This document shows, one piece after another, positions 1-64,000 of a stretch of DNA of 64,000 nucleotides (positions within the stretch are counted from its first letter, which is position 1; every line of letters starts with the position of its first letter). The stretch comes from Sminthopsis crassicaudata. Its lineage: Eukaryota. The notes below the pieces were generated by a model. The model made no database searches. It saw nothing but the letters and a program-made list of their open reading frames with translations, and was not told the DNA's origin. Made by a program: the position numbers and the translations under genes. The DNA is taken from positions 28,801,772 to 28,865,771 of the forward strand of contig NC_133620.1 of NCBI RefSeq assembly GCF_048593235.1, given 5' to 3'.

Positions 1-152
1 GTTGTGGGCTCTATGGGCAAGCCAATATAAAATGCTTTTTAGAATTTTAGTGAGGATCTCCTGCCATACCAGTGAACCTCCTCACTACTTTTAATTTTCT
101 TGCAGTAATTTTGGGTGTTTTTTTTTTGTTTTTTTTTTTAGCTTTTTATTTT

Positions 153-610
153 TGTGTGGTACAGAAATGGTGAGGGGTCACCATTTAATAAAAAAGCTGG
201 AGAGATCTCTAGAGTAAAGCAAAGTTTATTTTACATTCTCAAGGGAAGGGCGTCCCATCCTTGGAGCAGACAATTGAAGAGAGGAAGCGCCTCCGGTGGG
301 CAGGATCAGCACCTTTAATCTTTACCTCAACACCCCCTCCCACCACTGACCCTCATCCTCATTGGCTGAGAGTCTTACATTCTAAACTCGAGATCTACTC
401 ACGAAATTGAACTTGACCAATAAGTACATAGTTGCCCATATTTGACTGAAAAAGGGAGGAAATTGTGTCATGGGAGGATAGCAGGAAGGGGACCTGATTA
501 TGCCCTTGAATAAATGCTCAAAGTCCTTCAGGCCTACTCAAACTCTGAAGTAGATGAAGCCTGACTGGATTTTCACAACTGTCTTGAAAGATCTCACCTC
601 ATCTCATTCA
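153..610 (-). mobile_element. Probable ERV solo LTR nested in an L1 3'-end remnant
   Basis: TG...CA ends and a minus-strand AATAAA (+ tttatt near 225-230). It interrupts an L1-type 'gctttttatttt|caaaatatatgcatagatag' sequence. TSD is imperfect (TTTT/TTCT) and boundaries are approximate. Confidence 0.45.
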
Positions 611-2494
611 TTCTCAAAATATATGCATAGATAGTTGTCAACATTCATCCTTGCAAAGCCTTGTGTTCCATTTTTTCTCCCTCTGTTCCCCCCACTCCCT
701 CCCTTAGACAGCAAGTAATCCAATATATGTTAAATGTCTGCAATTCTTCTATGCATATTTACACATTTATTATGTTATACAAGAAAAATCAGATCAAAAA
801 GGAAAGAAAATGAGAAAGGAAACAAAATGAAAGGGAACAACAACAAAAAAGTGAAAATACTCTGTTGTAATCCACATTCATTTTGGGGATGGTTTTTAAC
901 CAAACTATGAACACTTTCTTATTGTATATGAAACTTTTTTCATATGTATATGCAGTATATAAACACTTTTTTTTTTTTTTTTAATGGATTGTTTATTGGA
1001 ATCCTCAAGTCCTGGGATCCTGGGTATTGGAAGACTACTCGATTTTTCTTTGTCTGAGAGCAGACTGGAGAGAAAGAAGAAATAATGGGGAAAGGTATCT
1101 GGGTGATAAGAGGTGAATAGGAAGGAGAAGGGGGAGCTGTTTGCTTATGGCTTCAATGGCTGGGTGGGGAGTATTAGGTTAATCCTGAAGCTGAGAAAGT
1201 AAGAGGAAGAGTTTCTGTGGGAGGTCTGAGGAGAGATGATAAAGTTTGCAAAAAGTCTGTGAAAAGAGCAAATTGATTTTTTTGTTGCTGTTGTAGGGTA
1301 TTTCAGTCTTGTCCAACTTTTCATGATCTCATTTGAAATTTTCTTGGCAGAGATACAGGAGGGGTTTGCCATTTCCTTCTCCAGCTCATTTTACAGATGA
1401 GGAAACTGAGGCGAGCAGTGTTGAGGGATTTGGCCAGATTCATGCAACTTTTAAGTGTCTAAGGCCAGATTTGAATTGAAGAAGATGAGTCTGCCTGACT
1501 CCAGACATTCTATCCACTGTACCACTTGGCAAATGGATGGGAGATAGCAGGGGCAAGTACTGACCCCCTATGAGTGGTGGGAACTGCACAAAGCAGGGCA
1601 GAAACAGGAGGTTCAGGACACAAATAGAAGTTTAACTAATTTCAAAGTGAAGAAAATAATGCTTACAAATAGAAGCCTCCCCTCCCCACCCAAGAAGGGG
1701 AGTTTTATGCTGCTAAGGCTGGGGCCCTTTATACACATGAAAGGGATTGGCCCACAGCACAATCTTTCCTGGATCTTGAGATAGTTCTCATGGTTAGCAT
1801 TTCTTGGCACCACACAGGTGTTCTTGGCTCCTGTGGGAACACAGTCTCAAGTTCTGGGGGGAGGTTATAGCCACCCTGAGGGGCATAGAACCGGATTCTG
1901 TAACTGGAATAAGAGTACAGTCCCAGTGAACAAATGATGGATGGCCCTGGGAAACTGGGGGAACCAAATTCCTTCATGAACACCTATCCTGGTCCAAGCA
2001 ATACATTTTGCCAGAAAGTGAAGTCAACCTGAGAGCAAAGAATTATTGTTATGCCAAACTATCTCCCAAATATCTTGTGAGTACTTACTTATTCCAACAA
2101 AAGAAGATGCTTCAATTGTAACAGAGGAAAGAATATCCTTGTTAGCATAACTTTCAAGAAAACATATTTATTATTCAGTCCATAAGCATTTGTGAAGCCC
2201 CTAGTACAGGTTTTATTTCACAGGGTAAAGAGAAAAGTACAATTTCCTTGAAAGATCAAAATGTCAAACCTTAAACCTGCAGTATTCCTGGGGGCAGTGA
2301 AAACAAATTAAACTGCAATTAGGAAATATAAATAAATAAAAATATTCTAAAACTAGATAATGTTAATATCTATAATCTTTTTATTATCTATTTATTTAAG
2401 ATATCTATAATATCTATTAATTTGAATATATAATAATTTTTCCTGTGGGTCTCTGGAATGGTAATGGCCCCCCAGCTCCTGGAGTTTGACACTG

Positions 2495-3412
2495 TTTTTT
2501 TTTTTTATCATTTTTCCAAATTATCCCCTCCCTCCCTCTACTCCCTCCCCCCGATGGCAGGTAATCCCATACATTTTACATGTGTTACAGTATAACCTAG
2601 ATACAATATATGTGTGTAAATCCCATTTTCTTGTTGCACGTTAAGTATTAGATTCCGAAGGTATAAGTAACCTGGGTAAATAGACAGTGGTGCTAACACT
2701 TTACATTCGTTTCCCAGTGTTCCTTTTCTGGGTATAGTTATTTCTGTCCATCATTGATCAACTGGAAGTGAGTTGGATCTTCTCTATGTTGAAGATTTCC
2801 ACTTCCATCAGAATACATCCTCATATAGTATTGTTGTTGAAGTGTACAGCGATCTTCTGGTTCTGCTCATTTCACTCAGCATCAGTTGATGTAAGTCTCT
2901 CCAAGCCTCTCTATATTCCTCCTGCTGGTTATTTCTTACAGAGCAATAATATTCCATAACCTTCATATACCATAATTTACCCAACCATTCTCCAATTGAT
3001 GGGCATCCATTCATCTTCCAGTTTCTAGCTACAACAAAAAGGGCTGCCACAAACATTCTTGCACATACAGGTCCCTTTCCCCTCTTTAGTATTTCCTTGG
3101 GATATAAGCCCAGTAGTAGTACGGCTGGGTCAAAGGGTATGCACAGTTTGATAACTTTTGGGGCATAATTCCAGATTACTCTCCAGAATGGCTGGATCCG
3201 TTCACAACTCCACCAACAACAATGTATCAGTGTCCCAGTTTTCCCACATCCCCTCCAACATTCATCATTATTTGTTCCTGTCATCTTAGCCAATCTGAGA
3301 GGTGTGTAGTGGTATCTCAGAGTTGTATTAATTTGCATTTCTCTGATCAGTAGTGATTTGGAACACTTTTTCATATGAGTGGAAATAATTTCAATTTCAT
3401 CATCTGAGAATT
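2495..3412 (-). mobile_element. 5'-truncated LINE-1: ORF2 C-terminus (2808-3374), 3' UTR and poly(A)
   Basis: Translation ...CWRGCGKTGTLIHCCWW...PFDPAVLLLGLYPKE...WYMKVMEYY is typical L1 ORF2 C-terminus. Poly-T at 2495-2506. TSD GAGTTTGAC(A/C)CTGTTTTT at 2482-2499 and 3413-3430, followed by AA (TTTT/AA endonuclease site). Confidence 0.93.
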
Positions 3413-3464
3413 GAGTTTGACCCTGTTTTTAAGGCTCTCTTTCATAAGAGGAAGGTTAAAGACC

Positions 3465-3666
3465 TGAGCTTTAAAAGGCCAAGGCCTCCCACTGCATCCA
3501 AGGTCAAATCCAGTTGTCCTGATCTCTTTTTGGCCATTGAACCCAGATGACTCTGGAGGAGAAAGGGAGTTGGGTGATCTTGTTCAGGCCTCCCTCACTT
3601 CAATCCAGTTTACTTGAATGTCAATGTCATGGTCTTCTTCGAGAATGACAGACAAATAACAATAAC
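3465..3666 (+). mobile_element. Degenerate marsupial SINE 3' tail (Mar1/WALLSI-like, RTE-derived)
   Basis: Resembles the recalled motif ggccactggacccagatggctctggaggagaaag...gagaatgaaggacaaacaac. Family name is uncertain. Confidence 0.45.
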
Positions 3667-3714
3667 CAAAAGGTAGATTTTGAAGGAGAGCCCTTTGACT
3701 TTAAGCTGATCCTG

Positions 3715-3716
<2 letters not shown>

Positions 3717-3768
<52 letters not shown>
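3717..3768. repeat. (GT)26 microsatellite
   Basis: Perfect GT run seen directly. Confidence 0.97.
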
Positions 3769-3770
<2 letters not shown>

Positions 3771-4322
3771 TAAATATCCCAAAGACAGACACAGAACGAA
3801 ATGGAGTGCCTTACAGGAATTCTTAACAGACCACTTTGAGCCCTAAAAAAGTCCTCTTTCAACCAAGTATAAGGGATTGTGAGTGCAGGTCAGAGTAAAT
3901 TCATCTGGGCCCTCTGTTCACTGAATGTCCATCATGGTGCTGTTCCCAACCATTCCTTCAGATTTTTAGGGTCGTCGGATCTGTATCCCTAAAAAAAGAA
4001 AAAAAAAAAGTAAAGAATTTGATAAAATTCCCCTTTCTCACTGCCAAGAGTCAAGGACAGCTCCTTGATCGATAACAATGGAAAACAGGAATGCTTGGTG
4101 ACCAACAGGTTGAGCAGGAAGACTGACTAGGATGTCTAAGGTAACCAGGGGGGAAACAAAGGGCACTGTGGGTGGGTCAGAAGAAAGAGGGCTCTTTAGT
4201 TGATCTAAGAAAGTCAGATGGAAAAACTTCATGGACCAGAAGTTGAGCCTTGAATATAATTTGGGAAATTGAGGACAAAGGAAGAGGGCGTTAGACGCAG
4301 AAACAGGATACCCCTAGTTTAA

Positions 4323-4468
4323 ATTTTTTTTTCTTTTGCTGAGGCAATTGGGGTTAAGGTACTTGCCCAGGGTCACACAAGCTAGAAAGTAAGTGTCTGA
4401 GGTCAGATTTGAACTCAGGTCCTCCTGACTTTGGGGCTGGTGCTCTATCCACTGCGCCATCCAGCTGC
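4323..4468 (-). mobile_element. WSINE1-type CORE-SINE
   Basis: Reverse complement of the tRNA-like head plus CORE (gtggatagagcaccagcc...gagttcaaatc...ctgtgtgaccctgggcaag). Perfect 13-bp TSD ACCCCTAGTTTAA at 4310-4322 and 4469-4481. Confidence 0.9.
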
Positions 4469-4584
4469 ACCCCTAGTTTAAGATTATCAGGAATTCTAAT
4501 AATGAGAAATTTGATCAGCATTATTAATTGTAGATAATACCAGATCCACCATGGTTCATCATATAAGAACTCATTATATAAGAA

Positions 4585-5060
4585 TGTGAGGGATAGAAAA
4601 ATCCTATCCAAAAATGACTACTCAGAGACTTCTCGAATTAAAAAGCAGAAAAGTTGTTTTATTTAATAAATTTTCATGAGAATGAGCAATTCCACTGTGA
4701 GGAGGGAAAAAGAGAAAGCTCACGGCAGAAGGGCTAAAGAATTAGAAGATATACAGTTTTTATAGGTTTTAATTACAAAGGATTACAGCTGTTAATTGGA
4801 TGTTATTATTTGTGCCAAAAACAGCAGATTCTCTGATTCAGAGAGGAACCATACATCAAGCAACTAGTAGTCTTAACACTGATAGTTTGAACAGAGATAA
4901 ATGTCATCATCTTGGGTTAAATACATATATCTAAAATCTAAGTGAATATTGGCTAATACTCAACATACTTATGCATAGTATTAGAGAAGATAGAATACAG
5001 AAAAGGAATTTAACATTCTTGTAAGTTCTTCACCATATCTTACTCCATACTTGCTCCACA
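4585..5060 (-). mobile_element. ERV solo LTR with 6-bp TSD (class II-like)
   Basis: TGTGAG...CTCCACA termini. Flanks are TAAGAA/CAAGAA (1 mismatch). Minus-strand TATA-like and AATAAA motifs lie inside. Confidence 0.55.
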
Positions 5061-5527
5061 CAAGAACATAGCAAAGGACGTACTGAGATGTGTATCATAA
5101 AACTCGGTGCTTGGTTTACCATCATATCTTTGTGTTGTTTGCTCTTAGTTCTCAAACACAACCAGGGCAGTGATAAGTCAGAGAGGGTAGTGCCCTTTCT
5201 TCTCCCGAGCCATCTGGGTTCAAGGGCCAGGTATAGAGTAAGATGATTGCAGATGGCCCTGATGTCATACCTTTAATTTAAAGATTTAAAGAAAGAGAAG
5301 ACATTTCAATCTAAGCTGATAAAATATTTTAAATGACAAGAAGGACATTTTTGCCATGTCATTAGTTATGTTTATTTTTTTTTTATTATTGTTATTTTTG
5401 GTTATACATGTAACTTCATTTTTTTACATATTTCCTTTTGAATCACTCTTACTCATTTGGGGAGAGAAAAATCAGAACAAAAGGGAAAAATCACAAGAGA
5501 AAAAAAAATCACACACAAAAAATTAAA

Positions 5528-5677
5528 GGGTCAGCTAAGTGGCATAGTGGATAGAGCACCAGCCCTGAAGTCAGGAGGACTTGAGTTTGCCCTCAGACAC
5601 TTAATACTTCCTAGCTGTGTGACCCTGGGCAAGTCACTTAACCCCAATTGTCTCTGCTAAAAAAAAAAAAAAAAAAA
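5528..5677 (+). mobile_element. WSINE1-type CORE-SINE inserted in an L1 3' remnant
   Basis: A-box/B-box head, CORE and A-tail at 5659-5677. Confidence 0.88.
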
Positions 5678-8600
5678 GTCACCATAGCATGTGTTGATTT
5701 ATATTCAGTCTCCATAATTATCTCTCTGGATGTGGATGGAAGTTTCTTTCCAAAGTTTATTGGGATTGGATCACAGAACCACTGATCTTTATGCTTACAT
5801 TTTTTTAAATTTTACTTTCAATTGGTGAAATAGCAGATGAACCTAAATACAGTGACTTTTCAGGAGAAACATCTCCCCAGAAAAAAAGTGATCTTACAAG
5901 TCAAAGAAGCAGTCAGGTTGGCAAAGACAGGATGAGCCCTTACAAAAAGCTATCTTGGAGATCTTTATCTTAGAGATTTCCTGCTGGGTTATCTGATAAG
6001 ATTTACTACAGAGAAAACATTCTACTGGAGCAAACCTGACTTGTAACATGTTGTTCCTGAAATCCCAAAGTTAACATCCCCCAAATCACCTGCAATCTTG
6101 TCCCTGCTACTCAACCTCTCCAATAGGAAAGCAGCTAAGCAGTCTTTCATAGGTTCCTTTAGCCACCAACAATGTCACTGTGAGGCTGTGTAAAATACTC
6201 CTTAGTGTCTTTCAGGTCATTCTGTGCATGGCTATCCACAACTGCCTATCAGCTGATGCTAAATTTTATCTTCTAGCCTTGCCTCTTGATCTTCAGTCAA
6301 GTGGACCAAGGTGAGAAAGTATTCTCCTGAAGAATCTTTGGACCTCAGGGTTGAAGAATCTTCCACTAAGATAAGTATCTATTGTAATATTTGTAATAAA
6401 TAAATCCAAAATATATTTATTTTATTTTTTGGGGGATGTTAATAAACAGATTTTTTAAAACTTTAAAAATTAATTTTCATTGCATATGTCCATGAACTGC
6501 AACCAATGACCACATTTTATTTTATTTTGTTAATTTTAATAGTTTTCATTTAGCAGATATATACATGGGTAATTTTACAGCAGGTGGATAAATGTGGCCA
6601 GAGCAGTTTGGCAAATGATTGGAGAATGGATTGGAGAGGGGAGAAACTTGAGGCAGGGAGACTCCCCCCTCCCCCCCAGCTGGGGCAAAGGTCAGGCAGG
6701 AGGCGATGGGTGTAGGGCCAGGGGCCTATTGGAGAGATGCTGCAAAGGTGATATCAAGAGTCCTTGGCCACAGGTGGGATCCTGATGAGGGAAGAGACAG
6801 GGAGGATTGTGGTACCCTCAGCACTAAGAAGGACACTGGGAGAGAGAAAGATTTAAAGGGAAAAAAGGGATTTCCGTTTCCTAGCTCTGTCCTTCTGGAA
6901 GTAGGCACCTTGCAGTCCAGCTTCTCACTTAGGGGCTAAACAGTTAAGCTCCCTCAGGGCAGGGCTGGGTGGGCCTGAGTAGGGAGACTCTCAGAAAGGG
7001 TCTGGCAGGGGATGACTGAGCAGCTTTGTCTGCTGGGGCCCAGCTGGGTATGAGGCAGGTTGTTGGGCCAGGAGCCCGGATTGCTGGATCCCAATCGCCG
7101 GGCACAGCTACCAGGAGCAAGATTCTGCCCGCCCGGACTCCTCCAGGCGCAGGCTGGCCCATTATAGATACTCCCATACTGTTCCACCCCATGGTCAGCC
7201 CCAGGCCTGAACTGACATTTTGCATTTGTAGTGACACAGATATTCCAGGGGTACCAAAGAAAAAGAGAAAAGAAAAGTCTCCACATGACTTGTAGCCTCT
7301 CCGGGCAGGTGTCTGGTCCGGCTTGGTCTGGTAGGAGGAAAGGGGGCAGGAGAACCTGCAAGTTTCTGGGGCCAGCCCAGAGAGGACTCACAATTGGTGA
7401 GTCATGGGGGAGTCCCCACTTGGCCTTCCTCACCTGGCAGAGCCCCCTGGGAGGGGCCTGGGACCCTCTCTTCTGCCCCCTAGCCCTGGCTCTCTGGCTC
7501 CTCCCCCCATGGCTGCCTCCTCTGGATCGGCATCCTCCCTCCCAGATGTTTTCTTTCCTTCTCAATTCTATGTCTCCACGTTTGGTTTGAAAATCATAAG
7601 GCAGAAGCACCTTTGCCTTCAGTGCTAGGGGAGCCCCTGGCTCTATCGGGAGCTCCTTAAGGGCAGCTCTTAGATCTTTATTATCTCCCCTTCTTCTCCA
7701 GTGTCAGGAGAGCGCTTGACACTGAGCTAGAGGACAAACCTTGATTATATTGGTAACAGGTAGCGGGCAACCAGCCCCGAATTATCAGGTCACACTCCCC
7801 TAGCAAAATTCTTGGAACCAGATTAAAGGTAAATGGGAAATATTTAATAAAATAAACAAAATTACAAGACAAGCTAGATAATGTTAATCTGTGGTTTTTT
7901 AAATCAACATGCAGCCACAGGGAGGCTCCATAAAGTGTCACACCCCTGGCTAGCAGTGATACATCTCTTTAAGGACTTTACTAATAATATCTCATTGAAG
8001 CCTCACAACAATCTGGAGAGGGAGGTGCTATTATCACCCCATTATACAGATGAAGAAACTGAGATGGAAATCAGCTAAATGACTTGCTCATAAGTGGTTT
8101 TGGCAGGATTCAAACTCAGTTCTTCCTGTTTCCAAATCCATCACTCAATGTATTTATCACACATGTCACGTAGCTTGTCCCTAGGTATGGGAAGTCCCTG
8201 GTGAGGAAGCATCCTTCACTAGTCTGGGTTAGCACTTATTTTGCACTTTATAATCTCAATTGCCTGGTCCAGGGAGACAGGTTCAGTGATTTGTGCAGAG
8301 TCATGGAACCAGGATGCAGCAGGGACAGGATCTGAATCCAGAGCCCTGGTCAGAGACTTAGGCCCCTCTTAGGAGGTTAGGAGGTGGTCAACTCTCTTGG
8401 AAACAGTAGGTGCTATATAAATTGCTTGCCTTCTAAGTGAAGGGGGAGAAGAGGAAGGGAGAGAACATGGAACTCAAAAAAATTTAATAACTAATGATAA
8501 ACATTATTTTCATACTTGTAGTTGGGAGGGAGATGCAATGTTAAACATTAAAAAAAGAAAATGGTAAGTGTTGAATAAATCTTTGACTAATAAATGGAAA

Positions 8601-9375
8601 TGTGTGGGACTTGGGTCTAAGGAGAAACTCCCAAATCTCTCTCTCTCTCTCTCTCTTACCTTTTCTCGCTTTACTTTCTCTTTCTACCCTCCTCTGGGAG
8701 CACAGGTGGAAGAACCAAAAAAGGGATGGATGGGCCTTCCCAGAGCCCCCAGGGGGTAAGCAGTCAGTCATCCTAACAGAGCACCAAGGCCAGAATAAGT
8801 AAGTCTGGGATGCAGGAGCCACCCTATGGGACAGAAGTAATGAAAGAGGGTGGGCAGGAAGTTCCCTAGAAGATAAGAGAAGGGTGATGGACCACAACAG
8901 CTGAGACAATCGAAATGATGTTATCTAAAGGAAGCCAAACTCTGGCTCCCTGAACAGCTGATAATGTAATAATTGACTCCCTTTCTCTTTGCAGGAGGTG
9001 GGAGGACAGCCAGAGAGGAACTTTGGGATCTACTCCTGCCACCCGATCAAGCTTTGTTTTTTTTATTTTTGCTTCATTATTTTTTCTTTGTTACAAAGGA
9101 AGGTTCAAGACCCAGTATTTCTGGAAATGACTATGATGTCAAAACATAAGGCATAATAAAATGTTTTGCATGATTACACATGTATAACCTATGCCAAATT
9201 GCTCACTCTCTCAGGGTGTGGGGAGGTGAAGAAGGGAAGCAGAAAACTTGGAACTCAAATTTTTTTTTTTTTAATGAATGTTAAAGATTGTCTTTACATG
9301 TAACTGGGGGAAAATAAAATGTTATTTTTTTTTTGTAAATACTATTTTATCTTTTTCAATTACATGTAAAGATAG

Positions 9376-9794
9376 TGAAGTGGAAGGACATCCCTCCCGG
9401 CTGTGAGAAACATAATCTTGAAACTCTGTAGTTAAAACTTTGTCACTAGCTCTTCACACCCATGTAGATGGTACTTTTACACCCCAGGATGTACTGCCCT
9501 AAAAACTCCTAAGACCTTGACAACTTGATAAACATAAAGAAATTACTGTCTTATTGCCTGTCTGGGAATGGCACCCTTACTGTGATCATCTTTGCCTTCG
9601 GTCTAGGATGAAATTACTTTAGTATGACAAATGTATTCAGGAACTTTTAGGTTTCTTTCTATAAATATGTGTGTCTGAAATCACTTGATACTGATTGCCC
9701 TGTTCAGGTGGAGTTCAGTCACTAGCTAGCAATAAACACTCTTAAATTTACATTATTTTGGCTATCCTGTATTTTCTCTCGTCTGGGCACTTCA
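9376..9794 (+). mobile_element. ERV1-like solo LTR (419 bp)
   Basis: Perfect 7-bp inverted termini TGAAGTG/CACTTCA and a 4-bp TSD ATAG (9372-9375, 9795-9798). TATAAAT near 9660 and AATAAA at 9731-9736. Confidence 0.88.
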
Positions 9795-9817
9795 ATAGTT
9801 TTCAACATTGATTTTTT

Positions 9818-10280
9818 TAATTATAGCTTTTCATTGACAGAACATATGCATGGGTAATTTTTCAACATTGACCCTTGCAAAACCTTCTGTTCCAACTTTT
9901 CCCCCCTTTTCCCTACTCCCTCCCTCAGATGGCAGGTAGTCTGATACATGTTAAATATGTTAAATACAATATATGTATACATATTTATACAGTTATCTTG
10001 CTGCACAAGAAAAATTGGATCTAGAAAGAAAAAAAAAACTGAGAAAGAAAACAAAAAACAAGCAAACAATAACAGAAAGAGTGGAAATACTATGTTGTGA
10101 TCCACACTTAGTTCCCACAGTCCTCCCTCTGGATGTAGATGGCTCCATCACTGAATAATTGGAACTGGCCTGAATCATCTCATTGTTGAAGAGAGCCATG
10201 TCCATCAGAATTGATCATCATACAGTGTTGTTGTTGAAGTATACAATGATCTCCTGATCCTGCTCATTTCACTCAGCATC
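9818..10280 (-). mobile_element. LINE-1 3'-end fragment with long TSD
   Basis: L1 3' UTR/ORF2-end sequence related to 2500-2900. TSD AGTTTTCAACATT(G/C)ATTTTTT at 9797-9817 and 10281-10301, followed by AA. Confidence 0.8.
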
Positions 10281-13200
10281 AGTTTTCAACATTCATTTTT
10301 TAATAAGATTTTGAATTCCAAATTTTTTCCCCTCCCTCCTTCTCTTTCACCTCCACAAGAGGCAAACTATCTGATACAGGCTAAACATGTGCAATTATGT
10401 TAAAGGAAGATAAATTATTATTTTAAAGTATTTTTAAATCATAAGACATCAATCAAACTTAGGAAAAGAACCCAACGAAGGGATAGTAGCCACAAGTGGC
10501 CAGCCAAGAATCCACCTGGAGAAGATCAGTGCATTTGGCTGGGGTGGGAGGAAGGACAATCACTGGTGGGTTTTAAGGGAGCATGGGAAAAAAAGGAAAA
10601 AAGTTATCAGATGTACTTCTTGGGGGGGCATGAAGCCTCAGAAATATAATATGAGGAAAGAAGAAGGAGGTCCCAAAGACTATATACTATACACTGTGAA
10701 TGAAGGACTCACCTCCACAGTGGAGGGGCCTGAAGCAAGGCCGGGACAATAGGCAATCATTGTTGTGCAGTAGGGAAATTCGGGGCACCAGGATGGAGGG
10801 TGGGTGGCAGGTGCCTTGGAGGAGTCTGGAGGAAAGGAGGAAAAAGGCCTGGGGTTCAAGGGCTGCTGCCCCCCCCCCCCTGCTTTTCACTCGCAGGTGC
10901 CATTTACAAGCTCCAGGCTGCAAGCAAAGTTAAAGGAATTCCCTTATCTGTGAAAGGGGAAGCTCATACCACTCCCTGCCCCATAGCTCCAGCAAGGATC
11001 CCAGGAGGGTGGGGTGTTCCGGCACCTCTATACTTTAAGGCTCTTTCCTGGTTCTTATCACCTCAATGCAGGGGGATATCTCAAGACACGGGGCCTCTGG
11101 AGCAAATCATACCAAGTCAGGGGCACAAGAGGCTGAAGGAACTTTCTTTCCTGTGGGCTCCATTGGAGCCTTATCTCAGCCTAAGCTACAGGGGCTTATC
11201 TCATGCAGGGCAAAACTTGCCCTGAGAAAAAGCTATTTTGTTTTTCTACATAGAGCAGATTTGTGAGAACTTTCTTTGTTGTCTGAGTTTACTTATTTTA
11301 CAAACAAAATATCCACTTGAATTAATTTTTCTTAACAATGAGGAGGCTTATTCCAGAACCCTGGAAGGATGACCAGTGCTATTGGAAGCTTCTAGATTTC
11401 CATTAATCTTGGACAGAACCCCTTTTGGAAGAGTTTGTGGTGCAGCAAGAAGTCTTAAAGGTGCACAGGTGCACCTTGGCTCCAAGTGTCTGTTCCCCTG
11501 TTCTCTCTGAGAGAACTGGCAGGGTCTCCTCTGGGGCTGCTGTTGGACAGACAGGAAGCACCACAGCTGAGAGCCACAGCTGGCAGCCCCCATTCACCAC
11601 CAGGCCCTGCCCCTCTGAGTTTACTTGTAGAGAAAGAAGAAAAGGGGGACAGCTAATTCAGAAGCGTCAGCTTCTTCCTGTCCAAACTCTATTTTCCACA
11701 GTCACTGTCCAATTCTTTAAAGCAGAAAAAATCTGGAGGCTGCTAGTCAGTCCTTGGTTGCTGGAGCCTTGTGATGGGGTCCTGTGGGGTGGCCAGGGCC
11801 TTTCATCCCCTGCACCTTCCATCTTTCCAGCCTTGTGGCACCTTGCACCCACTCTCCCCCTCCTCCCTCTCCTTTCTCCCCCCTCCCTCCCTGCCTCCTC
11901 GCTCTAGGACCTAATATGCTCCTCATATGACAAGACATTTATCTCTTTATGAGGACTATTTTCATCGGGTATCCCCAGTTCCTGGGCCCCTTTGCCACCT
12001 AATCTTTGATTCCTGGCTTTCCTGGCTCCTTTCAAATCCCAGCTAAAAGCCTACCTTTAGTAGGATTTTTGCCAACCCCCCATAACTCTAGTGTCTTCCC
12101 TCTGTTGATTGTATACAAGTTATCCTGTCTATAGTTTGTTTGTAGTTTATGTATAGTTTTCCCCATTAGGCTGTGAGGGATGTCTTTTGCCCCTCTTTGA
12201 ATCCTCAGTGCTTAGCACAATGCCTGCTACACAGTAGGTGTTTAATAAAGTTTACTGACTGACTCTATTACTCCCATGGAATTTAGGCTGGTTTTTCCTT
12301 TAAAGATACTGAATGTGTCCTGGAGCTCTAATTGGATCAGGATAGAATAAAGTTTGGGCAGCAGATTCAACTTTTGGATTCTTGGAGAATAAGGGTGGAA
12401 GCTCCTCCTTCAGGAAGACCACAGATCAACCCAAGCACGGACACCTCAGGAGGATCAAAGGTATATTCTGGGTGGTCATCCCTTCTCTTCTCTGGATGCC
12501 CTTCCTCTGCTAGGGCCAAGTAAACCTCTTTATTTTAAATATTAGATAATTTATGACACTTTCATTTTTTTCCAGTTTTAAACTAAATATGCCATAGAAG
12601 TGGTCCAGACTCTGCCCAAAGATTCTGGAATATGTTTCTGTAGAGGGCTGCCATTGGGAAGTCATAAAGAAAAATACAGGTGAAGTATATAAGGAGTATC
12701 CCTAGCCGAGCCTAAGTTCTCATAAACAGGAGCATCCCTGAGCAGAGAGCTGTTAGTAACGAAGCTGTCCCTGGACTAGGGGGACAAACCTTGGAGGCAA
12801 AAGCTAAGTTCTGGAAAGGTGAGCCAGCTGCTTGCCCTTTTGAGGGGGACTTTTTAGGGAGAAATCAGTGATGGGCACTGTCACCATTCTGTTATATATA
12901 ATGTCTGGAAAGATGGGCAGGTATAGGGTTGTGAAAGGCTTTCTTCAGTAAGAAAAGGGATTTATGTTTGATCCTGAAGATATAGGGAGCCAGGGGAGCT
13001 TAGTGAGTATGGAGTAACTTGAGTAGGGCTGGGTTTAGGGAAGTTGCTTTGTCAGCTGTGTAGAGGGGGGATAGACTGGTAAGGAGGGCACCTGGAGTCA
13101 GGAAAATCAGTCAGGAGGACGGGAAGTGAGCGGCTCCTTACTCCTCAGTACATCCTCAGTCTTCCTAAGTTTGTTGCCAAAGTCGTCAACTTTCTGATAC

Positions 13201-13899
13201 CCAATCTCTTGGTACTTACCTAGACCATAGACCCTCCTAAAGTAAGACAGATAAAATCCTGGTACTTCCTTCATGCCTTCTGGTCTAAGAAACCCTGTGG
13301 TTTCCTAATTACATAACCCCATAACACAAGGAAGTCATTATAATTTAAAAGATCCATCTAGGATGTAATCAGGGCCTGCCCGCCTCTATTAACCCTGCAG
13401 CTTTCCACACCAGGCCCTACCTAGGACTTTGCAGGGGATTTACCTGGTGATTCCCCTCAATAGTGTAGCCCATTCTGGGGTGAAACTGCCAGCCCAGGAT
13501 GATTGGGCAACTCCCTAGCCCAGGGCCAGGAGGACAAGACTGTAGCAAGCATTAAACTAAGTACCAAGCAAGACACAGCCCAGGGACTAGAGACGCAGAG
13601 GCTGCAAAGGCATAGTCCGGTTCAAGAAAATTCACTCTTTAACAGCATAGACGCATGAAAATGAAGAATGATAATTATATAAAACTGGGCAGAATGCTTG
13701 GAAACACAAGGCTCAGGTTAGGCAGCAAATAGGAGCTGGCTCCTGAACAAACAGAGTACAGATCAGTGGCTTCTACCCCAAAAAGGCAGAAAATGAGCCA
13801 AGGTCAGCCCAAGAGACAGAGTAACATGAGGACAGAAGCTTATAATAATCACTGGCATTGATTTTGAGCTTACAGATTGGTTACAGATTTTACCAGGCC

Positions 13900-14240
13900 A
13901 GACCATAGAAGTACTTGAGAATGTTGGAGCGGTTGTGAACACTAATACATTGTTGGTGGAGCTGCAAAATTGGAAAATTATTTTAGAGAGTTATTTGGAA
14001 TTATGAAAATAATGTGAATAAAATGTCTTTACCTTTGAACCAGAGACTGTTACTGAACTTAAACCCCAAGGAAGTTATCAATAAGAAGAAAATCCCCATA
14101 ATTTACAGTATCACTTTCTAAGAATTGGATGTCTATTCATTGGAGAATGACTAAACAAATTGTGGTACCCAAATGTAATGGAATATTACTCTGCTATAAG
14201 AAATGATGTATGTGATAAATATAGAGAAGGGTGGAAAGAG
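13900..14240 (+). mobile_element. Old LINE-1 ORF2 C-terminal fragment
   Basis: Degenerate match to the L1 end (cattgttggtggagctg...tggagaatgactaaacaaattgtgg...aatggaatattactctgctataagaaatg). Confidence 0.6.
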
Positions 14241-14929
14241 CTTTATGAACGTGATGGAAGCTTAGTGGAGGACATGCTTATACCAACCAAATTACAGATC
14301 CTTTAAGTCCAGAACTTTTAGAAGTTTTAGAAAAGATAACAAAAAAAGGGTCTTGCCATACTTTTCCTTATCACTAGGCTCCTGGTGGAGTGTCCTGTGT
14401 AGTTATGGAATACAAACTTTTAAGAGGTTCAGTGTGTCTAGATTGGTGGGGAGGTGGATTTGGAACAGGGAAGGTGGACTAGCTAGAGCTGTTTGGAAAA
14501 GAGGAGGCTTAGGTGGGCCAAGGCCATTTTCTTCCATTATAGGAAGGCTTACATTTCCAGGCCAAGGTCATGGTCAGTGCTTGGATCTTCCCTTCTCAGG
14601 TGCTCAGTAAGTATCTCCATTGTCCTTCCATTTTATAGTTGTAAGAAGCCGACAGGCTGTAAGAATTAAGTCACAAACCCAAGTAGATGCTAACTCCACC
14701 TTCCTACTCAGACTGCTTTGGCAATTAGAAGCCAGAGTTTTTTTTTTTTTTAAACAACAGTTAAAAAAAAAAAAAAGCAATTAAAAGTGTTATGTTTTTG
14801 TTTTTTAAAAGAGAAAGTATGACTGAGCCTGTCCCTGGAGGTGGTGGATATTACAAGCCCAGGAACTCCACTGTATTCATCTGTCCTATTGACATACTGT
14901 GCCTCTGGCTAATGCTTAATTAGCTATTA

Positions 14930-15100
14930 GATTTATTTATTTATTTAAAATAATAGAATTATTATTCTATTTATATTGTATTATTTATTCTATTTATAAT
15001 TATGTGTTTATATTATTATATTTATATGGTATATTAATATAAAGAATTATAAATAAATAATAAATAATTATTTATTAGCTAATGTCTAATAAAAGTAATA
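14930..15100. repeat. AT-rich low-complexity tract
   Basis: Almost exclusively A/T, with ATTT/TAA micro-repeats. Confidence 0.8.
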
Positions 15101-15666
15101 GCTAATGCCAAGATTAGCCATACCACACCAGTCTACTTTCCCACCACAAAGCCCTGTGATTTTCTCCTATACATGTACCTTACTCCCATCTTTCTCAAAA
15201 TGTGTACCTACTTTTCCCAGAGACACCGTACTTCTGCAGAAGTTGGATGACTGCCTAGCTGGTAGGGATCCTGGGCATCAGGGTGCATGGAGGATACCTG
15301 TGGTCTCAAATTCTAATAGAAATGGAGGTGCTAAACCATACTTAAGAATCCCTGTTGTCTGAGTGTTGACTCAGTTTTAAGATGTAGGGTTATCTATGTG
15401 TTTTTTCCCTTTTCTTTAATTTCGTTAAATACTTCCCAATTATGTTTTCATCTGGTAGTCCAGAATGAGGGCATCATGTTGTATATCTCTAATCCTTCCA
15501 CATCCTTTCTTTTTTTTTTGGGGGGAGGAGGGGTAATTTAATCATTTTATTAAAAAGGTCAACAGCTTATCAAAAATAATTTTTATTCTTATTTTTATTT
15601 ATTTGTTCTTATTCTTATTAAAAATGATCATTTGATCATCTCTTTTACACCAAAGATAAACACTTC

Positions 15667-15826
15667 ATCAAAGGTTTCTTGGGACTTATGAGAGGAGACA
15701 ATGTGAAAAGAAAAAAAGGGATGACTCTTGACAAAAATCAAAGGGGACAATTCCCTTTGATAACATTGACAAAACCAAAGGCAATTCCCTTTGATAAAAA
15801 GATCTTACAGATAAAAGACACAAAGG
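15667..15826. promoter_or_regulatory. Cluster of TCF/LEF and GATA motifs (candidate Wnt-responsive enhancer)
   Basis: ATCAAAGG at 15667-15674 and 15737-15744; CCTTTGAT at 15754-15761 and 15788-15795. Near-matches at 15774-15781 and 15820-15826. WGATAA overlaps two of the sites and also occurs at 15809-15814. Confidence 0.55.
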
Positions 15827-18631
15827 AACAAGTAAATGTTTCCCTTCTAGATACATCTGGTGCAGTCCTTCCCACATCTTTTCCAACCGTGGTTCCACAA
15901 TTCAGTTTTACCGGAACATGCCCAGCTGATACCTCCTTTGGGATGGTAACAATCCACAACTGGATTTTATGAGGTTTCTATGAGGCAGCCCTGAGGTCGG
16001 GGTCCCTCTTACTGAAATTTTAATAATCCAGGGGAAAACATCCACATCTTTGTCTTTCCTTCCTTCCTCCCTGACCTTTTCCTAGATCGGTTCCAGAGAC
16101 CCAGACTTGTGTGGTATTTGGGAGCTGGGGGAACTTTAGGCCTAGAGTTGGAATCCCAAATGCTTCCTATCCAACCCTTCCCCTTGAAAGGAAAGCCACA
16201 GGACTCCAACATCCTCAGCTGCTTCCCAGTTGTCCGTTTCAGAGCATCCAGGCAGGGAAACCTTTTTACCTTAAGAAAAATATTTTTTGTTTGTCTTAGG
16301 AAGTAGGATGGCTGTATTGATTTCAGCTGCCAGGTCATTGTTTTTTCTGTCTCTGAGAGTCTGTGTTTGTCTTTCCTCCCTCTTTTGATTCTCTCTTCCT
16401 CTACAGGAAGAAGTCCTAAAGAAGTATCTCCAATTAAAACCACCTACAGCTCTCACCTACACAGTTTGCTACCTTCTTACCCCCTGGTCCCCTCAGATGC
16501 AATGAAGCTGAGCCTTAATTCTGGGGCAGTGTTGAGAGTGGGGACTTCGGAGGAATCAGCCAGAAAGCCACTCCCCACCTGCTAAGGCACAACCTTGATC
16601 CCTGACCCACCTTGCCTGTCTTATCCTTACACACCCCAACACAAAGACAAAGGGCAACCTAAGCAGCAGAGGATGGAACCAGTTCCTATTAAAGTGGAAA
16701 AACTGAAAGTTCCAGTTTATGTTTCTTAAGAAAACTAGGAGAGATTCCAGGTAGTCTGTAATTAACAGCTTTCAGGCCACATAAAGTCCCAGGCACTTCT
16801 GGGTGGAAGATGCAGAAGACAGTCTGGGTGGGGGAAGACATCTGGTCCTACTTAGGGGACTCTGAGCATTTCAGAGAGCTGCTCCAATCTCCATTCTATG
16901 CCGAAGTCTTCCCTAAAACACCTCTCCACTCCAAGCAGCCAGTCACACACCATTCATTCAAGTGTTGTTTGGCCCCCAATTTCCACTTTTCTGCTTACAC
17001 CAGACTTCTTTCATACTTCTTAGCTGAAATTGGAATTCTGGTTAATTCTGGTCTGCAGATTTGAGTTCTCATCCCTGGATATCTCACTTCCCCTCCCCAC
17101 ATCCTTACAATTCTACTTCCTATTTCATCATGAGGCAACTGAGTCATCTCTTCGGTTCTCTCTTGTCAGGATGACTTTGAATCAGGATGATAACAAAGCC
17201 TTCCCACTTTTGAATGTTCTGATCACTGACAGACATGCCATCCATGACTGCATCCAAGGCAGTGACTACCATCTAGTAGGAGGCAGGGCTAAAGCAGAGC
17301 CATGTGGCTCTCCACTGCCTCCTTCACACAGCCCCATAAGTCAGTACTCTTGTGGTTTTTGTGTAGGGGAGCACAGTGGAAAGTTTTGGGGTGAATATAA
17401 ACAGAGGGAAAAGCAGGCAATTTTGTCAGACAGACAAGACTGGAAAGGGCTTTGATTATAGATACAAGGTACAATCTGAAAGCTCCCCGTTAGACTCTCG
17501 CTTTCTTTTTTTCTGTCTCTTCTCTTCCCATCCTTTCCTCCTCCTTCTCCTCTTCTACAGAAGGAAGTCCTATAGAAATATCTCCATAGGCACACCTCTA
17601 GTCTGTCTCCTACTTAAAGATTTCAGGGCAAACTCACTTGCTCAGAAGAAAAATTTTCAAGAGACTTAGACCCAGACATTGGACTGTTCCCTGGAAGTTT
17701 GCACTGGATGGGTGAATCAGCTCCCTTTTTCTTTCTTTTCTTTTCACTTAAAAAAAAAAGTAATAGCTTTTTATTTTTCAAAATACAAGCAAAGATAATT
17801 TTCAGCATCCATCCTTGCAAAATCTTGTATTCCAATTTTTTTCTCCTTTCCTCCCCCCTCCCCTTGACAGCAAGTAATATGTGTGCAGTTCTAAACATTT
17901 CCCCATAAATCATGCTGCATGAGGAAAATCAGATCAAAAGGGGGGGAAATTGAGAAAATAACCAAAAAAGGTGAAAACACTACGCATTCAGTCTCCATGA
18001 TTCTCTCTCTGGCTCCCTCACAAGTCTATTGGAATTGCTTTGAATCATCCTATTGTTGAAATTTTTATTTCTTTTTTCTTTTTCTTTCGTTTTACTTTCT
18101 TCTAGTTTCACCAAGGGCCGGATCCTCCAGAATAATAATGGTGGGAAATCTGGCTACAAAATGAAGCTAATGAGGCCCTAGTTACTTCCCAACAGCTACA
18201 TAACCCTAAAGGGCCTTAGAAAGCCCAGCGATGATCACTGATGAATACCCTGAGCCCAGGATGCCCTGGAGGCCTGGGGGGGGCCTTCCTCCCTCTCCCT
18301 CTCTTTCTTTCTGGTGTCATGGAGGGATGGGACTGGCTGCTCAGAATCCTCTTCAGGGAGGCAGCAGGAGGGGCAGCATGGGGGGTTGGGTTCAAGCCTC
18401 ACTTCTCACAGTCCTGGCTGTGTGACCCAGGAGTACAAGACCCCAGAGACTTCCTGCTCCAGAGGGCCTCAGAAAGCCTCACCCTGCTTCCCTGCTGCTG
18501 CCTCAGCCTAGAGCAGACTCCCTGTCACTCCTCCAGTCACTACCCCAGTGGCTTCTACTTGTTTTCTCTACCAACACTTAATCAATTAACAAGTATCTAA
18601 TGACTTCTGAAACTATTTGTTCCTGGCACAG

Positions 18632-18693
18632 GGAGAGAGCCACCCCGGGGAGTACAAAGGCCGTGTGGGGGAGGAGAGGCCCGTCCAGGGAAG
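18632..18693 (+). CDS. Candidate internal exon of an unannotated gene (GESHPGEYKGRVGEERPVQG-R)
   Basis: Acceptor ctatttgttcctggcacAG with upstream TCTAAT, donor AAG|GTGGGG, GC3-rich open frame. No homolog recognised. Confidence 0.27.
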
Positions 18694-18864
18694 GTGGGGG
18701 GTGGGGGCTGCGCAGGCCCTGCTCAGGTGACAAGGCACCAGTGGGAAAGTGACTTCCCTTCTCCTCCCCAGACTCATCCCCCATGGTTGGCTCCACCCCT
18801 AAGGGATGTAAGGACAAAGCCCACAGAGTCGTCCCCTGGCATCCGCTCCCATGCTTATCCACAG

Positions 18865-19024
18865 AAAGGAGCCCAAGCTGCACCTGAACAAGAATTCCCT
18901 CTACAACATCCTCCACAAGGGGTCGCCCTGCCTCAGACTGGGCCTCCGGGGCAGGAGCTCAGAGCCTGTCCCAGCAGCCCCTTCTTCTCCTGGCCGGCCC
19001 CCAGAGCGAGCAAGGGTTTCCTAA
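18865..19024 (+). CDS. Candidate terminal exon of the same unannotated gene (KEPKLHLNKNSLYNILHKGSPCLRLGLRGR...RVS*)
   Basis: Acceptor cccatgcttatccacAG, phase-2 compatible with 18632-18693, strongly GC3-biased codons. AATAAA at 19600 and 19617. Confidence 0.3.
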
Positions 19025-19456
19025 CATCCGAACATAACCATTGGGGCTCGGGCCTCTGTGAAGACTTTCCTGCCCCCTCACCTGTTGCTGGGCCGGGCCT
19101 CAGGGGCCGAGGCCTACAGCCTTCCCAGGCTAGCGGGCAGCTCTGGGGCCACTGAAGCCCAGGCCTGGCCGAGAGTCACCATCATGGGCAGCAGGACGGA
19201 AGTGCCCTGAGGAAAGGCCCGGCTCCCTTTTTTCTTTGTGCCACGACGGTGGGCTTCGGACCAGTGCCCCCTCCTCAGGCTCTCCCCATGCTCCAGGCCC
19301 GGAGGACTCTCCTGGGCCGGGCCTGTCCCCCCAACCTGCTGACTCAGGCTGACCAAGCTTGTCCCCCCCCCCCCCCAGCCCGGCTTTTATTGAGCCGAAA
19401 TGTTACTCTGGCCCTCCATGGTCACAGCTCGGCTGCTGCCAGTCTGCACTCCCAGC

Positions 19457-19476
19457 CTGACTCAGTGTGAGTCAGC
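19457..19476. promoter_or_regulatory. Antioxidant-response-element-like / twin AP-1 palindrome upstream of PRDX1
   Basis: CTGACTCA-GTG-TGAGTCAG is a perfect inverted pair followed by C, giving GTGAGTCAGC. It lies about 650 bp upstream of the inferred TSS. Confidence 0.65.
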
Positions 19477-20029
19477 CCCTCCCCACCCTGCCTTGGAGGT
19501 GCTCCCCCCCTCAGTGCCTCTTGCAGTCATTGAGAAAAACGTTTTGCAGCATCCTGGGCCCTCCTTTGTACCCTAGGGCCTGGCGTGCAGTAGGTGCCTA
19601 ATAAATGCTTGGGGATAATAAATGCCACCCCGGGGTGGCACAGATCCTTGTGGGTCCCAGGATGGGATAATAGCTGCTAGATAATTAGATTTCCTAAATT
19701 ATACAACGAACTTGCCACTGTTACTTATTACTTCTAATTATTCTTTTAAAAGTCCAACAGGTCTTGGATTCCATGGTCCGGGGAGCTCCCTGGCACCGGG
19801 CCTGGCACGGGCATGTTTGGGGCAGCGGTAAGGGAGAGTGCAGGGCGGGGGAATTCTCGGCCCTGAGGGGCGGCTCTCATCCCTTTCCCACCATGACATC
19901 AGGGAAATGGGGGTGGGGTGGGGGAGAGGCTCCAGGCCGGAGGTTTGTGGGGGGTGGGGCTCTTGCCCCCTAACCCCGGGAAAGTGCCGAGTCATGCTGA
20001 ACGCGTGGATGTAGGGAGAGGAGAGGAGA

Positions 20030-20100
20030 GAGGCGGGGCTTTGGGGAAGACACGCCCCCGCCCGCCCTCAGCCTCTCGCGAGACCAAGGGTTTATAAAGG
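20030..20100 (+). promoter_or_regulatory. PRDX1: PRDX1 core promoter: GC boxes, TCTCGCGAGA palindrome, TATA box (in CpG island ~19950-21500)
   Basis: GAGGCGGGGC near 20030 and CACGCCCCCGCCCGCCC near 20051. TCTCGCGAGA at 20074-20083 and TATAAA at 20093-20098. Confidence 0.8.
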
Positions 20101-20122
20101 CGGAGCCGGGCGCACCACCCTC

Positions 20123-20185
20123 GCGTTCTGCTGCTCCGCCTCTCGTGTTCCCCTTTCTTCTGAAGCTGTCTGCCGGGCTCAGCGG
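20123..20185 (+). other. PRDX1: PRDX1 non-coding exon 1 (start approximate)
   Basis: Begins about 30 nt after the TATA box, has no ATG and ends at donor GG|GTGAGG. Confidence 0.7.
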
Positions 20186-20954
20186 GTGAGGCCGGGGAGC
20201 TAGCGGAGCCTGCCGGGGAGCTGGGCTTGCAGCCCCCACGCGTCCGGCAGCTGGGGTGGGCGGGGGGAGCTCCGAACGTTCTCGAGAAGGCGGATGTCCC
20301 CCTCCTCGGCCACTCGAGGGCTCTAATTGGTTGCTGTGTTCACCTGCTCCACGGGGTCGGGGCGTGTGTTCGGGAACCTTCGGGTGGGGGGCTGGCTTCG
20401 GATTGGCAGAGGGAGATAACTTGGGGGCGGGGAGACAGATAGGGAAACTGAGGCATGGGCCCTTTAACTCCGACTGCCTCAGAGTCCCATTCACTCTTGT
20501 GACAGCGGAGGAAACTGAGGCTTGGAGGAAAGTTGGAGGCGGCGATTGCTTCCCTTCCTCCTCATTCTCGGCGGTGATGCTGGGGGGGGTTCCCCGTCTT
20601 CCGTTTGCCCCCCAGGCGGGGGGGGGGAGCAGCAGCGGGGAGCATGTGGGCCACCCGACCCTCTGGCCTCAGTGTTCTCCTCTGTACAAATGGGCCTCCT
20701 GGAGCAGCCCCTGCCCCATGTCCTGAGGCGAGGACCCGCGGGCGGAAGGCTGCTCCCTGCCTGGGGAAGCAGAGGCCATGGGGGGGGCCCTCGGGCCTTT
20801 ATGCAAAGCTCTGGTCACCTCCGGCCGCCTGCAAAGTCCTCGGCTGTAAAGTGGGCCTGGTAACCCCGCCACGGATCTAGAGAGGAGCCGAGATCACAGC
20901 GGTGCAGCCCAGGGCCCTGTGCGGAGTAGGTGCTTCACAGACACCTGTTCGCTC

Positions 20955-20968
20955 CCGCCCCCTAGTGG
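20955..20968 (-). promoter_or_regulatory. CTCF core motif in PRDX1 intron 1
   Basis: The reverse complement of CCGCCCCCTAGTGG is CCACTAGGGGGCGG, a canonical core match. Confidence 0.6.
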
Positions 20969-21401
20969 TGGATGAGCCCCCGGGCATGGGGGGGGGGCTC
21001 GGGGTCCCAGGCTGGAAGTCAGCCCGGCTGTATCCCCATCTGCCTGGCGGTGACCGGGCCGGCAAACAAAACCCCTCCTGAGGATGAGTGCAGGCTGGGG
21101 CCGAAACCCTGCGGCGGCCTGCGGAGAAACTCACCCCGGAAGCCCGTGCACGGATTGCCCTCTAGCTTTGGGCGGCTGCCAGGACTTTGCTTTAAGGAAA
21201 TGGGGTTTTTTAAGGGGCTGGCGACTTGCCGGGTGTGACCCGGAGGCAGAGGGTATAACTGTCCGACCCTTGCTCCAGAGATGGGCGCTTAGTGCGGGGG
21301 AGCCTTCCCTGCTCCCCCCCACCCCCGCAGCCGCCTTAGAAGTGGGTGTGCTGCCCCCCTCCCCAGTCTCACTTCTTTCTCCGCCCCCAGTTGCTGTCAA
21401 C

Positions 21402-21507
21402 ATGTCGGCGGGAAATGCTAAGATTGGGTTCCCAGCCCCCCATTTCAAGGCTACAGCTGTTATGCCGGATCGGCAGTTCAAAGACATCAGCCTCTCCGAC
21501 TACAAAG
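21402..21507 (+). CDS. PRDX1: Peroxiredoxin-1 coding exon 2 (MSAGNAKIG...SDYK); exon starts 21391, 11 nt before the ATG
   Basis: Near-identical to mammalian PRDX1 N-terminus. AG/GT sites; 106 nt. Confidence 0.98.
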
Positions 21508-23029
21508 GTGAGTGGGATGGCTGAGCCCTCTGCCCCCTCTGAGGCTGCGGCCTCCCCCAACCTCTTTGATCTCTGCTTATAATACTCCGCCTCCCCCTCC
21601 GCCTCCACTTTTTGTAAAGTAAATTTGTTTTAAAAACTCATTGTTTACAAATCATGTTGAAAGAAAAATCAGAGCAAAAGGGAAGAACCTGGGAGAGGGA
21701 AAAAGAAGGGAACTTGGCTTGTGCTGATTTACATTCGATCTCCACGGTTCCTTTCCCGGATTGCCTCCACTTCTGAGAGAGCAGCCCTTAGAACTCACTG
21801 CCCCTCCCCCAAGGGAGAGGTCCCCGATGCTCAGGGCATAAGAGAGCAGCTGCAGTTGCCTTTCTCCTGGGAGCTGATGAGCACAAAGAGCCGGGTGGTC
21901 GGGCCTGGGGCTTGTAACCAAAGCTGGCCGGCAGAGTAGGGGGCCACATATGTAAGTGCATGGCGCTGCCCCCAGAGGAAAGCCAGTGAGGGCCAGGGGT
22001 CCAAGGTGCTGTGGATCTCGTGAGTGACAGCTGAGGAAGGGGATGGCCCGGGCAGATGTGGGGGGAGAAACAATGTTCCTATTGAGGTTGGCACCAGAGG
22101 GGATGGCCCATGCATACAGAGCCGCTCTGAGCCTAGGCTTGGCCAGCTGGGTTCCCGGGGTAGAGCCAGGCTTGGCCCAGGGTGGGTTAGAGAGCGCCCC
22201 TGGTGCTGAGGAGTGAGTGGTTTTGTTGTTACTGTCGTCAGGCTTTCACCTCCCTGGCTGCCTCCCTTCCAGTCAAGTTCTTAACCCAGTGTTTTTCCCG
22301 GTCTCATCCATTTAGTTGTTGGTGCCAGACTGAAGCCTGGCCCAGCCCCCTTTTCTGACCAGGCCAGTTACATGGATGGCATCTCCATGGAGGTCTCTGA
22401 CCTGGAATTGGAGTCAAGTCCATTACACTGGAGGTGGAGGAAGTCCTGGTGGCAGGCAGGAAGGGGACTGGGAGAGGACGCTGGAGGGCTGGTCCAGGGG
22501 CTGTTTTAGAGCAATCCTGTTTTCCTAGCATCCTGACTGGTCCCTGAGCTTCGGTTCCTATTATACAGGAAGATCTCTGCTCTGCTTAGTTAATAGCGGT
22601 TAGCTTTCTTGCCCTGGGGTGACCGCAGCTCTTGAGGCTGGCACAGTGGGTGGAGCACTTGAGGTTTAGGTAGTCCTGCCAGGAAATGAGCCTGTACAGG
22701 TATGGGGGGAAAGGGCGGAGGGGAGCACTTCAAGGCAGGGGCTGGGATCTGGGACAGATAGCCTCGTGCTCCATCCTTGTAACTAGCTTGTTACTTGTCT
22801 GTGCACAGGCCTGCCTGGCATTGCCAAGCATTGCACGGTCCTTCTGGGCTGGAGATTGCCTTGGTTTCCTCTCAAGGAGCATTCCTTGGGGAGCAGTCTG
22901 GCCTCTTGGACCCTTATATCTGCTGGGTATGAGTGAGTGTGGTTTCGATTGCAATTGCCAGTTTATAGTGTTCATCTTACTGGGGCCAGATCGGGTGGCC
23001 TGAGCTCACCAGTCCCCTTTCCCATCCAG

Positions 23030-23183
23030 GAAAATACGTCGTGTTGTTCTTCTACCCCTTGGACTTCACCTTCGTGTGCCCCACGGAGATTATTGCGTTC
23101 AGTGATCGGGCTGAAGAATTTAAGAAACTCAACTGCCAAGTGATCGGTGCTTCAGTGGACTCCCACTTCTGTCACCTTGCCTG
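23030..23183 (+). CDS. PRDX1: Peroxiredoxin-1 exon 3 with peroxidatic Cys52 ([14 protein letters not shown])
   Basis: Prx1-subfamily active-site motif, canonical splice sites, 154 nt. Confidence 0.99.
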
Positions 23184-23864
23184 GTAACTACCCCCAGGGT
23201 GACTGGCTTGGCTGGTGGGTGCTGCTGGGCCTTGGGGTAGCACAAGGGGAGGGCAAGGCTTTCCTGCCCTCATTAAGTGCACAGATTGAGCAGGAGCTCC
23301 TCAGGACCAGTCAGTAAACACTTCCCAGCTTCTCCCCCTTTTTTGGAGGTAGAGGTCCCCCAAATCAGTCTGTCATGAGAAACCATGTGTCTACAGCACC
23401 TTCCATGTGCCGGGCAGGCACCACATCAAGTGCTGAGGATACAAGCAAGAAAAGGCAAAAAACAAGACTTGTTAGAGGGAGGACAGGGGAGACAATGTTG
23501 AAGTGCAAACAGGTTTTAGACAATGAATGAGAAGTAGTTTCATTGGGAATGGGGGACTAGAAGCTTCTTGGAGAAGTTGAAATTGGAAGGGAAGCCCACA
23601 GATGAGGAAGGAGGGAGAGCATGGCTGGTGAGTGGAAGGGAATGCCCTGGCCTTGCTGAGGAATCTAGAGGCAAAGGGGCTGCTGCTCCTGCAGGCCACA
23701 AATGGACTGGTACATGCCTGGAAAGTTAGTTTACACCCCATTGAATTTATAAGCACCTTAGGGCAGATGGTGGAGTTCTTTTGTCTTCATGAGGTCAAAT
23801 AGCTGAATAAAAACTTGCCACACTAGTTAAGTTGCGGTTTGTCTTGTTCCTTAATTTTCTTCAG

Positions 23865-23987
23865 GGTCAACACAAACAAGAAGGATGGTGGCCTGGGAGG
23901 TGTGAATATCCCCTTACTCTCTGACCCCAAACGAGCCATAGCTCAAGATTATGGGGTCTTAAAAACCGATGAAGGAATTTCATTCAG
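23865..23987 (+). CDS. PRDX1: Peroxiredoxin-1 exon 4 ([23 protein letters not shown]...ISFR)
   Basis: GGLG motif, canonical splice sites, 123 nt. Confidence 0.98.
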
Positions 23988-24860
23988 GTGAGCACTGCCA
24001 TAAATTGTAATCGGATACTTTCTGATGGGGTTAAGCAACCGTCTAATTCTTTTTTTTCCCTAAGAGTATTATATTTCTTTCAATTACATGCAAAGATAGT
24101 TTTCAACAACAATCATTTTTGTAAGGTTTTGAATACCAATTTTTTTTCTTCCCCCTCCCCCAAGACAGCAAGCAATCTGCTAATAGATTGTTCTTGTACA
24201 ATCATTTTAAACATTTCCATATTACTCACATTGTGAAAAATATATTAAAACGAAAGAGAAAAACCATAGTAAAGAAAAAGCAAACCCCCCCAAAAGGTGA
24301 AAATACTATCTTTTGTAACTCATTTACATGCAGTTCCCTCTCTGCATGTAGATGACATTTCTCATCCCAGATCTATTGGAATGGTATCACTGTATTGCAG
24401 TACATTATAATCTGAGATTACTATCTTCATTGTCTTTTATATCTAACCTATTCTGTTGCTCCATCACTAATTTTTAGATGGTAACAAGTGGTTTTGATGA
24501 TTGCTGCCTTGTAATACAATTTTAGAATTGTTAACTATGACAACCTTCTAATTCTTCTGCTCACCTGGATGCTAGAGCCTAGAAATTGCCAAATGTGGTC
24601 CTTGGGACATTATTTCTCTTATATTCAAGATGTGCTTTTTTTTTCCTCTCTAGTTCTATGTAAAACTATCATTTTTCTTTTCGGTCATATGTACAATCAT
24701 CTTTTAAACATTTCCTTATGAATAATGTTGGGAAAGAAAAAGCCATGAGAGAAGGAAGGAAAAAAAAAAAAGAAAAGTGCTTAGTTCCAGAGCTGCTTCA
24801 GTTCACAAACCCCAGAGTGAAGGATTTGGTCATAGTGAGGTACCTTTTCTTCCTTGTTAG

Positions 24861-24991
24861 GGGTCTCTTCATCATTGATGATAAGGGCATCCTTCGCCAG
24901 ATCACTATCAATGACCTTCCCGTGGGCCGCTCTGTAGATGAAACGCTGCGGCTTGTCCAGGCCTTCCAGTTCACAGACAAGCACGGGGAAG
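24861..24991 (+). CDS. PRDX1: Peroxiredoxin-1 exon 5 ([27 protein letters not shown]...KHGE)
   Basis: Conserved sequence, canonical splice sites, 131 nt. Confidence 0.99.
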
Positions 24992-26509
24992 GTAAGCCTG
25001 AGGGAGGGGAAGGTCAGGCAGATGGGAGGAGGGGATGGCCAGGCTCCAGCCATCTGCTGCTGGGCCAGCGGTCCTGGATCTCATTCCAGATGGAGGTTTG
25101 GGTGTAGGGGTGCTCTGCATGTGCCCTGTCGGCCTGACTTCTCAAACTGACCCAGACTGAAGGGTGAAGGGTTTAATCCTGAGTTAGGACAGCTCAGCAC
25201 TTGGCAGCTTCCCCCAGTTAAGCCTGGGCCGATCAAACAAAGGGTTTGGCAGACAGTTTTACCCCAGGATGTTTAGTCCAGGTAACCTGGACCTGGAGTT
25301 AGAGGTGGTAAGAGGCTGGCCTGAGCAGAGGGAAAAACGAGGCTTGGGAGTCCTGCTTATCATCTTGTCAGGTGTTGGCAGTGACCTCTACCAAAATAGG
25401 TCAAGTTTGAGCAAAAGGGGAAGTAATTAAACCCTCTATTCCTGCTCCTGGTCCTTCTCACTCAGCTGTCAAAGTAGAGAAAGGAAAGGCTTTCTTCCCC
25501 ATCAGCCTTGGAGCTCTGGAGGTGTGGGGAGTCTGAGGGGGAGGGGGCAGCTTCGAGGTGGAGATGATCTTGGCCTGGGAAGAGTGAAGGCCAGTTGGAT
25601 AGCAGAGCCAGGAGCTGCTCCTGCCTGGGGTGCCAGAGGAACTGACTTCCCCTCCCCCATCAGTTTCTTCAGTTGTGTCAGACTTATAATTATCAGGGAA
25701 CAGATAATCAGAGAGAGGAAAGGATATTTAAGGATTTTAGACACTTTGGAGACTCCTCCTCTGTCCAGGAGGCCCAGGAAAAGGGACAGGCAGAGGGGCT
25801 CCCAGGTCACAACAGGTGGATACAGAGTGAAGACCCTGCTGGCCCTGGGTATGGGGATGGCTCCTTGAAGTTCTGATGCCCCAGGAAGCCTTTGTAGTCA
25901 CTTGCTATTGCGGAGACCTTGAAGCACTTGTCCAGGAGCAGAGGAGAGACAGGAAGGGCTCCACTGAGGCGTGGGAAGAGAAACACAGCCACAGTGAGCT
26001 GGACTCATGGGATTCTTTGGCCAGTGAGGGTCTCCAGACTTTTGGCCCCTTGCTTTTCCCTAAGATAGTCTTGTTTGGTGACCAAAGAGCAGGGCACTTG
26101 TGGACGGGGTTGGTAACCCAGCTAGCTTCAGGGGAGTTAGAGATGGCAGCTCCCCAAATGTGGGAGCTGGCTTGGACCACTGGAGAGAGGCTGGCATTCA
26201 GGTCTGCAAGGATCCCTGCAGGTTAAGGGACTTGGCCAGGATCAGTTGGTGTCTGAGCTGTCAGCTGCTTCAGGGACTGGTCTAGCACAAGAGCCTTTCT
26301 GAGGCCCCTTTGAACTTTGGGTTCTCCCGGCACCATGAGGAGGGACGTGTCCTGGGTCGAGTCCTCCCTCTCCTCTCCCTCCCAGCCAAGCCTGTGGTTT
26401 TCTTTGTGGCCCTTGTGCTGGAGCGTCCACCTATCCCTCAGGAGTGAGCTTCTGAAGGTGGCAGGAAGGGCTCTGGGTCACTGAGGAGGCTCATCCTTTT
26501 GTCTTTCAG

Positions 26510-26595
26510 TGTGCCCTGCTGGCTGGAAACCTGGAAGCGATACCATCAAGCCCGACGTCCGGGGCAGCAAAGAATACTTCTCCAAGCAGCACTGA
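26510..26595 (+). CDS. PRDX1: Peroxiredoxin-1 exon 6 with resolving Cys173 (VCPAGWKPG...EYFSKQH*)
   Basis: Total CDS is 106+154+123+131+86 = 600 nt, i.e. 199 aa plus stop. The YF motif is present. Confidence 0.99.
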
Positions 26596-26820
26596 GCTGC
26601 TCTCTATAGCTAGGGGGGCCTGGCCGCAGGCCCAGAACAAACGTGCATGTGGACGCTGGTAAGGGAGGCCCAAGTGTGGGGTAGCTGGACCAGTCATTTT
26701 CTTCGAGACCATTCCTCCTTCCCATTGCCTGTATCTCTCACTCTTAATGACCAAGTGCTGTGTTAACAATGTACCATAGTCAGCCCTCTGGCCTCGAGCT
26801 GGGGGATGTTTTGTAGCTCT

Positions 26821-26826
26821 ATTAAA
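26821..26826 (+). terminator. PRDX1: PRDX1 polyadenylation signal (ATTAAA variant)
   Basis: ATTAAA about 225 nt after the stop codon, followed by T/GT-rich sequence. Confidence 0.7.
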
Positions 26827-27997
26827 CTTGTCTTTAAGAAAACTGGCCCTTGTTTGTGTAGGGGTGACCTCTCTTTGCTTGGGTGAGTCTGAAACCCAAG
26901 GAGTGGAGGGTATCCGTGGGAGGACCCACCACCCTCTCACCCGGGCCTGGGGAGGCAAGGGGACCAGAACCAGCAGCCAGGCTGGGTTGGAGGTACTGCT
27001 GCTGAGAGGAGATATTAAAACAGCCAGGCTGGGGGGAAGGGGGGAATGGGGAACTGGCCCAGCCAAAAACAAATGGGAAAAGGGTTGCTCTTCAGGAGCC
27101 TCTGATCTAAGGTGGAGGAAGGCCTGTGTGATTTGAATGGGAGATAATAGACTGGGACTAACCTGTGAAGGAGGTTGGGAAAGGGTCCCCCCCCCCCCAA
27201 GGTGCTATTTGATCATAAACCACAAAGGGAGAGTTGAAGGGGACAGGGCAGTGAGCAGGCTTGGGGGATGGTGGGTGCAAGGGGATTGGTGTTAGGACTA
27301 GAGGCAGAGGCCCTTGGCTATTTGGATGCCAGGAAGTCTATTTGATCCATATGTGGATGCCCAGCAGGCCGGTAGAGGTCAGCAGAGGTTGGAGCTTCCT
27401 AAATGGGAGAATCCTGACTTGAACTAATTGACTTTGTGCACACCGAGATCCCAGGGGACTGGGGGGGCTGGAGGAACAGAGCAGAACATCTGGTTAGCCA
27501 GCCACGTCCTCATCACTGCAGGGAGGCTGTAGGACTAGGGCCTCCAGGTTTAGACCCCGCTGAGGCTATACTCGCCAAGTGGGCTATGAACCCTTCTTCC
27601 AGACTCCAGAGAAGCTGAGGGGCCCACTAATGTGGGCAAATCCACAATTGATAGGAGTTGCTGGGAAGATCCATGGAGGAAAGGCTGTCTTTGGAGAGGC
27701 GACAAACGTGGAGCTGCCTCCTCCCAGAAGCCTGCTCAGATGGCCATGGCAGGCTCACAGTATCCAATGCCTCAGGTTTGGGGAGGCCAGGACACCCCTA
27801 ACAGCCCTCTTCCTCACAGAGAACTGAATCAGTAGTTCTTGCTCCTTAACTCCCCACCCCTCCACCTGAAGAGGGTAGCACCTTCCCTCTGCATCTCCCC
27901 CAAAATAAGTACCAAAGTTAACAAGGCTTTAAAGATATGCAAATCTTTACTATTACACTTATATTATCTCTAGAACTTCACATTAACCCTGCAAGGC

Positions 27998-28015
27998 TTT
28001 ATTAGCAGCTTTATT
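27998..28015 (-). terminator. MMACHC: Candidate tandem MMACHC polyadenylation signals
   Basis: Two minus-strand AATAAA (+ tttatt at 27998-28003 and 28010-28015), about 780 nt after the stop codon. Usage is unverified. Confidence 0.4.
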
Positions 28016-28792
28016 TGACACAGAAAATCAGTGTGTACTCCAAGGGAATTAAGTGTGACTCTCAGGACACTGCCCAAAAAGCCAAGGTCACAGCCTCCAC
28101 AGGAGGAACCCTGTTAGAAGGTCTACCTAGGGCCCTGTCCTCTCCCAGGCCCCACAAAAGACTCTCCAGGCAAGATCCTTGGACACAACCAAATGCAGTG
28201 AAGCAAGGCCTTAGAGGCCACTGGGCCACAGCTTCCCCATGGGTAAAGCATCAATCATAAATCTACCTTCTGAGAATTAGGCTGTAGTAGTGAGGGCAGC
28301 TGATTTTTGCCAAAGTACGAAAGGCTAGAGATGGGGGAGGGGGTTTCCCCACTTGGGTGAGATGCCATGATCCACTTGAGGAAGCAGGTTCTGCTGGAGG
28401 CCAGACTGGCCTTGTTATTTAGTGCAGCAATCCCCAGGACCCTCCAGAACCTGAAAGAGCTGCTGGAATGCAGGATTGGAGATGGGGGTCTGACAAGTAC
28501 AACCCCCACCCTCCCTTAGCCCTTCAGCCCCTTCCCCCAGGGCTCTTCCTCAGCCCTTCTTTGGGAGGGGAGGCAGGGAAAGGAAGGTCAGGTTCTGACC
28601 ACTATTGTACACAGGAGAAGGACTAGCAAGGAAACTGCTTCCCAGTTCAGCCTGATCCCAACAGGTACCATAAGAATTTCCTATCCATTAAAATCAAGTT
28701 CTGTTCCCTCCGGCTCCTGCCCTCCATCCCACAACCAGGCCTTGGTCATAAATTATAAGTGGATAGCAGCTGTGAATGGAGGTGGAAGGGGC

Positions 28793-29188
28793 CTAGGTAC
28801 CCTGGGGAACGGTAGCAAGGACCCTTCTGGAGGTAGCCAGACCCATTCCCCAACTGAGGCCCACTGTCTCTTTGGGCTGGGCCTCCAAGCATGTGGAGTT
28901 GTCCCTGAGCCCCTCGAGCAGCGCCAGGCGCTGAGCAGGGGGCGTCGAGAAGTAGGCCTTTTGCTCTTCAGAGTAGCGCTCCACAGGGGCCACAGCGTCC
29001 CTGTAAGTCCAGTCTCTCCAGCGGAAGTTGAAGCTCTCCAGCAGAGCGATGCGGCCTTCTTGGGTGGGCACACTGTCGGGAGGTGGCAGGGGGGACAGGT
29101 GGGGCACCTCCACCCCTGGAAGCAGCAGCACTCCCCGAATAGCAAACCAGCCCCCGTACAGTGGGTGGATGCACACTCCGGCAATTTT
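28793..29188 (-). CDS. MMACHC: MMACHC (CblC) exon 4 ([19 protein letters not shown]...WRDWTYRD...[11 protein letters not shown]...QGT*)
   Basis: Conserved CblC motifs including the R161, R206 and R230 equivalents. Acceptor ttccttcAG; 396 nt. Confidence 0.97.
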
Positions 29189-29707
29189 CTGAAGGAAAAT
29201 AGAGTGCAGACTGAGGCCTTCATCTTCACCCCTCATCGTATTCCTGGTCCCCACTGCAGCTTTCCTTATTTTGGGAAATGGAGGAGGGGACCCACCTCAG
29301 GGACCCCAAATCCCCAGGAACCCTTTGAAAGCATTCCTTATACTCCCTTCACCACCTCCTCCAGCCCATAGCTGTTCCCCCATCCTCCTCAGCACAGCAG
29401 GTCCCTCTCTATCATATCTGGCCCCCGGGGAGGCTGAACTCTGAATCCCAAGCAAGGAGGGCTAACCCTTCCTCATCTCAGCCCTGGGCTTCACTCCGAC
29501 GGACAGAGGGGCTTGGGAGCGGTGCCATGAGGAGAACCAAAGGCAGAGCAGGAGCCAGGATTCCTGCTTCCTCCCCCCATCCCAGGGAAGGCTGGCTGGA
29601 GAAGACTGCTGCAGCAGTCATTTTAATTGGGCCTTCCCTTCTACCCTCTGGGCTCCACCTGGGGGCCTCATATGAGCACCCAGTCCTTGCCCCCCCAATC
29701 CACCAAC

Positions 29708-29860
29708 CTTCTTTCCCCAAGGGTCAGATTCCACATCTTGCCGCTGGTAGTAGTAGGCAGCCCCTGCCACGTGGGCTGCTGTCTGGGCCAAGATTTTGGG
29801 GCGCCGGTTGGGGTGCATGTCATAGTCAGTGATGAAGTCTATCTTCTGTTCTGGAAGGCT
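29708..29860 (-). CDS. MMACHC: MMACHC exon 3 ([40 protein letters not shown]...WGKK)
   Basis: Conserved [23 protein letters not shown]; 153 nt; AG/GT sites. Confidence 0.98.
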
Positions 29861-30234
29861 CTGGGGCAGGGACAGAGATAGATTGCATAAGCAATGGTGC
29901 CCTCCCTAGCTGCCTAGGAAGAGCCCTCTGTCTGAGGTGAAGGGTGTAAATGGCAGAGGGCATTGAAGTCTTGATTTTGGTCCTGCAGAGGCTGGCAGTG
30001 GGGCAGGGCCTGGGATAAATGCTGACTCAGGAGAGGAGCCAAAGGCAGAACATGGAGGTTTCTGGAGGGTATGGCTTTGGAATGAGGAGTCCCAGCCAGG
30101 GAGTTATGGGAAAGGGTAGATACAGGGAGGCTGGGCTGGAGATGGGAACAGGGGGCACCTGATGCAACTCAGGGTCCAGAGAGGGGAAGTCCCTTTTTTG
30201 GGGTTCTACAGGAGGAGTGGGGGCTTGGTCTTAC

Positions 30235-30429
30235 CTTCTGAAGATTGGTGAGATGGTGGGCTACACACTGGTCCACAGGGTCCTTCAGAGGCTGCAGGTG
30301 GTCACTCTGCAGGAAGGGCTTCAGGGCTCGGTCAAACATGGCAGGGGTGCTGAGGACCACAAAAGCAAGTGTAGGCCCCGGCAGGGGCAGCTGGAAGGCT
30401 GGAGGCAGCAATGCATTGTACCATCCCAC
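30235..30429 (-). CDS. MMACHC: MMACHC exon 2 ([12 protein letters not shown]...[13 protein letters not shown]...NLQK)
   Basis: 195 nt, canonical sites, conserved sequence. Confidence 0.98.
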
Positions 30430-30940
30430 CTGGGCAGAGAAACAGGGCCGGCTCAGAAGAGATTCACCACTTCCACCCTTCCTGGGGCCCTGTGGCCCAG
30501 CTCTGGAGTCCTGGCCACTGACACAGGCCTTGTGACTTCCAGTCACCTCGGGCTCAAGTGATGCTCAGGGTGCAACCTCTGTGAGGTCGAGTGGCCCTTG
30601 GCCGGTTTATTTGGCTGGCCCCATCCTGAGCTGAGTGACCCTGAACCAGGACCTTCCTCTCAGTGTCCCGACTGGAACACTCCCCTTTTTGGGCAAGGCT
30701 ACAACATACTCGAGCTCCCAAGGCAGCGCTGGCTGCTTGCCCTCTGCAGGGGAGCTGGCAGGAAGCAGTCAGGTCAGATTAAAAATGCAAGGGCTGGTCC
30801 TGCCTGGAGGGGAGGGACTCTGAGCAAAGGCACAGCAGCCAGTCCTGCATCTAAGGGGATTAAGGCCAACTTTAGTCAAAGTCAACACCAGGCTCAAGGT
30901 CAGTACTAGGCCCCACTGCCTGGAAGCTCAGGATTTAGGC

Positions 30941-31127
30941 CAGGGGTTCTCAAACTCTGGTCAGCGGGCCAGATGCGGCTCACTGAGGACATTTATGTGG
31001 CCCGCCAGTTATGGCAAATAGGCTGAGGGGGCGGAGACAGTGGGAGCTTTTGTTTTTACCATAGTCTGGCCCTCAGCAGATTGAGGGACAGTGAACTGGC
31101 CCTATTTAAAAAGTTTGAGGACCACTG
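30941..31127 (+). mobile_element. hAT MITE of OposCharlie1 (OC1) type in MMACHC intron 1
   Basis: 16-bp TIRs CAGGGGTTCTCAAACT / AGTTTGAGGACCACTG (14/16) and 8-bp TSD ATTTAGGC/ATTTAGAC. The 3' part matches the recalled OC1 ...tgagggacagtgaactggccc(c)tatttaaaaagtttgaggac. Confidence 0.85.
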
Positions 31128-31139
31128 ATTTAGACCACG

Positions 31140-31700
31140 ATGTTCCTGGGAATTTTCATTGTAGGTTTTTTCAAGTGATCTGTGAATGCTGTTTGTATTT
31201 CTGCCCTCCCATTCTAAGAGATCTGGCAGCTTTCTTTTATAATATCTTGTTCTAGCTCTGGTTTTGGTCCTGGCTTTCAGTCTAATTATCTCTTCTTGAT
31301 CTATTTTAATATGAAATATTTTTTTCTATTTTTGTCTATCTCTTTGACTTTAGAAAAAATATTTCTTACTGCCTCATTAAGTCATCTGTTTGGTCCACGG
31401 TAAGTTTCAAGAAATCTGCTGCTTGGATAAGATTTTAGATCTCTTGTGCTAAGCAGTTAATTTTTCAAGTCTTATCCCGTAATTCTAATTTCTTTCCTCT
31501 GGTACTCTTTTCAACTATAAAATAACTTTTGAAAAAAGGGCTTCCTTTAATTATTCAGGAATTCTAGCTGACCTTCTGGCCAAGGCATATTCTTGATGCT
31601 TTGCTTGTAGATGTTTAGTCATTTTCTTTTTCTAAGTATCCTAGCATCCCTATTAGCATAATTGCTTTTTACAATGGGAGCCTTTTTTGTTGTTGTTGTT
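31140..31700 (-). mobile_element. Old LINE-1/HAL1 ORF1-region fragment
   Basis: T-rich degenerate antisense L1-type sequence, similar to 60640-60900 and 61440-62000. Boundaries are approximate. Confidence 0.45.
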
Positions 31701-33225
31701 CCCTTATTTTTCCTTGCTTATTTCTCCATTTAACGCCCAGATTCTATGCCCTTCTGGAGGAAATGTTTGGGCCATGTTGAGTCCCGTTTCATTCCTATTT
31801 CATACTCTCTTAGTCCTGTACTTGTTTCCTCTGGGTATTCCTTAGTGCTGCCATTCAAAGATCTCAGAAAATCAGGCTGGAAACCTGTAGTGTTCTGGTT
31901 GGTTTTCCGGAGGTCTCTGGACCAGCAGAGTAATCATCACAAGAATAGCCAGAGATAAAGTCCAATTCCTTATTGTCTCCTTCACAGCCGTCCCCTTGCC
32001 TGGGGCCTGGCCAGCTTTCTGGAGCCCTCCGGAATGGGTCTGGGTTTCTGTTGGGGAGGCGGGAGGAACCCCACAGTCTTGAAGTCTCCCTGAGTCCAGG
32101 AGCTTGGGCTCCAGCCTCCAGTCTCCTTCCCCAGTCTGTTCCAGTCCTATTCCATCCCCCTCTGGGTGGGATTGTGGCCTATTAAATACTCTATTACAAT
32201 TAAATCCATTCACCACACTGAGTATAAGCCAATCATATCACTGGGGAACCATTATTTGTCCTAAGATTAAATCAATCACACAGCTAGAGAACTAGTAATC
32301 ACTGTGCTAACCCAGAAACCATTGTCTCCTCGGTCCCACCGAGTTAGCACCTTGTAGGAGTCCTGGCCCGTCACACCAGTACCTGTAAGCTCTCTCTGCG
32401 CCCAAAGCTGCTCAGTTCGGGGTGACGTCGGATCACTGCCCCCTTTCCACGCTTCGGAGCCCAGCCGCCTGGGACTGCCCCCGTGGGAGCTGCAGGGGGG
32501 TGGGAGCTCCCTGGGAGGTCCTGCAGGTTCAGAGCGGGGCGGCCCTAGTCGGAGCTTCCCGCCCTTTGGTTCAGGTGCAGCTTCCGATGAGCTGCAGCCT
32601 CGGTGGTTATTTTCTCCTCTGCCTCAGCTCCGGGCCAGTGACTCTCTCAGCCTGCACGTACCCGGTGACCCTGCTCCCCGCCTTAAGCCACAAATCCGCC
32701 CCTCGGCTCCTGGTCCTGCCCCTCGTGCAGTCTCTGTGGAATCTGGGCCCCTTCCTGCCCGGGCGTCCAGGGGGCAGATCCCCCTCAGGTCAGTCCTGCT
32801 GCAGGTGCCCTCCTGGGGGGCCCCTGCCTCCTGTCGCCACAGCCTTGTGGCCTGTGCCAGCCTTCTGTAAATGGGCCTTGGATTCTGCCATCCGGGCACT
32901 GGCTGAGGACTCTCCCTCCCGCCTCTGCCCAGTCTCCGGCCCCGCGGTCAGGCCCCTGCTGGGAAGCCCCTGACCGGCTGGGCTCGGTGCCAGGAGCAGG
33001 CACCGGATTTGAGATTTACTGGCAGAGTCTGGGCGGCATCTTGGGGGCCTCAGGATTAATAAGAGTGCCCCAGCTCGCCCCCTCCCTCCCACCCGCCGTC
33101 CTGGGGCTTTCTGACAGTCAGAGAGCCAGGCTGGTGCCCAAAGGGCCCCACACCCCCCAGGGCCACCTCACAACCTTCCCTCCCCGCACGCCAAACACGT
33201 TTCCCCCTCGAGACACGTGCGGCGC

Positions 33226-33237
33226 CGCGCATGCGCA
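33226..33237. promoter_or_regulatory. NRF1 motif overlapping the MMACHC exon-1 splice donor; E-box CACGTG at 33214-33219
   Basis: CGCGCATGCGCA is a perfect YGCGCAYGCGCR match. Confidence 0.55.
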
Positions 33238-33238
33238 C

Positions 33239-33319
33239 CTGGAAGGGGTGCACCTCGAAGCCAAAGGGTTCCAGCGTAGCTCGGATGCGACCCTCCAGTT
33301 CAGCCGCTCCCGATTCCAT
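33239..33319 (-). CDS. MMACHC: MMACHC exon 1 (MESGAAELEGRIRATLEPFGFEVHPFQ); full CDS 825 nt = 274 aa
   Basis: 81 nt, PFGFEVxPFQ motif, donor CAG|GTGCGC. Confidence 0.97.
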
Positions 33320-33626
33320 GGTTCTGTGCTAGGCTCCCTGCGGCCCGCGCACTTCTAGGCGCAGCTCCCATCGGTTAGGAGGTGTAGTTCGTTGCGCAGG
33401 CGCGCTGGGCCAACGGCTTCGCAGCTCAGCTGCCCGGCCTTCCACGCTGCCACCGTCGACGGGTGGGGCGCGCGCAAGGCTTGCTGGGAGTCGTAGTTCG
33501 ATAGCCGTACGGAGCCCGTTGTGACCGCGAGAAGCGGATTCGGTGTTCCAGGGGGGCTCGAGGCAGCGCCGGCGCGCTGGGCTTGAACTGCGCAGCCTCG
33601 GGGAGGGAGGGGGAGGATTAGGGGCC
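33320..33626. promoter_or_regulatory. Bidirectional CpG-island promoter MMACHC/CCDC163 with ZNF143/THAP11-type motifs
   Basis: CTGGGAGTCGTAGTT at 33484-33498 (1 mismatch to CTGGGARWTGTAGTY) and TTAGGAGGTGTAGTT at 33375-33389. NRF1-like TGCGCAGGCGCG near 33393. Confidence 0.75.
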
Positions 33627-33701
33627 ATGGCTCCGGGGTCGGGGGGCCGGGCGCTGGCGGCGGCGCTGGCGGCGGGCCCGAAGCTTTGGAGCCCCCCCTA
33701 A
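33627..33701 (+). other. CCDC163: Strong-Kozak uORF (24 aa), in frame with the CCDC163 main frame
   Basis: GGGGCCATGG, reading MAPGSGGRALAAALAAGPKLWSPP, then TAA at 33699-33701. The same frame is then open to 34013. Confidence 0.55.
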
Positions 33702-33935
33702 GCCCCGTGCTTCCCGGCACAGGCTTCCGCGGCAGCCCCGCCTCCCACCCTGAGAGTCTCGGCCAGGCTACGGGGCAGGCCTGGCCTGACCCTCGGGGAG
33801 CCCTGCGCAGCCCGCTCGCTGCTAGGGCCGGGCCAAGGGCCGCCGCCCCGCGCCGCTCCCCGGCTGGAGCCCTCGGGTCCCAGCTGCGGTCGGCCACCCT
33901 CCGCCCTGGAGCCGCCGCGCCCGGTACCGTCCCAG

Positions 33936-34013
33936 GTGTCGGAGGAGTCCAACTGGGCTGAAAAGCTCGACTCCCTGCTGCAGGCTTCAGACGGCAATGT
34001 GGCCCGCATCAAG
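33936..34013 (+). CDS. CCDC163: CCDC163 first conserved coding segment (VSEESNWAEKLDSLLQASDGNVARIK)
   Basis: Ungapped 26-aa match to the recalled human N-terminus [26 protein letters not shown]. Donor AAG|GTGGGC. The true start is unresolved. Confidence 0.85.
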
Positions 34014-34537
34014 GTGGGCGGGGAGCGCTGCAGGCCCCAGGCTCGTACCCCGCGCCTCTCCTGCCGGTCCTGGGGCCCCGACACCCGGGCTTAAGCGAGC
34101 GCCCGCCCCGCCTCTGGGGCGGAGCTCTGGGGGAGACTCCTCCCCCAGGAGCCGCCTGGCCCCACCCCTCCATTAAGTTCTGACTTGAGCCCCGCCTCCT
34201 AGGGGGGGAAAGCTCTTCGCTGGATCACGGCCCCCAGGGTGGGCAGGAGCCTGATGGTGCCAACAGTCTTGGCCCAGCCCTCCCCCCCCCAGGTAGCGGG
34301 GGCCCCTTCCGTTGGCCTCGGTCCTGAGGGTCTCCTTTGCCCTTTTCTTGGGGGGGGAAGGGCCGCCTTGGAAGTTGGAGGGCTCGGAATGTGGGCTCGG
34401 CCCCTCCCCCATGGCTAGTTTGCTTCTCCTGGTCCCGGCCTGGCAGGGGGGGGGGGCGCTCGGAGCGCCCGGTCTTGCTCCGGGGCAGGATGGGCCGCGC
34501 TGACGTTTCCCTTGTCACTTTCCCTCCTGCTCTGCAG

Positions 34538-34577
34538 CAGCGGCTCTGCCCCCTTGGGGTCTCTTCACCTGGTGATT
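34538..34577 (+). CDS. CCDC163: CCDC163 coding exon 2 (QRLCPLGVSSPGD)
   Basis: Matches recalled QWLYPLGVST. NAGNAG acceptor and donor T|GTAAGT. Confidence 0.82.
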
Positions 34578-34790
34578 GTAAGTGTGTCATGCTCCGCCCC
34601 TTCACACGCCAGCCCAGTCCCGTCCCTCGGGCTCCTTTTCCACTCTGCCCCCGCTGCCCATGTCCTCCTGTCCTCTGCCCCCGAGGGAATGTGCCCACCC
34701 CTGCCTCCGAGGCCCCAGAAGCCCATCTTCCCCCGGGAAAGGCCCTGCTCCATGTGGTCCAGTCTTGGTTTCACCCCTTGCCTTCCGCAG

Positions 34791-34969
34791 CAAGCCTGGC
34801 TCCTTCAGGGTCCTGGGTGCCCCATTCTAATTCCCAAGGGGAACCACCTCGTCAGGTCTGGACCCTGGAGCCCACCCCGGAGGGGCAGGCCTGGGATGAC
34901 GCCTGCTTCTCCTTGTCGCTGTGGGATGAAATTGCCACTCTTCGGAACCAGCTCCGGACCCAGGCTCAG
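34791..34969 (+). CDS. CCDC163: CCDC163 coding exon 3 (...SLWDEIATLRNQLRTQAQ)
   Basis: Acceptor ccttgccttccgcAG, phase 1 to 0, heptad pattern at the 3' end, donor CAG|GTGCGC. Confidence 0.75.
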
Positions 34970-35057
34970 GTGCGCAGGGGAGTGTCTCAGCGGGATGGGG
35001 GCGGGGCCTCCTGCTCCTCTGGATCCGGGGAGACACTTTTCTTCCTGACCGGTCCAG

Positions 35058-35139
35058 GTGACGGTACTGATGAGTCAGGCTGTCCAGGGTCTGATGGAAG
35101 ACAGGGAGCGCCAGCGATGCCAGATTGATGAGCTAGAAG
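35058..35139 (+). CDS. CCDC163: CCDC163 coding exon 4 (VTVLMSQAVQGLMEDRERQRCQIDELE)
   Basis: Phase 0 to 1, coiled-coil character, canonical sites. Confidence 0.8.
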
Positions 35140-35274
35140 GTAACTCCTCGAGCACAGGGTCCTACGGTACGCATCCCTCCCTGAAGTCTGGGCCGGGCCC
35201 CCTAGGCTAGTCCCCTCACCGTGGGAGAGGGAAACGGGCTGGCGCGCAGGGATGACGTCCCCGTTACCATCCAG

Positions 35275-35434
35275 AGGAGCTGGGCCGGCTTCGAGGGGCC
35301 CCTGAAGGGCGAGCAAGGCTGGAACAACGAGTGGAAGACCTGAACTCAGAGCTACAGAGTCTCCGTCGACAGCTGCAGGCCCGTCCTGGGGAAGCTGGTG
35401 TGACAGCCCTCCTGCGCCAAGAGCTGCAGAATGA
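35275..35434 (+). CDS. CCDC163: CCDC163 coding exon 5 (ELGRLRG...LEQRVEDLNSELQSLRRQLQ...LLRQELQN)
   Basis: Phase 1 to 2, heptads, donor GA|GTGAGT. Confidence 0.8.
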
Positions 35435-35624
35435 GTGAGTGTTTACTGCTGGGACCCACCCCAGCAGCCTGCTGGGGCCCTCCAGGAAGCCCTCCCAGAC
35501 TTAGATGGGGTTTCCTTCCTGAGTGCTTGTCCTCTGCCCTTGAAGGGGGAGGAGTGGGACTGGCGGGGGGCTCTGCTTCTCACGGTTGGTCCGTCCTGCC
35601 TCACTGACCCCTCTGACCCTTCAG

Positions 35625-35692
35625 TCGCCAGCTGCTGTGGGAGGAGTATGAGGTTGTTCGAGGGGAGCTGAAGCTTCTGCGGGACCAGCTAG
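35625..35692 (+). CDS. CCDC163: CCDC163 coding exon 6 (RQLLWEEYEVVRGELKLLRDQL)
   Basis: Matches recalled human LWEESEIMQKELKLLQYQL. Phase 2 to 1. Confidence 0.9.
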
Positions 35693-36453
35693 GTGAGTGG
35701 GGGTCCCTCCCCTGAGCTTCTCTGTGGCCCATTTGAAAGCCTGTTTTCTTCATAAGAGAGTGTGGGGAGGTCGGAGCCAGCCCAGCTCCAATCCTGGCTC
35801 AGCCACTTAGTTGCCAGTGTGACCGAGGGCAAACTGAGTGTCCTCATCTGCAAAATGGGGCCATTGGGTGAGATGAACTCTTTAGTGAAGTGCTTCCCCT
35901 TCCAGAGAGACGGGAGCAGGGGCATTTCTATTGTTCATCCTTTCACCAAGCATTTACTAAGTGTGCGTCCCTAATGGGGGCACGGCTCTGTGACAGGGAC
36001 TAGCTAGAGACACTGGGGTAAGATCAGGACCTGCCCTTCAGCTGCTGAGGCCTACTAGGGCATCTAAGGACACAGGCATCCATCAGTGTAGCAGTGAGGT
36101 GCCCACGAGGGAGGAAAATAAACTGGAAGGAATTCTTTCAGGTGCACAGGGGACAGGGAGGGCATTCCAGTCCTTGGGAACAGCCTAAGCAAAGGCCTGG
36201 AGGCTGGAGAGCACAATCTGGATTCAAGGTAGAAAGTTACCTGTGCAGAGGAAAGGAGCCACATAAGATTAAGAGGGCTTCACTTAGGGGCTTTGGACTT
36301 TCCTGAGGAAGCAATAGAGAATTCTGAAAGTACTGAAATGGTTGGCCAGACTGAGGGCTGGTGAGAGAGGGTAAACCTCATCACTTTTGGGATCTTCTGG
36401 GGCTCAGTTCTTAAACTGAGTAAATGTTCCTCCTGAGCGAAAGACCAAGTATT

Positions 36454-37081
36454 GAAGGGAGGGAGGAGGGAAGGAAAGAAGGAAAAAGGAGAAAAGGAAG
36501 GAGAGGAGAGAGAAGGAAGAGAAAGGAAGAAAGAAGGGAAAAGAAAAGGAAAGAGGAGAAAAGGAGAGGAGGAGGGAAGAGGAGAGAGGAAAAGAGAAAG
36601 TTAGGAAGGGAAAAGGAGAGGGGAAATAAAGGAGAAAAGGAGAGGAGGGAAGAGACATAGAAAAGGAGAAAGAAGAGAAAAGAGAAAGGAAAGAAAAGAG
36701 GGGAGGAAAGCANNNNNNNNNNNNNNNNNNNNNNNNNNNNNNNNNNNNNNNNNNNNNNNNNNNNNNNNNNNNNNNNNNNNNNNNNNNNNNNNNNNNNNNN
36801 NNNNNNNNNNNNNNNNNNNNNNNNNNNNNNNNNNNNNNNNNNNNNNNNNNNNNNNNNNAAAGAGAAGGAAAGGAGAAAAGGAAGAGGAGGAAAGAAAAAA
36901 GGGAGCAAAGGAGAAAGGTAAGAAAAAAGAAAGGAAAGAGAAGGAAAGAGGAGAAAAGGAAGAGGGAAGAGACAAAGAAGGGAGAAAAGGAGAAGAGAAA
37001 AGGAGAGAAAGGAAAGAGGGGGGGAAGAGGAAAGGGGAAAGAGGACAGAAGGGAAGAGGTTGAAGAGGGAGAAGGAAGGAA
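36454..37081. repeat. Polypurine (GA-rich) low-complexity tract spanning a 146-N assembly gap (36713-36858)
   Basis: Near-pure A/G on the + strand, inside CCDC163 intron 6. Confidence 0.92.
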
Positions 37082-37147
37082 GCTGCTGTTCCTTTCCCGT
37101 TGCCCCTCACTGCCACGGACCAGGTTGCTGACCCTCCCCTCCCACAG

Positions 37148-37215
37148 GCCAACAGCAAGAGTTGTTACTGAGACAGATGGCTGAAGCCCGGCAGGCTCAG
37201 GGGCGCAGTTGGAAG
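37148..37215 (+). CDS. CCDC163: CCDC163 coding exon 7 (QQQELLLRQMAEARQAQGRSWK)
   Basis: Matches recalled human [23 protein letters not shown]. Phase 1 to 0, donor AAG|GTAAGG. Confidence 0.9.
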
Positions 37216-37537
37216 GTAAGGGTCCTGAGCTTCCTGCTCCTGAAGGACAAGTCATCTTGGAAAGGCATCTTGAGATGGGGCCCTTGATTGCACTTGGGCC
37301 CAGCTCAGATGCTTTTCTACTCTGCTGATAGAAGGGTGGGTGCCCTGGAGAAATGGTCTGCTCCCCCCACCCCAGCAGCCCCTTAGGGCTCCCTCCCACC
37401 ATCCCCTAAGTTCCCCCACCCTATCCCCTGGATCCCAGCTTGTTTAGAGCACTGGGGGGGGGGGGGGAAGAGGGAGAAGGGCCTGAGGGAAGGGCATGTT
37501 CTGGGCTCATTACCACCCGCAGCCTGTGCCTGGGCAG

Positions 37538-37638
37538 GTGCTGGAGCAGGTCCAGAGTGATCAGGAAGGCCACAGCCGCGTGGTGGACGCTGCCAGGGTG
37601 GAGGCCAGAGACATTCGGCAGGAGATCAATCTTCTCAG
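37538..37638 (+). CDS. CCDC163: CCDC163 coding exon 8 (VLEQVQSDQEGHSRVVDAARVEARDIRQEINLL)
   Basis: Phase 0 to 2, open and helical. The donor AG|GTCTGG is weak. Confidence 0.7.
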
Positions 37639-38206
37639 GTCTGGGGCCAGGCTGGGGCTGGGAGGTAATGGGCCCCCCACCCCCGCCTCCACCCAGGGGA
37701 CACAGTGCTCCTGGGCAGGGGCTCAGGGAGGAAGCAGACGGAGCTGGCTTTGGGAGGTGACTGGACTTTTCCTTTTGTTGAGCCCAGAGCCTGGGTTCCC
37801 TCTGCTCCTGCAGGGGCCCAGCCCATACAAAATACCAAGGAGGACAGGAGTCATCCTGTAGGACAGAGCTGTGAGGGGCTCCATGGCTGGAGGGCCTGGA
37901 TCCTAAGCCCAGTCCTGCTGCTGGCCACAAATATAGCAGCTCCTGAGCCTAGAACTGGGAGGAGACAGCTGGCCCATCTCTAGGCCTGCCCCTCTGGGAG
38001 GGGAGCTTTCACCTGTGAGAGAGGGGACCTGCCTGGGCTCCTGCAGCTGGAAGGCCTTTGGGCCAGGCTCTGAAGCCATGTCTCCTTGTCCCCTGTCCAG
38101 AGCATAGTGAAGAGACCCGAGTTCAAATTTTGTGTGTGACTGACCCTTAACCTCCATGTGCCTCAGGCTCCTCTTTTGTAAATTGGGAATAATAATAACA
38201 TATTAA

Positions 38207-38352
38207 GAGCAGCTAGGTGGTGTAGTGGACAGAGCACCAGCCCTGAAGTCAGGAGGACCCAAGTTCAAATTAGGCCTCCGACACTTAATACTTCCTGGCT
38301 GTGTGAACCTGGGCAAGTCACTTAGCCCCAATTGCCTCAGGAAAAAAAAAAG
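38207..38352 (+). mobile_element. WSINE1-type CORE-SINE in CCDC163 intron 8
   Basis: Head, CORE and A-tail. ATAACATA is repeated on both flanks (38195-38202, 38353-38360). Confidence 0.87.
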
Positions 38353-38970
38353 ATAACATAATAATAAACTCAGATATTTATAAAGCTCTTTTCAAACCTT
38401 AATGTGTCAGGTTAATCTAGCAATTACTGCTATTAATGGTAATTATGAATATGTTCTTTTCCTTGTCTTTCTCCCCCCTTTCCCTCCAGGGGCTTCACTG
38501 CCTGGTGGAGCACTTGCCTAGGGGCAAGAAGAGCTGAGCTTGTCCTTTTAGGTGACCAAGAGCAGGCTGCTTCACCTTGGGAGCAGCTTATAAAACCCAG
38601 TCAGTCAGTTAACACTGAGTGCCTTCCTGGGCCCCCTGTGGGGAAGCAATGCCTTTGAGTGAGCCCCTTCACATCAGTCAGATGACCTCAAGGTAGAAAG
38701 GTTCCCATCCCAGGATGCCCACTGTGCTAGGGGCAAAAGCTAGCAGTTGCCTCTTCCTTATGCAAGGGCTCCTACTCAAAGCTGGAATAATTAATTCTAC
38801 ATCTCCACCCCCATAGTTTCTGGGACTCTCACTTCCCACTTTGGAGAAACTGAGTCAGTCCCAGTGTTAGGGAAGGTGGGGACCGGCTCCCATAAGGCTG
38901 TGATGGTATCAGCCTATGACCCCTTCCCCGGGACTCTGTTGCCTGACTCTGAGGGCCGGGCCCCCCACAG

Positions 38971-39101
38971 GGCCATGGTGTGTTCTCTGCAGGCCCAGTT
39001 TCGAGGAGAACCCCCTCCCCGTCCAGACTCTGCCATTTCTAGCTCTGACTTAAGCCTCCTAGACAGTGACAGCAGCTGGGACATACCTTCTCGGGATCCT
39101 G
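38971..39101 (+). CDS. CCDC163: CCDC163 coding exon 9 (AMVCSLQAQFRGEPPPRPDSAISSSDLSLLDSDSSWDIPSRDP)
   Basis: Phase 2 to 1 fits both neighbours. Donor CTG|GTGAGT. Confidence 0.65.
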
Positions 39102-39319
39102 GTGAGTGAGCTGGCCAGCCTAGAAGTGCAGGGTCCCCTCCCAGCCTGCCTCCTCCACCCAGCACACTTGTATCTCCCTGCCGCTTGGACCTTGGAAGTG
39201 ACCCTCTTTTGCTTTCAGACAGGCTGGGCTCAGATCAGCTTTTGGTCTCCTCTGCTCTTAAGGACCCCAGCCACAAGTCCCTTTCTTTCCTCTACACCCC
39301 TTCCCCCCCATCCCTGTAG

Positions 39320-39549
39320 CTATCCCTGGGGACTTTAAAATGGCTCAGAGTACGGGGTCCCTGAAAGTCCCTTCTCTGACTGCTGGCCTGGGCCTGCCCC
39401 CCTCAGCCATGCCAGCAGAACCTCACAGCAACACTGAGTCCAGCACCGAGTCCGGCCCAGAGACCAGCGCTGCCCGGCCTCCTGTGAAGAGCCCCCAGAC
39501 ATCTGACCGGTTGAACAAAGCACCAAAGCTGCTCCTTGGTGACCTCTGA
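39320..39549 (+). CDS. CCDC163: CCDC163 terminal coding exon 10 (IPGDFKMAQSTG...KLLLGDL*)
   Basis: Long polypyrimidine acceptor, phase 1, stop TGA at 39547-39549, AATAAA downstream. Confidence 0.6.
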
Positions 39550-39774
39550 ATGGGCCAGCCAACTCTCCATGCCCTGGCTTGCTGAAGGACAACAGAAATC
39601 CTCTGGGCATCGGGGAGGGAAAGCAGAGAGAAGCAGCTCATCCCCAGGAGCCTTCCCTCCCCCCAGAAGATTTCTTTTGCTGGCCCCAAATCGCTGCACT
39701 CTGCTCCCTGGTTCCCCTCTTTCTCTTCTCATCTCCTCTAAGATTTCTTCCTTTTCCCTATACTTCAAATCTGA

Positions 39775-39780
39775 AATAAA
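39775..39780 (+). terminator. CCDC163: CCDC163 polyadenylation signal AATAAA
   Basis: Canonical hexamer about 225 nt after the predicted stop. Confidence 0.65.
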
Positions 39781-42700
39781 AAAATGTTAACTATCTCCAC
39801 GCCCACTGTAGTCAGAAGTTCCCTCACCAGGGTGTAAGCAGAGCGTGGAGTAGCAGGCACACAGAGAATCAGGGGGGAGTCAGTGGGTGGGGCTTCATTT
39901 CTCCTCCATCCTGGGCAGGAAGGAGTAGTAGGCCTTTGCTGGCTCCTCCAGCTGCCTTCCATCCCAGCTGTCTTCCCCCCCCCCCCTCCCCCGGGCTGCA
40001 TGTCTTCCTGCCAGCTTCTGGTGTACCTGAGTGATCAGTAACCCACAGCCCTGCCATGAGCATTAAGAGATAATCATTAAGAAGCTTAAGGAATAGCAAT
40101 ACTTGATGGTCCTAAGGGCTATGGGGGAGGGGTCAGATGGGGTCAGCAGAGTCAGGCCTGAGGAAAGCATCAGGACATGGTCCCACTGGGTAATTTCTGC
40201 TCCCAGGGTAGCCTGGTCTAACTCTTAGAAGGCCTCGAACGCTTCCCTACATGCCAGATTACCAGGAACAGATGAACAACTCCGACCAAGGATAGGAGGC
40301 AGCCCAAAGAAATCCTGAGCTTTTCCAGGATGCTTCGGACAAAGGGGAGGGCCCTGGGATGCTGACCTGTGCTCCTGAGGCACTTGTTTGACAACGTGCA
40401 GGACGTGGCAGACAGGTGCTCGGACCCACTGCTGCCTCAGACCCCGTGTGGCTGCCAATAATTTTAGGCTTCATGATTATGGCTTGGGAAGCCCTGGCTG
40501 GGGACCCTGGGGCAAAGGGATTTTCCTTCTGTGCTTTGGAAGAAGCAGCTTTGAGGAATGAATCCAAGCTGAAAAGACATTACCAGTAATGGACTTTGAA
40601 TTCTAGCTTAAAATGGAGGATTTCTGGGTCCCTGAGGAATTAAACATTTGTCTGGAGTCTTGTGAATCTAATAAAAGGACTTTAAATAGAGGCAAAGATG
40701 GGGTGCAATGGGGGTGGGGAGTGGAATTGCTGCCAGCTTACCTGTCACCAAGCTGAAACATCAGGAAGGAAGGAGTGGCAGCCTAAAAAGTGGTCTCTAT
40801 GTGCAGAAGTTCACAGGAGCAGGTAATCCTGGGTGTCTACCCAGACCCATGTGCTCAGGGTCACTCAGTGGCCAAGAACCACCCCCGAGGGGAACCCTGA
40901 GATGGGACAAGTGGAGACCCTCACAGTCTGTCTTCTGATGGATGGGTGGGTGGGCTTTGTCTGAGAATAAGGGGGATGGCGCACCTTAAGAAATACTAAA
41001 ATGAGGAAATATGGGAAAGAACTTATTCACAATAGAGCTTGGTTTCAGGTTCTGGCCACTTCCTGCTCGGGAACTACTGCATGGGAAACGAGGCCCCTGG
41101 AGGGGGGCCTTTGGGTAAGTAGTGGGGCCTTGTGTTCAGGCTGGGCAGAGCCAGAGCCTCTGGGACTTGCCTGGGCTGGGAGAGCAGGTACCACCAGGGG
41201 TCGCTGTGGCTTTGTCCTCGGATCTCATCTGCAGCTTTGGAGTCAGGGAGGCTGAAACCCTGGGAGGCAACATTGCCCTGTGTGGTGCTCTTGCCACGCC
41301 CCCGGATGTCACTTTTTGGGGTGGGAAAATCCAGGGGAAATGGGCAGAGCTGAAGGGCTAGCAGTGATTGTCACCCCAATTGTGTTAAGAAAATTGTGTC
41401 AAATTATGGAGAAAGAAGCATGAAGTAGTAAAGTCAGGAAATCCTGTGTTCAAATCCCCTAATAGACACTGGCTCTGTGGGGCAATTCACTTCACAATTT
41501 TTTAAAGCTTTTTATTTTCAAAATGTAATTTCAAAACAGTTTTCAACATTCATTCTTGCAAAACCTTGTGTTCCAATTTTTTTCTCTCCACCCCTTCCCT
41601 TAATCGGCACGACTTCACGTTTTGTGCTTTGCATTTTTCCCCTATGATTCAGCCACCCCTTTCAGCTCTAAATCTGGAGCCTCTCTGGGCAAGGTGCCTT
41701 GTTAAGTCAAGGCTCTCAATTGACAAGATCCAATGTTTAGGACCCTAAGTTGGTTGGTCCTATAGAGTCCTGGAGCTACGCGGAAGAGAAGATCTTCCTA
41801 ATTATCCCACCCAATCTTTCCTAGGGTAGGAATCCCTCCCTTAGCAGCTGTCTGAGCATCTCTGCTAAGGAAGAGCTCATTACTTCACCCATGAGTCTAG
41901 TTTACCTTAGGATATCTTTCCTTTATAGGATCCTTGAAATAAAGCTGCTCCTCTACTCCCCAGCTTCTTAAATTATGATTCTCTACCCCATATGGGGACT
42001 CATAACTGAATGTGAGGATTGCGAAATGTTGATTTATCAGTAGCTGTTTGATTTGTATACCTATCTTATATACCTATATATCCAGGGTCACATAAAAGTT
42101 TCTCAGATGAAAAGAGGTCAAGAGTGGAAAAGATTTATGAAGCCCTGATTCTAGTTCATCTATTCTTTGACTACAAGAGGTGAGCCCAATTTGTCGTGTA
42201 TAAAGCAAAGCCAGGATTTGGACCAGGTGCTAGTAAATGTTTAACAACAACAAGAAAAACCCCCCAAAAGTATCTATGCCACAATTTTCAGTTTAATCTG
42301 CATTATTAACACTTTCTCTATTGGCTTCCTAAGTCTAGACTATCAACAAAACCATAAATCCTTGTTTTGTAGCATTTGTGAAGTCTGAGGTATAAATGGC
42401 TTTGGGAGCCCAGTTCAACTGACTCTAAGCTACTTCTGCTTTGAACCCAGATCCTCTATTTTCACTGCAAAACACTGTTTTATAAACTGGAATTTATGAG
42501 TCTCCTTATAGGTTCAACCCAACTAGAAAGTGATTAAGCCAAGGTCATCTGGTTAATAAGTGGCAGAAATGGACCTAGAACCCAGTATCTTGGTGTTTAA
42601 TCCAGTGTTCCTTAATCTGTCTCCACATTGTCCCTCCTGCCTTTATGTAATGTGCTAATAGGTCCACTGGAAAAAACTATCTGGATGATCCTGGGGAACC

Positions 42701-45700
42701 TCTAGACCCAAGCAGGACCAGCTTGACTTCTTCTGTGTCCTTCCCCCCCTCCACCTGAAGCCTTTTCTCAAGTTTAACTATCCAGTTCCTTTATCTGATC
42801 TAGAGATGGCACAGTACACTTTCTAGTCCTCTCAGTGTCTTCTCTACTTCCCATCTTGTCCTTCCTGAGGTAAGGCTAGAATTAAACAGACTCTGGCAGA
42901 TAAGGTCAGGGCAGAGCACAGGAGAGTAACCTTTTGTGTCTTTCCTTATTTATGGATACTCTGCCTTTCGTAATGTATGCTACAGTATATATATATATGT
43001 CTATACACATGCAGCATGTCTACATATATACACACATATATATGTACATACATACACAAATACATATAACTCAAGGCTCTCCTTGATGAAAACTTAAAGT
43101 AAAAAAACAGGTTCCTTCAAATGATTGTAGCAGTCCTCATCTTCACAATCACAGCATTGATCAAAAAGGGCAGTCAATGGCTCCTACTGTGCACATTGAT
43201 TAAAAATGAAAGTGTCTCTAGAAAAAAAAAGGTATAGTCCTAAAGTCTTTTGTTGGGTCAAGAATCCTCATGCATTCAGTATTATGACCATTTAAGATTC
43301 TTTTGAGAACCTCAACTACAGAGAGAGCTGTCTTCAATGACTCCTCGTTACTGTCAAATAAAACACAAAATAGAGATGATTTCTTGCCCGTCTCCTTTGC
43401 ACAAATGTGGCTACTTAGTATCATGCAGGATCTCCATATGGAAGAGGGAACTCCTTGAGAGCCTAGTCATTTCTCTGTAGTTCTTGGTTGGAAATGTTTC
43501 AGCCACTTGTTCTTGCTCTGAGTCTTTCCTTAATCTTCTGGGTGATATTCCATTATTGAGAGACTGTGGTGCCATGAGATTATCAGGATGAGATAACATT
43601 GGTTAAAAAAAAAAAACAAACATTTAGCACAGTGCCCGACGCAGAATAGAAGCTATATAAATACTTATTCCCTTTCCCCTCCCTATGAGTCACAACCACA
43701 GAGTGATAGCAGCAGGACAGCAGTATTTAAAAGATGGTGTTGTGTTTCAGGGTTATTTATTAGGTATTAATAATAATAGCCACCATTTATATAGCACTTT
43801 AAAATTGAAAAAGGATTTTCCAAATATTATCTAATTTAATTCTCACAATAATTATAGGAGGTCTTATTATTTCTATTTTATAGATGAGGGAGCTAAAGCA
43901 GACAGAGGTTAAGTGAAGGATCACACATCAAGCAAGTTATCTGAGGGCACTGACTGAACCACTTGGATCCTAAATATAGTGCGGCCTGGTTTCCTCCTCC
44001 TGTTCAATTTAGTCTAGAGAGCAGATAGTCTTTATCCATTTGCTTTATCCTGTATGGATGGTAAGATTGAACTCTTTTAAAGGATTGTGTATCTCATCTG
44101 GGAGTGTTCTTTGAGCTTGTTGTATACAGTACAAAGTCATCTGCAAATGGGAACATGAGGAGGACCTCACCATCTCCAGGTCAGTGATTTTTAAAGGATT
44201 GTGGTCCCTGGGCCAGACCAGCCTAGATAAGTCCCAGGAGGCTTAGCTGCACCAACCTGTTCAATCCTTCTGTATTATAAATAGGGAACCTCAGAGCTCA
44301 GGGAAGAAAGATTTCCCTAGAATCACAAAGTGACTGCACACATAGAGCTTGCTTTGTTTGATTTTGGGGGGGCCAGCCCTAAGGAATTCAGTGTTTAGTA
44401 GAGAGACTTCCCAGTGAGGAATCTCCCTCTATCAATTTGGATTGACATCTGCTCTGTTACTTGTGAATGGGGTACTTAGAGATGAAGGAACTCACAAGGT
44501 CAATTGGGGTCAGATGGACTTGAACCCGAGTCTTTTGGGCTTGGAGGCTAAGAAAAAGGGTTTGAATGCAGATTTGATTGATTTGATTTATTTGTTTTAT
44601 ATTAAAAAAACAACAACAACCCCCTATGCAGGATCCTTCTCAGTGCAGGAGGCTAGGCTAGACTGGGTTAGCTATGTAGTGTTTTTTCCAATGGTCCAAG
44701 TAGTATGTTGGGGGATGGAATCCTAAAGATTTTGCAGAGTGGACATGGGAAAGAGAACTCTAGAAGAGGGTTAGAGTATGAAGAGAGGTGTGGAAACTGA
44801 AGAGGCCCACTCTAGTTAGAGGGGAGTAGTGGGAAAGGATGCTTGAGCCCAGACCCAGTGAACTCTTCATCATATTTGGAGGGTCTTAAAGTTTCCTCAG
44901 AGCCCTTTTCTCTTTTTTTTTTTTTTTAATAGCTTTTTATATACAAAACATAGGCATGGGTGATTTTTCAACATTGACCCTAGCAAAAATTTGTTTCAAC
45001 TTTTCCCCTCCTTCCCTCCACCCCTCCCCTAGATGGCAGGTAATCCCATTATGTCTCTATTACTAATGAAGATCCTGGGAGTGGGACAACTCAGAGTTCA
45101 TCCTCTCAGAGAGCAAGGGACGTGCCCAGACTCACACAGGAAGCAGCAGTAGAGACAGGATTCCATCACCCTCCACAAGCTCCAGGATTTTGGTACCTCC
45201 AAGAGCCAGGAAGGAGGAGGTAAGGCTCTCACCCATATCCTTTAGGCCCTGGGGGACCCTTAAAGTCTTTGGAGGGAGGCAGGAGAGGGACAGTGCTAGA
45301 GATGCAATCTGCTATGTGATAGTTTGTGTTGTGGGAGAAATGGCTTTTCTTTTTCATTCAGGTTCCCCATCATTCACTGGGAATATGATTTCCCAAGGGG
45401 CCTTTGTACTGTTTGATGTCAGGGAAAGAACCCTTCTTAGCTGCCAATAAACGTCGGGGGCTACCTGTAACTTGTAGGATCAAACACAAACCCTGGCGGC
45501 TTATTCCAGGTCACTCCTCTCCAGGTTCTCTACTCCCCTTCTTGCTGTTCTGGGAGGATGATTCCTCCCCCTGCCCCAGAAAACAAAGCATGGGCCTGGA
45601 GGTGGGGGTGGCAACATTGGGAAGGAAGCCCGGAAGAAGCCATGGAATGCTGGATGCTCAACTTTAGTTCAGACTTCGGTTAGAACCCGGGCTCTGCCAA

Positions 45701-46499
45701 TAACTACTTGGGTGTCAGGGGGACAAGTCCCTGCCCATCTCCGGGCCCCCCTTTCTGAGGAGACTGGACTGGTGACCTTCACATCCTTCTCTGTCCCGGT
45801 CTTACACCATGTTCTCAAGCACAGTTTGCTGACCAGTAGCTCTGGAACCATGTGGATAAGGACTGGGTGGGGCCAGAGACTGGACCACCTGTGATTCACT
45901 GGTACAAGGAACTTCCAGATGAAGAAAATCCCTTTCCCTATTCGGGTCAAAACCTTCTTAGCAACTCTTAGTTGTAGAGGGCGGCGGGGAGCGACTTGTT
46001 CAGGAACACAGAGACGTCAGAGGCGGGACTGGAACCGAGGGTTTCGGGTTCAAATCTAATGCAATTTCTTTGCAATCCCATGTTTTAGGTACTTAAAAAC
46101 AGGACTTTGAGAAGAGGGTCCGCAGTTTTAGCAGACTGCCCAGTGACAGGGAAACAAAAGGGGAAGGCCCTCTTCGCAGGGCCGTGCAGCTCACTGTCCC
46201 TTGACAGGAGACACGGGTGGGACCATCCTGTCTTCAAAGGCTGCACGCATCCTCCCCGTAACTCTGAGGGTTACCTGGCCTCCAAGCCACGCCCCTCCCC
46301 CACATGGGCAGCCCGATTAGAGACGAGGCTCCTCGAAAGCGCTTTGGTATTTGTATCCCTGGAAACCACTTCTCCGCAGTCCATTCACTCTAAAGCTCCG
46401 GAGCTCACAACGTGCCGTACGGGCTGGGGGCGTGCCAGGGAACTCGGGTCTCCAGCCTCTCCGGCTCCCAGCTTTCATAGAATTTACTCTGTAGCCGTA

Positions 46500-46880
46500 G
46501 GAAATCGTATTCCCCGCGCTGCTTCGCCAATTGGCCTTGGGAAACATCAATCAGTAAATTTCCTGAAGGTGATTGGTCTACCTGTGTGTTTATACCCGCC
46601 CCCAGAAAGTTCGGCGGGACCTGGATTTTGGAGTTCCTCAGTCACTTCTTACCCCTCCTCTTCTGTTTACGCCTCGACTTTTTTCTTATTGGTCCGGGAG
46701 TCTGTCGGAATCGGCATTTCCAGATACTCATTGGCTCTGAAGCCTCCTTGTTCTGCCCTCCGAACCACGTGGGCTCACGGACCAATGCGGAGTCCGGGTT
46801 CCGAGAGGGCAATCGTGGGTTGGCTAGTCCGGGGGAGGGGAGCGAGGGGGGGGGGGAGGCGGCGCCGAGGCCCCGCCCCC
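46500..46880 (+). promoter_or_regulatory. TESK2: CpG-island promoter (TESK2 by synteny) with five CCAAT boxes and an E-box
   Basis: CCAAT/ATTGG at 46527-46534, 46572, 46688, 46730 and 46782; CACGTG at 46766-46771. CpG island ~46100-47700. Confidence 0.65.
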
Positions 46881-47157
46881 GTCCTCTCAGCCCGGTGGCC
46901 GGCGGGGAGAGCGCCTCAGTAGTTCGCGGCTGCTGAGCCCCGAGGACGCGGCCCCAAGAGGGGCAGCGGCCTGGCTCCGGTCCGGGGGACAAGAACAGCG
47001 ACGGGGACAGGGACATGGCTGCCGCCTCTCGGCACGCAGTGCCCCCAGTGCCCGTGCCAAGGACCCGGACTGCCGCCACCGCCGCGGCCGGGGGCTGAGG
47101 ACTATGAGCCCTTCGCCCGAGCAGTCAGGCCTCGCTCCAGCCCCGCTGCAGCCTCAG
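46880..47157 (+). other. TESK2: Probable TESK2 non-coding exon 1 (start approximate); intron 1 runs beyond the window end
   Basis: GC-rich leader ending at strong donor CAG|GTGAGC. Identity is inferred only from the conserved PRDX1-MMACHC-CCDC163-TESK2 order. Confidence 0.55.
47015..47098 (+). other. uORF (27 aa, MAAASRHAVPP...AAAGG*) in the putative TESK2 leader
   Basis: GACATGG is a strong Kozak context. TGA at 47096-47098 lies before the donor. Confidence 0.5.
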
Positions 47158-50100
47158 GTGAGCGGCCCAGAGTCTCCCGCCCCTCCTCTCCTCAAGCTCC
47201 TCCCTCAGGTCCCGCCCCCTCGACCTCCCAGCCTCAGAGCCTGCGGGGGAGGGGGGGTCTTCTGGCTCGGGCTCCGCCTCCTCTCTTACCCCCTTCCCCG
47301 CTCCGCCCCCGGGTTCTTCACCCAGGTGGAGGAGGGAGTCTCTCTGCCTCTCCTCTAGGGCCTGTCCTCTCTCCCGCAAGACCGCCCCCGCGGGCGTGCG
47401 TGCGTGTACGAGACCACGCCCCCTCCATCACGCCCCGCCCTCAGGCTCTTCTAAAGGGGGTGTCTTTCGACCTCCCCTAGAAGCTCCTTCCCTCCCCTTG
47501 CTCCTCCTCTCTCCGGCAGTGCCTCTTGCCGGATCCCTCTCTTTGCAGCCCTGAATCCTAAAGAGGGGCTCCCCTAACCTGCAGAAAACGGCCCTTCCTC
47601 CCAGGACGCTTCCTTTCGTCTCAGCCTTCCCTGGTCGCACCCCCCCTTTTCTCACTCTCCATAAGAGCCCCCCCAGTGTCTCACCTCCCAGGCCTTCCCA
47701 CTCCCTCCCCTTGAGCTTCCCCTCCCCTCTGACCCTCCACATTGCAGCGCAGGAGTCTCCCCCTCCCCCAGTTCTTACCTTTTCTCTGTTCTTCTTTCTT
47801 GGTAAGGTTTCCCCTCCCCCATAACCTCACCGGTGCTGCAATTTCCTTTAGTCCTGCATCTCCTTAGTTCTCGGGAACTTCCCCCCATTGCCACGTATTT
47901 TCTCCCTTCTCCCCAACTCCTTCATTTCATTCCAGGGTATTCCCTCTCTAGCTCCCAGGGGCTCTACTTCCCTTGAGATATCTGGAGGTCCCTGGGCTTT
48001 CCTGGGCAGGGGAAGGGATTCCATGCCTGTTCTCTGGCTTACCCATCTCTTTGTTGTCCTTTAGGTCTCTCTTGTGATTCCCCATTCTCAGGATGTTGCC
48101 CATTAGGAAGCCAAGGAGTTTCCCCCCAACCCTCCCAGACGTTCTCATCCCTCTATTTCCGTGATTCTGAGATCCCCTGCCTTTTCTCTGGAGAGTTTGC
48201 CTTCTGGACTGCATCTCCTTCCTATTTTAGCTTGGGGAATTCCTCTCTCTCCCTCCCTTAGGCCTGCTTTCCATAGAGATTTATATGGTTTAACATAACC
48301 TTTTGGGGGGGGGGGTCTTGTGTCATTGAACTCTTGTAGCTATTGTATAAAAGGGACTGCTGTTCCTGGGGCATATGGAGATACAAAGTAGGCCAGGTTC
48401 TTGATCTCAAAGAGATGATGAGGGCAGGGGAGATGAAATGCACACAGATAATCTAGCATAGAGGATGTGGGGGCAATGGCAGGCACTGGCAGGGCCTCGA
48501 TAAAGGGCACTTGGAAGGGCAGAGGGAGCTAGCACCTGAACTGGACCTAGTGAAGGGGACAGTGGCCTTCAGGGAGGAAGCAAAGGGGAGAGAGAGAAGG
48601 AAGTCTCTATTTGAGGTTGGCTGCGGTTGATTGCAGAGGAGACTGGGACAGACACCTTCTGAGGACTGCTGCTTCCCAAAGCAGTGTGGGCTGCAGTCAC
48701 AATGGGTTGGCTCTTTCCTGATTCCTACAGCCCTTGCTGCGTAGCCGGAGCTGGCCCAGGGGCCTGGGCATCTCAGCTGCTGTCTTTTTCTCACTTTGCT
48801 GCTTGCCAGAATACCCCCCTCTATTGGAGGAAGGTGATGGAAGATCCCTATTGAGATTCTGGGTTCAGTGTTGTGTAGAAAGAAAAGTCTTATTTCTAAA
48901 TGTATTTGCATTGTCTTAGAACTGGTTTCACACAAATACAGAAGAACTTCTCTGCTTTCCTGTGGGAAAGTGTTTGTGTTACGTGCCATTCGGTGACTGT
49001 TACATTGGATTATAATCCAAGATAAGAGCTTCCGTGGGGAATCTGCCATTTAGGTAGTGCTGGGTACAAGGAGGAGCTTATTGGGTGTTTGTGAAATTCA
49101 GGGGGGCTGTGGCCGGGACTGCAGAGCGTGACAAGTTTGGTGTTATCTACCTTATGTCCTCCCTGTGCATGTCTTCCCAATTTGTAGAAGTGTCACTACA
49201 ACTAGGAGGGACAGAAGCTGCCAACTGGAGGTATATGAGTGGAATCTAATTGCTAATCCTCACCAGGGAAAGAACAACATCTTTGAATAGGTTGGAGAAG
49301 GGAAGCAGGACAAAGATAGCCCTCAGGATTAGCCTTAGCATAAGTTGCACAGGACCAGCAAAAAATTTTCAAGGTTTTTGATAGAAGATGTCTGTCAAAG
49401 AGGAGTTTAGGTGTTCTCAGGCGACTGCAGTTAAGCAGTTGGGAAACCTCCCTTGCAAGAATGGTTCTGAGAGGCCATGACGTGCAATAGAGAGGGTGCT
49501 AGACGAGTACTTAGACTCAGGTGCCTTGTTTCCTACAATGTATGGGTGCCACTGGGCAGTTCCCTTAATCTCTGAACTGCAATTCCCTTGTGTGTAATAT
49601 GAAACTCAGTGACCTGTGCCCTGTGTGCCATACGGTGCTCTGGAATGAATTGCGTGACCATATAAGTATGTGGAAAGCCATAAAAAGTTATGTAAAATGT
49701 TATTAGGTTGGCTAGGTTGCTCAGTGGATAGAACCAAGTCCTGAAGTCAGGAAGAATTTCTACGTTCAAATAAGGCCTCAGATACTTTTTAGTTGTGGGA
49801 TCCTGGGCAAGTCACTTACCCCTGTTTGCCTCAGTTTCCTCATCTGTAAAATGATCTAGATAAAGAGGCAAATCACTCATAGATCTTTGCCAAACAAATC
49901 CCAAATGGGGTCATGGAGAGTCAGATACAGAAGTGTTGTTTTGTTAGGCCTTCTTTTCAATTCCTAGAATGAATTCTAGTCATCTTTTTCTTCCAAAGCT
50001 AACAAAACTACTAATTCCAGAATATCCTGGAAGAACTTTCTGTGATAGGAAAAATTTAAAAAAAAATTTTTTTTTAAAGAAAGACTTGTGCATTTCATTT

Positions 50101-51256
50101 AGTGTGCTTCTATTTTAAAATGCTTGGTAACTGAGTGTATAGGTTTATAAAGTAGTTGATAACATGGCCACCAGTGAGGCCTTGACCTCGACTTCATGGC
50201 TAATTTTTGCTCTGGATATAGAATCTTTCAAAGGCAGGAATTTTAGGAACTTGAAGTTCATACTGCTGTTCTTGTGGATGTCTAACAGAACAACGTGCCT
50301 TACTTATCCTTCATCTCTAGCAAGCTCTTTAACCTTTGATTGTAAAAGTGACACTTTCTTTTTTCTGAAAAAAGGAGAGATATCTTGCACACATGGATGT
50401 GTAGTATATGGATGCAGTACATGTTGGATATAGTTTTGCCCCATTTTGTGGGGCCTAGTAGGAAGTTTAAGCTTTGGCAGACTTTCTCAGAGAAATTTTA
50501 TGAATCTCTATGGCTTTAATCTGATTTCCTGGGCACAGAGAAAATAAAAAAAATCCACTGACCTTCAAGCTGCCTAGGGGAAAAAAAAACAAACCAGTGG
50601 CAGAGTGAAATTGCTTTGTTAATCTTTTGGTGAACTGGAAAAATGACAAATCAGCAGAATGAGCACTTAGGAATAAATCTCTTCCTCATTTCATATTCTA
50701 GTAAACATTTCTTAGATTCCTCACTGTCAGCATTATATACCATTATATGTTTCTCCAGGAATGTACAGCATGTTACAATGTATGCTGAATCATTTTTAAC
50801 ACCTTAAGACAGATATCAATTTGAGGAATTTTATGACTCAAAGCTGTGCAAACCCCATTAAAAAAAATTCTGGTCTTATTTATTTAATTTGTTACATTTG
50901 AATGTTGAATAGACTTCACTGTTTTCAGCTCCTATCTTATTCCCAGGTTATCTGTCCCCTTGCTTCAGATCTCCCCCAGTCACTTGTTTCTCACTTCTTT
51001 CTCAATGGCCTGAGCTTTGGGCATTTTGTTTGTTGATGATACATATGGTTAAATAGATTTTAATGAAGTGACTATCTAATTGAATCATTCAATTTCTCTT
51101 AGATTATAGTCTGTTATAGCCTAGAAGCATCATTTTTTATTTTAGTGGAATTCTTTTTTCTTTTCCTATGTAGCCAGAAACCCAATGGTAAAGTATTACA
51201 TCAAAGTAAATTTGAGATTTTTGTAAAAAAAAAAAAAAAAAAAAGAAAGTGTGTGT

Positions 51257-51393
51257 GGGGGGGCGCAGTGGATAGAACACCAGCTTTGAATTCAGGAGGA
51301 CTCAAATCTGGACTCAGACACTTAACACTTCCTAGCTGTGTGATCCTGGGCAAGTCACTTAACCCCAGCCTCAGAAAAAGGAAAAAAAAAAAA
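51257..51393 (+). mobile_element. WSINE1-type CORE-SINE
   Basis: Head, CORE and A-tail. AGATTTTTGT at 51215-51224 and 51394-51403 flanks it together with extra 5' sequence. Confidence 0.85.
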
Positions 51394-53045
51394 AGATTTT
51401 TGTGCCTTGGACATAAACAACATAATAAAATAGCATTAATCTAGCACTTTAAGGTTTGCAAAGTGCTTTCCAGATATGCCATTTTTATCCTCTAGAAAGC
51501 AAGTGCTCTTTTTATCTTACACATTAGGAAACCGAGGCAGACAGTTTATCTATTAAATCAAAAATTATTTGACCTTGGTTATACATCTAGCAAATGTCTG
51601 GGCATGGATTTAAATTCACATATTCCTGACCAAGTGTTCTATCCATTGCTTCACCTTAATTACCTCATTTTTATATGCTAATTTGAACTTTAAAATAATT
51701 TTTAGTATGCTAATAATTAGTACTTTCTTAGTACTGATTTCATATTATCTGATCTCTAAGATTAGAAGTTTAGTGTTTTCTTTATTCCTTTCTTCTTTTA
51801 ATTATTACCTATTTATCCCATATACATTTGATTTGTATATATATTTGTTTTCCTGATATCTTCTCTTTAAGATTGTAAGCTCTTTGAGGGCAGGGACTAT
51901 CTTTTACAAACCCTTTGTAAATCCAGCACCTAGCATGATGTCTAGCACATAGCAGTCATTTAATATCTACTTATTGGTTGGTTGATTCTTCTTTATTCTT
52001 AAATTTTCATTGTATCTTGCTACTGATTTTTTATATGATCACTAAGATAAATTCTTTCCATTTATTCTTAGCCAAATCCCTGATTGACTGTCTAGAATTT
52101 TCCCCAATTTCCTCTTCCACTCCCCCTTTTTTTTTTTTTTTTGTCTAGATCAAAATTTCTTAAACTTTTTCCACATGTTGTATCCCTTTTTTGCCTGAGA
52201 AATTATGTGACCCCAAATATATGGGTACATAAAATTTAGGTATGCAAATCAAACATTTACTGATAATCATAAAGAAATTTATTTTAAAACAATTATTTGC
52301 TTATATATAATTTTACCATTTATGAAAAAGCAAATTTGCATATTAAAGAGATGAATGTGCTTGTTTATTTTTACATAAAGAATCTTGGGAGAATAGTTGA
52401 TACCTTTTTGCAACTTTTACATTTATATAGGGTTTTAACATAAAGTTTAGGAAACTTTGGCTTAGATCTGCATGTGATTTAATCAAACTAGAGAATGTTG
52501 TGACTTATTCATGGTCATATAGCTATTATATGTCAGAAGCATATAACCTATATCAAATTGCTTGTCCTTTTGGCGAGGGAAAAGGGGAGGAAGGAAGAGA
52601 ATTTGTAATTCAAATATAAAAATAAATGTAAAAAATTGTCTTTATATGTAATTGAAAAAAAATTATTTTAATATTATTTATCGAAGCAGAATTTGAATCC
52701 AGTTCTTCCTAAATCCAAAGGCAGCTCTCTGTTTACATTAGCAGATTGGCCTCCTAGTTATTCTATACTTAAATTAATTAGCAAACATAGTTTTTTCAGG
52801 AAGAAACTTACAGTCTCTGTAGAGAAACAAAATTTGTTGATCCCATTAGAATGGGGTAGACTGCAGTTTATTCCTGTTTTCTCATTCGGTGCCACTCTTG
52901 TCCATGTTCTTCCATTAGTCCTTTACCGTGAGCTGTCCAAAGCTCTCAAGATTTCTCACATGCAGGGAAGGATGCTTTACTTTGGGTCATTTTGGCCAAT
53001 TAGTCTGGAGGAACTGAGGCGCCTCTTCTCACAATTATGACTTTA

Positions 53046-53464
53046 TTTTTTTTTTAATTTTTTTTTCCCAGACAATTGTGGTCAAAAGTTTATTTTAACA
53101 TAAAACTCTAGGTACAAAAACATTTATTAGTTGATTTTTTGAGAGTATTTTGATGTTCGTATTTCTCATATGAACATCTGTTATTTGTCAATTCATGAAA
53201 TATGAACATCATGCTGATGTATAATTCTGGCCATAAGGTCATGACTATTCCTTAAGTTTAATTTTTTAATGTCTGAACTGATATATTCCACAATTTTCTT
53301 CAATTCTTGGTATGATCTAAACTGATCACCAAGTTAGAATTCTTTATGGATAATTCTGTAATTTCTAATGCCAATGGCTTGGTCTTGAAACACTATGATC
53401 ACATTTTTTAAATTGTTCAAACTTTCTTAATTGACATATTGTTGGTTCAGTTAATATAGCTACA
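53046..53464 (-). mobile_element. Unidentified poly(A)-tailed retroposed insert nested in a hAT-type MITE
   Basis: Poly-T at 53046-53066 and minus-strand AATAAA at 53089-53094. TSD ATGACTTT(A) at 53037-53045 and 53465-53473. The host ends in the TIR-like GGTTACGAACACCTG near 53582. Confidence 0.65.
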
Positions 53465-54860
53465 ATGACTTTAAATGCATAAAGTAAAACACATGGGATT
53501 TCAAAGGAACTCAAGTATATTGGAATACAGTAATCAAAATTTAAAAAACCCCAATTCACAGACCTCTGGTTACGAACACCTGCTCTAGGATTTTTTTTTT
53601 TTCCCCAATCATTTAACACTTTTTATGACTAGTATGCTTCCTTTTTCAGTTCCATATTTTTTGAGTATTCTCTTTTTTGTGAAGAAAGGCAGGAATCTAG
53701 AGAGAACTGGCCTCTTAGGTTAAAATTCCGCCTCAGACACTGGTTGTGATCTTGAGCAAGGTTTCTGATTCCTCCATGCTCCTGAGACTTTGAAGACCAT
53801 AAATTGCAGAGCAGGTACTGATGTGCCTTGATAGAAGGTACTTCCTCATTCAAGAAACTCCCTTCTGAAATTTCAATGCAGACAAAAAGGAAAAAAAAAA
53901 AATTATATATATATATATATTATGCTACTTGAGTTCAGCAATTGTGGATGATGTGCTTACAATCTATGTAAATCAACCATGTATCTATCTGTCCATTGGA
54001 TCACTCACAATTTTTATTGTTGAGTAGAAATTGTTTCATGAAGCATAATTGTATTATCATCACTGGTATTAAAAAGATGGATCTTTGTATCAGGAGCAGC
54101 TTGGGATATTGACTTTCAATATGACTTTCTCAAATTTGATTTCGACCATTCTTCTGTCTAATTCTGGGCCCAACTCATTGTCTGCTTGTCCAGGGTAGGA
54201 TAGGATGATCAACTAACTCAGTGGAATAGAGCTTTTTTATCCATCTGGTTTTTTCTTTGTGGATTTTTTTGGAAATTCTTAGTGTTCAAGGATCTCATTA
54301 GGAGGTTCTGTAGAATTCTTAGTTTTTATACAATCATTGTCATTGACAGACAAACTTTTGGAAAACCTTTTTACTTTTTGGGAATCCTTCTTCTGTCTGA
54401 GATATGCCTAGGACATCATCCAGAATGGTAGTATGGCTTATTGCCTGAAACTTCACCTAGCACTGACAATTTGGGGGGGAGGGGGGAGAGGGGAGAGGGG
54501 TGATTTAGCAAAATTATCTCAGGTGCATCTGTAAAGGAATCATAGGATCATGACACAAGGTTTGGAATAGACCTCAGTGGCTGTCTGAATTAGTCTCTTT
54601 ATTTGATAGATAAGAAAATTGAGGCCCAAGAAAATTCTGAGGTAGGATTTGAATCCAGGGTCTCTGACTTGAGTGCCGAACCTCTTCCTGGTAAATTGAA
54701 TTGCTTTGTATTCTTTGTGGGAGCTTTTTCATAAAGATCTTAAGAGAATGAGGGGAGAGTACATATGTAGGTTTGATAGGATTCTTTCAAGGTGCTAAGT
54801 CACTGGAGTGGATGTAATTATCTAATGGTTCAGTATGATTGATCTGATTCTACAAGGAGA

Positions 54861-55401
54861 TGTTATGGGCCAGAACTTGAAACAAGGTCCTGAGTGGAAT
54901 TGAGGAGACAATGATTAAATCTAATTTAGTATTGATTTAATCCTACAACAAATAATAGTTTCCTAGTGATGAAATGATTGGTGTGTACTCAATGGACAAC
55001 ATATAAGCAGGAAGCTCTCAGAGTTCTAGAGGACTTTGGGACATTCACAACTAGGATTGACTTCCGGGAGATTCACAAGGCAAAAACCCACAATCCCACA
55101 CTCTTGGAGGCAGAGTCAGATTCATTCCCACTTCCCACTTTGTGCTGGCTGGAGACATTGGGAAGACGAGAAGCTGGAAGAGACAAAGGACTAGAGGCAA
55201 GATCCAGAAGGACTCTGAAAACTAGCTGAGTCCCAAGTGAAGGAGATAAGATTTTGGAAACAGACAGAAAGGATCTAGACTAACTCCAGGCTGCATTTTG
55301 GGATTGTTGAATTGAACTGAAAGGAAGGCTGCCTCCAGAAGCTCCCGAAGAAACCTGCACACAGAGAACGATCACAATTTAGAGAACAAAAGAACATTAC
55401 A
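54861..55401 (+). mobile_element. ERV1-like solo LTR (541 bp)
   Basis: TGTTATG...CATTACA termini (6/7 inverted match), 4-bp flanks GAGA/TAGA, ATATAAG near 55001. Confidence 0.65.
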
Positions 55402-58253
55402 TAGATTGGTAATTATTGAAGTCCCGTTGACTGATATTTTGGGTGAGACTTGGCATGAGTTTTTGAAACTGTTTGGACTCTTCCTCTCTTTCAGACTTCT
55501 ATAAGAGCAGCCCTGCCTCCAGCATGATTTCTTGTCCAGTTACTCTCCTCAATTTTACCTTAAGTAGTTGCACTTTCTGGGTTGTTTTGACTTTGTTGTG
55601 GCAGTGGCTTTATGTTTATACAAGTTTTATTTTTTGTGAAATGATAATTATCTGAATTTCTATCTTTAATATCTCCCAATAAGACAGGGGCTCTCTTATT
55701 TTTGTCTTCCTATCCCTTTTATCTAACCCTGTATTTGGCACTTAGCAGTTGCTTAGTAAATGCTTTAATTGAATTGATGAATTTCTCAAAAAATGAAAGC
55801 CATTTACACATCACTGAGTACCACTTTGTTTCCATTTTTGCCCCCACAAAAATGTATTGCTATAAATAGTTTGTCATGTATGGATGGGGCCTTTCCCCAT
55901 GTATTTGCTAAAGAAAATCTTTCATTTCTCTTTAGTATATAATAATATATAGTAATGGGATCTCTGGGGTAAAGAACATGGATCATTTAATCACTTTTCC
56001 TAGAATAATTCCAAATTATTTTCTAGAATCCTTGGATTAATATGTAGTTCTACTAAAATGTAGTATAACTTTGATCTTTATTTTCCAACTTTTTTTTTTT
56101 TTTTACCATTCTTTCTTTCCCATTTTCACACTGATATTATCGAATACCAATATGTGCATTGACACAAATTTCCAGCCAAAGTTGATTATTGCTGCTTTTC
56201 TGATTTAGCAGTATGTTTCTTGACTCTCACCCTACCCTCTCTCCTCTTCCCCAACTCCTCCACCTCACATTTGGAAGACAGAATCCCCAGCTTCCTTCCA
56301 GGCTAAACTCATATTAGACTTATCTCCTATTAGAAGGTTTTACTGGTTGTTAGTGCTTCTTCCTTCAAACTGTCAATTTATATAATTAAACTTAGCATAT
56401 ATTTATCTTTCATTGGAATGCATGCTCCTTGAGGGCAGCTGGGGGATGTGGTTTTTTTTGCCTTGGTGAGCATCATAAGTCTTCAACAAAGGCTTTCTGT
56501 GTCATCGTGGTAGTCTGATTTCTTGTCTACATGTCAGCTTTCATGGCTCCCTTGGACATTCTCCAGGTCAAACATCCTCATTCCAAGGCAAGGCAACAAA
56601 CATTTATTAAGCCTCTGCTGTGTGCTGGTGACTATGCTAAGGAAAAAAATCCCTGCTCTTGAGGAGTATATATTCTAATGGAGAAAGTAACACATAAAAG
56701 GGAATGAGGAAGGAGAAGGAAGATTCATTCCCTTGGTAACAAAGTCCAGAGACTAAGGCATGGCTGATCTGGGCCTTTCCTTAGAATGGGATGACTGAGG
56801 ACACATCATTTTCCAAGTGGGGAGCTCAGTCATACTGCACAGTTTAAGAGATTTGTCTTTACTTAGGGTACTTGGGCTATGGGAAAACTACACAAGTTCT
56901 GGAGAGATTGGACAAGGACTATTTGTTGAATATCGCAAAAAAAAAAAAAAAAAAAAATGGTTATTCAGATGGGTTGAAATAATTGGGTTCTAAGCTCTCC
57001 TCCAGCTCTAGGATTCTAGAATTCTGGGAAGATAAGGGAGAAAATTATTTTACCAACCTGTTTACATTTATTGAATTGGGAAATTTCATAATTGGAAGGA
57101 ATCTTAGAGACTTTCTAACTGATATACATGGGTTTGAAGGAAGGAATTAGGGACATTTAATCTGAAGAACAGAAGGTGAAGGGAAGCTATAACTACTATC
57201 TTAAAACATGGGAAGAACAATCACATAAAAAAGTAAGCACACTTTATTTAGTGGCTTCAGTGGGTAGAAGCAGAATCGCTTGGGAAGTGTTACTACAATC
57301 CATCAGGAAGTATGGAGCTGGCCTCTTGTAAAACAGGCTGCTTTGTAGTGAGTTTCCTATTATATTTAATATTTGGAAAAGGGATGGATGACCATTGTCA
57401 GGGAGGCTAAATCCAACAGTCTTTTCTCCATCCTCAAGTTTCTTGTCCTTTTCTGTTAGTTTTTGGCTCTGTTGATCTCCCCCTCCTGTATATGCCTTCC
57501 TCCCTGGGTTTTCATGATGATATTCTTCTGTTATAATAGTGGTTCTCTTCCTAACTGATCTTTCCCAGTCTCCTTTGAATAATCATTATCCACATATTAT
57601 TCGTGATTTGTGGATATATCCCAGATCCCTGTCCTAGACCTTAGTGGTCATTTTGTTCAGTTCACACTAAAAAAAAATCTTAGAACATACATGGCCTTCA
57701 ATTTCTTCTTAGAGCCCTCTAAAGTCTTTACCTCTTGATATGAAGTATTTCACTATTACACAGTTCTAATTGTTAGGAAGATTTTCCTAATATCAAGCCT
57801 AAATTTTCCTTTTTGCAACCTCCACTTACTGCTCCTGGTTTTGCCTTCTAAGGATAAATAAAACAAATTGAATTCCCTTTTCACATTATAGACCTTCAAA
57901 TCAACATGCCTCCCCTGAGCCTTCTCTTCTTCAGGCCAAATATGCCTGATTCCTTTAATCTGTCATTATATATCATCTCCATGCATGAACAGTTTATTGT
58001 TGATCTGGAGGGAAAGCTGAGTCTGCACAGTTAGCAACAGTGGAGCAGAAAAGGAGTGGGGAGCTTTCAGAGATTTGACACACAGTCCTGCATTTGCTCA
58101 TTTCAGTCAGAATACTCATGAACATCAGGGTTGATTTAATGAAAATGAAGGAAAAATTAGAACTCCATCAGGTTTACCAGCGGGATAGTTTGTCCATCTC
58201 TAAAAGTGGAGTTTACTCCAGCAAAAGTAAAGTCTAGGGGCATCTAGGTGGTG

Positions 58254-58288
<35 letters not shown>

Positions 58289-58330
58289 AAAAAATGAAAA
58301 AATGAAAACAAAGCTTAGAGAGATGCAAGA

Positions 58331-58479
58331 TTTTTCTTTTTTTCTCCCCTGAGGCAATTGGGGATAAGTGCCTTGCCCAGGTCACACAACTAGGAAGTAT
58401 TAAGTGTCTGAGGCCAAATTTAAACTCAAGTCCTCCTGACTTAAGGGCTGGTACTCTATCTACTCTGCCATCTGTCTTT
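58331..58479 (-). mobile_element. WSINE1-type CORE-SINE
   Basis: Reverse SINE with T-tail. TSD AGATGCAAGA at 58321-58330 and 58480-58489. Confidence 0.85.
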
Positions 58480-58539
58480 AGATGCAAGACTCTTGACTCA
58501 GTAAGAAGACAGAAGATTCAATTTTATGCTGATAGTAAT

Positions 58540-59770
58540 AATCCAAAGTGCTTTTATCATCTCCTGAAGGCTCTTTATGGGCCAAAGATCTATGGTGTAG
58601 TTCAAGTACTCAGTGCTGATAGAGCCATACTGATCTGTGATAAGGACATGATCCTTGAGAGATGAGTTGAACACTTCCATAATGTTCTCAACAGTCTGTC
58701 ATCAACCAAGGCTGAAGCCGTTCACCAAATTCCTCACATTTAAGTCAATCCCTGTGTAGCCGAACTTCCAACTGAAGCAGAGATTTTAAATGCCATTGAA
58801 TTCCTCTCATGAGGCAAAGTGCTTGATACTGATTCCTCCCAATAGAGATGTGTGTGGCAGGTGGTCTATTGCTCATACAGGAGCTGCCTAAAATCTTTTG
58901 GCAAGAGGATGCTCTCTTTCAGGAGATCTAGGTGCCTCCATTAGCCATCTCTGTGAAGTGAAAGGAAGGAGCTTCTTCTGTGACAATCACTGGGATGAGA
59001 TAGGGAAGTCAGAAATAGTCTCCCTTTTAGTTATTGTTGATAAAATTCTTGCCAAAGACCTCTTTAACTGACTAGTCCTTCTCCTGGAAAGTGATCATGT
59101 ACCCAAGAGCCATTGTCCTTTGGAAAGGGTTGAGGAACTGCTGGCTTGGTGTATGTTGCTGAACAGCTTCTAGGAGAAATGCCTGGAGCAGAATAGAGAT
59201 CTGTATACAAAGTTTGTTGGTCTTTAATACTATCAGTTATGAGGGCTTGTGGAATATCATGGTGAAATTTGGTAGCCTGGAGAAATTTGTCAGTATTGTA
59301 CGTTAATTTCATGAGAACATGCTTGCAAAGGTTCTGGATAAAGGCTGATATACACAAGAGGATGAATCGATTCTCTGCTGCTTGTGCTAATTTTGGGTTG
59401 ACAATTGATACCAAAAAAACAGGTTTTCTACTAGCCAGCCCTGCGCCATTCATACGTGGAACCATTGGTTACAGCAAATGGAAAAATTTTGAATGATGTG
59501 GAGAAGTTCACTTACCTTGGCAGGATACTCTCTAGATATGTCCACAGAGATCATGAGGTTAATGGATACATTGCCAGAGCTAGGTCAGCATTTGGAAGGC
59601 TATGAAAAAGTCTGGCAGAGAAGAGATACCAGATTATATACCTAACTTCAGATCTACACAGCTGTTGGGTTGATTTCACTGTTAAAGGCCTATGAAACCT
59701 GTACAGTCAACAGCACCATACCAGAAAATTGTATTGCTTGTTTGACTTGTCTTAGGAAGATTCTAAAGCT
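58540..59770 (+). mobile_element. Degenerate RTE-clade LINE (marsupial RTE) ORF fragment
   Basis: Frame-broken peptides LKALYGPK, DKDMILER*VEHFHNVLN, MNRFSAACANFGLTIDTKKT and VEKFTYLG typical of the RTE reverse-transcriptase region. Confidence 0.85.
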
Positions 59771-62700
59771 GTTTGGTTGTTTAGTTATTTCTAGTCACAT
59801 CTGACCCTCTGTGTCCAATTTGGGTTTTCCTGGCAAAGATCCTGGTGCAGTTTGCCATTTCCTTCTCTAGCTCATTTTACAGATCAGGAAACTGAGGCAA
59901 ACAAGGTGAAGTGACTTGCCTGGAGTCACACAACTAGGAAGTGTCTGAGGATTGACCTCATGAAAATTTGAGCTCATGATGAAGAAAAGTCTTCCTGACC
60001 TCAGGCCTGGCACTAGCCACTACACTATCTTCCTGAGTTTGTTTTGCTTAGCACTGATCCCTGCCATAATTTACCCTTCCTTGAATTCTGCTTCCTCTTT
60101 TCCTATTATTTCCCTGTTTAGTAAAATGTAGTTTGGTATCTAACTGGGTGTGTATGTATGTGTTTTCTTCTGTTCTGTGACTGCTCAGATGAGCATGAAG
60201 TGCAAGGGTTAGCTGCTGCCTCCCCTCGTACCTGATATGATCATTTTGTGTGTAGACTACTGCTTGTGGAACTATGTAGTTGAAATCATTTCCCCTAACC
60301 TTTCCTTCTCTCTTTGCAGTGTATTCCTCTTCTCTTTCCATTTAAAAAAAAAAAAAAAAAAATCATTAAGACATCAGTGGACCATCGACAGGTTTCTGAA
60401 CTTCCTCTGTGATTCCTGATGATTTTGAGATTTAGAGGGAACGTTATCATTTCCCCATATAAGACTGTAAGCATTTTATCCTTATTTAGTCCTTTATCAT
60501 TGTTAGTGTTTATTGTCTAATATTTCTTTTAACTTCTGTGTTTGCACTTCAGAATTTCTGTATAGCTCTGGCCTTTTTAAAAATCAGAAATGCTTGGAAT
60601 TCTTCTATTCCATTTTTCCTGCTATAGGGGTTTTGCTAGTTGAGTTATTTTTGGATCAAAGTCTATAATACATTCTAAGTCTCAGCTCTTTTATAATAGT
60701 GTCTGCTAAACCATATATAATCCTGATTCTGGCTCTTCAGTGTTTGATTTTTTTTTTTTTTTTCTGCCTGCTTCAGTATATTTACTTTGGCTTGGGAACT
60801 TTGGATGTTGACTGTAATGATCCTGGAATTTTTTATTTTGGGTTTACTTTCAGTAGTTGATTGGTAGATTCCATTTATTTATTCATTTTTAGGTTATACA
60901 TGTACAAATCATGTAAACATTTCCACATTAGCAATTTTGTAAAAACAAGAAACAAAAGGGCAAAGCTGCAAAAACGACAACAACAACAAACTGAAAATAG
61001 TATGCTTTGATCTGAATTCAGATAGTTTTTTTCCTGGATGTGGATAGTATTTTCCACCATTTCATTTTATTTTTAAAATTGAATTTTATTCTCAGTTCTG
61101 AATTTTCTCTCTTCTACATTCTCTACTCTCCAATGAAAAAGTAAGAAAAACAAAGCCTATTATAAATATTTGTTGTCAAGCAGAACAAATTCCTGGTTTT
61201 TGGTGGAATAGAGTACTGAGTTAGGAAGATCTGAATTCAAATCTGTCCTCAGACGCTTATTGTATAACCATGAGCAAGTCATTAAAAAACCCAAAAAACT
61301 CTTATTTGCCTCACTTTCCTTATCTGTAAAAAGGGGATAATAATAGCACTGCCTTCCAGGTTTGTTGTGAGAATCAAATGAGGGAAGATTTCTTGAAACA
61401 TAATGATTATGTGATCTCTCTCTCTTTTTGGTCATAACTTTCAGGTAGTTTAGTGATTCCTAAGTTTTTTTCTCTTTAATATGTTTTCTTTATTGTTTTT
61501 TTTCCATGAGCTATCCTATATTTTCAAATATATATTTTCATTCTTGACTTTGTTTACTGATTTCTCTGGTCCATTCTGATTTTCAGGGAGCTTGTTGTTT
61601 GGGCAAGATTTTTTATTTCTTGGGCCAAGCTGTTTTTCTTTCCAATTCAATTCTTTTTTCCATAACTCTCATATTTTTCCTTCCAGTACTCATTTAACTT
61701 GTAAAACACATTTTAAAAACGTAAAAAAACCCCACCAAAATTCTTGACTTATCTCTTTTAGGAAAAAGTTAATTATGTGTCCCACCTGTGTTTTTCTTTG
61801 AGGCTTTGCTTGCAGATGTTTAGGAGTCATTCTCTTGTTGTAAATTTGTGTCTTGAATGCTTTTGTCACCATAATAAATATTTTTTAATGGTGGGATTCT
61901 ATTTTTTTTTCTTTTGTTTGTTCATTCTTCCAGCTTACTTTCTGTAAGACCTGATTTTAGGATTAGTCTGCTTTTCCCTCTGTTTCTAGAGGAAAGGTTT
62001 AGGCTGGTCTTATTACTGCTTTCTTAAGGTATTAAGTATTGTGTTATTCCAGGATCTTAGACATAGGCTGGGTACCCAAAAGCTTTCAATGCTCCCCAGG
62101 TGGTCTGATCAAGGGAACAATCTGTTGTGTTATTTCTGAAGACTTCAGATTAGGCTAGAAGCTGGAGCTATCTGTTTCTGGGGTCTGAGCTACACTGCTC
62201 TTTTTGCCTCTGAACTTCTTCCTTGCTTAGTACTCAGCAGTGATCACTGCTAATTCCTGGGTATAGCACCTTTTCTTAGTCCATCTTGGATCTTTGATCT
62301 GGAACTGGGTAGTGGGTGACAAAGCTACCCATTAGCACCTGTTCCTGCATTCTGCCCTTGGTGCCCCAGTGGGCACATCCTCTTTCCCTCTACATGGCTT
62401 CTGACCAGAACTTATTTGCACTATTTGCCTATCTTGCTGTCTAGGTCCTGAACTAGAAAAGCGGCTCATTGTGATTTTTTTTTTTCCCCCTCTGATTGCC
62501 CCATTTGGATTTGGTCTGGTGCATTTTCTAGACATGTTTCAAAGTGTTTGCTGGGGAGGGGGAGAATATGGGGAGTTGGGGGCAGTTCCTACTACTCCAC
62601 CATTTTGGCTTTGCCAAATGCCAATTTTTATTAATGTTCATAAACTGTTGCCAAGAACTGAACACAATGTTCCAGATGAAGTATGACAAATTATTTTGAA

Positions 62701-63599
62701 TTATTACCTCTCTTCTCAGGAGCTATGCCCCTTCTAATGTAATCTAAAATGACATTAGATTTTTTTGGCTACCATACCACATTCCTGATTCTTTTTGAGC
62801 TATCAGTTCATCAAAACTCTGAGATCCTTTTATATTTTTGAAGTTGACTTTTTTGTATAACATTTTATGTTTATGCCTACTGAATTTCATCTTACTAATT
62901 TTGGCCCAGTACCCTATCCTGTCGAGAGCTCTTGGGCTCTTGACTCTAGCATGCTAGCTATTCCACCCAACTCTAATCATTTTCATATTTGATGAGCATA
63001 CCATGTTCGCCTTTATACAAGTCACTGATAAAAATCTTAAACAGGAGGGAGCCAAATACAGATCTTTCCACTGGAAACTTCTGCCACATTGACACTGACC
63101 TGTTAGAAACCTTTAAGTCCTAATATCCAAATAGTTTTGAATCCATCTGATTGCATTATCACTGTAATCCATCTCTTTTCATTTATATTCTCTACAAGAA
63201 TAGTCATCTGAGATAGTTTATCAAAAGCTTTGTTAAAATCTAGTTTAATATCCTGAACATTCCGCAACATTTTGTTCACCTTCTATTTAAATTAAAAATT
63301 TCTTGACAAAATTTGCTAGCTCTTTGTAATTACTGTTTTCCTTTCTGGATATTTGACAAGCACTTCTTTTAGAGATTATTTTAGATTTTCCCCAGAAATC
63401 CTAGTGAAGGTCACTAGCCTTAGTTAGCTTACAAACCCTTCTCTTCTCCATTTTTGAAAACCAGAACGTCTGCTTTTCTCCCACCTTGTTACATTGCTCC
63501 TCTTCTCCATGATCCCTCACACATCTAGACAGGGGCTCTACAGCCATTGTTGGTCATTGTGTCATGCTCCAAGAGGGGGAGCAAAAAAAAAAAAAAAAA

Positions 63600-64000
63600 A
63601 AAAAATGAGATGGGGGAAAAAAAAAACTCAAGCAAACAAACACCACCATAAAAAAAGGTGAAAATATTATGTTTTGATCTACATTCAGTCTCCATAGTTC
63701 TTTCTCTGGATGTAGATTATACTTTCCAAACCAAGTCTATTGGAATTGCCTTAAATCACCTCATTGTTGAAAAGAGCAAGTCTATCACAGTTGATCATCA
63801 TATAATCTTAATTGTGGTATATAATGTTCTCCCAGTTCTGCCCAGCTCACTCAGCATTAATTAGTTCATGTAAATCTTTCCAGGCTCTTCTGAAATCAGC
63901 CAGCCCATCATTTCTTATATATTCATAACTTATTCAGCCATTCCCCAACTGAGGGGCATCCACTCAGTCTCCAGTTTTTTGCCACTACAAAAAGAGCTAT
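63600..64000 (-). mobile_element. LINE-1 3'-end fragment (same family also at ~612-870, 17765-18060, 24060-24400, 41510-41600, 44930-45050)
   Basis: Shares blocks with 9818-10280 (aaatactatg/ttgtgatccaca, gttgatcatca, ctgctcatttcactcagcat). Confidence 0.7.

What the first reader, a model, noticed from the sequence alone, without database searches (positions are those of the whole stretch)
34915..39101. The reconstructed CCDC163 looks like a paralog of CCDC159
Blocks line up in order with human CCDC159 as I recall it. WDEIATLRNQLRTQAQVTVLMSQAVQGLMEDRERQRCQIDELEEEL resembles CELESLKSQLQAQTKAFEFLNHSVTMLEKESCLQQIKIQQLEEVL. LLRQELQNDRQLLWEEYEVVRGEL resembles LLAQEIRDSKKFLWEELELVREEV. The acidic LDSDSSWD resembles SWDSDSD. 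CCDC159 lies on human 19p13, like PRDX2, in the known 1p/19p paralogon, so the two may be whole-genome-duplication ohnologs. CCDC159 has been linked to spermatid head-tail assembly, which would give CCDC163 a testable function next to testis-enriched TESK2.
Basis: inference. Interest (0 to 1): 0.7.

Follow-up and report, generated by a model that had tools for sequence, protein, structure and literature searches.

The report
CCDC163 is a true CCDC159 paralog
The coiled-coil gene next to MMACHC in this marsupial window is CCDC163, and it shares ancestry with the sperm-neck gene CCDC159, shown by sequence profiles and identical intron positions; annotation pipelines already hint at the link, and its age and meaning for function remain untested.

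Summary
Observation confirmed. Positions 34915-39101 hold seven GT-AG exons of CCDC163, 97-100% identical exon by exon to Tasmanian devil CCDC163. One correction: the last of these exons starts at 38971, not 38993.

The N gap (36713-36858) lies in a purine-rich repeat inside the intron between exons d and e. Phases fit across it. Orthologous proteins run straight through the junction, and shark, teleost and CCDC159 genes have the same intron with no extra exon.

Paralogy with CCDC159 is real:
- A marsupial CCDC163 profile searched against 1.84 billion proteins gave only 53 hits. All were CCDC163 or CCDC159 (E 8e-8 to 4e-6 for CCDC159).
- Profile-profile comparison gave 98.5-99.5% probability. 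Reversed and shuffled controls collapsed.
- Six consecutive introns share alignment column and phase (0,1,2,1,0,2) in both families.

CCDC163 orthologs sit head-to-head with MMACHC from shark to mammals. Several are misnamed "CCDC159-like".

The duplication predates the amphibian-amniote split. A whole-genome-duplication origin is plausible but unproven: no fish CCDC159 was seen and the tree cannot date the event.

A sperm head-tail role for CCDC163 is inference only. The scan noted this gene before on this same stretch (s1-173095, s1-173121). I rate the relationship as already known at database level, not in papers.

The parts
33936..34013 (+). CCDC163 exon 1 (78 nt, ends phase 0). It encodes the conserved N-terminal motif (W..KLDSLL.A.DGNVARIK) that CCDC163 orthologs share from shark to mammals and CCDC159 lacks. 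It lies outside the finding's range.
   Evidence: The start-codon question belongs to another finding (s1-173121).
34538..34577 (+). CCDC163 exon 2 (40 nt, phase 0 to 1). It is the counterpart of the 34-nt phase 0-to-1 exon of shark and teleost CCDC163 and of turtle and anteater CCDC159.
   Evidence: 13/13 identical to devil P0001.
34791..34969 (+). CCDC163 exon 3 (179 nt, ends phase 0). Its last ~17 codons (from 34915, LWDEIATLRNQLRTQAQ) begin the region homologous to CCDC159.
   Evidence: 59/59 identical to devil; hhalign starts here; intron at alignment column 399, phase 0, in all five genes.
35058..35139 (+). Exon b, 82 nt, phase 0 to 1. The length is exactly 82 nt in shark and teleost CCDC163 and in anteater and turtle CCDC159.
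35275..35434 (+). Exon c, 160 nt, phase 1 to 2 (193 nt in shark CCDC163, 196 nt in both CCDC159 genes; the differences are whole codons).
35625..35692 (+). Exon d, 68 nt, phase 2 to 1. It holds the RQLLWEE motif (SKKFLWEE in CCDC159). It is 68 nt in shark CCDC163 and both CCDC159 genes.
35693..37147 (+). Intron d-e (phase 1). It holds a purine-rich simple repeat (about 36451-37050) with the assembly gap 36713-36858 inside. No exon is hidden there.
   Evidence: junction continuous in P0001 and P0002; homologous intron without an inner exon in four other genes.
37148..37215 (+). Exon e, 68 nt, phase 1 to 0 (77 nt in shark and teleost CCDC163 and both CCDC159 genes).
37538..37638 (+). Exon f, 101 nt, phase 0 to 2 (101 nt in shark and teleost CCDC163; 107 and 122 nt in CCDC159). 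An alternative acceptor 15 nt upstream (37523) gives the extra five residues (LVPGQ in the devil protein) of devil isoform X1.
38971..39101 (+). Exon g, 131 nt, phase 2 to 1. It holds the end of the helical core (AMVCSLQAQ) followed by the acidic Ser/Asp-rich segment. It spans the position of a phase-1 intron that shark and teleost CCDC163 and both CCDC159 genes have.
   Evidence: A start at 38971, not 38993, is required by phase and by P0001.
39407..39549 (+). Conserved last exon (143 nt with stop, phase 1 to 0), ending ...LLLGDL*. It matches the 143-nt (teleost) and 140-nt (shark) last exons that end ...SDL. It lies outside the finding's range.
33230..33322 (-). MMACHC exon 1, head-to-head with CCDC163. 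This is the synteny anchor that identifies CCDC163 orthologs in shark, teleost and caecilian.

Best explanation
The gene at 33936-39549 (+) is the marsupial ortholog of CCDC163. Its central helical region of about 195 residues, encoded from 34915 to about 39010, is homologous to the central region of CCDC159. The two genes are paralogs that descend from one ancestral gene with the same exon-intron layout.

CCDC163 is the copy that has stayed head-to-head with MMACHC from sharks to mammals. CCDC159 is the copy that sits beside TMEM205. The duplication is older than the amphibian-amniote split and is most likely (about 55-60%) one of the early vertebrate genome duplications.

Mechanistically, CCDC163 is a soluble protein. 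It has a long, segmented alpha-helical (coiled-coil) core, disordered ends, a private N-terminal 22-residue motif, and an acidic Ser/Asp-rich tail ending in ...SDL. By analogy with CCDC159, it probably acts as a dimerising scaffold or adaptor at the centrosome or spermatid neck. That last step is inference only.
For: Shown here:
1. Identity of the gene. Window exons are 97-100% identical to devil CCDC163. PRDX1 and MMACHC lie upstream.
2. Exhaustive search. hmmsearch of a marsupial CCDC163 profile against 1.84e9 proteins gave only 53 hits at E<=1e-3, and every one is CCDC163-type or CCDC159. CCDC159 of gundi scored 7.8e-8, turtle 3.7e-7 and axolotl 3.9e-6. No other coiled-coil family appeared.
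3. Profile-profile comparison. Mammal CCDC163 vs CCDC159: 98.5%, E 2.9e-15, 194 columns. Non-mammal CCDC163 vs CCDC159: 99.5%, E 2.1e-22.
4. Controls. A reversed target scores 18-29 against 115-169 for the real one. Shuffles of 7-column blocks reach at most 34.7. Pfam coiled-coil background is 13-20 bits, all below threshold.
5. Gene structure. Six consecutive introns fall in the same alignment column and phase in window/devil, shark and teleost CCDC163 (one teleost intron lands two columns off) and in anteater and turtle CCDC159. Shark CCDC163 and turtle CCDC159 exon lengths are 34/34, 82/82, 193/196, 68/68, 77/77, 101/107, 80/80.
6. Orthology by synteny. CCDC163-type genes of shark, teleost and caecilian abut MMACHC head-to-head. 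CCDC159 of anteater and turtle abuts a DUF4149 gene, which I take to be TMEM205.
7. Tree. The CCDC159 and CCDC163 clades each get 100/100 support.
8. Structure. The AlphaFold model has helices 63-120, 123-149 and 154-262 at pLDDT 85-95, with disordered ends. There is no transmembrane-like stretch in the conserved isoform.
9. The ESM Atlas places the CCDC159 cluster at 0.96 next to CCDC163.

From papers: CCDC159 knockout mice have defective spermatid head-tail assembly (Ge et al. 2024, as cited in PMC11423811 and PMC12901780).
Against: Core identity between the families is only 24-29%.

No CCDC159-type protein from fish or shark was recovered. The tree places the CCDC159 branch at the base of fast-evolving mammalian CCDC163, not at the species root, which is likely long-branch attraction. 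The date of the duplication is therefore open.

No RNA evidence was obtained for this genome. The joined window protein itself was not searched; the devil ortholog served as proxy.

Function: CCDC163 is uncharacterised. The one statement on expression found here names thyroid, brain and testis (PMC9020039), which is not testis-specific.
Confidence: 0.93

Rival explanations
1. The two genes are real paralogs, but they arose by a later, small-scale duplication in the sarcopterygian or tetrapod stem, not by an early vertebrate whole-genome duplication. Under this view CCDC159 is a relocated, fast-diverged copy of CCDC163.
For: All fish and shark family members found are CCDC163-type; the two tested for gene order, plus a caecilian, are MMACHC-linked. 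CCDC159-type proteins were seen only in axolotl, turtle and mammals. In the unrooted tree all fish CCDC163 lie on one side of a branch (92/97) and tetrapod CCDC163 plus CCDC159 on the other.
Against: The search profile was built from marsupial CCDC163 only, and just 53 cluster representatives were returned, so a divergent fish CCDC159 could be missed. The AU test does not reject CCDC159 joining at the species root of the CCDC163 tree (p 0.257). From outside knowledge, human CCDC163 (1p34.1, by PRDX1/MAST2) and CCDC159 (19p13.2, near PRDX2/MAST1, RAB3D, LDLR, DOCK6) lie in blocks with many accepted ohnolog pairs.
Confidence: 0.4
2. The resemblance is generic coiled-coil composition (heptads rich in L, E, Q, K, R), not common descent.
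For: Both proteins are mostly helical and Q/E/L-rich. Pairwise identity is about 25%. Pfam shows many weak coiled-coil matches for these proteins.
Against: Among 1.84e9 proteins nothing but the two families passes E 1e-3. Reversed and block-shuffled profiles lose the signal. Six introns coincide in column and phase, and several exon lengths are identical.
Confidence: 0.02
3. CCDC163 has diverged in function from CCDC159. It would be a broadly expressed adaptor driven by the CpG-island promoter it shares with MMACHC, acting through its private N-terminal motif and ...SDL tail, with no special role in the sperm neck.
For: The N-terminal motif and C-terminal tail are conserved from shark to mammals in CCDC163 and absent from CCDC159. 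The head-to-head arrangement with MMACHC is conserved. A paper names thyroid, brain and testis as main expression sites in human.
Against: Testis is among the reported sites. Mammalian CCDC163 evolves fast (devil vs shark 26% in the core), as many reproductive genes do. The paralog's only known role is in spermatids.
Confidence: 0.45

Closest known systems
CCDC159 (coiled-coil domain containing 159; human 19p13.2)
   Same: A homologous helical core of about 200 residues, with shared motifs (QL..Q.., L..V..LE.E, Q..I..LEE, SKK.LWEE.E..R.E, ..K.L, E...I.S.V..L). Six identical intron positions and phases. A 34-nt phase 0-to-1 exon upstream. An acidic Ser/Asp-rich segment downstream.
   Different: CCDC159 lacks the CCDC163 N-terminal motif and the ...SDL end. 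It has its own Cys/Pro/Ser-rich N-terminus and a ...SWDSDSD...SFPPA end. It lies beside TMEM205/RAB3D/PLPPR2 rather than MMACHC/PRDX1. It was seen here only in tetrapods. It has a known knockout phenotype; CCDC163 has none.
CCDC163 of other vertebrates (NCBI 'transmembrane protein CCDC163'; many non-mammal orthologs named 'CCDC159-like', 'myosin-4', 'NST1' and so on)
   Same: The window gene is the ortholog: 97-100% identical per exon to the devil protein, the same ten-exon layout as in shark and teleost, and the same head-to-head MMACHC neighbour.
   Different: Marsupial exon g spans a phase-1 intron position present in fish CCDC163 and in CCDC159. Exons c and e are shorter by whole codons. 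The conserved isoform has no hydrophobic segment, so the name 'transmembrane' fits at most an alternative 3' exon.
KASH5 (CCDC155); NCBI names Petaurus CCDC163 'KASH5-like'
   Same: A meiosis/testis-linked coiled-coil protein of similar size.
   Different: No KASH5 or KASH_CCD match appeared in the exhaustive search or in Pfam. There is no transmembrane-plus-KASH tail in the conserved isoform. I take the name to be an annotation artefact.

Membership tests
CCDC159/CCDC163 family (from my memory PANTHER PTHR34533 / InterPro 'CCDC159/163'; no Pfam model exists) | Statistically significant, collinear sequence similarity over the central coiled-coil region | tested here: met
   hmmsearch E 7.8e-8 to 3.9e-6 against 1.84e9 proteins. 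hhalign 98.5-99.5%, E 2.9e-15 and 2.1e-22. Controls collapse.
CCDC159/CCDC163 family | No closer unrelated family (reciprocal exclusivity) | tested here: met
   All 53 hits are CCDC163-type or CCDC159. The search starting from CCDC159 was capped at its 120 best rows, all eutherian CCDC159, so the reverse direction is only partly seen.
CCDC159/CCDC163 family | Shared exon-intron structure (positions and phases) | tested here: met
   Introns at alignment columns 399, 426, 508, 548, 574 and 632 with phases 0,1,2,1,0,2 in the five genes (one teleost intron two columns off). Exon lengths of 82, 68 and 77 nt recur.
CCDC163 orthogroup | Head-to-head neighbour of MMACHC, with PRDX1 beyond it | tested here: met
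   Window: MMACHC exon 1 at 33230-33322 (-), PRDX motifs at 23062 and 26509 (+). Same MMACHC arrangement in shark, teleost and caecilian.
CCDC163 orthogroup | N-terminal W..[QK]L..[IL]L.A.D.N.A.IK motif and a C-terminal ...[SG]DL end | tested here: met
   Exon 1 (33936-34013) and last exon (39407-39549).
Ohnolog pair (2R whole-genome duplication) | Duplication dated to the vertebrate stem, with both copies predating the gnathostome radiation | tested here: inconclusive
   CCDC163 is present in shark. CCDC159 was seen only in tetrapods. The tree's join point is unresolved, and the AU test for the species-root placement gives p 0.257.
Ohnolog pair (2R whole-genome duplication) | Both genes embedded in paralogous chromosome blocks with several other ohnolog pairs | not testable with these tools
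   Only short flanks were seen: PRDX1-MMACHC here, and Ras (RAB3D)/DUF4149 (TMEM205)/PAP2 (PLPPR2) around CCDC159. The 1p/19p pairs (PRDX1/2, MAST2/1, RAB3B/D and others) are my outside knowledge.
KASH5-like | KASH_CCD coiled-coil domain and a C-terminal transmembrane segment plus KASH peptide | tested here: not met
   No Pfam KASH_CCD match. No KASH5 among the search hits. Maximum 19-residue hydropathy is 0.5-1.1 in the conserved isoforms.

The most novel reading that the evidence does not exclude
CCDC163 and CCDC159 are 2R ohnologs that still work in the same machinery, the spermatid centrosome / head-tail coupling apparatus. They might act as partly redundant or heterodimerising coiled-coil scaffolds. 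If so, loss or silencing of CCDC163 would affect sperm neck integrity or male fertility. One route to such silencing is the promoter epimutation it shares with MMACHC in epi-cblC.
Probability: 0.15. Interest if true: 0.55.

Novelty: already known. Interest (0 to 1): 0.3.

Why it matters
CCDC163 is an uncharacterised gene whose promoter is silenced together with MMACHC in the human disorder epi-cblC. Firm evidence that it is the sister of CCDC159, a gene needed for spermatid head-tail assembly in mice, gives it a concrete first hypothesis to test: localisation, knockout, and double knockout with Ccdc159.

The work also fixes an annotation problem. MMACHC-linked CCDC163 orthologs of sharks, fishes, amphibians and reptiles are currently labelled 'CCDC159-like', 'myosin-4', 'NST1', 'SYCP1-like', 'golgin' or 'uncharacterized'. 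The 'transmembrane' label does not fit the conserved isoform.

The relationship itself is not a surprise to databases, so the gain is consolidation rather than discovery.

Tried and rejected
- **Pfam.** Scans of each exon and of full-length family members gave nothing above threshold, only generic coiled-coil noise.
- **Word-index searches.** An open frame of the window with the exon as scored region found only devil and Dromiciops. Devil CCDC163 as query found only marsupials. So the exhaustive profile search was justified.
- **Search from CCDC159.** It returned 171 hits, but only the best 120 (all eutherian CCDC159) were listed. Marsupial and non-mammal CCDC159 ids were not obtained.
- **Relic of the CCDC163 N-terminal motif in CCDC159 loci.** The best match (L001:10624-10659) ends in stop codons after 13 residues, so I treat it as chance.
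- **'KASH5-like' name of Petaurus CCDC163.** No support.
- **TESK2.** No coding exon recognised in 46500-64000 by motif scan, so adjacency was not verified.
- **Dating the duplication by tree.** The join point is unresolved and probably pulled by long branches.
- **Loci that could not be read.** The axolotl CCDC159 gene spans about 958 kb, the caecilian DNA file is too large, and the Rhineura protein is not on record.
- **Turtle CCDC159.** It could be mapped exon by exon only to residue 288, because no canonical splice path was found beyond that point.
- **Papers.** None states the paralogy. The PANTHER and InterPro accessions I recalled occur in no held paper.


Full report
**What is in the window**

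The sequence looks marsupial: a marsupial-type SINE lies in the f-g intron, and all close protein matches are marsupial.

Reading 34700-39300 and translating candidate exons gives GT-AG exons on the + strand:
- x3: 34791-34969
- b: 35058-35139
- c: 35275-35434
- d: 35625-35692
- e: 37148-37215
- f: 37538-37638
- g: 38971-39101

The end phases run 0,1,2,1,0,2,1. Upstream lie exon 1 (33936-34013) and a 40-nt exon (34538-34577). Downstream lies a 143-nt last exon (39407-39549, ending LLLGDL-stop).

A word search used an open frame of the window as query and scored the exon part only. It found 'transmembrane protein CCDC163' of Sarcophilus (P0001) and Dromiciops (P0002). Exon by exon the window is 100% identical to P0001 for x2 to e, 31/33 for f and 42/43 for g. 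The gene is therefore CCDC163 of a devil-like dasyurid.

With a start at 38993 the phase from exon f does not fit. The acceptor at 38970 does fit, and it gives the AMVCSLQAQ sequence seen in all marsupial proteins.

MMACHC exon 1 lies head-to-head at 33230-33322 on the minus strand. Peroxiredoxin motifs lie at 23062 and 26509 on the + strand. No TESK2 coding exon was recognised.

**The assembly gap**

The only N run is 36713-36858. It sits in a tract that is at least 92% purine, from about 36451 to 37050, inside the intron between exons d and e.

- Exon d ends in phase 1, and the only open frame of exon e is the one that accepts phase 1.
- The devil and Dromiciops proteins read through the junction without extra residues.
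- The homologous phase-1 intron exists, with no exon inside it, in shark and teleost CCDC163 and in anteater and turtle CCDC159.

So the gap does not affect the coding model. I could not add RNA evidence. Nothing from those places was sent to a search tool afterwards.

**Is the similarity to CCDC159 real?**

Pfam has no model for either protein.

I aligned nine marsupial CCDC163 proteins (A1) and ran the profile against 1.84 billion cluster representatives. Only 53 proteins reached E 1e-3. BLAST against reference members, plus source names, shows that all of them belong to three groups:
- mammalian CCDC163;
- CCDC163-type proteins of shark, sturgeon, teleosts, lungfish, coelacanth, amphibians and squamates;
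- CCDC159 (gundi E 7.8e-8, hawksbill turtle 3.7e-7, axolotl 3.9e-6).

No other coiled-coil family appears.

Profile-profile comparison gives the following:

| Comparison | Probability | E-value | Columns |
|---|---|---|---|
| Mammalian CCDC163 vs CCDC159 | 98.5% | 2.9e-15 | 194 |
| Non-mammal CCDC163 vs CCDC159 | 99.5% | 2.1e-22 | 209 |
| Non-mammal vs mammal CCDC163 | 99.95% | 1.4e-38 | 260 |

The recalled human strings occur verbatim in Marmota CCDC159.

Controls: reversing the target drops the score from 115-169 to 18-29. Shuffling 7-column blocks gives at most 34.7. Larger blocks recover part of the score, as expected if the real blocks are homologous and collinear.

The third block (the acidic Ser/Asp run) lies outside the significant alignment and is low-complexity. 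It sits in a comparable phase-1-flanked exon but adds little on its own.

**Intron test**

I fetched gene loci for anteater CCDC159 (L001), turtle CCDC159 (L002), shark CCDC163 (L003) and teleost CCDC163 (L004). I derived exact exon maps by matching each protein to its DNA.

On a 27-sequence alignment, six consecutive introns fall in the same column with the same phase in these genes and in the window gene: columns 399/0, 426/1, 508/2, 548/1, 574/0 and 632/2. One teleost intron lands two columns away, which I take to be an alignment effect.

Exon lengths (nt), in order:

| Gene | | | | | | | |
|---|---|---|---|---|---|---|---|
| Shark CCDC163 | 34 | 82 | 193 | 68 | 77 | 101 | 80 |
| Turtle CCDC159 | 34 | 82 | 196 | 68 | 77 | 107 | 80 |
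| Window CCDC163 | 40 | 82 | 160 | 68 | 68 | 101 | 131 |

Chance cannot give this pattern.

**Orthology and misnaming**

The shark, teleost and caecilian CCDC163-type genes lie head-to-head with MMACHC, exactly as in the window. Anteater and turtle CCDC159 lie beside a DUF4149 gene, which I take to be TMEM205. In the anteater a Ras-family gene (RAB3D) and a PAP2 gene (PLPPR2) are also adjacent.

The MMACHC-linked genes are therefore CCDC163 orthologs. NCBI nevertheless calls several of them 'CCDC159' or 'CCDC159-like', and others 'myosin-4', 'NST1', 'SYCP1-like' or 'golgin'.

These orthologs share with mammalian CCDC163 an N-terminal motif and a ...SDL end, both of which CCDC159 lacks.

**Timing**

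A maximum-likelihood tree of 35 proteins separates a CCDC159 clade and a CCDC163 clade, each with 100/100 support. Amphibians and amniotes have both genes, so the duplication predates their split.

Where CCDC159 joins the CCDC163 subtree is not resolved. It attaches next to the long mammalian CCDC163 branch. The placement expected for a pre-gnathostome duplication is not rejected (AU p 0.257).

No fish or shark CCDC159 was seen, but the search profile was marsupial CCDC163 only. The 1p34/19p13 paralogon argument (PRDX1/PRDX2, MAST2/MAST1, RAB3B/RAB3D and others) comes from my outside knowledge and was not tested here. I put a whole-genome-duplication origin at roughly 55-60%.

**How it likely works**

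An AlphaFold model of the devil protein, built with the family alignment, shows three long helices (63-120, 123-149, 154-262) at pLDDT 85-95 and disordered ends. The helical part coincides with the region homologous to CCDC159.

The conserved isoform has no hydrophobic segment. Only the alternative open frame at 39543-39776 has one, so the name 'transmembrane' fits at most a minor isoform.

CCDC159 is reported to be needed for spermatid head-tail assembly in mice and to localise to the spermatid neck (Ge et al. 2024, as cited in PMC11423811 and PMC12901780). CCDC163 is uncharacterised, and a paper gives its main human expression as thyroid, brain and testis (PMC9020039).

My reading is that CCDC163 is a coiled-coil scaffold or adaptor. 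A role at the centrosome or sperm neck is a reasonable first hypothesis, but it is inference only, at about 25-30%.

**Novelty**

No held paper states the paralogy. However, automated annotation already reflects it through the 'CCDC159-like' names, and the ESM Atlas puts the two clusters side by side (0.96). From memory, PANTHER and InterPro file them together, which I could not check here.

I therefore rate the relationship as already known at database level.

**Rule-bound omission**

The joined (spliced) window protein was not built or searched. The exons were searched by reference, and the devil ortholog served as the full-length proxy.

Noticed in passing
L003, L004 and the caecilian place; proteins P0025, P0026, P0052, P0024, P0028, P0054, P0038: MMACHC-linked CCDC163 orthologs of shark and caecilian, and CCDC163-type proteins of a newt and other non-mammals, carry wrong or empty names in NCBI/UniProt: 'CCDC159', 'CCDC159-like', 'myosin-4', 'NST1', 'synaptonemal complex protein 1-like', 'golgin A6-like', 'uncharacterized'. 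Petaurus CCDC163 is called 'KASH5-like'.
   Followed up: yes
window 39407-39549 versus 39543-39776: The last exon conserved across vertebrates (143 nt, ending LLLGDL-stop; 143 nt in teleost and 140 nt in shark) ends at 39549. The sister finding's 378-codon model runs to 39780, where a different open frame encodes a hydrophobic stretch (19-residue hydropathy 1.86). Conserved isoforms have no such stretch, so 'transmembrane protein CCDC163' fits at most an alternative 3' exon.
   Followed up: partly
window 38971-39101: Marsupial exon g spans the position of a phase-1 intron that shark and teleost CCDC163 and both CCDC159 genes have (80-nt exon followed by a further exon). This suggests intron loss or exon fusion in the marsupial or mammalian CCDC163 line.
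   Followed up: partly
window 37523-37538: Two acceptors lie 15 nt apart at exon f. The upstream one gives the five extra residues (LVPGQ in the devil protein) of devil isoform X1. Other marsupial models use the downstream one.
   Followed up: partly
window about 36451-37050: A purine-rich (at least 92% A+G) simple repeat of about 600 nt flanks the assembly gap on both sides. This is probably why the assembly broke there. Part of it (36503-36549) tripped the reads tool's filter.
   Followed up: partly
window 33200-33650: A CpG-rich bidirectional promoter region lies between MMACHC exon 1 (minus strand) and CCDC163 exon 1 (plus strand). The head-to-head pairing is conserved in shark, teleost and caecilian.
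   Followed up: partly
window about 38205-38350: A marsupial-type SINE (tRNA-like head, ends in poly-A) lies in the f-g intron. Similar copies occur elsewhere in the window.
   Followed up: no
window 46900-47500: A second CpG-rich island lies downstream of CCDC163, possibly the TESK2 promoter or 5' exon. No TESK2 coding motif was found in the window.
   Followed up: partly
proteins P0001 vs P0052: Mammalian CCDC163 evolves fast. Devil vs shark CCDC163 are only 26% identical in the core, no closer than either is to CCDC159. This explains why similarity-based naming confuses the two.
   Followed up: partly
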